From Marsupella aquatica (lineage: Eukaryota; Plantae; Marchantiophyta): DNA of 64,000 nucleotides. The notes beneath the pieces are model-generated. The model was not told where the DNA came from and made no database searches. It saw nothing but the letters and a program-made list of their open reading frames with translations. Position 1 is the stretch's first letter. Every line of letters starts with the position of its first letter. A program made the translations under genes and the position numbers. This document shows, piece after piece, positions 1 to 64,000 of this stretch. The DNA lies in assembly GCA_973895155.1 (NCBI GenBank), contig OZ316897.1:15127375-15191374 (forward strand), given 5' to 3'.

Positions 1-1
1 A

Positions 2-1729
2 GAACGCTGCCAGAATTGCCCATTTAACAAATCTTCCGAGTCAGGCACAGCAGGTCAGTCTCCGAATTCGGATGACACGGATGATGAGGAGTCTGAAAAG
101 AAACCACCACCACCGAAACCCTGCCCCCTAAAGGCAATTCTCGATGGAATGCCAAAAGAGTGGATCGAGGAGGGAGACGAGAGTTACACCGTTGTCATAA
201 AGAAGGCTCCACCACCAAAACTACATCCCCTCGTTCAAATTCTGAACGGCATGTCCCAAGTGATGGACAGGAGGGACTCCAACACGACTCGTGCGCTATT
301 CCTCAAAGACTTTGATGCGACACTACAAAAAATCAACAGTGATGCTGACTTAAAAGAGCCTGAACTAGACCGGTTGAGGCCTCGTCACTACACTAAGATC
401 CTGGACGCAATGGCCGGCGCTGTGGAATTCACAGATGAGAAGACCCACACTCAAAGGCTAGACCGTATGGTTCGGCAAACTCGGGATGAGGGGTTGATCA
501 GCAGCTGGGAAGCAAAGAAGAAGAAAAGGGCTGACGAATTGGCATTCAGGAGTCGTCAGAGTGTTCAGATGCTGCATTCCATGATCAATGTCCGGGAGTA
601 CGCAGATGATGCCAGGGATTACAGTGTCTGGCTTGATGGAGTGGCACCTGTAGACAACGAGAGCCAAAGTGAGGAACCAGAGAAAACTGTGTCGGAACTA
701 TCTGCAAATGGAAAACCTCGAGAGCCTCGTTTTCGTGAGGATTCTGCTGCCAACTTTCTCAATAGCGTAGCAGTGCAAATCCTTGACGAATTTAGTCATT
801 CCAAAAAACCCAAAGCTGACGGTTCACAGGGTACGTCTAAAGGCCCCAAAGAGCCGAGTTTCAGGGAGGATTCAGCAGCTAACTTCCTCGGTGCCATGTC
901 AAAGCAGATTAAGGAGCAATTCACAGACCACAGGAGTGGCGAGAGTGAAACAGGGGACCACTCGGAGGGGTCCAAGCACCCAAGATTCCGTGAGAAATCT
1001 GCTCTGAAGTTCATATCTACACTGGAAGAGCAACTCCGTCCGGACTTTGAAAATAGATCAGCGGAGAAGTCAGCAGCTGGGGTCCCCAGATTCCGGGACA
1101 AATCTGCAATTCACTTCCTGAACGCCCTCAGAGACGAAATTACGCAGGGTGGTTCAAATCCACCTTCTGAAGGCCCGAGTTCGACTGATCGAGATGTTCA
1201 ATCACAGACAACGCAAAACAATATGAGAAAGGGTAGCGCAAAGGCACCTTCCGAAGCTCCAAGTTCTAGTAGTAACGTTGTCCGATCAGAGACACAGCAC
1301 AGCAACGTGAGAAAGAGTGGCGCAAAGGCACCTTCTCAAGGCCCAAGTTCTAGTGGTCACGACGTCCAATCAGAGAGCCAGCACAAGAACGTGAGAAAGA
1401 GTGGCGCAAAGGCACCTTCTCAAGGCCCAAGTTCTAGTGATCACGATGTCCAATCAGAGACACGGCACACCAATGTGACAAACGGTGGCGCAAAGGCACC
1501 TTCTCAAGGCCCAAGTTCTAATGGTCACGAAGTTCAATCAGCGACAAAGCACAAGAATGTGAGAAACGGTAGCGCAAAGGAAACTTCTAGCAATCAAGAT
1601 ATTCAATCAGAGACAGACGACAAGACTGGGAGAAGGGGTGGCTCAAAGCCACGTTCTGAAAGTGCGAATTCAAGTCAACATGTCCAATCAAATACACAGC
1701 ACAAGAATGTGAACAAAAAACAAAAATAG
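2..1729 (+). CDS. 5'-truncated, largely disordered repeat protein of unknown function (terminal exon)
   Basis: The frame of ORF 149..1729 stays open back to base 2 (ERCQNCPFNK...). It contains four PxFR(E/D)xSAxxF(L/I) motifs and about 7 copies of a 28-aa Ser/Gly/Lys-rich unit. Confidence 0.75.
   Translation, partial: ERCQNCPFNKSSESGTAGQSPNSDDTDDEESEKKPPPPKPCPLKAILDGMPKEWIEEGDESYTVVIKKAPPPKLHPLVQILNGMSQVMDRRDSNTTRALFLKDFDATLQKINSDADLKEPELDRLRPRHYTKILDAMAGAVEFTDEKTHTQRLDRMVRQTRDEGLISSWEAKKKKRADELAFRSRQSVQMLHSMINVREYADDARDYSVWLDGVAPVDNESQSEEPEKTVSELSANGKPREPRFREDSAANFLNSVAVQILDEFSHSKKPKADGSQGTSKGPKEPSFREDSAANFLGAMSKQIKEQFTDHRSGESETGDHSEGSKHPRFREKSALKFISTLEEQLRPDFENRSAEKSAAGVPRFRDKSAIHFLNALRDEITQGGSNPPSEGPSSTDRDVQSQTTQNNMRKGSAKAPSEAPSSSSNVVRSETQHSNVRKSGAKAPSQGPSSSGHDVQSESQHKNVRKSGAKAPSQGPSSSDHDVQSETRHTNVTNGGAKAPSQGPSSNGHEVQSATKHKNVRNGSAKETSSNQDIQSETDDKTGRRGGSKPRSESANSSQHVQSNTQHKNVNKKQK
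1147..1715 (+). repeat. Coding tandem repeat, 84-bp/28-aa unit, ~7 copies
   Basis: The unit NVRKSGAKAPSQGPSSSGHDVQSESQHK recurs at about 1220, 1304, 1388, 1472 and 1556, with degenerate flanking copies. Confidence 0.9.
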
Positions 1730-2269
1730 GAAATGTTCAATTTCTGATAGAAAGCAGACATAGGGTGAGATAGCATGGTGCGAGCATAATGCAGTTCGTT
1801 CTTTGCAAAACAGAATTTCATCGTGAAACTTTGTTTGTTTTTATACCAGGAAGGTTGCATTACAAGAACAAATTAAGTGAGATAAGAATCTGAACAGCAG
1901 TGCTATCCGAAAGGTCAATCGAGCAAGTTTCCATCAACTAATGCTACTCGGTAAGGTGCACGTCCCTGTCCAACGGAATTGCTCTATCTGTACAAGAGCA
2001 AATCCGAACTGAGAACAGATTGTCAGTTCTGATGTCTGGAGTTCACTCAGAGGAAACCGACAATTTTAAGTAGTGTGATACATCTACTGTAGCTCATTTA
2101 TGAACTTTCAATACTCAGTTTCCCTCAAAGTGTACTTAATTGCTTCCTAGTCGTTAGCTACAGTAGCTTGAAATTCGGAATATAACTACCGGAGTCTCAT
2201 TATTTTTGGTATTGGGATTCTGGATGATCTGCATTCATATCTCTTCTCGAATGCCTCTCCATTTCAAAT

Positions 2270-2418
2270 ATGTCATTAAAGAGCATTGCTTCATTGATAG
2301 GTTGATGATCTGAGTTTGAACCCGGCCTCAAGCCCGATCGGACATGTCATTAAAGAGCATTGCTTCATTGATAGGTTGATGATCTGAGTTTGAACCCGGC
2401 CTCAAAGCCCGATCGGAC
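2270..2418. repeat. Near-exact tandem duplication (74/75 bp)
   Basis: atgtcattaaagagc...cccgatcggac occurs at 2270-2343 and 2344-2418, differing by one extra A. Confidence 0.95.
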
Positions 2419-4496
2419 AACATTGCTATGCAGTTTCTATTTCATCAATAGATAACGACCAATTACAACAATTTAAAACTGGCTGTTTTGTCGCCCACCT
2501 TCCCCCGGAAAATCCTGTTCAATTCTGCCCAACAACACCGTGTTCAAAAGTGTTCTCCTCGAGAACTCCCCAGTTTGGAAGTCATCTTCTCCATTTAAGA
2601 TCAAACAAACTAGTTCGTCGAGGTGGGAACGTCATCTTTCTAATCACAGTGATACTACAGTACTTATTTAGATTTGCTTCGAATTAGACTCTTCCGCTCA
2701 AATCGTCTGGAAATGCTTCAATCTTTCCTAAGTAAGCAGACAGCCAATCTTTAGTATCCTCCATCGTCAAGACGGGCGCCAAGATTGATTTCGCATCACT
2801 GTTCAATTTTCAGGATTTGTCTAGCTTTTCCACTTTACTCCTCAAATGAATTATTTCGACAATTACGCGAGACGTGAAGGGTTGATAGGTAATAATAGCA
2901 CTTTATACTAGGGGTGGTTTGCATTAAGTAGAGGTTACGTAAGGCAGTCTCATTCCTTTTAGCTCCAAAGTCGTTGTCATGGGAGACTGGATGGCCAATG
3001 ACAACATCAGATTAGCTGATGATTGGGGTTTCCGCGTGTAACGCCATTAAGTGGAGCCGGTAGGAACTGCAGACATGAGCTCTGCAAGCCTGCCCACCGG
3101 CAACACTAGGTTGGATCTGGAATGAGCCAAGGCAGTCTCCTAGGTTCGGTTCAGATGGAGCAGCACTTTGGTACATTTACAAAATTATATCAAAAAATCC
3201 GTATGAAATTACACAGGTCCGAAAGGATTCCGATATTCGAAAGGAGAAAAACCTGCCCGAAAGACACCAACGTGAGGCAGAGATAGAATCAAGCTATAGA
3301 ATCAAGCTTCGAAACACAACAACCGACACGTTTACGAGGAACAGTGTCAGAAGCGTATAGCGATTCCCATATTCGGCAACAGGTGACCAAAAAAGCTGAT
3401 TGAAATCTTGTTTCGCATAAGAAAAGCACCAGATCGTTGGAATTTCAAGTGGCAGCGAAGCCGCTGAAACAGAATATGTACACGAAGTTTCTAAATATGG
3501 ATCACGCCGAGACTAACCGGTGGCAAGAAATTACCTCTACTAAGTGGTACTAGACTACCTTCCAAAAAATGCTCGCAGCGATTTCAGAGCTTGAAATTTC
3601 ACTGTGGGCACATCAGTAGTTCTGGAAGACTACTGCGAACTAAAAAAACATGCACGTTTCCCAAAAATTCTTTAAAACTTTCCCGGCTGATCCATCTGCA
3701 GCTACACACCGATGGCACATAGCGTTGTCAGGATGAACACTTGGGTTATCATCGGTTTGTATCAGTACATGGGCTAGACTAACGTCGAGTTTGTGGTAAT
3801 CTCAGAGGTTTCCCGGGTTCAAGTGCAGAGTCGAGCAATCTGTCTACTAATTTAGGTTTAGATCAAGTCGACAAGCTTTCCGGTCCACCAGAAGTCCACC
3901 AACAAGTTTGGACTCCAGAGAGAAGACCATTGCTGCAATTAATTTCTCCCCGTGGTTCCTGAAGATGTTATTCCTACAGAATCGATGAATATAAGTAGCT
4001 CGTAAATCCAGTAACATTGAGGGTCAGTTAATCTGGTAGTTGACCGGAAGTCTCCTTCTGGGCCGTCTAGGGAGGCTCTTCGTCTGAAAGGTACGGTTCC
4101 TAGGTGGAACAGTACATGGTCAAACTTTTAATTGAAGTGTCCGCCCTGCTGCCAGATATGCACATGAGACCAGGGACGGACCCGTACAAGACTGAACTCT
4201 GCTTCGGCTGACTGGACTTCAAGCCGTATCACGTCGACTACCGTGGCCAACGCTAATATCTTTCTGGCACAAGGTATATGGTCTCAAATTGCTCACCACC
4301 AGCCTGAAGAAATTTTGCACCAATTTGAGAAGAGGAGAAAGGTACCGAACAGACGCCACCCCAGAGCAGGATGTCACGGCATACCTTTCCACATCTGTCA
4401 CGTAACATCACAGTCTCGTCAGTCGATCACGTGAAAAACTCTGAAGATCGTCACTTGAGAAAATCTGAACATCGAAGGGCTCAGAGATCATTTCAA

Positions 4497-6190
4497 CTAG
4501 CTATCTTGAATCCAGAAAAGGAGTCTGTTAGGCAATTTCACATCAAAGGATTTCCTGTAGCGGAGGACGGGTAAACGAAACGTACAACAGCAAGCATAAT
4601 ACCCACCTCTGCGCTCTTTCGAATCTTTCCGAACTTTTTTCGAGTCCACGTGAGAGCTCCGCACACAGTGCTCCAACTGCAGGCGCTTCAATTGATCAGC
4701 CACTTCGTTTATTTTGGGTCTCTTCGTCGGGTCCGGAGCGCAACATTTGATGGCCACGTCAATGAGCTCCTCCAGAAGGGCTCGGAGGCATTCTTTGCAA
4801 GGGACCTCGCCCTTGCTAAGAGACGGGCACCAGATGGAAGAGTCTACAATGTCATCCACGAGCCCTAGAGCTGACATCTCCATGACTAAATCTGGTAGGA
4901 AGGTCTTCGTCCGACTTTCCAGACCCACTTTCAAGCCGGTAACGAGCTCCATAAGGACCACGCCAAAGCTGTAGACGTCGGTGGTGTCTGTCAGCTTGCC
5001 CGTACTCTCATAGTGGGGATCGATGTATCCACGAGAGCCCTTGACTTTGGTGTAACAATAACTTCGATGTTTTTCGTGAGATATAGCCGCAGCAATCCCG
5101 AAGTCTGCAAGCTTTGCTCTTCGGTGCTGGTCCAGAAGGATGTTCGTGGTACGTACATCTCGGTGGTAGATGGGAAATTTACTGTTGTAGTGAAGCTGAG
5201 TGACCGCATCCGCGACATCAATAGCTACGGCCAATCTGTCATCCCAAGCAAGTCTCTTTGGAAAATGCCCTTGCAAATGCTGTTCCAAGTTGCCCTTGCT
5301 CACGTACTCGTAGACTAGGAGGGGATCATGCTCGGTAGAGCAGTATCCGAGCAATTTAACGAAGTGCGACGATTTGGGAAGACTTCGATGGAGAAACACT
5401 TCGTAGAGAACCTCTGCTAGTGAGTGACCTTGCTTGTCCTTGAACTTCTTCACAACTACAGAGTTGCCATCGGGAAGACATCCTTCATATAGTGTTCCAC
5501 CTTTCCCATCGTGTACGGCTTTGAGCTCAGAGAAGTTGTGAGTCGCCGCCCTCAGCTCTCTATGTGAATACCACGTGAAGCGAATGTTGGCCGCTCTTGT
5601 GTAGTACCACTGTCTGAACTTCGATTCTGTCATGATGAGACATAGACAAGACGGTTTGATTACGCAAAGCAAATGAAAAGTTTGGAATCAACCTGAGACA
5701 CTCCTGCACCACTCACTGTTGTTTTTCGAAATGTGTGACTAATCCAACTTGTTACCCCTCTCGTTACTGCTCCTACAAATGAAACTGAATTCGTGACAAT
5801 GTGCTAGCTGCCATATCTGAAGCTTACTCTAAGCCAACACAAATTACCGTACAGCTAGAGAACAAAAGACTGACCTCCATCAGCGTGAAGGTCATTCAAG
5901 ATGAAAAATTGGTGGATAAACTCCGTCCAGGCAGCCACCCGAGGCATCTTTTGCGATAAAGAGAGTTTCATGTGCGTGGCCGCCATCTCCAGGGTGTGGT
6001 CGGCCGACATTCCTTGCTGTAGAGCCCATTGACAGAAAAGAGTAAGCCAGCTCACGGCCTCTGATTTCTGTTCTTTGCCAGTATACGCTGGGACCACCAC
6101 ATCACCAGCTTTCGCCTTTGGAATGAGACTATCCAAACACTTCAATTTGAGTTGCCTCCGAAAATCGTCACTAAGAGCGTAGTGCGGCAT
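4497..6190 (-). CDS. RLK/Pelle (WAK/LRK10L-like) Ser/Thr kinase lacking a TM segment, predicted to be fused to an N-terminal Gag-capsid-like domain. Exons 6190-5875 and 5626-4497, ~481 aa
   Basis: Kinase motifs are WYSHRELRAATHNF, VVVKK, LLVYEY, HRDVRTTN, DFG, GSRGYIDP and DVYSFGVVLMEL. The upstream ORF 5855-6190 has a phase-1 donor (GGA G|gtcagt at 5875/5874) matching a phase-1 acceptor (gacag|AA TCG at 5627/5626). The joined length of 1446 nt is in frame. The kinase call is certain; the splice is a prediction. Confidence 0.8.
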
Positions 6191-8768
6191 TTTCGCACGA
6201 TCAAGTCAACTCTGAAGATTCAAAGATCCCGGCCCCGTTAGAACAGCTCTGGATCGCGTTCTGTTGACAGTACTCTCCTTTAGCACTTCTATTACTCGTG
6301 CATGTGGAGTTCAAGATAAGTTATAGCAGCTCTAAACGAAGGTTGTCAAAGGCAGACGAGACCTATAGCGAGCTGGACGAGGGGAGTCCTGTTAGTTGAT
6401 CAACTTAGCACGATAGCGACTAAGCAAGCACGTACATAGATCAGTGTATATGGATTGGTAGGAATGCCGTTAACTTGATGAAAAGGCGTTCACGAGAAGA
6501 GTAAGTAATGCACTGTAATGTCAACCCGTTGAAGCTAGTAGTGAAAAAATAAAGCCTTGGAAGATCATCCAAGGTGAGAGGCGAGCTCAGCTACAAATTG
6601 AACTCGCCTAATGATCATCCTACGCGGTCACGGTAAATGAAGTTATAGTACGATTCGTGTACCGTACTTCCTTCAAGAAACGAATGCAAAGTTAAGATGA
6701 TGGCAGAACAGATCAAGATCCTAAATGTATAATTGATACTGACGGGCCTGTAGTTCTAGAATGTCAGCTAGCTCGATTCTCACTCTAGACGGAAAGCAAC
6801 GCTACTAACTCCTGACAAAATGAATGAGGCAAAATAGGCGTCGAGAGTAATAGTGCAGCTACGAATTGATGTGAACAAGAGGTGGCTATCTTCACATATC
6901 ACAAGACTCGAGAGGAGTAAGTTACCAGCTCACTGGTTAATCGTACTGGTGATCATCAGATGGGAGGGAACGATATTAGAATAACATTAAGAAGCTCGTT
7001 TAAACTCTCCAGCTCGATCGAACAAGTTATTATCACCAATTAAAGCCGCAAGGCTTTGCGTGAAGGACCTGAATCCGAGAAAGAGAACAGGTGGAAGAGA
7101 TTGGCATTTCAAACAGTATTCAAGTACCCTTTGAGAGCTAGCGATGAAGGAAAGTCGCAAGCGCTGCACGACGTCGTCAACCTGAGTCTAGGTAGACAAC
7201 AATAAGCGGAGAAGAGGACTCGAACAGATTTCTCGTGCTCAGGAAATTAAGACCCTTTATAACCATATCCTTGCTCGGCAAACACGGAGTGCCTCGGGGA
7301 AGGCTTGCATGTCCTTCATACATTGGGATTCGTGAAATGGACTAATCAGGAAATGAATGACAATTTGTGGGAAGGGTTTGGTTTGTAGTTACTGTGTATT
7401 TCAGACGCGGAAAAAATGTACTTATGAAACTTGTAGCGGGAAATAAGCGTATTTAATGCTGGAAACGTGGATTATTAAAGCTCCCGAGAAGCTGGTGATG
7501 GAAATGACCTTTCATTCTTGTCCTCACTTCCTCCAGGAGGCAGGGGTGAACTGCAGAAGCTACAGTTTTCGTAAAAATTAACTTTCAGAAGGTGATGAAG
7601 AGTTCCGCGAAATATGGCAGCCGGGGCTTCAACCAGTCTCTCGAGCGCCCAGTTGGCCAATCTCCCATCCCCATTTATGTTTCTTTGGAATTCTGTTTAC
7701 TGTACAATCAGAAGTTGATCACTTTTTCATGGCTTCATTATATATCCCACACAAACCGTGCTCCCCACCACCACGTGCTCGAGCCGGTAAACTCTGGAGA
7801 CGACGTTCGAAACCATAAATTCCCATCTCGTCGCCGACACAAAGATATCACGGGGAATGGATCTGGCCGTCAGGGCTCTACTCTCCGTGAAGCTACCCGA
7901 TGCGACAAGAGTTTCATATGCCGGCTGTCTGTTTGCAAGCTACTCGGATCCCGGCGCCGCACATGAGAGTCAATTTTGTGCAAGCAACAAGGGCTTACGT
8001 CTCAACGGTAAATGCTAGTGGCCACCAAACTAGCGTTCTCACCGAAGAAGAAAGGGGGTCCTGAAACCCGGCGGCCGGGACGCAATCTTACATTTCGGCT
8101 GATGTTCACGTGAGGGTTTAGCAATATAGCATCCTAAAAATCTAAAATGGATCTGAATCAATCAATAAAAACCCTCCGGCCTCTAGGCTCATCGTAATCC
8201 ATGCAGAATCTAGCATGTCGCCGAATATGGTTTTGTCGTCTGACTAGCCGCAACTTCTGTAAGCTTTCTAACCCCCACATGCCGCACACGAGCTGCATTC
8301 AAGAAACACAAATAAATAGACAATCCTCGTAACAATCACTTAATTCCAATACTCCATGGGTAATATCTCCTTTTCCGAACGAAGCGTAGACAAAAAGTTC
8401 GTCTTTCGATTTTGTCCGGTATGCAGAGGCGAGCATCTCTAACCCTACTGGTTTTTTTTTAACTGTAAGTGTTTACTGTATGTGTTGATCATACCAGAAA
8501 AAATGCAAACATTGAGGTGTTGGCATAATCACAAGAACTCTATGTGTTTTCAGGAACAACGTTTTTTTATTGTATTTTTATATGAACGAGATTACACATT
8601 AATTAAATTTTTATTAGGTTTTAGATTAATCGATGGTAGACGGATGCTATACCTATTGTTCAGGGGAAATTACTTTATCAGAGCTAAGACTGTTTTTTTT
8701 TTCAATTGACAATGACAGCTACTGCGAGTGAACTTTTAAAAAAGTACATTGTCAGGCAATCCCCGATG

Positions 8769-8922
8769 ATTGGTATCCCCGATGATATGCGCAAATTCAA
8801 TCAAATGGGGTAATTAGAAAACCCCATTTGATTGAAGATGCTAATTATAGTAACTAATAAGCAAAGCCTCGTAACTAGTACCCAATTTGATTGAATTTGC
8901 GCATATCATCGGGGATACCAAT
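8769..8922. repeat. 44-bp inverted repeat (hairpin) with a nested alternative stem
   Basis: 8769-8812 is the reverse complement of 8879-8922 with 1 mismatch. 8796-8810 also pairs with 8822-8836. Confidence 0.9.
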
Positions 8923-9445
8923 AACCCAGGACTCGAGTTGGAATTGATAACCACATACAAATTAATTCTCAGTAGGGATTCATTATACAAACTACTGTCA
9001 GATGGCATGTTTGGTTGTATTGGAAACCTGGAACCAAAGTCAGCCACACTATGGGTATTGTACAGTAAGTATACTTTTAGACATTTGGATCTCGCCTAAT
9101 TGTTCACCTCACCACCTTCTTGCATGACAAAATAAAAGAGCGATTCACCCAATTCATGACTTGAGCATGGCTGGTCACCTTGGACTCGTAGAATTTCTCG
9201 GACAGAGTGACAAGATATCTACCCGATCAGTTCACCTAATCATTTGCATTGTTTTGTTTTCTTGTAAAGAGCTACTTTTTTCGAAATTTGTCCCAGACCA
9301 TGCATGGTACGTTGCGGTGGCATGTTCCCAGTAACCGAAGCATTCTCCAGAATGTGTGGAAATCGGCTCAATTGGCTGAATGGCTGAAATGATGAAGTGG
9401 ACAGGTGATCTATACTACGAATTTCGTGGGTCTTTCTGTTCATTC

Positions 9446-9880
9446 AGAACCACGCTGAATGTAAAATCACTCGGAATTGCTTTCAAGTCTCTTTATAGCC
9501 CAAAGACCTGTTCACATAAAGGTTTCAGCCACACGAATGGAAGGGGACAGCCATGACTCATGATTTAGATCGAGTGACACGACTGCAGTAGAAACCGCGC
9601 TGAAGGTAAAATCACTCGGAATTGTTTTCAGGTCTCTTTAGGGCCTAAAGACCTCTTGACAGAAAGTTGTTAGACCACACGAGTTGAAGGGGACAGTCAT
9701 GAATCACGATTTAGACCGAGTAACATGACTGGCAACAGATATGCAGTAGAAACTGCGCTGAATGTAAAATCACTCGGAAATGTTTTCAAGACTCTTGAGG
9801 CTCATGAAATCTTGACATAAAGTTGTCAAAAAACAGAATGGAAGGGGACAGTCATGAATCACAATTTAGACCTAGTGACA
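9446..9880. repeat. Tandem repeat, three ~145-160 bp units
   Basis: gctgaa(t/g)gtaaaatcactcggaa...gaaggggacag(c/t)catga...atttaga recurs three times. Confidence 0.9.
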
Positions 9881-10674
9881 TCGGTGGCAAAAGAAAATTG
9901 CAGAAAAATCCCTCGCCGAGTCTGCCATTTGGAAAGAATATTTATCTCTGCCCTTCACGCATCGCCGGATCGGCCACTGGTCCTGCCCAGTGTTCTGCAA
10001 AACAGTATACAGTCTGGAGTCCTTGATGCTCACTAAGGCACTATCTTGTGCGAAGAGCTTTCAGGTGTGCAAAGCTTTACAGTACATGTAGTCAACAAAT
10101 ATGAGCTGAGGCTGAAATGAGCTGCAGATTTTGGGGCCCCCTTTTCCATCGATGTTTACAGCAATGAAGAACCATAAGACGTTCCAAACTTGAGAGCTTT
10201 TAAAGAAAACCAGTCCAAAGAAGAAGAAAAAAGTTAAATAATTGGAAGAAAATAATGATGAATGTTTTCTTGATACTCTTGAGTATATTCACAGACATTC
10301 TGGGTGCTATAAAAGAAGTTTTCATTCAGTATTCACCAAAAATAATTTGCACATTTTTGTATGATACAAAAAAAAATTCCACATATAATTTATGTTCTAG
10401 AAAACCTCCTCCAAAAGTTCTATATTCTATCTCCACTTCATGAAACTTGAAATTATTTTCATTATTCATAATTGAAAATAACACATAGGTTTCCCAAGTT
10501 ATAAAACATCATTTGCAAAACACATATTATTTACAAAAGAATGAGAATTAAGATTATAAAAAAAACAATGAGCATTAAAAATTTTGTAAAAAATAAGCAT
10601 CTATGTACCACATGAGAAAAAAATGTATATCATCTTTGGTTACTCTCATCGGGTGTAAGTCTCAATATCTTTAA

Positions 10675-11785
10675 GGGCCACTATACAAGACGGGTGTGGC
10701 AATTTAGTCCCTCTTTTTTCAGGATCAAATCAATCACAACCGTTGTTTCAGCCTGCCTGGGCGCTCCTTGCCTCGTTCCCGCAAGTTGAGCTGTGGGAAC
10801 AACCAAACCTGCATTCTGGTATGGATCAGCTCGGGCCAGCCGGCTTGGGACTCTCATTCTGGCGCTAGACTATTGGACCTCCGGAGGTGCAAAAATGGGC
10901 AGGCAGCTTTCTCCTAAGATTTTATCATCATTCATGAGAGTGGATGAGCTGCAAGTCACCCGACCCCCGACTAGTTCTCTCCATGTCCATCTTTGCGCAG
11001 CACCAGTCTTCAACCCTGAAAATTCTCATGCTTTCCTTTTGTAGGAGTGCAACTTGTCACAAAGTGCAACAAAATTTATGGAGTGATATGGGCCGTGGAT
11101 CTCTGTCACACCATTCTAGGTAGTGTTAGAGCGTATCGTACTATCTAGATCCGTATGTTTGGTATGTGTGCTATATGAGCCGATAAGGTTCCGTTAGATT
11201 TGTGTGAGAGGATAGTTCTCTCTTGTGAGGCATTGAAAGGTTATCTTTCAATGTTGAGCCTTGGAGAGGGGAGCTTGTGTGGTGGCGATGGTGGCTGAGA
11301 GCTCTCTCTATGTAGCATGAATTCCTTGAGTGCAAGGTGCGTTGGCTCAACATACGTGTGTGATCGGATCAGACAGGATTGAATGCATATTGTTAGCGTT
11401 GATCGTTAATCAGATTCTATCAAGATTATTGTGAGTTTTGGACATGTGTGGACATGAGTTCCACCTGTATCCCATTTTCTTGTGTTTGTGATGTGGCAGT
11501 GTGACTATGTCTGGATGTATGTGACAAGCGATGTATGTTGTGTAGCGATGTGTATGCTCACGACATCTCTTTGTCACGTGAAAATGCCCTCGATGAGCTC
11601 CTGCCGGCCCCACTACTTGTCACTGAGATGCCCAGGCAGTCTTATCTTTAGAAGACATCCACGGCACTATTGGTTTTTTCCTGCCTTGGTCTGGTCTAGA
11701 GTCCTACCATACACGAAAAGTCGGGCTCTGTTACAGCCCTGGTAGAAAGCACTCAAATTGCCGCGCCCGTCTTGTAAAGTGGCCC
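10675..11785. mobile_element. Non-autonomous PIF/Harbinger (Tourist-like) DNA transposon, 1111 bp
   Basis: ~31-bp TIRs (gggccactatacaagacgggtgtggcaattt / aaattgccgcgcccgtcttgtaaagtggccc, 3 mismatches) are flanked by TAA on both sides (10672-74, 11786-88). There is no transposase ORF. Confidence 0.85.
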
Positions 11786-12698
11786 TAAGTTTCAAATTTG
11801 ACTTTCAAGTATTGGTTGAGTCGTCTAGTCGGATTCACCCCTATCGTCATTGGGATATATGTTCCAGAACTTTGTGCGGCCTTGAACACTGATCACAAGG
11901 GACAGATGCCCCTTTCTTGCTTTCTAAGTTTTTGCAGAAATCAATAGAGTAAACCAGTCTGGTACGTTGAGACCAAGAGGTGATCATCGTTTTGCATTGA
12001 GAAGGATCCTGGAAGCACAAATGGCGCATCATGAAATGCAGCCTAGGGGGTTGGACCGCCTTACCTGTTGCAACCTATCCCTAAACTTTACCAGACATAA
12101 AGATTGAAAGGGTAAGACTGAGGTTCATGGCTAATGAATTTAATTGAGATCTATTGTATTGAAGTAATGTGTCCAGGCACATTAAAGAATTGGTATTTAC
12201 AGAGATTCGTACTCTCAATAGTGTCAGGTTTCTGAGAACTAGTTAGTTTTTCTCAGTTTGTATTTTAGAATAATTCCTTTACTCTATTCTTATCCTAGGG
12301 AAATTTGCACAAGTCTTTGAACTTGAATTACTTGAAATTTAGTGGATTTCTTGGGGAGAAGTGGTTGGGTCAGTGACAAAAGTGCTGGTGATTGTATATA
12401 TAACTTGTAGGTGCCTATTACAACTGTAAGCTACTCTCAAGGGCTACTGACAAGAGTAAAGCCTCTAAGCCATGACTCTCTGGCTTAATTAACCAAAAGT
12501 TAGTGGGGTTGCAGGCTAGGTTGCAGGCAGAAAATAGAGATTAGGGGCAAGTCATTGATGAATGTGAATAGTACAAGATCCCTTTTTTGGGCAGGGACAT
12601 ATTGTTCACCCCTTATTCATGTTTATTGAACCAGTAGTCAAGCTAGCAACCATATAACCCACCCTTTGTCTAGAGTGAATCCTCTAGATTGTGAGTAC

Positions 12699-12804
12699 GG
12701 GGTAAGTTTTGGTGAATGTGAATTATAGTAGGGTGAACATTGATGTTCAAAGGGGTAAGTTTTGGTGAATGTGAATTATAGTAGGGTGAACATTGATGTT
12801 CAAA
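12699..12804. repeat. Exact 53-bp tandem duplication
   Basis: ggggtaagttttggtgaatgtgaattatagtagggtgaacattgatgttcaaa occurs twice. Confidence 0.9.
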
Positions 12805-15800
12805 GGTGAATAGAAGGGAGAATGTGAACATGAAGGTTTTTTTTGTTTTCACCTCTATTCATATATGTTCAAAGAGTGGGCAGTCAGGCTAGTTCCTCAA
12901 ATTTGTGTTTCATTGTTACATGGATTCTTGGAGCGGATCCAAGTGAGACTTTGTAATTCCAAAACTTTTTGCTTGTTTGACCTTTCATGTCTTTCTTGTA
13001 GTGACTGTTCATGTCCTTTTTTTTCTTTTTTAAAGGGGAAATATGTGAAACCCCACAGAAAGGGAAGAGGTCAGTGACAATATATGGGAAGAGTCAGCCA
13101 CAACAGTTGAACCCAAGACCTATCAGTCTCTACTCAAATGAGCTACCACAAATTCATGCCTCTTTGGGCGACTGTTCATGTCTTTTACCCTCCTTAAGAG
13201 AATTTTCTTAAGAAAATGGAAGAAATACACAAAATTAATCCTTGTATCTACACCCTAGACTTAACCTGACCTAACAATTCAAAGTTCACTCTCACTTTGC
13301 TGGTTTGATGGTTCTTGCTAAGTTTGGTGATAGAGCAAGCATGTTCAAATATTTTCTATTTTCTGTGATGATCACCATGTCATTTACAGCACCCACATTT
13401 GGATCTTGCCTGAGTCAGGGAGATGCCAAAAAACCCATTTGCGCTAAATTCTCCACAAATGATCAGAGTTTCCAATATGAAGTTATGGATATAACCTCAG
13501 GGGTCTAACTAATGACAATCTACATTCAAGCTATTATGATCGATCTCTTGTGTAGTCCCCTATTTACTCTAATCTGAGGGTGCCGACACTTAGGCTAATA
13601 CTTAGAAGGTCCGCACGAAGACATGTTTTCTCCAAAGTTAGTAGAATTAGAACTCTGTATGCTGCCCAACCATAGTTGTTATTAACCATAATCATATAGC
13701 TACAAATGATCATAGCGGATACTTAATCATATATGGTCCCATAGCCAATAGATACAAAAGTAGGTAAATACTTCAGGTTCAAACTGAAGTGGTGCTTGGA
13801 TGGACCAGGGATAGTGTTAACAGAAAACCAGTGATGATGGATGGATAGAAACTGGGTTACAAGAAACCGGGATGGATGAACATGGACCACGTGAGTGGTA
13901 ACAAAAGCTTGGTTTTATTGCAAAGAACAAGTGCTCAATCCTCAAAAACCATTTCGTCAGGCATTTAGGTCCATGGGGATTTAGGTTTCGCTGGTTTTTT
14001 TTAATAATTTAGCTGGGGTCTATCTATACTCCATTTAAAAGCTGGGGTGAATGCTTTTAAGTGAAAATGTTGGATGAATTAGTTAGTTTTGAATCTATAT
14101 TTCTGTAGTACCATGTAAGCATTTGATGCTCTGAATATATATATATATATAATATTGTTTAGTAGGAAGTAGACTGGTGAGATTTCTTAAAAAAAACTCC
14201 TCGCAACAAAACTTGTATATTCATTCTACTAACTTTAAAATAAAAATCATTGGTAAAGTCTGTGTTTTTTGGTTGTCAATCATTTTTGGGTGACTTTTTA
14301 CAGGTTAGAGTTCTGTTAGTTCCCTTTCCTGAGAGAAAATTTTCACTTTCCCAAACATTTTCAAGTACTTTTCTCTACATAATTTTTTAATTTGTATTCA
14401 ATTAAGTTGTCCTAACTACGTATTATCCAATGTGCAACTTTTCATGTCCCCAAATAGTTCAATAAAATAAGCTTATGTAACCAAGGGGTCCTCAAGCTAA
14501 TTTATGATATACCTTGATAAACCTAATTATTATCTATAGGCTATTGAATGTGATTTCAAAATTCTTAGGAAAAAAATGCTCCCATGGAGCACAAAATTGG
14601 TCTTTTCAAACTTGAGCCCAGTCAACATGTGGCTTTTGGGAGGTATTTCTAGGAGTTTCATAACTTAGGGTACTGAATAAATTCATGGGTATCAAAGTTA
14701 TAAAAGGAAGTTGACAAAATGATAGACTATTGGTTTATGTTTGATAAACTTGGGCCAAGGCCAACTAAGAACAACCTGGTAATCACAGATCAAAATATGG
14801 CTGCATTCATTGATTGAAAGAAAAAAACTAAGATTATTCATTGATTGAAAGAAAAAAACTAAGATTATCACTGTATGCATGCAGGGGTGCAGTTCATAGT
14901 ATATGTCATATTTTTCAAGAAGAACATTGAGAATTGGGGCGAACAACGTACAGGGCTCCGATAAAATGGGGAAACATGAACTCCATGTAAATTTAAAGCG
15001 CGGCCGTTGTTAGACTTGCAAGCTCTTGTCTCATGCACAAACGTTGGCTGTCCAGATGGCGGTTCCATAGGGATCATTGCTACATTCAACAAGCCTACAT
15101 TAATCCGCTTTCCATGTCAACCGTGAGTATGATGTGCATTGAATTAAGAGGAGGTTGATTGATTGAATACGAACTTATGAAGAATTTATGTTGCCCTTCC
15201 CTGCAAAAGTACCTTTCTTTATGAGTTAATGCGCATGATAGTACCGTTAGCACGAGAGAAGCTCACATGCTTGTTTACAGCACATGTAGACTGCTTAATT
15301 GCTTATAATCATCTCACCTTGCATCATCCAAGATCCTTGGAGGAAGTCCGTATCAACCGTATTCTTGAGCTTTTCCCATTAGGCAGTTCTGACTCGAGTT
15401 CTGAAGTTTACGATGTAAAGTGAAGCAATTGAACGAAATGATTGTTTTGTCGTTGCAGGATCAGTAATCCACTCTATGCCAACTATGTGAGCAACGTGGC
15501 TGTTGAATCTTGCTCAGATAACAACAATCTTTCCTGATTTTGCTACTTTTAGTGAGATAACTACATTGTTGCGGTGCCCCATGTGGCCAGCTCTGGACTG
15601 CCCACCGTATGCATTGTCCTGCTATTCACGGATTGATAAGTTGGATGCCGTGTTTCATCCCGCACATGGAAGAGGCATTGTGCAATAGGTGTCACTCGTG
15701 AATTGCACCTTCTCGATTCCGGTCCCTAAATAGTCATTAATCAGGAGAGAATCAACGACAAAGTCATTTCAAAGTCTCAGTATACCGTTGATCTAGGACC

Positions 15801-17896
15801 CAACAATGGCGGCCTAAAGATAAGTTCATGGGCAATTGAGAGTCCTTCTTTGGTGGTTTCCTCTCAGCTGACGTCATAATTATAAATTAATTCGAGTAGG
15901 ATTAAACCACCCATCATCTCACCTCAGTTCAGCATTCGAAAGCAATCCGAGTATCATCAATTCACCCACCTAGGAGGGAGTACGACTGATTGCCCCCGGC
16001 TGAAGTGTAGAGAGCAATCACTATAGTCTATTGCGTTTGGTTACTACAGTGGGGAAGATCAGGTTACGTCAAAAAATAATTAGGTCCAAGACGAAAAAAA
16101 TTAAGTCCAAAAATGTCTATAACTGCTCCAAACCACTTATCTGAAAGTACACATTCATTACATTGATTGAATACTTGCCAATAAGAGCACATGTAAGTAG
16201 AGTAATTGTGCACTGATTAATAAAAGTAGACTACGAGAATGGTGCAGCTTTGAATGATTGCCATGAATCTACTTTAGTTTCCAGGTGCTCCATCGTCCTT
16301 ATATGCTCGATCAATATTCATCATCTACTTTGCACTTACTCAAGAAGCAGTGCAGAAAGTGTAATCCACCTATAATTTATCCGAGGTAATTTACAAGTTC
16401 TTTTATAATTATTGTTTGTATCAAAGATTGAATTGCAAGCATCTACTTTTGCAGTTGCAGCGACTGTGCTTGGGGGAACCCTTAGGTAGTGGTTCCGAGT
16501 ACTTGAGGAGCAGACAAGGAGAACCCTTAGCAGCAATCCACTAGCAAATCCACTAATCTTCAGGGCATGGCAAGATTCGACTTGATCTCATCCCATTGCT
16601 GATGTTGAGTGCCAGTGGATAGAATTTTTTCCAGAAGTTGCTGGAATGAAATCGCTGATGGAAATTAGTCAAATTTCTGATCGAAGTAGCAGACAACAGG
16701 GCCAAATTTCTACCCTCACGCCGTGGTTCTGATTCCCGGCAAGATAGAATTCGGACGTGACCACGTGCCAAAGATTGATGAACAGAGAGGGATAGCGGAT
16801 GAAGGACTCTTGACGAACGTTTTACCGGCGGCTTCGAATGAGAACAAAGTTTTTTCAATCAATTATTTGCTAGCTGCATGCTGACTCTCGACATATAGAT
16901 ACTCTTCTTCTAAGACAAAGTTAATAATACTTTATCATGGGACTCTTGAAGACAAGAAACTACAGCCCTTCATTTAATGAGGTCATCAAATGAATGAAAC
17001 CGAACATTTCTCTCTCCGTCCTAAACCCTGGAATGGTCAAGCATGGTTTCCTCTTAACTACATCTCAACATGATGATACGATATTATCTCCATCGTCATT
17101 CATTTTATTCATTCAATCATTCGTCTGACAGACTATTGCCGTAACGACAGAAAGTGGAGTTTGTAACGGGAAAATTATTTTTTGTAGTGAAATTTAGTGA
17201 CTGCATTTTTGTTTTCAATTTTGTAGTTGAGTGTTTCCACATTATTTTTGTGCCACGCAATGATATCACAGTGAGTAAGGCTCTCGCTATATGCAATTAT
17301 CCCAGTCTCGAGAAAATTATGAGTTCAATGTTCGTCTCCTTCAATCTGTGCGAAGCACTGGAATAAATCGTCAGACACGAAGGAATCCTTTTTAATCTAC
17401 GAATCTTTGGGCTTCATCTCTCTTCATGGCCACCGTACTGCATTTCAAAAGGATTCACTCGCACACTCACTGATACAATTACACCTGACAGAATACGAAT
17501 TTACTATGAATCACACCTGATTAATTCTATAAACATTCAGTGGTTTTCATGGGCAATTTTAGATTTCCTCTCAAGCACGAACTTAAGGATACTCATAATG
17601 GCCGTGTTGAGATGACAAGCCAAGTCGATCTCTTTAATTTGAAACAGGGTAAATAATGTCTTGTCTTGAAACTATACGGGTTTGTATATCATTCGTCATC
17701 CATTAAATAAATGGGAGTGCTTTTGCTTCAAGGAACCAAACTTCAACCACTGACACCGACCTTGCTGAGAATGCGTGTGCATTGCATTAGCGACACGATC
17801 TTAGTTTATGGTGGGTATCCATGGTTGGAGATGTTGCAAGCATATAGTCTTTGCCCGAGTCTTTGTCAAGTACAATCACTAGGGCCTTGGGCAGTG

Positions 17897-20800
17897 TTAA
17901 TAAGCCTCAATTTCTCCTCTTGGTACAACCCATTTACCTCGATAAAAGACACGATAGGGAAGCTGTGGCACCTCAGCATTCAAGCGCTCCTTCTTAATCA
18001 CCTCAGGCTCGTGTTGATCTGCCAGTCTTTTTTGTTCTTGAAGAAAGTATGATCGCAAAGAGACCAAGAAAGCAGCTACTTGGTCCATCCTAGGTCGTTT
18101 TTGCAAGTCCAAGCTACAGCATTGCTTGGCAACTTGCAACACTTCCTTCATCACAGCCATGCCTCCAACCACAGTACCTGTCAGGTGGTATAATTCCGTT
18201 CCACAATTACCATATTTTCTGACAGCTACTTCATGCTGTACGTTTAATTTCTTTGCTACAGAAAAGACCTCAAATGTTTGACCTTTACGCTTCATACAAA
18301 ATATGATTCTATCAAAAGGTTTATAACTTACAGAAGATCGGAAATGGGTTTATTGAAATGACCTCTAATGGAATTAATTGACTGAAGTAACATTGTATAG
18401 TGGGTCCTTCACCGTTTCTCTGACTTTCATGTCTCTTTGATAAAGATCGAGCAAGAAGTCGTTCAAATTAAGCAATGTTATTCAGTGCAAGGAGCAACAT
18501 CTGGTACTCATGTTCGTTAATTACTAACCTGGCTGTATGATTTGCTCTATCTTGCCCCTCTGCATCCTCTCGAGCACGATATGAGAGAGTAGCGTGACAG
18601 GGCGTTTGGTGTCCCACGCTGGGAGATGGGTGGCCAACTCCATCAGCAGCACTCCAAAACTGTACACGTCCGTCTTGTCATCCAGCTGACCAGTCTGCTC
18701 ATAAACGGGATCCTTGTAGCCAAATGCGCCGAGGGCTACAGGGGTATGCAAATCAGTCTCTTGCTTAATCACCACCGCAATGCCAAGGTCGGAAAGCTTG
18801 CCGTGGTAATCAGAATCCAGAAGGACATTGGAAGATTTCACATCTCGGTGATAGATGGGGTATTGGCAGTTGTAGTGCAGTTCGCAGAGAGCGTTTGCGA
18901 CGTCGATGGCCACTGCTAGACGAGCGTAAGCGTCTGAATGCAGGTAGGTACCTATACATTGGCCACAGCAAATTTGTCATTCGTCAATCGGCACTTTCCC
19001 GCATGGCCTGGGCCCCCTCTCCTTCAAAGATTCTCGATTGTAAGTATGAATGTCTCGGAATTCATGTACTGACTTTGGTGGTATCTATGTAGACAGTGAC
19101 AATCTCAAATAATCATACTAAACAGTTTACCGAGTAGTCCATTGCGATAAATATTTTCTAGTATGATTTGGTAAGAATCATTTCACTCTGGGCTTTAAAT
19201 CAAATGACAATACAGCCCAGGCTTAATTTCCAAGCAGTGGCTACACCTAGCTGATCGACGAAAATGAAATTTTTGAGTGTATGAGAATCTGGAGTTCCTC
19301 GATCCAGGTTTCTTAGAAGAGTGGATGTTATCACGACGACCTTCCGTCAGCTTTATACTGTCGTCAATGCTCGATCCATATATCAAGCCCTTTCAAAACT
19401 TACTATAGATAACATAGACTCGAGAAACATCCAGCTTGCCCAAGGGGATAACAAGTATGGCGGAAAAGTAGACCTCTTCGAGGCAGTTGGCTTGTTCATT
19501 CAAGGAATTCCCTACGGTCTCCTCATTCAAAATAAGTGCAGGAATTCTACTAAATCAAATGCTACTTCAGAAGCTAGAAAGAAGCGCTAGGTACAGCTAG
19601 TCCAGCATCGTCCTACAAGTCAATAGTATGTGCCACTTACTCAGAGTCTAGGTGTCAAGTTCGCTAGTAAACGGAAGAAATGTATGGGCTGCAGATAACG
19701 AATCCAGACGTCTAAAAATGTTTTTTTTCTTCCACACTGGAGAATATTAGATCTGAATTTTGCAACTGACATTACATTCAAATTGACAAGGTAAAGGTAC
19801 TTTCTGCAAGCTTCTAGGTTACTTAGTACCTCTTTTTCCTTGTAGATGTTGTCTCAAACTTCCTTTAGGCATGAACTCATACACAATGAGAGGTTCTTTG
19901 GGATCAAAGGACACGCCAAGCAGATGTCGGACGTCTGGTTGTGCATATTTCGACAGTAGACGATGAACTCTGACTTCTGCGAGAACGCTCTATCACGCAT
20001 ACGAAACATCAACCGATTGCTTCAGATTTGATACGTAACATCGGCAGACCAATTTGTGACCCTAATTTATAACAGAACAATTTTCTCAAACAACAAGTAG
20101 CTTGAGCACAAAAAGAGCAACGAAAACGAGATCATCGATGACCATGATCTCTACTTAGTGCATGTCCCAAGTCTGATGTCTTTGATCATCAGCAGCGATC
20201 ATCTGCTTCATTTACGTTTAATGTGTACTTGTAGCTGATAGCATTTGCACAAGGTCGGTAACGTGTACTCTGCCCTACTACAGGGTTATGTGATACATTT
20301 TGAGAAATAGTAGTCCCTCCTCGTCTTTCGTGCTGCCGGAGAGCTTTGTTTGTTTTGAAAAGTGTACACTTTGAGTGCTTGAGAGGAGCAATTCAATGAT
20401 CCAGGTACAACAGACTTCACCAGGTTTAATTTAAAAGATTGTTTAAACAATCTTTCTTGCAGAGTAAATTTGGTTCATTCGACAGTTTCGTCCACATCCC
20501 GCTTGTTCATCTATGGTAAGAGTAATTTACATTTTACATCTGTTGGCAGCTAGACTTGACCACACATACCTGCATCGGATCAGCAGACTTGTTCTTAAAT
20601 TTCTTCACAGCAACGTCGGCGGGATCGTTATCAGACAGGCGACCATGAAAAACCGATCCATTTTGACCTTCACCGATGCGATTCCTGAGCGCAAAGTTCC
20701 CAGTTGCTCGTTGAAGAACTTTGTGCGTGAACCAATGAATGTAGGCTGGTTCGTGACCTCGCCGATCCCGACCATTCCACCGTGAGAATTGCGACGCTGC

Positions 20801-21448
20801 AGAAATCGATTTTATTCAGTTGTAATTTATCGCGAGTCATACGTACTCGTGTTAAGCACAGATACACTGATCATCGTTTCCAGAGACTGTTTGATTAATA
20901 TCCGTTCTGCACTTTCATTGTAGTATAAGACATTGTTTAAATTTCAGTAGTCTAAAGGTTGCTTCTATGCACACGCACGACGAGTATGAGTGACTTGCTA
21001 ATTTCATACTTAGCGGATGTGGCGAACTCTAAGTTGTTGCATGCCACATCCTCCTGATCACTGTATCCCGAGACATTTCATGTGAAGAGCTCATCTAGAT
21101 TTCCAAAATGAACCCTAATCTGTCCCGAAGATGATTGCTCAAGTCCCATACACGCTTCCTACCATATCATTTCATCGCTAGCTGAAATCATATCTCGTTA
21201 TAATTGGTTAGGCGCACTGGCGTGGATCAGAATGTGGATTGCTAGGTTTCCTTAAAGCTGTTGAAGCGATTCATACCAATGACCAATGTAAGATTTCGTT
21301 TGGACTTTATTTCTAATTAGCTTGTTTTAAGTAACTATGCGAGAGTAGTACCTTCACGCTTCTGTACGCCTTGGATGCGCTTCTGCTGTTGCGTGTTTGC
21401 GATAACCCGTTCTGATCTCCTGTCACCTCCGTAATGCAACAAACCCAT
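17897..21448 (-). CDS. RLK/Pelle (WAK/LRK10L-like) cytoplasmic kinase, 5 exons: 21448-21352 (tentative), 20796-20570, 19989-19830, 18951-18529, 18177-17897; ~395 aa
   Basis: Manual splicing at GT-AG sites keeps the frame (97+227+160+423+281=1188 nt). It yields WFTHKVLQRATGNF, IGEGQNGSVF, VAVKK, LIVYEFMPKGSL, HRDVKSSN, DLG, GAFGYKDP, DVYSFGVLLMEL and RPRMDQV. The first exon is less certain. Confidence 0.85.
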
Positions 21449-23346
21449 TGTCTACAACTTGACCGTCACCAGGCACTCGGCCTGGCGATGTCTATTGATC
21501 GTACTATGAGAATTTCTTGACGAGTCTTGGTAGGTCTCCGAAATCAGCCGCCCACCCTTCTGTCTCCGCATGTCCACCGTCTAGTGCTTGACAATTCTCA
21601 GTCTACTGCTTCAATCAAATAATCCTTACATTGTGTATGAAACGAAGGAGATCGTCAGCATGAATTCCTCGCTTCCTTTTGAATGCCGTCTCGTATGGAA
21701 TTACGTTTTTAACCATCTCCATCAAACACGAGCGCAGATTGCAGTATTGCAAAATGCAGTCAGCTAATGGCATTGAATTCCAGACGGGCTACGGAGCGCA
21801 ACGTAGGACTGCATTTCATAATTGTAGAATAGTTCGTGGAATCATGCATGCACGAGACACTCCGCGCAGTTTGAAGTAATTTTGCATTACCAAATTTGTG
21901 GAGGTTCAGCAACTTGTAACTGCTAAATCACATGGTCCCCAGCTATTAAATCGATGTTTGTTTACAAGGATCTTTCAATATCTCGATCCTCGGCACACAA
22001 GCCAACCTAGTTTTGCATTCTCTCCTAATTTCACGAATTAGTAAAGGAGACGATGAGTTTGCAATTAAATACGAAGGAAATGAGTACCCTTTCTTGTTTG
22101 CCTCCAAAAAACACCAATTGAACTTCATTTAAAATGAGCCTGCCCACAAGGGGGTCGGCACCAGCTTATTTTTTGGGTGCAAATTTTAGTCAAATTAAAC
22201 CTCCCCAAAAAGTGTTCTTCACTTTTGGCTAAAACTTGCTACATTTTGTATGCCATTTGCCACTTTTTCACCAAATCATGGACCCCATTTGCCAGAATCT
22301 AATGGTTGTCCATAAATCTAGGGATAAGTGATGGTGAGTATATAGTCCAGGAAAAATTGATAGAGAATATTCCTAGAATCTCCTCCCTTAGAAGCCACAC
22401 ACAGGCTAAAAAGAAAAGAAAACTTTGAAAAATATGCTGGTAGGCACCCAGGAGTATCCAAAGGGCAAGGAGCCCCCAAAACTGGGGAGGCAAGAGAGAA
22501 GCAAGCCCAAAGAAAGGGAGCCAAACCAAACTTTAACTAGTGCAGCATAGGAGCCACAAAACTCCAAAGAAGGGCCAGTTAACAAGGACCAGGGGTACCT
22601 ATGAGTGTATCCATGATATATAGCATGTTCATCCTAGAACATGCCTTTTTTTGTTTTGTAGTGATATGTAATTTATTTGATTTATTTATGATAAAAGAAA
22701 TAACATGAAAAATATATGTCAAGAAATTAATATATGTTAATTAAGAGTGAGTGAAATAGTACACATGTAAAGAAAAACACATTATGACCAAGAAAATACA
22801 AAGGTACTAAAGAGTTGTGCATACAGTAAAGATTTTCACTTGCTTCTAGGTAATGACAATTAACTCAATTAAAACCATAAATTTTGTAAAAGAAACCATG
22901 AGGAGAACTTAGTACACCAGATGTGCACATTATTCAAATACATTTATCTCACTCTCATGAAAAAAATAAAAATTCACTAAGGAGTGATTGAAAAAGAAAA
23001 ATTAAACATTTATGAAGGGAGCCAAATCAGTAAGCCAAATACATTCAAAGTACTCTAAGTTCCCTAAAACTTAGATTCAAAATCAAATGAATACAGATGA
23101 TTCACCTTGTTAAGGGCACATTAAAATCAAAATATTGAACACATAATCCCTCCACATGCAACGGGTGCAAAGCGTATGTGTAAGTGGATATAGTGGTGTG
23201 ATGTGAGTACTAGTTTCTCCTCAGGCCCTGGTTGGTCTACTTTCCTGCCCATGTTCAACCCTCTCTCACCCTTGGTCCAGGCCTTGTCCGGAGCAGGGGT
23301 ATTGTCCTCTGGTGGTTACCTTAGATAAAATCTCATGCTTTGCCCA

Positions 23347-23680
23347 GAGAGGTATGGTTGTGTGGTAGCTAACTTGTGTGTAAACTCACTTGAGTAGAGA
23401 TTGATAGGTCACTTCAGTGGAGAGGTATGGTTGTGTGGTAGTTACCTTGTGTGTAAACTCACTTGAGTAGAGATTGATAGGTCACTTCATTGGAGTGGAG
23501 AGTAATAACTATTGGATTCAAATGTTGTGACTGATTGTTCACTCTCTATGAGATTTCACAAATTCGATGCTAGGAGTAGAGATTGATAGGTCACTTCAGT
23601 GGAGTGGAGAGTAATAACTATTGGATTCAAATGTTGTGACTGATTGTTCACTCTCTATGAGATTTCACAAATTCGATGCT
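23347..23680. repeat. Nested tandem duplications (~74-bp and ~108-bp units)
   Basis: gagaggtatggttgtgtggtag...ggtcacttca occurs twice, overlapping with two copies of gagtagagattgataggtc...aaattcgatgct. Confidence 0.9.
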
Positions 23681-24184
23681 CCTAGCAGAACATCCCATCT
23701 ATCCTATAGTGTGTGGATGGGGGTGCTTTCGACTTTCAAGGGAGAACAAACAAAAAGTTTAAGTAATTTCGTGGCGACGACTCTTCAAGGACATGAACTC
23801 TAGCGAGTTTTCGAAGCTAAAGACACTGACCGGGAGGGCCGGTCTGAGGCAGAACCGACTGGCTAGCGCCGGTGGCTTGTTCTTCTCTGTTTGGTCATTC
23901 GATCTTATCGCGAGGATATCGTCATTCTAAGCTCGAGGCTGCAGAGGGGCTGCAGATTCGAGTCGCATCGAGCAGATAATCGAGAGCAGAGTAATTGCAA
24001 AAGTGGGGAGCCGGAGATTGCGCTCCATGCTGAGGGGCATTTGCTGGAAGAGGCACTCGAAAAAAGAGAGATTGCAGAATTGGGGAGCTAGAGAACATCG
24101 TTGGCGAGGAAGAGACACTCGAGAACAGAGAGATTGCAACAGGGAGCGAGAGATGAGCCGCCCTCCATGCTGAGGAGGCACTCG

Positions 24185-24672
24185 AGAGAAGAGAGATTGC
24201 AAAAGTGGGAGGGAGAGTTGAATTGTGCGTCTTCATACTGAGGAGGAGGTACTAGAGAGAAGAGAAGGTGCAAAAGTGGGAGCGAGAATTGAATTGGGGT
24301 TCATACTGAGGAGGCACTAGGGAGAAGCGAAACTCAGAAGTGAAACTGGGGAGGACGGGATCGAGAAGACGACTTCAGAAGAGGTCGATTTGACAGGAGA
24401 ATGGGAGTCGAGACGAGTTTCTTCTGGTAAGGTCACAGTTTCTTCTCAAAGTGATTCAGTGATGATGTCCGATTCATTGCCAGATGAGCTCTAGATTGCA
24501 CAAAGCGACCTTGCCAGGGCCAGGTCCAAGGAACTCATTCGTTCAGGGGTGAGGTTTCTTTCGCTGTATGAGATAGCGGGATTCTGCTGCTGCGTTCCTC
24601 CGTCTACATGAAGGACTAGCGTGGGCTCGCACACACCGATAAAGCACTATCAAACGAAGCTCAACTTTCAAG
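24185..24672 (+). repeat. Left arm of a ~480-bp diverged inverted repeat (partner 35743-36222), preceded by ~70-bp subrepeats from ~23990
   Basis: Collinear match to the reverse complement of 35743-36222, e.g. aaagtgggagggagagttgaattg, cttcagaagaggtcgatt, tttcttctggtaaggt and cgctgtatgaga(t/c)agcgggattctgc. Confidence 0.9.
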
Positions 24673-25226
24673 CAAAAAGAGACTCGTTTTGGGAAGAAAA
24701 TACTCGAAGCAATGCATAAAAGAGAGATTAAAAGAACGCATGACATCACTGGATCTTGCTACAAAGAAATCGAAGCACGGATATCGGTATTAATTTTCAT
24801 AGTACCGTAGCGACGGACAGAGAGGACCATTTTGAAGGTCACTGGATTAGTGCACAGAGAACATTGATCATGGTGGTTGTGAATCAGTTTCTTCCGGTAG
24901 AAATGGAACTCCGATTGAAGGGCGAAATTTAGCCTCGAATGATGTGCAGTGAAAGTGACAAACTCGTTTTACTCTTTTAGAATTTTAGATACGAGTCTCT
25001 AACAAACAGGTCGTTCCTGTTGTTCTTGTGGCCTGCAACAGCATGACTTTCAAGTGATCTTCGAATGCTGAATGCATCTCGTGGAAGAGAGTCGTGCGCT
25101 TTTAGCTCGTGGGAGAGATGCAACGCTGGTAGCCGGCTCTATGTAGAATCGAAACGGACCTTCGTTTGGCTGCAACGAAGCTCACGATTCCACACTCCAA
25201 TCCATTTCCGCCAACCTACCTCAACG

Positions 25227-26444
25227 ATGCATTTCTCACCTCCTCGGTTTGTGCCCAAGATGGACATCGTAACATCCGTCTGCTCCATCTTCCATTTGCC
25301 TGTCCCTTCTACAACGACCCTCTCACTCCTCTCCACCATCGTCTGCCTGTTAATCAGCATCCGCTTCCTCATCCACTTCTTCTCTACCTCCAGACCGCGT
25401 CAGACACACATACCACCTCACAGGGAACGCGTTCTCATCCTCGGCGCTTCTAACGAGAAAGGAGTCGGCGAGGCATTGGCCCTAGCCTATGCCAGAAGGG
25501 GTTGCAGGAATCTGGTGCTTGTCGCGAGGAATGAGCAGGGTTTGGAGACCGTCAGGCAAAAATGTATCAACATGGCCAGAGAGGTAGAAGAAAGGGAGGT
25601 GAGCGGGGAAGCTCCGGTCATGAAAGACGGCGTTCAGGTGCGAGGGACAGGGGGCGTGGAGGGTAGGATCAAGACGTTCAAGGCGGATTGCTCGGATGCC
25701 AGAGACGTCGATCGTCTTAGAAGGTTCATTGAGGCCAACTTGGAAGGCATTGACACTCTGCACATATGCTTTGGAGTTTCGGCACTCCTCCCGCTCTTGG
25801 GAGTGGCTGGTGTAGATCCCATTCGTCCATCACCCAAGAGTGGTACCGCGGGCTTGAGCATCTATGCTGACGAATCAGGACTGAATGCCGTCTTTCGAGC
25901 GGTCAATCGAGCCTCGGAGGTGAACTTGACCGGGACAGCAATAGTACTAGCCGCTTTCGTTCCAATGCTGCAAACCACCTCGACTCACCCTTCTATCTCC
26001 CTCACATCTTCAGCTGCTGCGCTTTTCCCGGCACCAACAAGGTCCATCTATGGGGCTACCAAGGCGTCGCAACTTTCCTTATTCCGATCCGTGGCGATCG
26101 AATGTCAAGCCATTGCTCAAGCCCAATCCGAGCGCTCGACAGGAGGAAAGAGAAGAGCGGATATCAGGTTCTTGGCCGTCTGTCCAGGAACAATCGCCAC
26201 TTCATTCCGATCTTCGGCCGTGGACCTTAATCAAGGAGATGGCGTGCCGGACGACAGTGCATGGGGTAAAAAAGGAGAGAAGATGTTGACCAGCGAATCT
26301 GTGGCTGAGAAGACAATACTTGGGGTGGACAGGTTTCAACGGGGCGAGATCGTGATGCCTAAGGTGTATGCCCTTGCGAGATGGATTGACATGATCTACC
26401 CTTCCTTCATTGCAAAGTCAGCGAGGAAGAAGTACAATTACTAA
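25227..26444 (+). CDS. Intronless membrane-anchored short-chain dehydrogenase/reductase (SDR), fungal (basidiomycete)-like
   Basis: It has an N-terminal hydrophobic helix (LSLLSTIVCLLISIRFLIHFF), a Rossmann loop VLILGASNEKGVG, a catalytic Ser (TSSAAA), YGATK (YxxxK) and CPGTIAT. The start is probably 25227 or 25260 rather than 25065. Confidence 0.9.
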   Translation: MHFSPPRFVPKMDIVTSVCSIFHLPVPSTTTLSLLSTIVCLLISIRFLIHFFSTSRPRQTHIPPHRERVLILGASNEKGVGEALALAYARRGCRNLVLVARNEQGLETVRQKCINMAREVEEREVSGEAPVMKDGVQVRGTGGVEGRIKTFKADCSDARDVDRLRRFIEANLEGIDTLHICFGVSALLPLLGVAGVDPIRPSPKSGTAGLSIYADESGLNAVFRAVNRASEVNLTGTAIVLAAFVPMLQTTSTHPSISLTSSAAALFPAPTRSIYGATKASQLSLFRSVAIECQAIAQAQSERSTGGKRRADIRFLAVCPGTIATSFRSSAVDLNQGDGVPDDSAWGKKGEKMLTSESVAEKTILGVDRFQRGEIVMPKVYALARWIDMIYPSFIAKSARKKYNY

Positions 26445-28250
26445 GTATTGGACTAGGAACGGATGATGGAATCATTTACTCAGTCTGTGGTTGAACAGAG
26501 TGCGAAGCCCCTTCTGGCATGATATCGCAGTTGATCGCTTTTTCTACCCTCGAAATGCTAATCAAGACTGGAGGATACTACTGTACTGGGCTTTGTGGGA
26601 CGTTTGCTGGTTGAGGATGATGATCTGAATTGAACATTCCTCAGCTTGTCGATCTTCGAGCTGATGACATGCTATTCTACTGAAGCGATAGAAACCGCTG
26701 GATTGTTCATGCGCGATTTGGAACTGGACCTGCACGTTTACGAAATCAAGCGTCTCGCTATGATTCTCTTTTACGAATTTCAGTCCCGAGAATTGTGGGG
26801 AATAGTAGGATAACACATTTCGCCATCTATATTCAAGTGAAACTGGGTAGAGTTATTTCTCATGCCCGTGTTCATAAATGGTCAGGCCCAATTGATATCA
26901 AATCGACCAGATTTGTACACGCAGCACAAGGTTCAATTTGCCGTAGACGGTGAATCTGGTCAACGACCCAGGTTAGCATGTCTTCTGTTCGACAGAGTTA
27001 ATGATGTTGATGCCATGAGTTTAGGTGCTCCAGCATAATTACTTCGTATGCGTCTATGAGAAATCTTCAACTTTATGCCTTTTTCAATCAAGCTAAGGAG
27101 CGATCACTTTCTACATACTGTTTTTAGGCAGTCTTAATTTATAAGCTGTTGGAGCACGGTATTGACGAAGGACATCCCACCTCAAAGTATATTTGATTCA
27201 CTGTGCTCACTGAGCGATCATTTCCCTCTTCAGCATTTTATTTCCTACCGAGCTGTCACTTTCCTCTCCACTAGTACTGGATACAGATCATTCGCTGCAT
27301 TGACATTTCTAGTTTCTCATCCGTTGCATTTCCATTTTGCTATTGGTCAGTTGCCATTCCGTTTTGTTATTGGTCTTCAGCTGCGGTGGCAGATACCGAT
27401 AGGACCTGCACTTCCATTTACGTCGGAAGTCAGTTTCTCGCATCAATCGACGGCAGCAAAGTATATAAGGACCCCCGGGTCTCATTCCTCACTCCAAACG
27501 CTTTCGCTTTTCCTGTCTCTCAAGTCTATTTCGCTCTCTCCTCAGCCCGTGCGGACTCTCGAGCGTCGAGCTTGTCGCTGTCGTTTCGCTGAAGGACATC
27601 GTTCCAGGGGGCCCATCACTGCCCAATTATTGCTCTCTAAACTGCAACTTTCTTGTCTATCCCTGCGTTTTTCGGCCGTTGCTTTCCGATCACGTCTTCA
27701 ATAGAGAAAGGGTTCAACTTCATTTCTTCGCGAGCGCTTTCTATCGTCGAAGGTTTGCATCCATTCACAATCTTGGTGACTTCCACTTTCTTCTATTTTT
27801 GCATGCTTTCGTTCCTCACTCAACCAATCCAGGTCTTGCCCGTTTGTTCACACTTATGAATTGTAATTAGTTTGAAGGTCTTGTTTGTTGAGTTTCTGCA
27901 ATGGCGTATTTTAGCTAAACTATCTTCTCTTTTTACTCGAAAACGGCATATCCAAGCTTGGTAGAAAGTCCTGGATGCATGATGCTGCCGATTTCTGGGC
28001 ATAGCGGTCTCGATTGTGATTGAAGCCAAGACACGGACTTTTGTACTGTCTATGTACTCGAGATTAGTTCGGTTCATGATGGTAATGTGTGCAAGTTCAC
28101 TTCGTGGATGATATTCATGGCGGAACGGACTGACAAAATTGTACAGATTATGTCACCTTTGTCTGTTGAAATGAAGTCTCGGGAAAATATTAATCTACGC
28201 CCTCGTTTTGTGCTCCTAGGTTTCTTTCACAAGAATTACATTCACGCGAC

Positions 28251-29252
28251 ATGTCGTCGATCTTGGAGAACCTTCTTCCCGGCATCCCTGATGATGTTAC
28301 CTTGAACCATATCGTTACAAAGTTGACGTGGCCGACCTGTTACTCACTATCAGCAGTAAGTCTCGGCTGGGAAAAGGCAATCGAAAGTCGCTACGTCTAT
28401 GATGCAAGAGTGTACCATCAGTCAACGGAGACACTTGTTGTTGTCAAACACCAGGATTCCCAACGTAGATTCGCAGTTTCTGTGTATTCCATGAAAAACA
28501 AAGCTGTCTACCAACTTCCTCCTATCCCAAATCTTGGAAGGGGAATCCCATGGTGGTCCCAACTGATTTCACTGGGTAGTAAAGTATATCTCTTGGGGGA
28601 TGTGAAGAATGGCGATTGGCCTCGCGAGTGGACGAGTGACAAGCAGAATATTTATGTGTTTGATCTGGCGGGGAAGAGGCAGTGGGAAGTTAGGGACATT
28701 CCAGGTCCAATTTTCATGAGGTTTGCCAAGGGTGGTGCTCCCCTACGGAGAGGAGCCTCTTACGCGCGCGGTGGAAATCAGGATTACTTCATATCTGCCT
28801 GGCACACATATGATAGACACATGTGTGGTTGGAGAATGGCTTCTCCCTTCCACTCCCTTGCTTTGGACAGAAGTCCTTCGAAATATTTTGTTGCGCACGG
28901 CAAGATCTATTGGATAAGACCTGATGGCATTTTTGTGGCTGAGCTTCCAAATACTCGTCTAACCGAGCCTATAAGACAGTGGACATTTCAGCACTCAAAG
29001 ATTTCATGCGATGAAATCTGCCCAAAAGGCTCAGTCACGATTGTGCCGTTGTTTATCCTGCCTGTGAATGGCGAGGTCTTGACAATAGTGCGGTGGAAAC
29101 AGAGTGAGAGCCATGAAGGTCCTTTTCGCTATTGCCTTCTTCATAGCAAAGGCTTTGGAACCGCGAGAACACACATTGTGTGGGAGAAAGGACCAGACAG
29201 CTTTCACTTCGATGAGTACACTCCTCTTGCGATATGTCCAGTTCAGCTCTGA
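28251..29252 (+). CDS. F-box protein with degenerate kelch-type C-terminus
   Basis: N-terminal LLPGIPDDVTLNHIVTKL...LSAVSLGW F-box motif. Kelch-like segments are LPPIP, ISLGSKVYLLG, IYVFD..W and VAHGKIYW. Single coding exon. Confidence 0.85.
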   Translation: MSSILENLLPGIPDDVTLNHIVTKLTWPTCYSLSAVSLGWEKAIESRYVYDARVYHQSTETLVVVKHQDSQRRFAVSVYSMKNKAVYQLPPIPNLGRGIPWWSQLISLGSKVYLLGDVKNGDWPREWTSDKQNIYVFDLAGKRQWEVRDIPGPIFMRFAKGGAPLRRGASYARGGNQDYFISAWHTYDRHMCGWRMASPFHSLALDRSPSKYFVAHGKIYWIRPDGIFVAELPNTRLTEPIRQWTFQHSKISCDEICPKGSVTIVPLFILPVNGEVLTIVRWKQSESHEGPFRYCLLHSKGFGTARTHIVWEKGPDSFHFDEYTPLAICPVQL

Positions 29253-30163
29253 GCAGTGGTTCGTGAGCCGATTTCTCAGGCCACTCTTTTGTGGAAGTGT
29301 ACATATTCCTTGGGAGGAGATTGATGGGGTCACTACAGGATCGATAGACCCGTCGACATTGCAGAGGAGAGTTATTGGGAATCGATCGATTGGGTATTAA
29401 TTTTCATTATGGAGAGGACATTGTTTAGTATTCTGGTTCAGCGTTTTTCTAAGCTGGCATGAGGATTACAATTAGACCAAAGTTCTCTTGGAAAACATTT
29501 TCCCCTGTACATAGCAATTTGGTTTTTATTTTGTTACGAAACCCTGTACATAGCAAACAATTTTTATTTAGGGACGATTGTAAGATGTTGCCATCCGCAC
29601 ATTTCAGATTGGCAATGACATCTTGTCAACTTATTGCGAACCAAAACCTTCAGGGTTGAGTAGATTTTTGAGGCTGCAATATGCCAATTCACCTTTCAGT
29701 ATTTTGTCTTACGAGCCTCAATGGCCATTCTTTGAATTTGCCCCCATCCGTGTGTTTGATATTCACTCATTTGTGTCTTTATTAGTTTTGTGTTTATCTG
29801 GAGTTATGATCTAGAATCTTTAGTCTTGAAGTCTAGACCCCAACTTAAGCTGTTTGTGCTTTATAACTAAGATTGAGATTTTCTTGTTTGTATTTTTAAA
29901 TCAATTTGCCATAGCAAGGTGCATCACGTGTATTCTTCAGATTCTAAATTACTTTGCACCTTATCCAAGCCCTTTAGCAAATCTTATGGAATACCTGCGC
30001 ATAGAGAAAGATTCTCCTCAAATATTTTAGAATATCTGTCAAAGGAGAGATTCTGTCTCCTGTCAAGTAAAAAATGACATTTAGAAATATGGACACCTCC
30101 TGATTCTTCTCCTACTATTGTTTCCTAAGTTTATGGTTTTTTATTCTCATTACCTAAGGCAAG

Positions 30164-30188
30164 TTAGGGTTTAGGGGTTTAGGGTTTA
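30164..30188 (+). repeat. Short interstitial plant telomere-like motif (TTTAGGG)x~3
   Basis: ttagggtttaggggtttagggttta. Similar 2-copy motifs occur near 35648 and 42668. Confidence 0.5.
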
Positions 30189-32489
30189 ACCTCTTATGTG
30201 CACAACTTTACAACTTTTGATTGATTTGAGTGTCATTAGGGCACAAGGGGTCCGTACCTAATGTGAACTTGTACTTTTAGTCTTCATTATGTGAAATGTA
30301 CTTTTCTTTGGCATGTGTTTTACTTTTACTCTTGTATTTTATCTGGCTCAATCTTATCAAATACTATACAATAGCCATCTACACATCACTACAAGACAAA
30401 AAAAAAATGGGAACATGTTCCAGGATGAGCACAATGGCAAACCAAAAGCTTCAAGGGCAAGCCAATTCAGGAATCTAACTGTTAAATCAGCAGGTTTTCA
30501 AGGACCACAGGCTCTAGTCTTTCTCCTCTTCCCCTTGGAAATCTACCTATATTTCTGGCATCGTGGACACACTGCTGTGCATCCCACACATAAGGTTGAG
30601 AAGTGGAGGGGAACTCTGGGCAGACCATTGCCTGTAAATATTGCCTAAAAATACTGGTAAAATCCTCCCCTGTTCTTACCTGTCAGTTAGCCATAAGATA
30701 ATTAAGTTGACCCATTACCCTAACCCAATAGGGCTTGTCAAAACATGACCGTAAATTAAGTTGACTCACTACTATAACCCAATAGGGCATGTCAAAACAC
30801 CATAAGTGAGGTATGGCCAAGCACATAAAACAGCAGAATAGAAAATACCTATATACATATTACTATAGCCATGAGACCTTCATTATGACTGCTTTGACAC
30901 AACCTCAGTGTCAAACCCTGAAAGGCTGCCAAAGAAACCCCAGCCCAGAAGGACAAGTTTTGGACTTTGGGCACAAGCTGTAAACCACTTTGCAAGTAAT
31001 CATTTTAATTCTGGGAAAACCTGTGTGGCCGTGACCTAAGCAAGCACATATGTTCAACTCCATCACTTTAGTTCCAAGAAAACCTATGTGACAGTGGCCT
31101 CACTTTAGTTCCGGGAGAACCTGTGTGACCGCATCAGGTACAAGAAAATCTGTGACAATTGCCGGAGCCAAACCCGAGAGGTTTGAGACACCCTAATCAA
31201 ACTCACACATGTGACAAAGGTCTTGTCATAGACCAAAGTTGTCAACTACTGCTGTGATGACCAGACAGTAACAGTAACTTGAGTTAACACCAATTCCCAT
31301 AACCCATTAGTCCATCACAAGTTTTGAGACACCTCAACAAAACTCACGCATGGTGCAAGTTTGCCGGTCAAGACTGTGATCACAGGAATTGGAGCAGAAA
31401 TTTAGCTGAAGGAAATTGAATTCAAATACAGGGATCTGATTTTATAGGTAGCTCGTAGTAGTTGTGAAATTTAGGCAGAAGGGGGCCAGTCATCATATCC
31501 CTGGGAAATTGGTCTGTTATCTGATTTGATAGGGACCCTGTAGTTGTTGTGAATTTTGAGTTGTTGTGAATTTTGAGAAGGGTGCCAATCATCATATCCC
31601 TGGGAAATTGTTCTTGTTGAGATTCATTATCGAAGCGAATTAGACCTTCCTCAGCTTGTTGTGGTGGTCTTAGGTTTGAAGCTTAGATTCTTTGGTTCTG
31701 TTGTCACGGAAAAACCTCAACTAGGTCCACTCATTGGGCACCATGATTGATTACTACTTCTGCGAGAAAGTGGTAAGATAAGGATGGAACACTGCTGTCG
31801 TCCTGTGACGTGAGTGTTTGAGCAAAGGTCTTGTATATAGACCCTGGTTTGTAATGAGGCCTTGTCGTAGACCAAAGATGTCAACTAGTGATCTGATGAC
31901 CAGGAACAATATCATCAGTTCCACTCGACGTATACTAGTTGGCAATCATCAGAAGCAGCACAGAAAGACTCGCAATATCATGACTTGTCAGTCTATCAAG
32001 TGTACCAATCAATCTATAAGTATATAGTTGCAATTAAAAGCTATTGCCTGGGCCTACTGTCTACAGAGTGAAGCCTCTAACCCATGACTCTAAGGAGAAT
32101 TGAAATGAGAGGCAAGAAAAAACCAAGGATAGAGGTAGGCTGTGACCCTAAGGGCATAACTGCAAGTGATGATGATGCAGACGGAAACATAAACACATCA
32201 CAACCCAAATTTGGGCCCGGGGCAAGTAATGAGCCCAAGAAATCATGTATTTACAAAGTTAGTAATGCACATCTACCTATACTATCTATTTTCTTCTGTT
32301 GGACCAGTGGACCGTGCCTCCCTTGACAAGCTCTTGGTACCCATTTAATGCATCCTGTTACACTTGTATGTTCGTATTCCCGAGAGCAGGGAGGACTGAG
32401 GACACCAAATCCTCAAAACATGTCCCGACCGGTGCCCTCCTTTGACTAAAACAGTTTTTTGTAGCCTGTGATGGGCTATGCAAGAGGCG

Positions 32490-32950
32490 CGAATTTCCTC
32501 CCTTCCTTACATTCTTTTCGTTTTCTTTCCTTTCCTCTGGTTGTATCGAGTCTTCTCGACGTTTTCCTGCCCTCTTATTCCTCTTTCCTTTCATTACTCT
32601 TTCCTTCCCTTTCGTCTGGTTGTATCTCGTCTTCTCGACCTTCTCCTTCCCTTTCCTTTGGTTGTATCTCGTCTTCTCGACCTTCTCCTTCCTTTCCTCT
32701 GGTTTCATCTCATCATCTGGACCTTCTCCTTTCCTTTCCTTTCTTTTCCTTCGGTTGCATCTCGCCTTCTCGACCTTCTCCTTTATTCCTTTCCATTCCT
32801 CTAGTTGTATCTGGCCTTCGCATCTCCTTTCCTCTTCTTTCCCTTTCCTTTGTCCCCTTTCCTTTCATTCCTCTTTCCTTTCCTTTAGTCTGGTTGTATC
32901 TCGTCTTCCCGACCTTCTCTTTTCCTTTCCTCTGGTTCTATCTCACCTCT
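32490..32950. repeat. Pyrimidine-rich minisatellite (ggttgtatctcgtcttctcgaccttctccttccctttcc units)
   Basis: Repeated ~40-bp CT-rich units immediately downstream of the REF gene stop. Confidence 0.85.
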
Positions 32951-33026
32951 TCGTGTTGATTTTTATGATCCAAATCGAGGGCCTCTCTTCCCCAAACAAC
33001 AACGATCTGTTTTCCAGGGGCTGTTC

Positions 33027-34937
33027 TTACTCGGATCTCGAATTCTTCTTGAAATAATTCACTGGCAGAAGCGGCAGAAACGAGACTAGGGGCAGTCGAC
33101 TCCCTTTCACAGTGATAATGATGTTATTGACGTTATCGGCAGCATAAAGAGAGCAAGCGACAGCTTCGGGAACCAAGGGGAACGTCAGCGCTTTCTTGAA
33201 TGCCTGGGTTCCATAGGCTTCGACGACTGGCTCATACTTGTCGAAATAAGCTTTAGCTGTTCCATAGATTCCGTCTTGCTGGACTTCGTCTACTGTGGAT
33301 TTCGTGGCATCATATGCCTTCCGGCTCAATTCTTTCACAGTGGGTGGCAGGACGCCATCCAAGACATGGACTCCGTAGTCAAGCTGCGGCCAAATGAGTT
33401 GCCTGCACTGTTAGTCGTGCAGAAGTGCATTGGCTCTATCCATCGATGTCTGCTGTCTCCCTTCGTGGAATTGAGTGAAAAGTTTCGAGGCAAATATATA
33501 CTTAGGTGCACTGACTGAAGTCGCCGACTTGAACGAAAATAGAGTGAAAAGTTTCGAGGCAAATATATAGGTGCACTGACTCAAGTCGCCGAAGAGACAA
33601 ATATAATCTATCCACGAAGAGTATGAAAAACACAACGTTGACAAGGCCTCGTGGAATCGATCTTGGACATACCTTTCGGTCTAGAAACACCAGAATCTCC
33701 GTTTGCTTAAAGTGAACCCTCTGGTAGATTGGTCGAACTATCTTCATCACGGTTACCTCGATTCTCTCAATACCTGGCTTCAAGGGACCGGAATGATCCT
33801 TCGTGATCAAATACAACGAAGTGAAGTAAACTGTCACTTGGACAACTGCCGCAGGAAAAACCCACAAGTATTTCAGGTTCCGACGCGTAGAGATCGTCTC
33901 CTGTACAGCAATAATTTTGAGTAAATTTTCAGTGTCCTGTTAGCGAATTGGAGAACAGATGAGAGTCGATTATGGAAGGAGAACGTAGACCAGGGCCACG
34001 GGCTTTAATAAAATTTCAAAGCAAGCCTCGGATACGGATAGTAAACTAGTGAGCGAGGGAACTTGAGTTCAACAATTCCAAAGCAACACAAATCACGAAT
34101 GCTGACATAGATTAGAGCAAGCAAGAGATAGTCGGACTCCTGTCCATAAAACTGAGATGTTCAAGCTATCAAGTTAAATTTACAGATGTGGAGCGCGAGG
34201 TCGGAAGTTCTGAACAAACAGTCTGCTACTATTTGTCAATCTCTGTAAAATGGACTTCAAGTTCACGGATGAAAAGAATTCCAAAATATGCCTTCCGAAG
34301 TTGACCCGGGCACTCTGTCAAAGGCAGCCTTGAAATGGACAGGGTGGTGCTGAAAATACCCTGGGGAATACATGGACCATTCCATTCCATGCCAGGACTT
34401 CATCCAAGGCTCCTGGTTCCTGAAACACACAGTGCACTACATCCTAAGTGTCCACCTTACAACGATTCAATATCAACTAGACCTCTTAACTCCAGACCTA
34501 GCGAGACCCATCAACGCCAAGTTAAACACAGGATACCAGAGCACGACGAGTTACAAATTGACATCCATCATTGCCTAACGTGAAGGCTAACCCGGCCTTC
34601 GAAAATAATAGAATTGGGCTAAAAGTCCACGGTATTGATCTCAAGCTAGTGAACGACGCTTGCCTAAATTCATTCACTACTGAATCTCTCGCATTCAGGG
34701 GAGCTTGATCTTTCGACAGAAAGAATGAACCAGAGGCCAACAACGAATTCACATGGACCTCTGTCTCCGTACACTCTCAAGCTCAGCTCGAGAGATCGTA
34801 CTACTCATTCATACCTCTATCGACTCAATCATGGTACAACAACTTTCCTCACATCCTCTTGAGCAACATCCTCTTGAACAACAACCATAAGGCAAACAAG
34901 GCTCACAGAGACATACCTGACCTTCCGCCTGAGTCAT
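33027..34937 (-). CDS. Rubber elongation factor / SRPP (LDAP) family lipid-droplet protein. Exons 33900-33673 and 33383-33027 plus a short first exon (34937-34917 or 34832-34815)
   Basis: Motifs LKYL, KDHSGPLKPGIERIE, FLDRK|LD, KYEPVVE, FPLVPE and VSFLPLLP match the REF family. The junctions are phase-0 GT-AG. There are two candidate ATG micro-exons, MTQAEGQ|gtatgt and MIESIE|gtatga. Confidence 0.88.
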
Positions 34938-35742
34938 GTTTTCCGAGACGTAGAGCGCACGAAATAATCCAAATAGGCCGAAATTGAAACCGTCACGGTA
35001 TTGGATCTCAACAAAAAGCTTCCCAGATTTCGAAAGATCGAAACCAGCTAGGAAGTGGTCCCCAACGAATATTGTCCTCGTCTTCCTCAGCGAACGTCAA
35101 TTCACTCTGCTTCGATTCGTCACCTTCAACAAGTTCACACGACATAGAAAGCAAATTTAGACCTACTGAAAATGTGGACTATCGCTTCCTAACATCAAAC
35201 CATCTTCAGACATCAAAGCTAGACGTCGAATGCTACTGGCCTGTTCTTGACGCAGCAAATTAGAACCGCATCTGCAATTCAGAATTCATATATTAAACTC
35301 TTTGCAATTAGCAGCATTCCCAGAAATGCAGCCAACCGTTCAAATCAGACCAGTGAAGCATTTTTAATGACGCACCAAAGGCTAAGGACGTTTGGAGAAA
35401 CTACAATCAAGCGTGACACCAAAAAACTCGAGTAGCAACATTCAAAGACATCATATCGATGCGCGTCTCACCACTCTAACGAACAAAAGTCCAACTGCCC
35501 GGAAAGCACCATTCAGCTCTCAAAAATCCCCGGTTGGGACAATTCAAGAACCTAGTAATTCGCCGTTGAATATTCTATTATCCCACTCTAGTACTCTAGC
35601 AATTCTAGAGACTTCAGGATCACCAGTGCATTAAGTTCTTCATAAAAACCCTAAACCCTGAACGAAAGATTTCAGGGCCAAAATTTTCAACAGAAAGCTC
35701 TGCAGATCCGCCCAGTTCCCCCACCTCGTAGTCCCTTCTCTA

Positions 35743-36222
35743 TGCTAAAGCTGAATTTCGTTCGTTAATGCTCTATCGCTGTGTCCGACCGAGCTGGACC
35801 TTCATGCAGGCGGAGGAAGGGTGCAGCGGCAGAATCCCGCTGTCTCATACAGCGGAAGAACGTCACCCCTCAACAAATGGGTTACGTGGACCTGGGCTTG
35901 GGAAGGTCGGTCGATTACAAATCTCAAGCTCATCTGGTAGCAAGGTAGAGGAAATAATCACTGCCTCAGCTTAAGAAGAAACTATCACCTTACCAGAAGA
36001 AATTTGCCTCGACTCCCGTCCTCCTGTATAATCGACCTCTTCTGAAGCCGTCCTCTCGACCCCGTCCTGCTCACTTCCACTTCAGGTTTCTCAGTGGTAC
36101 CTCCTCAGTGCCCAACTCAACTCTTGCTCCCACTTTTACACCTTCTCTTCTCGCTAGTACCGCCTCCTCAGTATGACGCGCAATTCAACTCTCCCTCCCA
36201 CTTTCGCACCATCTCTTCTCCG
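35743..36222 (-). repeat. Right arm of the ~480-bp diverged inverted repeat (partner 24185-24672)
   Basis: Its reverse complement aligns collinearly with 24185-24672. Confidence 0.9.
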
Positions 36223-36224
36223 GA

Positions 36225-36640
36225 GAAGGACGAGAACAATAGGAAAGAGCAGGAGGAGAAGGATAGACAAAAGAAGGAAGAGAACGATGAAAACAAGAAC
36301 GAAAGTGACGAGAGGGAAGAGAAAGACAGGGGAATGATAGAAAAAAGAAGGAAGAGAACGACAGGAAAGAGCAAGTGGAGAAAGACAGGAAAGAAAGCAA
36401 AGCAAGGGAAGAGAAAGAGGAGAAGGATAGAAAAGAGAAGGAAGAGGACAAAGAGATATATTCCAAACTGCCAAAATAGAAAGGGAGCCTAACCGAGAGA
36501 CATGATCACTCAGGCAAAAGACCCAATCAAAGGGGGGCAACCAAAAGGCCAGGAAAGAGAAGCAAGGGAAGAGAGGAAAAGAGGAAAGAAAGAGAAAGAG
36601 GAGAAGAATAGAAAAGAGAAGGGAAAAAATGATAAGAAAG
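36225..36640. repeat. Purine-rich (GA/GAA) low-complexity tract
   Basis: Repeated gagaaggatagaaaagagaaggaag-type units. Confidence 0.8.
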
Positions 36641-37861
36641 AGCTGGTAATCAGGTTACTGTAATCACAAAACAGAGCACTTGGTAAAGACAAACAACTGA
36701 TGCACACAATAGACTCACTTCAACCAGTCACATGTTCAGCATTTAATAGTCTTCTGTAGCTCTTTTGGATTATACTGATAATGACCAGAAAAAGTTGTGT
36801 CACTAGAAGGCGCACATGTTCAGCATTTAATAGTCTTCTGTAGCTCTTTTGGATTATACTGATACTGACCAGAAAAACTGAAAAAGTTCTGTGTCACTAG
36901 AGGCGTCAGAACCCACTTTTGGGGGATTATGTAAAACGTTCCGATTGTCACTAGATTATGTGTGTAAAGTTTGTTGGAATCAAAAAAACTTGTGAGCGTA
37001 AATAGAGGCGTATGAACACCCCTTTTGGGGGGAATGCTCGCTACAAAAGCAACCGGCGAGCTTCGAACCCGACACCGTCGCTCCCCTCCCGTCCTAGCAA
37101 TAGCCCATGAAGTGCAGGATGTTCAAGCATGGGTCTTCTAGGTATTTATTTTCATTTTGTGGGCATCGAACCTGCAACTACCGGCTACCGACTAATGGAG
37201 CTGGTGCGTTAATAGCATACTAATGGAGCTGGTGCGTTAATAGCATTTAATGTGAATCCTGTGATTTATAGAAGGAAATCACAATACGCTTGTTCGGGAC
37301 ACAGGTGACGAATGCGCAAATTGTTCCCAGTATGAAGCACGCGTGGAGGGGAAGATCGATGTTGTGCTGTAATTGGTGAAGTTATGGAGGAAGCGTTTCT
37401 CGTAAGCTGCCTCAATTCAATCAAACTTCTCTCTGAAGCTGCGCCTCATTCAGTCCGACAATCTGATCGTATCAGGATAATAGAAAGGATCAATTGAACT
37501 TCGCATAATACAAACTTACTGTGATAGCTCTAGCCCGACGATCAGCACTGCAGTTTTGATGCACACAGTGAGATTCAATACTAGTGAACTACTAATTTTA
37601 AGTCCGGACTCAAAAAACGTGGCTCTTTATATTCGACAGCTTAGAGAGTATTTCTCCCTGTATCGACTACTGACTGGTCTTGGATGGGCACTGATCTTAG
37701 AACCTCCACTGTACATGTGCTCTAAGTCTTTGCCTTTCAATCATATATGCAAGGCCCGCATCAACTGATAACATCGAACCTTAGAAATTGATTTCCCTCT
37801 CGGTCCGCGAAACAATGTGTCCACAAACATCACTCGTTTCCTCACACTTGTCTGTATCCAT

Positions 37862-39354
37862 TTACAAAATGTCAAACCCGCTAACAAGTTCGACACGGAC
37901 ACGTCCTCTAGAGGACGTACCGAGAGAGACTGCAGTGTAGTAGACTTCACTCGGAATATTTTTCCAACACATGTCAAAATTACCGATCAAGACAGAGCAG
38001 GTGTGCTCTAATGCATCATATTTAAAGACCACTGGCGTCCACGTAGTAAAAAATCTAGAAAGTACACTAGCTCCAATCGATGCGTCCAGCAGCCCCTTTC
38101 TTATGAACACTCACCTCGTCCCCATGAAACCTCAGCACCCTTGCGTCATCGTGATCAGATAATCTCTCACCTTCAAGTTCGGGCTTTCTGCTCGCGTGGT
38201 GCATGAATCCCATCTCAACAAACTCGATGCCGAACGTTTCTTCGAGGACGAAACGCCACTGATATACACCATTCATGCATTGAAGCTGTCATCACCGCTA
38301 CTGTCATCATTCCGGAATGTGTTTTTTGGAGGACATTCCCATTCTCGAGAGTACAGTACAATTCTCCATGCTCCCAACAGCATTCGGTGACGCGTGAAAC
38401 CGAAAGGCATTCAGTATTTCTGTCGCAGAAACAAATTTTAAGGGCTCCACCACCGTCGCAAGTAGTGTAGGGTGAATGCTCCGACACTCAATATTCGACA
38501 TCAATCTGATCGCAGAGTTTCTAGACGCTTTGTCCTCCCTCCAGCAATGCCAGTCATGTAGAAGGCATGGAGCATCGTTCCGAGGGCTCTCGACTCTGTC
38601 AAACGTGTCGGGATTTCTACAGAGAGACGAGGCTTCCTTCTCCATGAAACTCAGGAGCTCCTCTGCTGGACAGGATCCAAGTCACTTTGATAAGACCACC
38701 ATTGGATCACTTGCCTGAAACGACGGTATTCCTTGAATGAGAGTTTGCTGTTATTTTCACAATTGCCCTGCTGTTCTTTAAAAGGTAGGCTGAGGCATCC
38801 TCAGAGAGCCTCGTGACGTACGTCGAGTCCGACCAATTTGAGCTCAGAAATGTGACCAGCCCCCTCAGATTCTCATCAGACAGGGTTCCCAAAGCGACGG
38901 CATTTGTCAACGTAGAAGCGGCCTTTGGCAGGTCCTCAACTAAAGTCAATGTTAGATTGTGCATGATGTTCGTGGTAATCCATCTCCAAGTTGGGCAGGA
39001 GGAAGTACCTGGAAGCATTTGTCACTTCACAAGCGATCTCCCAACCTGGGGTTGACAATTAACGAGGGTTCCTGTGTAGAGAAACTCGAAAACGGCAAGC
39101 AGTACTGGTGAGAAGAATTCAGGCATTTTGATCTCAAAGAGACTAGACTCTGCCATGCCATTCATCAACATTCTCTCCAGCACTTCCGACGTCTCCGCCA
39201 GTAGAATTCGTGAAGCTTGCACTCGTTTCCCATCCTTGCAGAGAAACACCACGTCGCTGAAAGCAGGATCGTTCACCATCAGTCGTATACTGTGGAGTTG
39301 CTCTGCAGAGGCCTGAACCTGAGCCTGTCCTGCACGCTTGACAATGTCGGACAT
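37862..39354 (-). pseudogene. Intronless BTB/POZ-BACK-SPRY(B30.2)-like pseudogene with multiple frameshifts
   Basis: BTB segments are NDPAFSDVVFLCKDGKRV...ERMLMNGMAES...FEFLYTG and, in another frame, WEIACEVTNASRYFLLPNLE. A BACK-like segment is IECRSIHPTLLATVVEPLKFV...AFRFHA. SPRY-like segments are GVYQWRFVLE and YDALEHTCSV...WKNIPSEVYYTAVSL. These pieces lie in different frames with no intron-sized gaps. Confidence 0.8.
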
Positions 39355-42338
39355 TTCTGCAAGGAGCGATGGACACCTCAGGTCCACGAGACTACCAGAA
39401 AGCTTCTTCACAAGCAAGCAGCATCAAAGTATGACAGGTTGAGCCAATTCTACTCCAATTTGTCCGGATGGGGAGTCACGGAAATCCTAGTGGTGGTACA
39501 TGCGAATGTAGGAACAGGCAAATGAATGAAAAACTGGCTGGAAACTCTTTCACTGTGAGCGGATTCAACGTCTACGGTAGCATCTTCGATTGCTAAGACA
39601 GCGTCTTAAAATGAAAGCTGAAAGCGAAACATAGGGAGAGTGACCTTGCCTGAACGAGTCTTCCATTTCATTTTTCTCGAGTATGAAGAGCACAAACTCT
39701 CTGTACCGGAGCCTCGCAGGACCGAAGTTCTCCAGCGAACGCAACGCCGGTAATCGAGCAATGAATCGGAGATAATGTAGCAGTTGAGGGAGAATTGGCT
39801 AGCAGGAGCTCTGGTCCCTCTGGAGGTAGCAACGGTGACCGCAGGTATCGTAACAAGAGCGGAATCACAGGACGACAATTTCATGCGGACATGTTACAAT
39901 TGACAGACAGATAAAGTGCGGCTAATTCAGTTGTTCTCTGCCAAACAAATGCGCGAGACGCCGAGACAGATCATTATCTGCGCCGACAATCTCCAGGCAT
40001 TCAGAGCCTGGAACCGACATACATACATCTAAACTCTCAAGTAATCGAGCGCCGCCTTGGAATTTATAGCGCTCAGAACCGTACAGTAGCTAGCACTCTA
40101 GGTAGGATCGCGATCGTGAACAGACCGAAACAGCTATTTGAGTAGGAATTTGACCGTAAATTTGAGTGAGGTTGACGGTACCTCTGAACGCGCAGATCCC
40201 TGAGAAGACAGTGTCGATCGGCCCCGAAAAAAGGGAACATTGCAACTGTGCGGACAAGGACAACCCTGCTGGAAAATTGCTCGATCTGTATCGAGATTAA
40301 TCGAGTACAACCAGCTCAGCTTGCAGAGTTCCATCGACCAATCTTTATTTTCCGCATTTCATCTCCTTCCGGCATCCTCATAAAACAAGGATGGACTATC
40401 ATCTTACTTCAATATCAGCGCGCGTGCGTATAATTTTCGTGAGCAGACAAACGTGAAATGCATTCATCAATCAATTTAGTAACTTCGTTGATCCAATATG
40501 GAGAATCAGAAAAAATTGAATTGAGAATTCACTAACACATGCATTCCCAAAAATTTATTGTGAAACTCAATGTGCTCCAGACAAATCAAATTTCCTGAGG
40601 GTTTATTGGAGTTTGACATCTACATCTGCGAGGGTTGCGGAATGGGAGAATGCTCAAATACCTTTAAGAGGAGTTGTGATACAGATGACCTTGCTCAAAC
40701 AGATAGGTGAATATCTAATTACTGAGGTTAGTCGTCAAACCAGCCTTACTTGATTTCGTACCCACTGTGGCACCTTCCAGTGAAGTATGGAAATTTTAAA
40801 CACTTTTAAAAGACTCCAGTGCATCGTCCACTAGGGCTGGATGTGTCCTTTATCCTCCTTTGTAGGTCTGCTGATTAGTTGACACCTGTTACTGTGGTGG
40901 GTATCCACTAGGTTCAGTGGTGCGTCCCCACTTGTTTTTCACTAGCTTTTTACCTAGTAGTTTCCAGGACTCTATGGGGATTAAATCTGATGTGCTTCTC
41001 AAATCTACTTGTACTCGCTTTTCAATGAAAACATTCGCACATTCATACAACAAATACTATGTATTTTTATTTTGGTGGGAAAATAAAAAACCAACTGAGG
41101 CTGTTCGTCTAATTGTAACACGATGAGAAGTTTTTTTTGCCTTGAAAGCCTGAATCAGACCCATTCAGCAGAGGACTAAGATGTCTTGCTCCAGGAGCAA
41201 TCTATTTTTATGTATGGCCTACTGTGCAAGAGCTCTTTCAATTTCTCATTTACAGGATGCCCCAAACCTCAACTGTAATGGCCGCAATCCACAGAAACAG
41301 TACTCCTTGCTACAAAATGGATTCCAAGGTCAGAGAAACACAGCTCTTAGAGGACTGGGAGCTCATAGGGTATGCAAAGTCTCGCAGTAGAAATACTTCC
41401 TTTCCAACCTCCCTGACCCACAACATTTTGCTTTCTGAAGGCCCTGATAATCTTCAGAGAACTTTGATATAGGAACTGAAGGACTTTTAAGGATATTATC
41501 TCCAGCACCTTTGGATATCAACATCAAACACTCAATAGTGCTTCCCATTTACAACTTAACAAGAGGGAGGGGAGGGAACTAAGGGTTGGGTCAAAGCGGC
41601 CCCACTTTCAGTTGATTTTTTTGTTGGAAATTCCATATTCTAGTAGTTTGGGGTCGTTGTTGTAATTAAATCGGGGTAGGTTCAACATTCCACTATTTTT
41701 AATCGTCAACAGACATGGCTCACTAACTATTTGTCATTTCCCCACCCTTTTGCACCCCTTGGTACTCCGATGAACCCAATGAATAGCCCAGTGCACAAAC
41801 AGACAAAACTAAGAGCCCTTACTTTGTGTGACAATTCAAGAACACTAAAAGAAAAACACAAGACCTTGTGTCCCAAGGAACCAAAAAGTTAGTCAAGTTA
41901 CTTTAGAGAGTAAGACAGACAGCAATCATTATATTTATCACAATGTGCATTCCCCATAATTGTGGTTTCAATAGCTTCACCATACAACGACTTCTTGTCA
42001 ACACAATGTGGGACCAAAATGAGAAGGGCAACCAACCATGAGCATCCAAAACAGAAGGATTCAGTAATGAAAACTGTCTTACCAACATTGTTGTTTGGAT
42101 TATAAAGATTGATTATAATTTACCATTATAGAAAATTCTAAGACAATAATGATTGTAACTTTGGCAATAAACATTTATTTAAAGCTAGTCATGTTTAGAC
42201 TCATTTTGAAGCATCAATGAGCCCAATCTCATTCTTTGTTTGTTATCAATCAAAACCAATTATCTTCAAATACAGGATAATAATTTTCAATCAAAACCAA
42301 TTGCCAATGGATCTAAATTTGGGGGGCCAACCAAGAGT

Positions 42339-43000
42339 CCCTGGGCCCTCACTAAGGGAAATGTAATGAGATATATCTGTGACCGAAGCCTCCCCAGGTA
42401 CCCCTTGTTATATTTTGGAGGAACATTTAAATCTATCTTGTTTGTTCTAAAAATAAATTTTAGGCCTATATAAAATCCTCCTAGGTTATTATAATCTTTG
42501 ATATTTTAGAATTTAAAATATCCTTCATTTGTTATAAAAACAAGGTTTAGATGATGCATATAAGCATCTTTTTCACATCAGGCCGTCCATTCTAGGGCAA
42601 CCTCCCATTGAACGACTCCAAGAACCCAAAACCCAGGCTACACCCAAATACAAGAGGGTTGGGGAGGGGGTTTAGGGTTTGGGGTTCTCGTGTGAGAACT
42701 GGTACAAGAGACTAACCTTATCATATACCCTAAATTAATGAGACTATGACATGTGGACATGTGGACCAATCAAATGCTGACACCTATCATGGAGTATTTA
42801 CATACCCCACCAGCTAATTATGTATTAGGCAACCAAATTTAAAATAGTCTTCATTTCTTCTAACCTAGACTACGCATATATGGTGCCCTAGTTCATTCTA
42901 ACCTTGTTCTAATATTATTTTCAAAACAAATTTAAAATACCCGTCGGACCGTATGTGTCGGACCGTATGTTTCGTTATTTCATAAGCTAAGAGCCCAGGG
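42339..43000. mobile_element. hAT-type non-autonomous element, 662 bp (CCCTGGGCCCTCA TIR family)
   Basis: Begins ccctgggccctcac and ends gagcccaggg. The 8-bp flanks are ccaagagt / caaagagt (1 mismatch). Confidence 0.7.
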
Positions 43001-44759
43001 CAAAGAGTACACACAATAGAAGGACAAATGAACCAATTGGCTGAGGTAATTATCTTCCTCTTCGCTCCTACTTCCCCACTCCCTTTTACTCCCCCCAGCT
43101 CGCTGACTGGCTCGCGGCCCAATGTGCGGTCTCCCGGCTCGCCTGGGGAAGGGATTAAATAGCCCCCTTGACCTTTCATTTCTCTCGGACTCCTTCAGCT
43201 CTGGTTGCCACGAGGTGGCACTGGGGTTGCCCCTTATGGGCTCCCCCTTATTCTTGTAAAGGGCCTTAAGGCCCCCTTGTACTCCTCCCATCTCCTCGGC
43301 CCGCTCCTCGGCAGTTTTCTAAAAGAACCCGGGTGGCTAATTGCTTCTATGGATGGGCTTATTGCCCCCCTCCCTCCCCTAAGTAAAAAAAAAACTGGGA
43401 ATTGTGAAAAAGGATCCCCATTAATCCCCTTAGGCGGCCTGCCCTCTCTGTTATTTATTTTTATTGTCACGGAGGTTTCCAAACTTAGGGTCCCTTCGAC
43501 ATGGAGTCCCTAGTCTTGGAAGGGTTGGCCGTACTAGCATCTAGCAAAAACAAAAATTAAAATTCCAGGCTTCTACCAACTGAATTCCAAACTTAGATAG
43601 TGTCCTCAACCCGCAATGAAATAATGACTTTGACAGCGGAAATAACTTATTTACACACCAACAGGTTGGCTTAATATTTACAGTAGCATTGACCTAGGAA
43701 TGATGGGGACACAAGCCCTGTCACGTGTGAAACAAAGCATAGAGTAAAATTAGCCCTTTAAACCCAATTAGATACTTATAAAAAAGATAGATTACATGGT
43801 TTTAAAAATTAATTTTAGTATTTTTTTGAAACATATTCCAAATTAACAGGGTAAGAAAAATTCTAATTTATTTCTTAATCCTAAAAATATTGTGGGTGGT
43901 GTGGCGATCTCCATGTAATGAGACCACTCGGCAAACAATTTAAAGAGTTTTTCTCAAAATGATTAGAATAACCCTATATTTTGTGGCACATGTAGTCCAT
44001 TTTTGTGCAATTGATCCCCTTGAGCAATTTTTACTAAAATGGATTCAAGTTTGGTATTGAGTGGGGTTGGAATTGCATGAAACTGTATACAAAGGGGATA
44101 CTAAATACAAAATACAAATGCAAGAACAATTCATTTTATTCTTCATGTGTTGAACAATTCATTCAATCTTCATGTTTCAGTCTTCCTAGTTCATTTTTGT
44201 TTTGAGTCCATTATTTTAAATTTAATTTGGGCTGTCTTCTTTGTTATTCCATCAGTTTTGAATTTATCTCAGACCCCCTATATGGTTTTGTTATTTCAAA
44301 ATCCTTTGGTTTTCGTTTGCACTTGTACTCCTTTTCCACAATTCGTATTTTATTTTTCCCTTCAAAATAATCTTGATGTAAACCCGTAACCCACCAGATC
44401 CCACACAAGGCCACCACCTCTGTGCTACAGTGGTTGTGCTGGACGTCCGTCAGGCTTCCGATATGATATCTATTACTTAAATTTATAAATTTTATGGTTT
44501 GTACAATGCACGCTGTCCAAGATTGATGAGCCTCTATTTCTTAACAATAAATTCATTTTTGTACTTTAATTCAAATAATTATTTTAGTAAACTCAAATAC
44601 TATATGATAAGATCATTTTTACATTGTTTTCAATAAGTTAAAATAGTAAAGTGTTAGAAGGATGTAGCTAGTGTCAGCACATTTGTGTTGGGAGGGATAT
44701 TTACGGACCCCACTAGAGATCCCTTCCAAAATTCCCTTCTTAGATTTAAAAGACCATAT

Positions 44760-44900
44760 TGTTTTGCTAAAAGAATTCTTAAGTCTTCCCTTAGAACCAA
44801 TAAACTATCATATCCTTTGTCGCACATGATATGTCATTTTTGTGAAAGTGGAACCCTAGAGAAAGCCGGCCATCATGCCCTTTTTTGTGCTCACTTGTGA
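44760..44900 (+). mobile_element. Degenerate LINE ORF2 3' fragment (zf-RVT-like)
   Basis: KRILKSSLRTNKL...CHFCESGTLEKAGHHALFC resembles the zf-RVT pattern (WRxxxxxLPT...CxxC...E..xHxxFxC). Confidence 0.45.
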
Positions 44901-45429
44901 TGATGCCAGTGTGCAAATTCAAATTGTCTCTCCTTGCACCCCACTTGTACCCCCTGCGCACCGGTATCCTTGCCCTTGTGCCCTCAGACATGTGCCCTGG
45001 GGTGTGCCATTGCACAAGAAGTGGGAGAGATCAAGGGGAGAGAGATGAGGGGAGAAGTGTGTCCTCATTACGGACACCCATAGAGGTCTCTTGCAAATTC
45101 CCTGCCACGAGGTTGCACCACATCACACAACCAGTCACAAACAAGAATGATCCTATTTTTAACAATAACAAACGTGCACATTCTTGTTTGTGGCAAAAGC
45201 AACGTAATTTTTGGGGCGCTATGCTGTAAATATTGAACGTGAAAAAAAACAAAATACAAAGGGAGATATGTCATTTAGTAAAATAAAGTTATCATTTTGA
45301 TGTTTGTCAAAGATATATCAGTGTTTTATCAAAATGCTTGTAATTTTTAATTGTTTGCAAGCTTGAAAAAACCAACCAATAGAAATGTACATAGTTAAAA
45401 ACCCCTTTGGCTTCACATTGTAAAACTAA

Positions 45430-45920
45430 ATAATCAATCTCCTTAGTACTTGATAAAATCTGTCAATGTTTGATTCATTGGAAAAATCAAGATTAAGATT
45501 TAGAAACTCGTGACCTCTTTAGTATTGTCTTGATAAAATCTCTCAATGTCACACTCATTGGAAAGCTAAATTAAAATTAAAAACTCATCATCTCCTTAGG
45601 ACTTGACAAAATCTATCAATGTTAGGTTCATTGGAAAGCTAGAGAAATTCAGATACTCATGATCTCTCTAATTCTTGACGAATAATTTCAATGTCACACA
45701 TTAGAAAGCTAGAGAGATTGAAAACCTCATGATCTCTTTAGTATCGTGACAAAATCTGACGTAAAATTTGTCAATGTCGGACTCAATGTTGGAAAGCTAA
45801 AAGAATTCATGGACTCATGATCAAAATTTCTTATACTCACACTCATTGGAAAAACAAAGAAATTCAAAAACTCATTTGGAACTTGACAAAATTTGTCTAT
45901 CTGAGGCTTATTGGAAACCC
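45430..45920. repeat. Degenerate tandem array of ~70-80 bp units (~6 copies)
   Basis: Recurrent ctcatgatctctttagt..ttgacaaaatct.tcaatgt...ctcattggaaagcta. Confidence 0.8.
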
Positions 45921-47050
45921 TTTCTCGATTAAGAAATATCACAATCTCATCACCGTCACAAATTTAGCCGTTGAAGTGATTTCTTTGATTACGTCGCCAT
46001 CCCTTGTCCACAATGCTTGCTTCCCGGCTTGAATTGTTCGCATTCCTCTAGTCTTCAACTGAAGCTCACTCTGAACACAAGTTGACGCCAAATGTAGCCT
46101 TTATGTCAAAGAAATAATCGTTGGTCTCCCCCTCACACCATAGCTTTCTTAAATAAAAAAACTACGAAACTTTCATGTAAAGCGATGACTCGTTTGTTTT
46201 GTGTGTTCTTCCCATCGAATCGACAAGCCTTCTTTTGCCAACAGCTAAGTGTTGTCCTCCAGTTTGTCTTGTGGCGGTAATGCTCAGTGTAATTCATAAA
46301 CGATCAATCATGAATGATAGAAACACGATTTCTGCAATGTGTAAGCAAACTGTCAAAAAATTCAATTCCTCCATATTCAACCTTTCGTTGATAAATCTCC
46401 TTTATCTTTTGAGCTTTTTCTTTTGTACGAGCACACACCAAGACCATCGGGAGACTCAAAACCGTCGATTAACGCCTTGTTGAAAATTGATTTCACTTCA
46501 TTAAACACACATTCCTTGGATGAACATGGGGGTCCACGGATTAATTTTCTCCAGACCCATCATGCTCAAGTAAGTATAGGGTATATTTATTGGATAAAAT
46601 GATAAGGTTATAGCTTGGGGGGCTCACTCAAAGTGAGTTCCCATATTGCGCATTAAGTTTTCAAATAATGAACATCCTAAAACTTAAGAAAATAAAAAAT
46701 ATTTTTACTATATTTAACCCCTAACTTTATGGAATGCTCTATAATGAAACAAACTAAAAACAAACCTAATTATGGTTCCCCTTATAACAATGTCTGAATA
46801 CTTTTTACGCTCACTCTAAAGATGCTAACATGCTCTTTTCGCAAAAATTCTCCTAAAAGCAGTGTGGGAATTTTATTAATGTCATTTTAGCATGCTCTTT
46901 CACAGAAATTCCCCATATAGCAATGGCTGAATTTGATTTATCTCACCGCAAGGATCTTGACAGGCTCTTTCGTAGAAATTCCAAACACTTGGCGCATGTA
47001 ATTAAGAGAGGTTTTGTACTCGTCATGTACACACAAGAGCTCCATTGTTC

Positions 47051-47650
47051 ATGTGCTTTCCCATAAATCCCGGCATGTGTCCTTGTGCAAGAATGGTTCA
47101 CACTCCGGATCCAACCAGGCCGGCCGAAGGCGAGGCCCTGAACAGCTGGAAGGGGGACCAGCCTCTGTGGAACATCGCCGAAGCTTATCAATCGAATCTC
47201 GTCCTCCAAACGGTGCTATCCATGACGCGGAAATTTTTGGACGAGTTTACAGATCGATCCAGCGAGGTCTATTGACTTTCCTATTGTTTATCAGGGTGTA
47301 GCTTGCTGGCCTGTTCGCTCATAAGCTCTTTGCCAATCGATCAGTCCAGCGTATCGTATTGTTGTTGTGGTGATCATGAATTCCAAATCCCTCGAAAATT
47401 AAATGCTGGAGACTGGGAGACTGAGGGAAGATTGGGAAGTACCATGGTGGACTGATCGAGCAAGCTTGTGCAAGAGCAACTTACTGTAGTTTTCGCCAGC
47501 CTTGTACGAGAAGTCCGCTTACTCAAGGAGAGCGTGCCAGATCATGGTCCATGTGCGTATTCGGTGGTGCTTCACGTCATTCCTAGATTACGCGCAGAAC
47601 TCGGCGAGATCGAAAGTTGGTTCAGGATTTACGAAATGCCACATTTGTGA
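47051..47650 (+). pseudogene. ~200-codon frame of unknown family interrupted by two in-frame TGA codons
   Basis: ORFs 47045-47275 and 47468-47650 are in the same frame. The only internal stops are TGA 47273-75 and TGA 47453-55. Confidence 0.4.
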
Positions 47651-48262
47651 CCTGCCAAAGGGTTTTATTGGGTGACAAAACTTCCATGGATCGAGGTAGT
47701 CTAGGCAGATGAATTTGCGATTCTGTCGCATGAGTAGCTCCTGAAGGAGTGTGTGCTGACCAGGAATATTCACTGGCCATGTGTCCGGCACGACAGATAC
47801 GAGACTCCCATTAGTTAGCGTTCCGTCTGCTGCATGTGACATCCCTTTTTTTCCTTCCTAGCTTTGAATTGACATACAGCTTGAGGTCGACATGAAGACT
47901 GTTTCATGCCTTGATGCTGCACTCCAGCGAGCGATGTGTGATGAGTCGGGCAGATTCGTGCGTCGTGTGTCGTGTGGAGTTGCGCTGAATCCTTGCAAAG
48001 AGATTCAAGACGTAAAGTGCTTAAACGTCTGTCCGTCGATGTTGAAATGCAACGCATATTTGCCTGTTGATGTTATTTTCACTTTCTTGATCTTGAACAG
48101 TTCCCATCGGTGATGCATTGTATACGAAGCATCAGCCAGCCGGCTGTACATCGTCTAGAATATCTACTTTATGTCATGTTTACGAGAATTTGGATTCACT
48201 GTCAAACGATCTTATACGGTCAGATGAACTGTTTAGAGCTGCAGGCGCTCGTGTAGGAGTCC

Positions 48263-50377
48263 ATGAAAATGGGGGCAGACATCCGAACAACTCTGCCAGG
48301 AGTACACCATAGCTGGAACGATAGATATGGATTCTCTGCGGTTGCCAGTTCGGATGATGATGATGATGTTGAGCAGGGAGAAGTTTCTGATCCTGCCTTT
48401 AGGTCACTCGGTAGCTCCCACTTAGGTCAAGGTTATCCCGTGGACTCGGACTCAGACGATTCTTTGTTTAGTGAGACTTCGCTATTGACAGATCTCCCTA
48501 TTGGATCAACTATGTTAACATCACAGACTCAAGATACAAGCAGCGATGAGGAGGACGTTGATTCCGGAAAGAGCGCCAGGGAACAAAGTGCCTCTGACTT
48601 CTGTACGATTGAAAACCCAATGTACGATATTAGCGTCGAGAGCTTGGGAAAGCAAATGACCAACTCTGTTGAGCAGCAGGGAGATGTTCGAGTGCATGAT
48701 GGTTGCGATGACAAGGACAAATACTTTAATGACTTTGATAAGAGATCTAGATTGATGGCTGCAGCTCAAGCTGCAAGCATTCCTTCAAATGATAGTTTCA
48801 ATGACGGTGACGATAAATCTAGATTGATGGCTGCGGCTCAAGCTGCAGCCATCCCATCAGATGATAGTTTCAGCGATGACAGTGATGGTGACAAGATGTC
48901 TAGATTGATGGCTGCAGCCATCCCTTCAGATGATAGTTTCAGTGATGACAGTGTTGGTGACGACAGATCTCGATTGATGGCTGCAGCGCAAGCTGCGACC
49001 ATTCCTTCAAATGATAGTTTCAGTGATGGCAGTGACGATGGCGTGCCTCATGCTGGCTGGATCTCTAAAAGGCCCAAGATCACGAGGGATGCATCAACGA
49101 TGGTGGTGCCCACAGTCGCCAAAGCTCATCACGGCAGCAGAGATCTCGAGTCGGATGAGGGTTTCAGTTTTTCGGGCATGGAGAGCGATAGCGAGGCATA
49201 CAGCACTGACGACGTGACTTTAAAAGTGAATTCTAATGTTCAGAAGGAAACTCAAACTGATTGCTATGGAATTGGAAAAAAACCGAAAAATTCAGCCAAA
49301 ACTGGAGAGAAAGATTCCGACTACGCCTCATTCAGCTCGGAGGAACCTGCTTATGCAAGGGAAAAGGATGGTAAAAAGCCACAGAAATGGGACCTAAATA
49401 GCGCTTCCTTTCCAGCGACTTCCACCAGTTTTAAATGGTCAAGTTTCAAGACAAAGATCTTCTACTCGTTCCGTAATCTGAAGGCTAGTAGCACGAGTTC
49501 AAGCAGCGATGGGAGTAGGACCATATCTGTGAAGAATCTGGCGAAGGAGGTCACGGATGATCGTCTGCATGACTTCTTCCAAGACTCGGGGACTATTTTG
49601 GACATCTGGATCGTTCGAGACACTCAATCTGGACTTAGTTCAGCTTATGTTGAATTTGAGTCCGGCAGTGCTGCAAGAAAGGCTGTACAAAAGAGTGGGA
49701 AGAAACTGGAGGGAAGAGTGATTATGTGTGATACCACCTACGAGACCTCAAAAGGGGGTGGTCGTAGTGCTCCGGGTTCAGGCCATGGTGCTGCACAGGC
49801 TGCGAGATCGAAGTCGTTTGAGTCAGATTCGGCATCCATCGATCGCCGTCTGGCAGAAAACTATGCTGCACTCAAAATGTTTCACCCCGAGGTTCAAGCA
49901 GGCGATGAAAAGTTTCTGAGTCGTTTCAACGAACAGGCTAATTTCACTTCATACGGTGACTTCGCTCAACCTTCTACACATTCCCTTCCAAGACCTACCG
50001 GAGGAGAACGTCGACTTCCCGAGGGAAGCAAAGGAAAGGCAATTTTGCCTTGGACCGACTCATATGAGGACAAGATCTTGAGATCTGGGAAGAATCAAGC
50101 AGAGCTTGGAGAGTCAATTTACTACGACGCAATGAATTTGGAGTCGCAACATTCTTTTTCAATCCCCGGGCGGCAGGATCAACAATCACTTACAGGGAGG
50201 AAAGGAAAGTTATCGCGGTTTCTTTGGTCTTGGAAATGGACCCGCTGGCAGTCGTGGCACTTGATGAAACAGTCGTCCACCTGGGCTCAAAGACCTTGTA
50301 GGAACGTTGACACGGAAGAGAAGAAGATCGCGATATCTGTTAAAGAGTGGCGCACCCGGTGGCGCAAACGATCATGA
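48263..50377 (+). CDS. Intronless 704-aa protein with an acidic Ser/Asp-rich repeat region and one RRM (nucleolin-like RRM)
   Basis: The RRM is TISVKNLAKEVTDDRLHDFFQDSGTILDIWIVRD...AYVEFESGSAARKAVQKSGKKLEGRVIMCD. There are four SRLMAAA(QAAA)IPSxDSF repeats at 48746-49030. Confidence 0.85.
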   Translation: MKMGADIRTTLPGVHHSWNDRYGFSAVASSDDDDDVEQGEVSDPAFRSLGSSHLGQGYPVDSDSDDSLFSETSLLTDLPIGSTMLTSQTQDTSSDEEDVDSGKSAREQSASDFCTIENPMYDISVESLGKQMTNSVEQQGDVRVHDGCDDKDKYFNDFDKRSRLMAAAQAASIPSNDSFNDGDDKSRLMAAAQAAAIPSDDSFSDDSDGDKMSRLMAAAIPSDDSFSDDSVGDDRSRLMAAAQAATIPSNDSFSDGSDDGVPHAGWISKRPKITRDASTMVVPTVAKAHHGSRDLESDEGFSFSGMESDSEAYSTDDVTLKVNSNVQKETQTDCYGIGKKPKNSAKTGEKDSDYASFSSEEPAYAREKDGKKPQKWDLNSASFPATSTSFKWSSFKTKIFYSFRNLKASSTSSSSDGSRTISVKNLAKEVTDDRLHDFFQDSGTILDIWIVRDTQSGLSSAYVEFESGSAARKAVQKSGKKLEGRVIMCDTTYETSKGGGRSAPGSGHGAAQAARSKSFESDSASIDRRLAENYAALKMFHPEVQAGDEKFLSRFNEQANFTSYGDFAQPSTHSLPRPTGGERRLPEGSKGKAILPWTDSYEDKILRSGKNQAELGESIYYDAMNLESQHSFSIPGRQDQQSLTGRKGKLSRFLWSWKWTRWQSWHLMKQSSTWAQRPCRNVDTEEKKIAISVKEWRTRWRKRS

Positions 50378-53300
50378 ACTCATGCATCCCAGAACGATGA
50401 GGTTTGCATTATTTTGACTACTATCGAGGGAAGTTTCTGATGCTTTCCTAAGGTTTCGATGTGCATCGAGGAGACTGTTGAATGTCCTTGTCTCAATGTT
50501 TCTGACGAAGTGGGTTTTACACTTTTAATTTCATGAAATGGAAGAAGAGCAAGAGGTAGTATATATCGCACTGCCAAAAAGATAGGAACGGGAGACATGT
50601 TTAGTGGTTTAGGAAGAGGAAGAGGGCCAGGCATCCCCAATGTTTCACACATGAGGAAAATTGCCGAGACACCGGTAGTTCGTTTACGTATGATGAGGTT
50701 TAATGGACGTGACAAACCGCTGGAGTTGGGACTAGCTCACTCTGTCAATATCTTAAACGTGTTATATTGAAGTTATTCCCTACTAAAGCGTGATCTTCGA
50801 TCGATCGAATCAAGAGCAGTCCCAACTGACGTCACCGTCATGGCCGAGGCGTGCATCTTTAGTAAATCAAAAAGCAGTTCTAACCGACGTTATCGTCATG
50901 CATGGCCGAGTCGTGCATATTCAGTAAATTTTGGTTTCACCTTGGTCTGTTGGGGTTGAACACTGTACATTCTTTGCCTCGAAAACAATCTAGCTGCCTT
51001 CAGCTATATATTATAGAATTGAGTGCACGCAACGCATTGTTTGGATGATCAATGTTGCCAGCAACCGAGACAGTCAAGCCCGGGAACTGCAGGTCATGTC
51101 CTGCCGAAGGGACTACCCGTAGAAGTAAATTTATCCATCCGCTCGAACTTTTCGATATGTTGTACTTTTGCTGGCGAATGAATAAGATCGTGTGCACGTA
51201 TGCGATTTATACTGTCAGGATGATTTGATGGTTTAAATTTACTCTACACGTTTTCTACTGCTGCTATAATCACACACAATTTCACACTGCGTCTTTATCA
51301 CACACTGCTTAAAATCAACGTCATCCTGTCCTCAAATAACTTGACATCTCACATGATGGGAATCAGAGTAGGCCTCCAAATACGCGTAAAATGATCAGAA
51401 TGGAAACTCCTGAACGATTGTGGCTGAACTTTCCAGCTTTACTTTGGCAACTGGAAATGGCCAATTAGCAGGAGTAGGAGAGTCTGAATGTTGAAGAAGA
51501 AATTTCGATGAAAAAGATGGATGGAAAATTGGCATCCGGCACTTAGGAGGAATGAAGAAAATACTGGTCTCTCTGAATCTCCTTGATTCATAATTGATCA
51601 TGAGAGGAGAACGCAGGCCACGTTTTACTAATTCCTGTCCTCCGATGACCATCGTCTGGAGGTAGCATTAGTAACCTGAGCATGATCAAGTCATCGACTT
51701 GTTTCCGAACATGATAATAATTATCCACAACGCTATACAGAATGAATGATGGCTCCCCACGTTATAGCATTCAGGCAAAAACGCGGACATACTGGTTAAC
51801 TATAACATGTACAAAATGATGGCTCACCACGTTATGATTATTCAGGTAGAAGCGCTGACAGACTAATTAACGATAACAATATCGCATTCTGCCGTGAAAC
51901 ATATTGAATCTAAGGCGTAATGTGTTTCTATTGAATAAGTTCTCGAGACATCTCTTGATTGTTTTAATCTAGATTCGTCATTGACAATCATTTCCTGAAA
52001 GTGCATGACACTAGTGAAGGAATTTAGGTTGGCTACACATTGACAACCATTTCCTGAAAGAGCATAAGACAGTAGAGAAGGAACCTAGGTTGGCTACACA
52101 TGAGACATGAGGGAAAATAATGCTTTACACAAGGACAAATAATGATCCGTCATGTCCCTTGGTTATTTTTAGAGTTTTTTTATTTTTTGGTGAATTGATA
52201 AGTTCGACTTACATGAAATTGGGCACTGATTTCATTTGTATAAAACAATTTTGACCCATTCCACCCAATCTTACATCGACTGAAATGGGTCCCCCAAAAT
52301 GCTTATGTGGAGGGTATAGTGCACGCCAAAGTTTGGACCACTTCTTAGGTGGCATTTAGAAGGGACAGCTACCCTAGGTCTCGTTTAATTCTGACCGTAC
52401 ACTTTTATATTACCCTAGTGCCTGACAACCCTCTTTGGTCAAGAGGCCAGGTGGAGCAGGTTTGGTGCACAACAAATTACGTCTTAGATTCAATATGTTT
52501 CACGGCAGAATGCGATATTGTTATGCCTGAATAATCATAACGTGGTGCAGGCTCCCAAGAGCTCGACATCATCACACAGCACTTATCCAACTAATCCAAG
52601 AAATGCATTATGCTAGAAGTGCACTTCCCTATGTTGTCAGGCCACACAATTGGATAAATGCATGAAACTACCTTATGTACGTGTCACTGCATTTATTGAT
52701 AAATGATTCTCATATATGCAGTGCAGTACATAATAGATATATGCATTTTGTACACTTATACACAGAAATGCACTTATGTATATATTGTTTAGTGCACATA
52801 TTTTGTAGTTTAGTGAGGTTGACCTGCACTTATGCAAACTTCCATTTTAAATGGTGCATTAACCAAGAGAATAATTGTATTATTAGGGGACATCTGTTTT
52901 TAGGAGAAGATGCTCAACACATTCTTTATCTGATTATTTCCTGAGTATCAGATCTCCCTAGATCGAAGGATGACATTTAGATTCTGGCTAACTAATGGGA
53001 CCTGTGATTAGGTCGGAAGGCTGGCTAATGAGACAAAAAAATACTAGGGAAGTTTTGCCAGAAATGACAAAAGCTTTTTTGGGAGATGGAATTTGGCAAA
53101 TTTTTGTCACTAAAAATAACACTTATTCCTTAGTTCCTTCCTTGATTCAAATCTTCTCAGCAGCAACAAAGTACCAGCCTCCCACTAAGTGGCACCAAAA
53201 GATGTCCACAAAATGCTCCCCCGTCCTTCATTTCTCTACCTCATAACTCCCAAAGCAGCAGGCCAAAACCCCCCAAAAGAACGCCACTGTTCACAGAAAT

Positions 53301-53541
53301 TGGTCCCCCTAGCTACCTTACACCAAAACTTTGACCACTCAAGTCAGAGAAATCCAGAAAGGTTGCTTCAAACTATCCTGTCCCCCCGGCTTACCTACCC
53401 CCAAAATCATTTTAATTGCTAGGTTGCAGCCCCCCATATTGTATATATATATGGGTTACATAATATGTTTTAGTTAACCCAGGGTGATTTCTCATTGGTG
53501 GACTCACACGTGGTGAGGCACTATATATATTGGCTCCGCCT

Positions 53542-53923
53542 TACCCTCACCGGGCTAGCTCTTTCCCATTTTTTGAATGAGCCTTGCACCAAACAGGGCT
53601 GGTCCATCCCCTTCTCGAGTTCTAAATCCTGATGACCCAGCTCGAATAAGGCGGTAGGCTCAAATGTGGGTTTGTTTACACATGGAAAATATGTATACTA
53701 TTGAGGCCTCTTTCCTTCAAAAAAGTGGGAGTAGGGTGGATCACCAAGACCCACGGATCATCAGTCCCCTATGGAGTGTGGCCAGGACCCCATTTTGAAG
53801 GGAAATTGCAGCACCCAGTCAACAAGGTTGTCAGGGTTGGGATTGAAACTTGCGAGGGGGAGGGGCCAGCCCTGGTTGGTGAGGTTTTTTCAAAAACTGG
53901 GAAAGAGCTAGCTAGGTGAGGGT
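53542..53923. repeat. ~95-bp diverged inverted repeat, possible MITE or fold-back element
   Basis: taccctcacc.ggctagctctttccca...cagggctgg at 53542-53638 matches the reverse complement of 53823-53923. Confidence 0.75.
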
Positions 53924-54551
53924 ATTTACGAAGAGTACCACAACTAGTGGGTAGTCGCGGGCGAGACGCCGGGGAAAGGGAAGAACGATGCCTAAGGCAG
54001 TGGAATGAGCTGCGTTGCAAGCGCTGGGCTCGCCTTCGAATTGACGTAGTGGCGACAAGAGATGCAGAGGCAGCCGAGTGGGAGGCCGCACATGAGAGAG
54101 GATTAAGGCCTCCGCTTGCTTGAAGAGAAGATGGAAGGATCGGTGAGTAGAACTAGGTTAGGAAGAAGAAATAGTTAGTTAGGATCAAGGTGGCCATTGC
54201 CCCATTCTTTGGACCAATTGTAAAGTATTTAAACCCCCGGACTGAAGTGGTTGGGGGGGACATTATTCAATTACATGGCGTGCATTCTTGCGAGCAGATC
54301 CGCATTGATGTGCAATGTTCTTTTCCCATTTCTATACATCAGTCCTAGTTGAATTCCCAATGGAGATTTCATTGAGGAAGTGAGATTCGGATACTAACAA
54401 TAGTGACAACATGAGGTTACTTTCCCCTGTATTGTAGACTGTCCAAAACGGGGTCAAGATTGGATAAGCTAGATCATTTTATGATTGTGTCTCGCCTACG
54501 ACAAGAGTAAGGATGAAGAGTTGCAAGGTTGAGTTGAGCTTAGGGGTCTAG

Positions 54552-56122
54552 CCCTGGGCCCTCAGTCTTAACTAATATGTGAAGGACATGTGAACGCTTG
54601 AAGGGAAGTTTTTATTAATTTTGAACTAATAATTATAATCATTACTGGTAATAAGGGAACTTTTAATAATAAAATGGAAATAACAAGAGGTAAACAGGAA
54701 AAGGGCCGATTATAGGGGTCTACATCTTCTACACGGTGTCTTGGGAATAGTGAGCTCTCAAGAACACGTCGGGTGCCTGGCTGCATGTGCTAATTATGCT
54801 ACTTATCACTTGTAAGAGACCTCATGCTTAGAACCAATTCCCTTGAGAGCCTTGTCCCCTCCCGGCCATTTCTCAAGTTCCTTGGGTTCCCTTGTGCCTC
54901 TTGCAATTTTCTCCAGATAAATTGGGTGGGAAGGGCGTACCCTTTTCTGCAAGGACTCCTAAGCACTTTTGGTACCAAGAGATATGTGCGATCTACTCCA
55001 GATAATGGCAATAACACCAGAGTAGTCGGGGCCAGGCCCACACTCCACAAATCTCTCCTCCAAGTGATAATCTTCTCTACTTGCTTCTATCAACTCTCGG
55101 CTATGATCTCTTTTCTATTACACTATTACGAACACACTCACATCCCTATCTGTGCATCTATATAGTATTAATGGATCCGACGACACGATAATTACAGTGT
55201 ATCCTTCTTCCCCAAACTTCTGTGTAAGAACCTGCCTAATATCTACCTTCCTCTTTACTATCAACTTAATGCTCATCGTAGAATGCAAATTCAGAATCTG
55301 CGGACTCTCATTCAAATCAACATTCATTTGACATTCATACTTCCTATTATGCTTACTAACTAAGAGAGGTTCAGCGGCAGAGTCATCCTACTTGATCACA
55401 GGTTCATGGACATTATATCTATGGTATTGGCGGCATAGCCAACCTTGCCAGATTCAAAGCTCCATCTTCAAGGTACTCGAGTGGTGGCAGTGCCTTCCAT
55501 GACCAAGAATCAAGAAACTTAGAACCCTTCCACCATAGAAACCGACGGCATAGGCCATTCCATTAGTTCTAGAACCAATGTTCAAGCATTCCTCCAATGA
55601 TGCAAATGCACACAACATGCACTCTATGCACTCTCTATCCTCACACTCATACACTTCAAATGCTGGAAAATTGATTCTCCTGGGAGGGCGAGCCTCCCTC
55701 TTATTTATAGTTGGAGCTAGGCCACGCTGGTCCCTTTACAAGAGTATCCTAGGAGATACTAGAATTAACTAGAACTTACTAGAACTTACTTTTTACCACG
55801 GTAAATTTTAGAACTCACTTTTTTACCATGATAAATTCTAGAAGTTACTAGAATTTACCTTTTTACTATGGTAAATACTAGAAATTACTATTTACTAAGG
55901 TAGATTCTAGAAGTTACTAGAATTTACATTTTTACTATGGTAAATTCTAGAAGTTATTATTTACTATGGTAGATCTTGAAAATTACCAAGACTTATAATT
56001 TTACTTGTTAAAACCCAAAATCTCCTTTTTACCACAAAAACCTCTACTTTTATATTTTCACATAAAACCAAGCTATTCTCCATATAATCTAATTCCCTTA
56101 CGACAACGAAGAGGGCCAAGGG
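54552..56122. mobile_element. hAT-type non-autonomous element, ~1.57 kb (same TIR family)
   Basis: Starts ccctgggccctcagtc and ends gagggccaagg(g), flanked by gggtctag on both sides. Its first ~185 bp match the 202-bp MITE at 57899. It has internal tandem repeats at 55760-56000. Confidence 0.75.
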
Positions 56123-56529
56123 GGTCTAGCTGGAATTTAACCTCTACGCTTTGTCTCTTGTCTACGTCCTACGGAATCCCCCATTGGACAAAGGCCTTCC
56201 ATACCTTGCACTAGGTAGAGTACGCACTATCCGAGGGTAGCTTAGGGGAAAGGAGGTAGTCTCCCCTTTTTCCCTATCCCCCGGGTGGTTCGGATACTGC
56301 CAGAAATCTTACCTCTGCTATTGAGTGTCATCTCGTGACCCTGGAGTCAGCAGTGGAGAGGTACTCGGTGGAGGTTCAGACGAGGTAGAGCGCTCTGAGT
56401 GGACGTCCAGGATAACCCAGACCAATCCTCGGGGGGGTCACTTCCACGGAAGTGGCACATCACGTGCGACGAAGTATAAGCCCATTTAAATAGGTATGGC
56501 GGAAGACTTCTGGTGGAAGAACACATAGT

Positions 56530-56620
56530 CCCTGGGCCCTCACTCTTACTATATTAAGTGAACCCCCTGAGAACAGACACCCCCCGTGTACCCCTTCTTA
56601 ATATTTTTGTTCACAAAAAA
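56530..56620. mobile_element. Left end of a fourth CCCTGGGCCCTCA-family element (right end not found)
   Basis: TIR ccctgggccctcactc plus a subterminal tacccctt..tatttt motif shared with the 42339 copy. Confidence 0.5.
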
Positions 56621-57589
56621 AAAATCCCTTGTTAATGTAAAAACATTATTTTTTCCTATAAAAATTTATCCTTTTGTAAATTATAACAGAGTTTTTCAAG
56701 GAATTAAAAAACCCTTGGATTTTTAAAAATTTTAAATATCATACTGAAACATAAAAGATTCTATTTTGCATAGGGGAATATTATGTTACACTGATGTTCA
56801 CGGTACATATTTTATATAGATCATAACAAAATTAGTACTAAAGATTTATAGTTCTTCCTAGAGTATATGACTATAACTCAAGCAACTTGTAGACCTCATA
56901 GAAATAAACTGAACTAGTACAAAGGCATTATTATGCTATGCTATATCCTTGGAGGAATAATTGCAATATATACTACTTATGTAAACTCCAATTGCTAAAT
57001 TATTCTATCTTGACTAAGAATGGTATGACATCAACCATTAACACCAAATGATAAGTAGAGTTTTTGGCAACTTCTTTCATGCAACCTGACACATCAAACC
57101 ACACATTAATCATATATATTCTAGATACAAAGTACTAATAATACGAAAAATGACTACTGAAAATTGTGGAGAGTAATACCATCAAATCTCCTTTGGCTGA
57201 AATTGTTACTTAGACATGGTGGGTGATTTTCCTGTCATCTCTGCAATCAAACAACTATAAGCACCGGGTACCCCCCCAACCCAATGACCAAGGGAGTACA
57301 CCACCCCACACACAAACACACCTGGCCTCATACCTGGCCATTTGATTCAAGGGAATTCAAAAGTAATCTTGTTTGTCTATGTGGGATTGATTCATGGGTT
57401 CCCATCAAAAGATATGGATTCAGACACTCTGGCTCTCCAAATTTTGTTGTGTGTTATGATTTCTTTTTCTTTCATAGTTGTGTACTTTCCATAGCCGTAT
57501 TGGTGTGCTTTTGTTAAAGAACCCCCGCAAACGGATTTTTAAGAGAAGTTTGCAAGGTTTGGTTGGTCATGTGAGAGACCAAAAGGAAG

Positions 57590-59690
57590 GTAGAACCCTA
57601 AACCCAACGCCCTCACCAATCCCAACACCCTCGCCTAAGTTCCTGTGGTGCCCGAGTGTCTCCATGGAACTCCTCAAGCAAGCAACTCGATGCCCCTTGC
57701 ACCATTCATGACCCCTCCCATACGGAGCCGCACTTGCTCCCTAACACGACTGTCGCTCAACAGTCCTCATTGTCTGTACAAGCAACCAAGTACCTCGGTA
57801 AGTAACCCCATAGGCGGGCCCATAGGATCTAGATTTCCCCTAGTCTAGTATCCTAACTCAAGCTCAACAGACTTTGGTAAGTAGGTCAGCAGTAGGTCAC
57901 CTGGGCCCTCAGTCTTAACTAATACGTGGAGGACGTGCGAACGCTCGAAGGGTAATTTTTATTCATTTTGAACTAATAATTATAATTATTACCGGTAATA
58001 AGGGAACTTTTAATAGTAAAATGGAAATAACAAGGGGTAAACAGGAAAATGGTTCGATCGTAGGGGGTCCACTTCTTTTACACGGAGTGAGGGCCTAGGG
58101 AGTAGGTCCTCCCATTGCCATAAGTTGGAACCAAAGCTGACACTGACTGTTCATCCAGAATAGTCCCTCTCTGGGTGAAGCTCGGGTTTCCCCTCGTACC
58201 TATCCATTTCCAACTGACCGTCCTACCCCTAGGACATGCTCATGGCCCAAGAACCATAATGGCCCCTACTCTAGCAACTAACTCCCGGTTCTCACCCCAC
58301 TGATGGCCTAGAGGACAAGTGCCCTTGGAACTCAACCTCCATGCCTACTTGGCCATATATGCTTCCCTAGGGCAAGCTCCTTTGGGAGACTAAACGTGGC
58401 TTGGCAGCTGCTTCAATAGGATTTGGCAAGCAGGCAAGATAGCCCCCGTAAACCGCAAGGACCCATGGCACCCCTAGACCCAGATGAGGTCAAAAATATG
58501 TACAATTCCTCCTTGAGAGCTTTCCAACACACCCAAGAAGTCCTCCAACGGACTCCTTGCTGGGAAGTTATCGTCGTTTTCGTTTGACGCTTTCTCTTAG
58601 TGTCGCGATCATCGCAACTCACGACTTTGATCAACCCTTAGTGCCCAGGGAGACACCACTCCCTTCATATATGCTTTTGGAGACCTGCCACCCCTGGACG
58701 TATTTTGGTCCCCAAAATTTGGCCCCCCACCTAGACCCCAACTCGCATGTAGTAGTGGACCTCGCCACCCAGCGCCCTCACCAATCCCAGCACTTGCGCC
58801 TAAGTGCCCTTGGTGCCCGAACGCCTCCACGGAATACCTCGAGCAAGCATCCAAGTGCCTCTAGCACCGCCCGTGGCCCCTCCCATACGAAGCCGCACTT
58901 GCCCACCTACACGACCGCTACTCAACGGTCCTCACTGTCTGCACAAGCAACCAAGCACCTCGGTAAGTAACCCCCACCGGATCTAGAACTTGCCCAGTCT
59001 AGCATCCTAACTCAAGCTCAACAGACGTTGGTAAATAGGTCAGCGATAGATCCTCCCGATGCCATAAGCCGGAACCAGAACCCACGCCCACTGTCCGTCC
59101 AGGACAGCTTCTTCCTTGGGCGCGGCCCGGGTTCCCCCTCGTACCTATCTATCACCAACTGACCGCCCTGACCTCAGGACATGCTCATGGCCCAAATAGC
59201 GTAGCTTGTCCTAAAGCTTGTCCCAAGCTTGTCTCAACACGCTGGGACCAAAATGGCCCCGACTCTAACAACCGCTCCCGGTTCGCCCCACTGATGGTCT
59301 AGGGACCGAGTGCCCTTGGGACTCAGCCTCCATACCTACTTGGCCTTGCCTCCCCAACGCAAGCTCCCTTGGGAGGCTGAACGCGGCTTGGCTGCTGTTC
59401 GGCAGGATTTGGCAAACGGGCGAGCTAACACCCGCAAACCACGAGAACCCATGGCTCCCCCACACCCAGCTGAGCTCAGGAGGGCGTAGGAAGATATTGT
59501 TGGGAAGATATTGCCATTTCCGTTTGGCGGTTTCCCTTAGTGTCGCGACCGTCGCGGCTCACAACTTCGGCTCGCCCTTAGCCCCCAGGGAGACACCACT
59601 CCCCTCATATATGCTTCTGGAGACCTGCCACCCCCGGACCAACTTTGGTCCCTAAACATTTGGCCCCCAACCCGGATCCCATCGCGCATA
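57590..59690. repeat. Tandem duplication of a ~950-bp GC-rich unit (copy 1 interrupted by a MITE)
   Basis: 57590-58745 and 58755-59690 are collinear (cgccctcaccaatccca...ctcggtaagtaacccc...ccagggagacaccactccc.tcatatatgctt). Confidence 0.9.
57899..58100. mobile_element. 202-bp hAT-type MITE with exact 8-bp TSD (AGTAGGTC)
   Basis: The TIRs are acctgggccctcagtc / gagtgagggcctaggg, with TSDs at 57891-98 and 58101-08. The paralogous empty site is visible at ~59037-59057. Confidence 0.92.
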
Positions 59691-59694
59691 ATGG

Positions 59695-60662
59695 GCGCGC
59701 CACCAACTGGCAATGCCCATAACTTTCTTGATAGGCATCCGCAAGCGGAGTGCCTTAGCCCGTTGTGACCGGGCCGACCCAGTGCTCATGCCTAGGCCCT
59801 CAGGTCTGATCGCCGCTCAAGGCCTTCGACCAGCCCAACCCAGATCGGGCCACAACTTGCGCCCCAAGCGTCCGTTGCCAATGGCATCAACTCCATTGGC
59901 CTTGGGCCCAAGAGGAGCTCACTCCCAAGCCCTCAGAACTCAAAGCCCATCCGACGGTCTGGTCTGCCATCCATGAGCTCGGCCCGTTTCCCCTTGACCC
60001 AACCAGCCATAGGCTAGTCCAAGTCCTTAGTGTGTGTCCCCAGCTTGGCCCCTTGCCTCGCTAGTGCCACGTCTCATTGCCCACAAGTCTCCCCATGCTA
60101 AGTCCTCCCCGGATGGCCTATCCGGGCCTGGACCATAAGGGAGCTCGGCGTTGGAGTCAGCGTCGTCGGAGCTAAGTGTTAAGGTAGTCGAGTTCCGTGA
60201 CTCATGTCTAGGGGCACCACCAACTGGCTATGCCCATAACTTTCTAGTTAGGCGTCCGTAAATGGATTGCTTTAGCCCATTGTGATCGGGCCAACCCAGT
60301 GCTAATGCCTAGGCCCTCAGAACTTGTTGTCGCTTGGGGCCCCTGAGCGGCCAAACTTGGGTCGGGCCGTAACTCGTGCCCCAAGTGTCCGTTGTGCATG
60401 GAGTAAATTCCATTAGCCTTGGGCCCAAGAGGAGCTCTCACTCAAGCCCTCAGAAGTCAAAGTCCTTTCGGGGGTCCGAACAATCGACCTTGAGTCTGGC
60501 CCTTTCCCGAGGCCCGACCAGCCCTCAACTAGTCTAAGTCCTTAGTGTGTCAACAACTTAGCACCTTGCCTTTGCCAATGCCAGGCCCAATTGCCCACAG
60601 GTCTCATGCTAAGTCCTCCCCATATACCCATTCCGGGTCTGGACCATAGACTGAGGAGCTTC
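59695..60662. repeat. Second GC-rich tandem duplication (~450-bp unit x2)
   Basis: caccaactggc.atgcccataactttct...catgctaagtcctcccc occurs at 59695-60145 and 60212-60662. Confidence 0.9.
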
Positions 60663-61684
60663 CGGATAATTTCTTTTTGGTTCATTATTTGTGGGAGTGT
60701 CCATACTTGTTATATAGCATTGCAAGAAACACAACTGGTTTTGTTTGTTTGTCATTGCAAACATCATAGTTTTTTGGTGTCCTAATTTCAAATTTTCTTA
60801 AAATTCACCATTGTTGGGTGAACTATACTTGTTAGCATTTCAAGAAGCACAAATGGTTGTGTCCGTTTGTCATTGCAAACATCGTAATTTCTGTTTGTGG
60901 CGTAAATTGCTCGATCATGTGATTGACACAACCAATTTTGGAATGACTGGTCATGGGAGTCAATAACCACTATATTAATAAGGGATCCCTCCAGAATCTA
61001 CACAATCATGACTCTTCTGTTAGTTTACAAGATTGGAAAAGGAAGAGCCAGATGTGTATTATTTATTGTTTTTGACACCCTCAGATTGACTAAAAGGGGT
61101 TAAACCCAATTTTGCTTAGTTTTATACTACGTAATTAAGTACCAGGTATATACATGTCCTGACTGAAATTTTTTCTAACAACTAACCCCACTAGACGGGA
61201 ATTATAAGAGTATACATGAGGGTTTTTGACATTTTGCTTTGCAGGAGGGGAATTTTCTTTTTATTCCCTGATGCCTTTTTGTTCTCTTTTTCAATCATGT
61301 TCCAAGAGGGAGGGAGAGAGGGAGGCAGTGAGCATGAGAGAGCCAGATTAAAAGCCAGGAGAGAAAGAATGAGGTGGAAGGGGAGAGGGGAAATTGGAAA
61401 ATCTCCTAAAATGTACTAGTGAATGCCCCGTTTTACAAAATGAGTTTTGGACGAGACTCAATCCTACATATTCCATGAACATGAGAATTTCATGACCATT
61501 GACGGAATGGATACTCACAAGGAATACGGATGCTTTATTGAATGCATGGAATTGTTGAATTTAGAACGTACTGTGTATTCTTCAAAATTTATAGATTTGC
61601 AAAATTCTCTAACTTGCCTCCATGCATGTAAAACAGCTCTTCTCCCTAGTGAGCCTTGTTCATGAAGTCTTGAACAGTGCTTTG

Positions 61685-61687
<3 letters not shown>

Positions 61688-61739
<52 letters not shown>
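61688..61739. repeat. (AT)26 microsatellite
   Basis: Perfect dinucleotide run. Confidence 0.98.
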
Positions 61740-61741
<2 letters not shown>

Positions 61742-61943
61742 CTCGAAGTAAAAACGTTGCTTGATAGGATTGAAGGTTCTTTGCCATGTCAAGGATCGGA
61801 AATTGTTCTCGAAAACGCCTTTTCTTAGAGTCCAAGCTTTGTGGCCATCTTCCACAGTTCGACGTCCTCCAGTTTGTCATCCTGCCAGCTCAAAATCGAG
61901 ATGGTGTAGCCCATCACCTTCTGTACGGAATTATTCAAGCAAT

Positions 61944-62340
61944 CGGTAGGATCCAAGACTGAGTAAATCATAGCTCAAAGTCAGGGCAATGACCAAAACA
62001 AATGCATATTTCCCTTTGGATTTCTTGGCTTCACGCAGACTACGTAAAAACATAGCAATATTATTCGGTTAACCAAGGAATCACTAATACCCAGGACTGA
62101 GTCAATCATAGTTCAACGTCACGACAATGACTCAAATAAATGCATCATCCACTTCGATTTCTTGGCTTCCTGCAGACTACGTAATAAACATAGCAATATA
62201 TATAATTCTGTTAATTAAGGAATCGGTAGGATCCAGGACTGAGTCACTCATCGTTCAACGTCACGACAATTACTCAAACAAATTCATCCCCTTGGATTTC
62301 TTGGCTTTCAACAGACTACTTAAACAAATTGACAATATAA
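61944..62340. repeat. Tandem repeat, three ~135-145 bp units
   Basis: cca.gactgagt.aatcatag.tcaa.gtca...gatttcttggctt...cagactac occurs three times. Confidence 0.85.
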
Positions 62341-64000
62341 TTTACTTTTCAAGCAATGGTCCTCAATTAGACGCACGTTCTCACTCTACGTACATAGATA
62401 TAGTCCCATATTTTCTCACTTGCAGCGCACTGCCCAATTGGTCGGAATCTTGCATGACATTGAATGGATCTTTCTGGTTGCTTGCAAGTCAGGGATGTTT
62501 GGCGCAAGGATGGCCGGATGGAAGGAAAAGAATTCCACAGACCCAGATTGCTCCCTTTGCTGTGGGCTCCTTGTAAGGGTATTTGCCTCTGGGTGCTTGA
62601 TTATGGATGATTAACATTTGGTACAATATATTCTCTTTGCTAGTCGGCAGGTGATTTCTTTCATTCGATTTTTCATGTTTGTGCAATAGATATAGTCCCG
62701 GATATAGTATTCGTGCTGCTGCCCAGCGGCATAAACAAAAAATAAAATAAACTGACAAACTTTGGTAGGACATTGTGTCGTCGCCTGATCAGTCTGGATA
62801 CCTGTACCTGGGCCTCCGTTGAATTCACACTGTAGTGAATGCCTGAACTTGGTGGAGACCTGAGCCTGAACCAGCAAATGATAAACTGATCAGGTAGGTG
62901 GACGAAGACACAATAATCGCAGACTGATTAGTTTGTAAATGCCTGAGCCTCCGTTGTACTTCCACGCACTTTAGTGAAGAGAGCATGATGTAGAAGCCAG
63001 AACTGCTTGCTTCACTGGTTTTTTTTTTATAGTTGTGAGTATCGTTGTGAACAAATTTAGGCAAAAATATTTAGGCAAAAATAGTCAGAGTGTAGTCACG
63101 ACATGCTTTTCAATCAGGGTGTTAAAACCAGGTACTAACATGTTAACATATTAATGCAAACTGCTGCGATCAACCTTGTAAGTTATTTGCTCAGAGCTCT
63201 CTGCTCTGCAATCATTTCTTTGACCATATTTTCTATCTAATAGAAGAAAAATAGATAAAGAAACAAATGTTCCAATTGTAAGGCCATTGTGCCTGAATTT
63301 AGTTTCTAGACAATAGATATATCAAGTTCATTGAATTGCCCAGAGAAGTGATTTTCAATGAAAAAAGCCATTTACTGGCCGGAGAGGCTAGTGTAAAAGA
63401 GTGCAGCCACTGAGGCAGCCACCCTTCCAAGCATATCTAGGTCGACTGCTGCATAGACGATGAACAACCCACTGAGTAAAGGAAGCAATGGCGCTCTGTA
63501 CAGCATGTTCCATTCACCAAATGTTTTCAGAATTAAACTTTTCATTAGTTCTTCTTATAACAATAATTACCGTAGTTTGTAACCGCTGTTGTCTGAGTTA
63601 TGGTGCAGCAGTATGAACGAGATCAGTCCATGGACCCCAACCGGGCTGCTTGTAATAAATCGCGTACGTTACATGTTTCCTGAGCATCTACAATCTCAAC
63701 TTCGGGAAGATGAGCTTTTGTCCAACTCAAACTCGCATACGAATCAATGTACTCATATATCCAGAGAAACGCGGACGGAAAAGGTCGCCTTTTCCAGACG
63801 AGGCTTTACACTGCGACCGATCTGATAACTTAACAGGTTAATGTCCGTGAAACACTGGTCGTAATTGGCTTCCATATCCATAACTGATTGAAATTGAACC
63901 ATCTAAAATGCCCCTAAGTAAGATGCAACTCCACCGACCAAGAAAACATAACACCCGTCGATCAGGGACCTTACCGTGGAGGCGGGACTTAATTGGAGGA

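What the first reader, a model, noticed from the sequence alone, without database searches (positions are those of the whole stretch)
4497..6190. Predicted Gag-capsid-kinase fusion: a retrotransposon capsid-like exon spliced onto an RLK/Pelle kinase
Seen in sequence: the 111-aa ORF at 5855-6190 has its own ATG (aaaATG, in-frame stop upstream) and a good phase-1 donor (GGAG|gtcagt). This joins in frame to a phase-1 acceptor at the start of the kinase exon across a 248-nt intron. The exon reads VPAYTGKEQKSEAVSWLTLFCQWALQQGMSADHTLEMAATHMK...AAWTEFIHQFF. Established knowledge: Ty3/gypsy Gag capsid N-terminal domains follow the pattern P-x-F/Y-x-G...W-L-xx-F...G-x-S/D...L-xx-A...W-x-E-F...F, and the exon matches it apart from the usual central A-xx-W. 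I see no LTRs, pol or zinc knuckle next to it, and the kinase keeps K, HRD and DFG. Inference: this is a domesticated capsid domain on a soluble kinase. It could act as an oligomerisation module or as an integrated decoy or sensor for retroelement or viral capsids, analogous to plant kinase-fusion immune proteins. I do not know of a described Gag-kinase fusion in plants.
Basis: partly seen in the sequence, partly recalled or inferred. Interest (0 to 1): 0.85.

Follow-up and report, generated by a model that had tools for sequence, protein, structure and literature searches.

The report
Liverwort kinase with capsid-like N-terminal domain
This is a real, spliced liverwort gene in which a small helical domain that most resembles the front half of a retrotransposon capsid protein (like animal Arc) is fused to a soluble receptor-like kinase; the fusion is conserved across liverworts, but the capsid link is still below statistical proof.

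Summary
Exon 1 (6190-5875, minus strand) joins in phase 1 across a 248-nt GT-AG intron to the kinase exon (5626-4607). An annotated Calypogeia fissa protein (91% identical) has the same junction. The same N-domain plus kinase architecture occurs in Marchantia (MpRLK-Pelle_WAK_LRK10L-3/-7/-9, Mp3g00080, Mp3g06070), Riccia and Calypogeia. An exhaustive HMMER search found the domain only in front of this kinase. Every hit that carries a name is a liverwort protein, and no hit is a Gag or Pol protein. The domain is single-copy in the window, has no LTR, zinc knuckle or pol nearby, and is about as conserved as the kinase.

The Gag reading has convergent support that stays below significance:
- Two AlphaFold models (pLDDT 84 and 79) give a strand plus helical bundle.
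- The only geometrically good Foldseek PDB matches are Arc-family capsid domains. dARC1 ranks 1 (probability 0.60, rmsd 2.6 Å) and the human Arc N-lobe has rmsd 2.3-3.5 Å.
- The only non-kinase Pfam match in line with the hypothesis is Ty3_capsid, for two paralogues.

No test reached significance: Foldseek E was at least 1.7, Pfam gave 13 bits against a 29-bit cut-off, and profile searches of PDB sequences found no capsid.

Verdict: the fusion is real and ancient, and a capsid-NTD-like fold is likely (about 0.65). The function is untested.

The parts
5875..6190 (-). Exon 1: start codon (6190-6188) and the 105-aa N-terminal domain. The exon ends in phase 1 at GGAG|gt.
   Evidence: It is 89% identical to residues 1-105 of C. 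fissa P0001 and 52-61% identical to the Marchantia, Riccia and Calypogeia orthologues.
6173..6184 (-). N-terminal strand H-Y-A-L of the conserved M-P-x-[YF]-A-L motif (a PxY motif). It is a predicted beta-strand at residues 4-6.
   Evidence: AF2 model. M1 and L6 are invariant and Y4 is at least 90% conserved.
6077..6097 (-). V-V-P-A-Y-T-G strand (residues 32-38). It is the proposed equivalent of the capsid NT-strand (P-x-F/Y-x-G).
   Evidence: Predicted strand at residues 31-33. V33, P34 and G38 are nearly invariant in 28 sequences. The Pfam Ty3_capsid match of the paralogue P0146 starts at the equivalent residue.
5897..6067 (-). Helical core of the N-domain (residues 42-98): helices 42-58, 63-78 and 88-98. 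It includes W-L-x-x-F-x-x-W-A, G-x-S-x-D-x-T and W-x-E-F-x-x-x-F-F.
   Evidence: AF2 pLDDT is 81-92 in this part. Foldseek match to the human Arc N-lobe 6tnq_C: rmsd 3.5 A over 71 columns, TM by target 0.52, E 4.4.
5627..5874 (-). Intron 1, 248 nt, GT...AG, phase 1.
   Evidence: The position is conserved across the five paralogue lineages compared.
4607..5626 (-). Exon 2: juxtamembrane-like linker (SKFRQWYY...WYSHRELRAATHNF) and the complete RLK/Pelle kinase domain.
   Evidence: Pfam PK_Tyr_Ser-Thr 1.6e-34 and Pkinase 1.3e-33. It is 91% identical to P0001.
4689..5519 (-). Protein kinase catalytic domain. Motif positions: Gly loop 5507-5487, beta3 Lys in VVVKKF 5459-5442, alphaC Glu 5408-5388, HRDVRTTN 5165-5142, DFG 5105-5097.
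4395..4606 (-). Probable intron 2 (212 nt, AGAG|GTGGGT ... GTGACAG|AT, phase 1).
   Evidence: Inferred from the C-terminus of the C. fissa model P0001. It was not tested with RNA.
4219..4394 (-). Probable exon 3 (about 58 aa tail, stop codon at 4221-4219). It is present in the C. fissa annotation but absent from the Marchantia and Riccia orthologues.
   Evidence: No Pfam match. If intron 2 is not spliced, the CDS ends instead at the stop codon 4499-4497.

Best explanation
The locus is a three-exon (at least two-exon) liverwort gene. It is the orthologue of an annotated Calypogeia fissa gene and of Marchantia MpRLK-Pelle_WAK_LRK10L-7/-3. It encodes a soluble, probably active RD-type Ser/Thr kinase of the WAK/LRK10L clade.

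The usual ectodomain and membrane anchor are replaced by a roughly 100-aa N-terminal domain. This domain consists of two short strands and a compact bundle of three helices (four in some paralogues). Its best structural and sequence resemblance is to the N-terminal lobe of Ty3/gypsy-type Gag capsid proteins, that is, the Arc N-lobe or dARC1 CA-NTD.

The most likely history is that a Gag CA-NTD was captured as a 5' exon in front of a kinase exon before the Marchantiopsida-Jungermanniopsida split. It has since been kept under purifying selection and duplicated into at least five lineages.

Inferred mechanism: the domain contains only the N-lobe, with no C-lobe and no nucleocapsid, so it cannot build a capsid. 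It more likely serves as a peptide- or protein-binding or autoregulatory module. Like the Arc N-lobe, it would hold an extended P-x-F/Y strand in a hydrophobic cleft. Here that strand may be the protein's own conserved N-terminal M-P-x-[YF]-A-L strand paired with V-V-P-x-[FY]-x-G. Such an arrangement would recruit the kinase to partners or gate its activity.

Shown: gene structure, conservation, architecture, intact kinase motifs and the predicted fold. Inferred: Gag ancestry and the binding or regulatory role.
For: - Gene model: same junction in P0001. The intron position is conserved in the five lineages compared. An in-frame stop lies upstream of the ATG, and both splice sites are canonical.
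- Architecture and distribution: 9 of the 120 best kinase homologues carry the domain, and all nine are liverwort proteins. Exhaustive phmmer over 1.84 billion representatives gave 11 true hits. Each is either N-domain plus kinase or a truncated call of such a gene, and none is Gag or Pol.
- Taxonomy: the hits span two liverwort classes.
- Constraint: N-domain identity tracks kinase identity, for example 89/91%, 55/66%, 60/64% and 61/51%.
- Not a TE: single copy in the window, no flanking LTR pair, no zinc-knuckle, RT, PR or IN motifs, and ordinary neighbouring genes.
- Fold: AF2 models with pLDDT 84.3 / pTM 0.78 and pLDDT 79.1 / pTM 0.75.
- Foldseek against PDB, second model: rank 1 is dARC1 capsid 6s7y_B (probability 0.60, rmsd 2.6 A over 73 columns) and rank 3 is 6s7x_B (probability 0.51). 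Human Arc N-lobe 6tno_A has TM by target 0.67 and rmsd 2.3 A; 7r1z_A has rmsd 2.5 A. Every other listed hit has rmsd of 7 A or more and probability of 0.06 or less.
- Foldseek against PDB, first model: the highest-probability and only low-rmsd hit is Arc N-lobe 6tnq_C.
- Pfam: among the eight N-domain-only proteins scanned, the only hits at E<=10 are Ty3_capsid, for P0146 (E 0.066, residues 31-105 against profile positions 12-91 of 198) and P0123 (E 0.29). These paralogues keep the Gag-typical A-x-x-W motif.
- Literature: in dARC1 the NT-strand lies in the alpha1-alpha4 cleft, and rat and human Arc bind PxF/Y peptides there as a small beta-sheet (PMC6938703, PMC7941041).
- Soluble: no TM-grade hydrophobic segment.
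Against: - No test of the Gag relationship reached significance. The best Foldseek E-value was 1.7, and there were no hits at E<=0.001 in PDB or BFVD.
- The window's own exon has no Pfam hit at all.
- Ty3_capsid scored 13.1 bits against a 29.1-bit cut-off. It was found in only 2 of 28 members, in the same E-value band as evident noise hits such as PuR_N and DUF5946.
- Profiles of the domain found no Arc, Ty3 or PEG10 sequence in the PDB at E<=10.
- The window's own domain is predicted with three core helices, not four.
- Small helical bundles have unrelated look-alikes: acyl carrier proteins resemble the Arc lobes (PMC7941041).
- The MSAs are shallow (10 and 28 sequences).
- The strand pairing and the cleft occupancy were read from DSSP only, because the model coordinates could not be inspected.
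- No RNA data were available for this window, and the function is entirely untested.
Confidence: 0.6

Rival explanations
1. The fusion is real, but the N-terminal domain is a liverwort-specific helical domain with no ancestry in Gag. The resemblance to Arc or Ty3 capsid N-lobes would then be fold analogy plus a few chance motif matches (W-x-E-F, P-x-F/Y-x-G).
For: All similarity scores are below significance. Profile searches of PDB sequences return unrelated proteins through the tW.eF motif. The exhaustive phmmer search finds no Gag protein, although plant Gag proteins should be abundant in such a library. Arc lobes have unrelated structural analogues (PMC7941041).
Against: Two models of divergent paralogues each pick Arc-family capsid domains as the only low-rmsd, highest-probability hits out of 350,542 chains. 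Of 24,736 Pfam families, the only one matched by the N-domain-only sequences is a Ty3 capsid family, and the match is colinear with the whole domain. The A-x-x-W motif is present in paralogues. All of this matches a hypothesis stated before any search was run.
Confidence: 0.3
2. The two ORFs are separate units. The kinase is translated from Met 5633 (MTESKF), and the upstream ORF is an independent small gene or a non-coding chance ORF.
For: An in-frame ATG exists at 5633-5631 inside the proposed intron. No RNA evidence for this window could be examined.
Against: The orthologue models in C. fissa, Marchantia and Riccia join the two parts at the same residue. The 15 residues upstream of the acceptor in the kinase ORF (MLCVIKPSCLCLIMT) have no counterpart in any homologue, whereas SKFRQWYY does. 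The intron position is conserved in five lineages. The N-domain is never found without the kinase, except in truncated gene calls.
Confidence: 0.03
3. Exon 1 is a recently captured or decaying fragment of a high-copy retrotransposon that gene prediction has joined to the kinase by chance.
For: Weak Gag-like features only.
Against: The exon is single copy in 64 kb. There are no LTRs and no pol or zinc-knuckle motifs. Only 11 true relatives exist among 1.84 billion representatives, all of them kinase-linked. Identity to Marchantiopsida orthologues is 52-61%, the same as for the kinase.
Confidence: 0.02

Closest known systems
Marchantia polymorpha MpRLK-Pelle_WAK_LRK10L-7 and -3 (P0002, P0003) and the Calypogeia fissa unnamed protein P0001
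   Same: They are orthologues with the same N-domain plus kinase architecture, the same junction and the same kinase motifs. Identity is 91% (C. fissa) and 62-68% (Marchantia) in the kinase, and 89% and 55-60% in the N-domain.
   Different: The window's gene differs from the C. fissa protein at about 10% of residues, so it comes from another species, subgenome or haplotype. Calypogeia has a possible extra C-terminal exon that the Marchantia proteins lack. None of these proteins has an annotated N-domain: the precomputed Pfam lists show kinase families only.
Arc / dARC1 capsid N-lobe (Ty3/gypsy Gag CA-NTD; PDB 6s7x, 6s7y, 6tno, 6tnq)
   Same: They share a short N-terminal strand followed by a compact helical bundle of about 70 residues. 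Foldseek superpositions give rmsd 2.3-3.5 A over 57-73 columns at 15-21% identity. The motifs P-x-F/Y-x-G, W-L-x-x-F, A-x-x-W (in paralogues) and W-x-E-F-x-x-x-F occur in the same order. The Arc cleft binds PxF/Y strands (PMC7941041), and the liverwort family has two conserved PxF/Y strands.
   Different: There is no C-lobe, no N-terminal coiled-coil or matrix-like region and no RNA-binding part, and the domain is fused to a kinase. The similarity is statistically subthreshold. The window's copy is predicted with three core helices rather than four. It is a plant protein, not an animal one.
Plant kinase-fusion and tandem-kinase immune proteins, and integrated-domain receptors (from general knowledge, not tested here)
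   Same: A soluble RLK/Pelle-type kinase is joined to an unrelated integrated domain.
   Different: Those proteins are mostly fast-evolving, lineage-restricted cereal resistance genes. This family is conserved across two liverwort classes, and its N-domain diverges at the same rate as the kinase. No immune role is known.
Animal Pelle/IRAK kinases (death domain plus kinase)
   Same: The IRAK4 kinase domain is among the best PDB matches. The overall layout is also alike: a small N-terminal helical interaction domain followed by an RLK/Pelle-family kinase.
   Different: The N-domain is not a death domain. No death-domain structure appears among the Foldseek hits, and the model has strands plus three to four core helices rather than a six-helix bundle.

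Membership tests
RLK/Pelle protein kinases, WAK_LRK10L clade | Protein kinase catalytic domain above Pfam gathering score | tested here: met
   PK_Tyr_Ser-Thr 119.8 bits (cut-off 23.1) and Pkinase 117 bits (cut-off 31.7).
RLK/Pelle protein kinases, WAK_LRK10L clade | Catalytic residues: beta3 Lys, alphaC Glu, HRD Asp, DFG Asp | tested here: met
   VVVKKF, LYEVFLH, HRDVRTTN and DFG are located. The Lys of HRDxK is Arg here, Thr in C. fissa and Lys in Marchantia.
RLK/Pelle protein kinases, WAK_LRK10L clade | Closest named relatives belong to the subfamily | tested here: met
   The best named hits are MpRLK-Pelle_WAK_LRK10L-7/-3, followed by WAK-like kinases of mosses, lycophytes and seed plants. 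No tree was built.
RLK/Pelle protein kinases, WAK_LRK10L clade | Receptor configuration: signal peptide, ectodomain (GUB_WAK or EGF) and transmembrane helix | tested here: not met
   No hydrophobic segment lies outside the kinase core, and there is no ectodomain Pfam hit. The protein is therefore a cytoplasmic (RLCK-like) member.
Ty3/gypsy Gag capsid (Pfam Ty3_capsid PF19259, Retrotrans_gag PF03732) | Sequence match at or above the family's gathering score | tested here: not met
   The window exon gives no hit at E<=10. The best family member, P0146, scores 13.1 bits against a 29.1-bit cut-off, and only 2 of 28 members hit. No Retrotrans_gag hit was found.
Ty3/gypsy Gag capsid (Pfam Ty3_capsid PF19259, Retrotrans_gag PF03732) | CA-NTD fold: NT-strand plus four-helix bundle superposable on solved capsid N-lobes | tested here: inconclusive
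   dARC1 and human Arc N-lobe are the top-probability and only low-rmsd hits (rmsd 2.3-3.5 A), but E is 1.7-5.6 and probability is at most 0.60. BFVD gave no capsid hit.
Ty3/gypsy Gag capsid (Pfam Ty3_capsid PF19259, Retrotrans_gag PF03732) | Second capsid lobe (CA-CTD) needed for lattice formation | tested here: not met
   The domain ends after the last helix (residue 98 or so), and the kinase linker follows directly.
Ty3/gypsy Gag capsid (Pfam Ty3_capsid PF19259, Retrotrans_gag PF03732) | Retroelement context: nucleocapsid zinc knuckle, pol, LTRs | tested here: not met
   No such motifs were found in any frame of the 64-kb window. There is no LTR pair in 1-20000.
Ty3/gypsy Gag capsid (Pfam Ty3_capsid PF19259, Retrotrans_gag PF03732) | Self-assembly into capsid-like particles | not testable with these tools
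   This needs expression and EM or SEC-MALS.
Domesticated (exapted) Gag genes | Single-copy host gene with orthologues across a clade, and loss of mobility functions | tested here: met
   Orthologues and paralogues occur in Marchantiopsida and Jungermanniopsida. The gene is single copy here and has no TE parts. This holds only if Gag ancestry is accepted.
Domesticated (exapted) Gag genes | Purifying selection (dN/dS < 1) on the Gag-derived part | not tested
Indirect evidence is that protein identity in the N-domain equals that in the kinase.
Death domain-kinase (Pelle/IRAK) architecture | Six-helix death-domain fold at the N-terminus | tested here: not met
   No death-domain structure appears among the Foldseek hits. 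The models show two strands plus four to five helices.

The most novel reading that the evidence does not exclude
Before the liverwort classes diverged, the N-terminal lobe of a Ty3/gypsy Gag capsid was exapted as the regulatory or peptide-binding domain of an RLK/Pelle kinase. It founded a multigene family with at least five lineages in Marchantia. This would be the first Gag-kinase fusion and one of the oldest Gag domestications in plants, and it would work through an Arc-like PxF/Y-binding cleft rather than through capsid assembly.
Probability: 0.5. Interest if true: 0.8.

Novelty: new variant of a known kind. Interest (0 to 1): 0.62.

Why it matters
Domesticated Gag capsid domains are well known in animals (Arc, PEG10, PNMA). 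There they keep both capsid lobes and often still assemble into particles. I found no paper describing a capsid N-lobe fused to a protein kinase, or describing this liverwort N-domain.

If the ancestry holds, three things follow. A single capsid lobe can be reused as a signalling module. Plants would gain an ancient example of Gag exaptation. The Arc-type peptide-binding cleft would have evolved or been retained independently in a plant lineage.

The family has members in Marchantia polymorpha, a tractable genetic model. Knock-outs, interaction screens and structures are therefore directly feasible.

If the ancestry fails, the result is still a conserved liverwort-specific N-terminal domain on a soluble WAK/LRK10L-type kinase for which the sources give no name or Pfam family. 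That outcome is of moderate interest only.

Tried and rejected
- Pfam on the window's exon 1 at E<=10: no hit.
- Word-indexed homologue searches with exon 1 and with P0001 residues 1-105: almost nothing, because the index is insensitive for this domain.
- Profile searches against PDB sequences:
  - The first profile (A2) was swamped by kinases, because kinase columns entered the profile.
  - The short-only profiles A3 and A5 and the single sequence P0146 gave only chance hits: a sulfonylurea repressor, sulfotransferases, heparinase III and PLK4.
- Foldseek against BFVD viral structures: no capsid and nothing significant.
- Fetching orthologous DNA for dN/dS and intron checks:
  - Two metagenome scans found nothing.
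  - The intron position was instead inferred from read-through versus spliced protein calls.
- A search of the window for a resident Gag or retroelement to serve as a comparison: none found.
- A profile-profile (hhalign) test against a Gag alignment was not run. No Gag sequences were available by reference, and I did not type sequences from memory or from printed output.
- The joined (spliced) protein was never built or searched.
- Death-domain and TIR readings were rejected, because Foldseek hits to TIR had rmsd of 15 A and there were no death-domain hits.
- P0130 and P0132 from the exhaustive search were rejected as repeat-protein artefacts.
- The contig is from a liverwort, not human.
Full report
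**1. The observation**

On the minus strand, an ATG at 6190 opens a 111-aa ORF. An in-frame TGA lies upstream at 6208-6206. A canonical donor (GATGGAG|GTCAGT) ends a 316-nt exon at 5875 in phase 1. A canonical acceptor (CATGACAG|AATCGA) opens the next exon at 5626. The split codon G+AA encodes Glu, and the intron is 248 nt.

The downstream ORF (5672-4497) is a complete protein kinase: PK_Tyr_Ser-Thr 1.6e-34 and Pkinase 1.3e-33. It has the beta3 Lys, alphaC Glu, HRD and DFG.

I handled the exons separately by reference throughout. The joined coding sequence was never built or searched.

**2. Is the splice real?**

The best homologue of the kinase exon is an annotated Calypogeia fissa protein, P0001 (503 aa, 91% identity). 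Its first 105 residues are 89% identical to exon 1. It reads ...DLHVDG-E-SRFRQWYY... across exactly the proposed junction.

The next hits begin with the same M-P-x-Y-A-L-S... domain followed by the kinase. They are Marchantia polymorpha MpRLK-Pelle_WAK_LRK10L-7 and -3, three Riccia proteins and a second Calypogeia protein.

In five paralogue lineages the databases hold both a spliced full-length model and a short unspliced gene call. The two diverge at the same residue, just before the x-x-F-x-x-W-Y motif. The first read-through residue is always Gly, as expected for a phase-1 G|GT donor. The domain-boundary intron is therefore conserved in all the lineages compared.

The residues upstream of the acceptor in the kinase ORF (MLCVIKPSCLCLIMT) have no counterpart in any homologue.

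No RNA data for this window were available. A minor kinase-only isoform starting at Met 5633 cannot be excluded.

The C. fissa model also implies a second intron (4606-4395) and a third exon (4394-4219). That tail is absent from the Marchantia and Riccia proteins, so it remains uncertain.

**3. Source and context**

The window comes from a liverwort close to Calypogeia (Jungermanniales). It is not human.

The surroundings are ordinary. There is a short-chain dehydrogenase ORF and an RRM-protein ORF, no Rfam hits and no flanking LTR pair. No zinc-knuckle, RT, protease or integrase motif occurs in any frame. No second copy of exon 1 or of the 3-kb region exists in the 64 kb.

**4. Distribution of the N-domain**

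An exhaustive phmmer search with exon 1 against 1.84 billion representatives gave 13 hits at E<=0.001. Two are repeat-protein artefacts. The other 11 are either N-domain plus kinase proteins or truncated calls of such genes.

All hits that carry names are liverwort proteins:
- Marchantia polymorpha Mp3g00080, Mp3g06070 and MpRLK-Pelle_WAK_LRK10L-9
- M. paleacea
- Riccia fluitans
- Calypogeia fissa

No Gag or Pol protein was hit.

Non-liverwort relatives of the kinase, such as WAK-like kinases of mosses, Selaginella and seed plants, lack the domain; those that carry a non-kinase Pfam domain have WAK-type or other unrelated ones.

The N-domain is about as conserved as the kinase. N-domain/kinase identities are 89/91% to C. 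fissa, 55/66% and 60/64% to Marchantia, and 61/51% to the Calypogeia paralogue. These figures span two liverwort classes, which argues for long-term purifying selection.

No transmembrane-grade segment exists, so the protein is soluble.

**5. Is the domain Gag-capsid-like?**

Evidence against, or neutral:
- The window's exon has no Pfam hit even at E<=10.
- Profiles of the domain find no Arc, Ty3 or PEG10 sequence in the PDB.
- BFVD gives nothing.
- No Foldseek hit reaches E<=0.001.

Evidence for, from the two structure models:
- An AlphaFold model of exon 1 (10-sequence alignment) is confident, with pLDDT 84.3 and pTM 0.78. It shows strand 4-6, helix 8-17, strand 31-33 and helices 42-58, 63-78 and 88-98.
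- In Foldseek against the PDB, its only low-rmsd hit, and the one with the highest probability, is the human Arc N-lobe 6tnq_C. The values are rmsd 3.5 A over 71 columns, TM by target 0.52, probability 0.16 and E 4.4.
- A second model was made for a divergent paralogue, P0146 of the Marchantia LRK10L-9 lineage (28-sequence alignment, pLDDT 79.1, pTM 0.75). It has a four-helix core at 43-59, 64-76, 80-88 and 92-105.
- Its rank-1 PDB hit is the Drosophila dARC1 capsid domain 6s7y_B (probability 0.60, rmsd 2.6 A over 73 columns, E 1.7). Rank 3 is 6s7x_B (probability 0.51).
- The human Arc N-lobe 6tno_A (rmsd 2.3 A, TM by target 0.67) and 7r1z_A (rmsd 2.5 A) follow.
- All other listed hits have rmsd of 7-20 A and probability of 0.06 or less.

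Evidence for, from sequence:
- Among the eight N-domain-only sequences, the only Pfam hits at all are to PF19259 Ty3_capsid. P0146 scores E 0.066, with residues 31-105 matching profile positions 12-91 of 198, and P0123 scores E 0.29.

Caveats:
- The Pfam scores lie in the same band as obvious noise hits in the 28-member scan.
- Arc lobes have unrelated fold analogues, the acyl carrier proteins (PMC7941041).

My reading is as follows. Together they make a capsid-NTD-like fold likely (about 0.65) and Gag ancestry plausible (about 0.5). Neither is demonstrated.

**6. How it probably works**

The kinase part has all catalytic motifs and is an RD kinase. The Lys of HRDxK is Arg here, Thr in C. fissa and Lys in Marchantia, so its activity should be checked.

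The N-domain corresponds to one capsid lobe only. There is no C-lobe and no nucleocapsid, so capsid-type assembly is unlikely.

In dARC1, the native N-terminal strand lies in the alpha1-alpha4 hydrophobic cleft. In mammalian Arc, that cleft binds PxF/Y peptides, which form a small sheet with the N-terminal strand (PMC6938703, PMC7941041).

The liverwort family has two conserved PxF/Y-type strands, M-P-x-[YF]-A-L at residues 1-6 and V-V-P-x-[FY]-x-G at residues 32-38. Both are predicted as short beta-strands.

I therefore infer a peptide- or protein-docking or autoregulatory module in which the protein's own N-terminal strand may occupy or cover the cleft. This inference rests on secondary structure only, because the model coordinates could not be inspected.

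An integrated-decoy role is possible. However, the slow, kinase-like rate of divergence and the deep conservation are not what is typical of decoys.

**7. Comparison and novelty**

The gene is a member of an already annotated kinase family (RLK-Pelle_WAK_LRK10L in Marchantia). No source annotates its N-domain: the precomputed Pfam lists show kinase families only.

I found no paper on a Gag-kinase fusion or on this domain.

It fails formal membership of the Pfam Gag families, because the score is below the cut-off, there is no C-lobe and there is no retroelement context. It may nonetheless work like an Arc N-lobe.

I rate it a new variant of a known kind (exapted capsid domain; kinase fusion), with interest 0.62. 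It would be higher if a profile-profile or experimental test confirms the ancestry.

- A profile-profile test against a Gag alignment was left out for lack of referenced Gag sequences.

Noticed in passing
window 4219-4606 (minus strand): The C. fissa orthologue model adds a third exon (a tail of about 58 aa, VERYAVTSCSG...RRDTA) through a second phase-1 intron. The tail has no Pfam hit and is absent from the Marchantia and Riccia orthologues. It may be lineage-specific or an annotation artefact.
   Followed up: partly
window 5142-5165 (minus strand): The catalytic-loop Lys of HRDxKxxN is Arg in this gene (HRDVRTTN) and Thr in C. fissa (HRDVTSTN), but Lys in the Marchantia and Riccia orthologues. 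This could affect activity in the Calypogeia lineage.
   Followed up: no
window 149-1729 (+), repeats at 1146-1588: This 526-aa ORF has no Pfam hit. It contains 5.3 tandem copies of an 84-nt (28-aa) unit at about 80% identity.
   Followed up: partly
window 25065-26444 (+) and 48263-50377 (+): The neighbouring long ORFs encode a short-chain dehydrogenase-like protein (adh_short 2.5e-15) and an RRM-domain protein (RRM_1 4e-14). These are ordinary host genes, and no transposon proteins were seen.
   Followed up: partly
window 58001-60000: This is the local G+C maximum (0.564, against about 0.43 for the window), with a strongly negative GC skew. It was not examined.
   Followed up: no
window 2270-2419, 9448-9880, 23347-23680, 61936-62324: These are short intergenic tandem duplications with periods of 74, about 150, 73/109 and 138 nt. 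None of them flanks the kinase gene.
   Followed up: no
proteins P0126, P0138, P0139 (Riccia fluitans R1flu_005881, _005882, _005892): Several members of the divergent N-domain-kinase subgroup have near-adjacent locus tags in Riccia fluitans, which suggests a local tandem cluster. Some of the models are split or truncated.
   Followed up: no
protein P0125 (Marchantia Mp3g00080): This paralogue carries about 80 extra residues in front of the Y-A-L-T-D strand. The conserved P-x-Y strand therefore need not be at the very N-terminus of the protein.
   Followed up: no
proteins P0130, P0132: Two repeat-rich proteins of unknown origin reached E<=0.001 in the exhaustive search, only by summing five short repeated stretches. 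They are artefacts, not relatives.
   Followed up: yes
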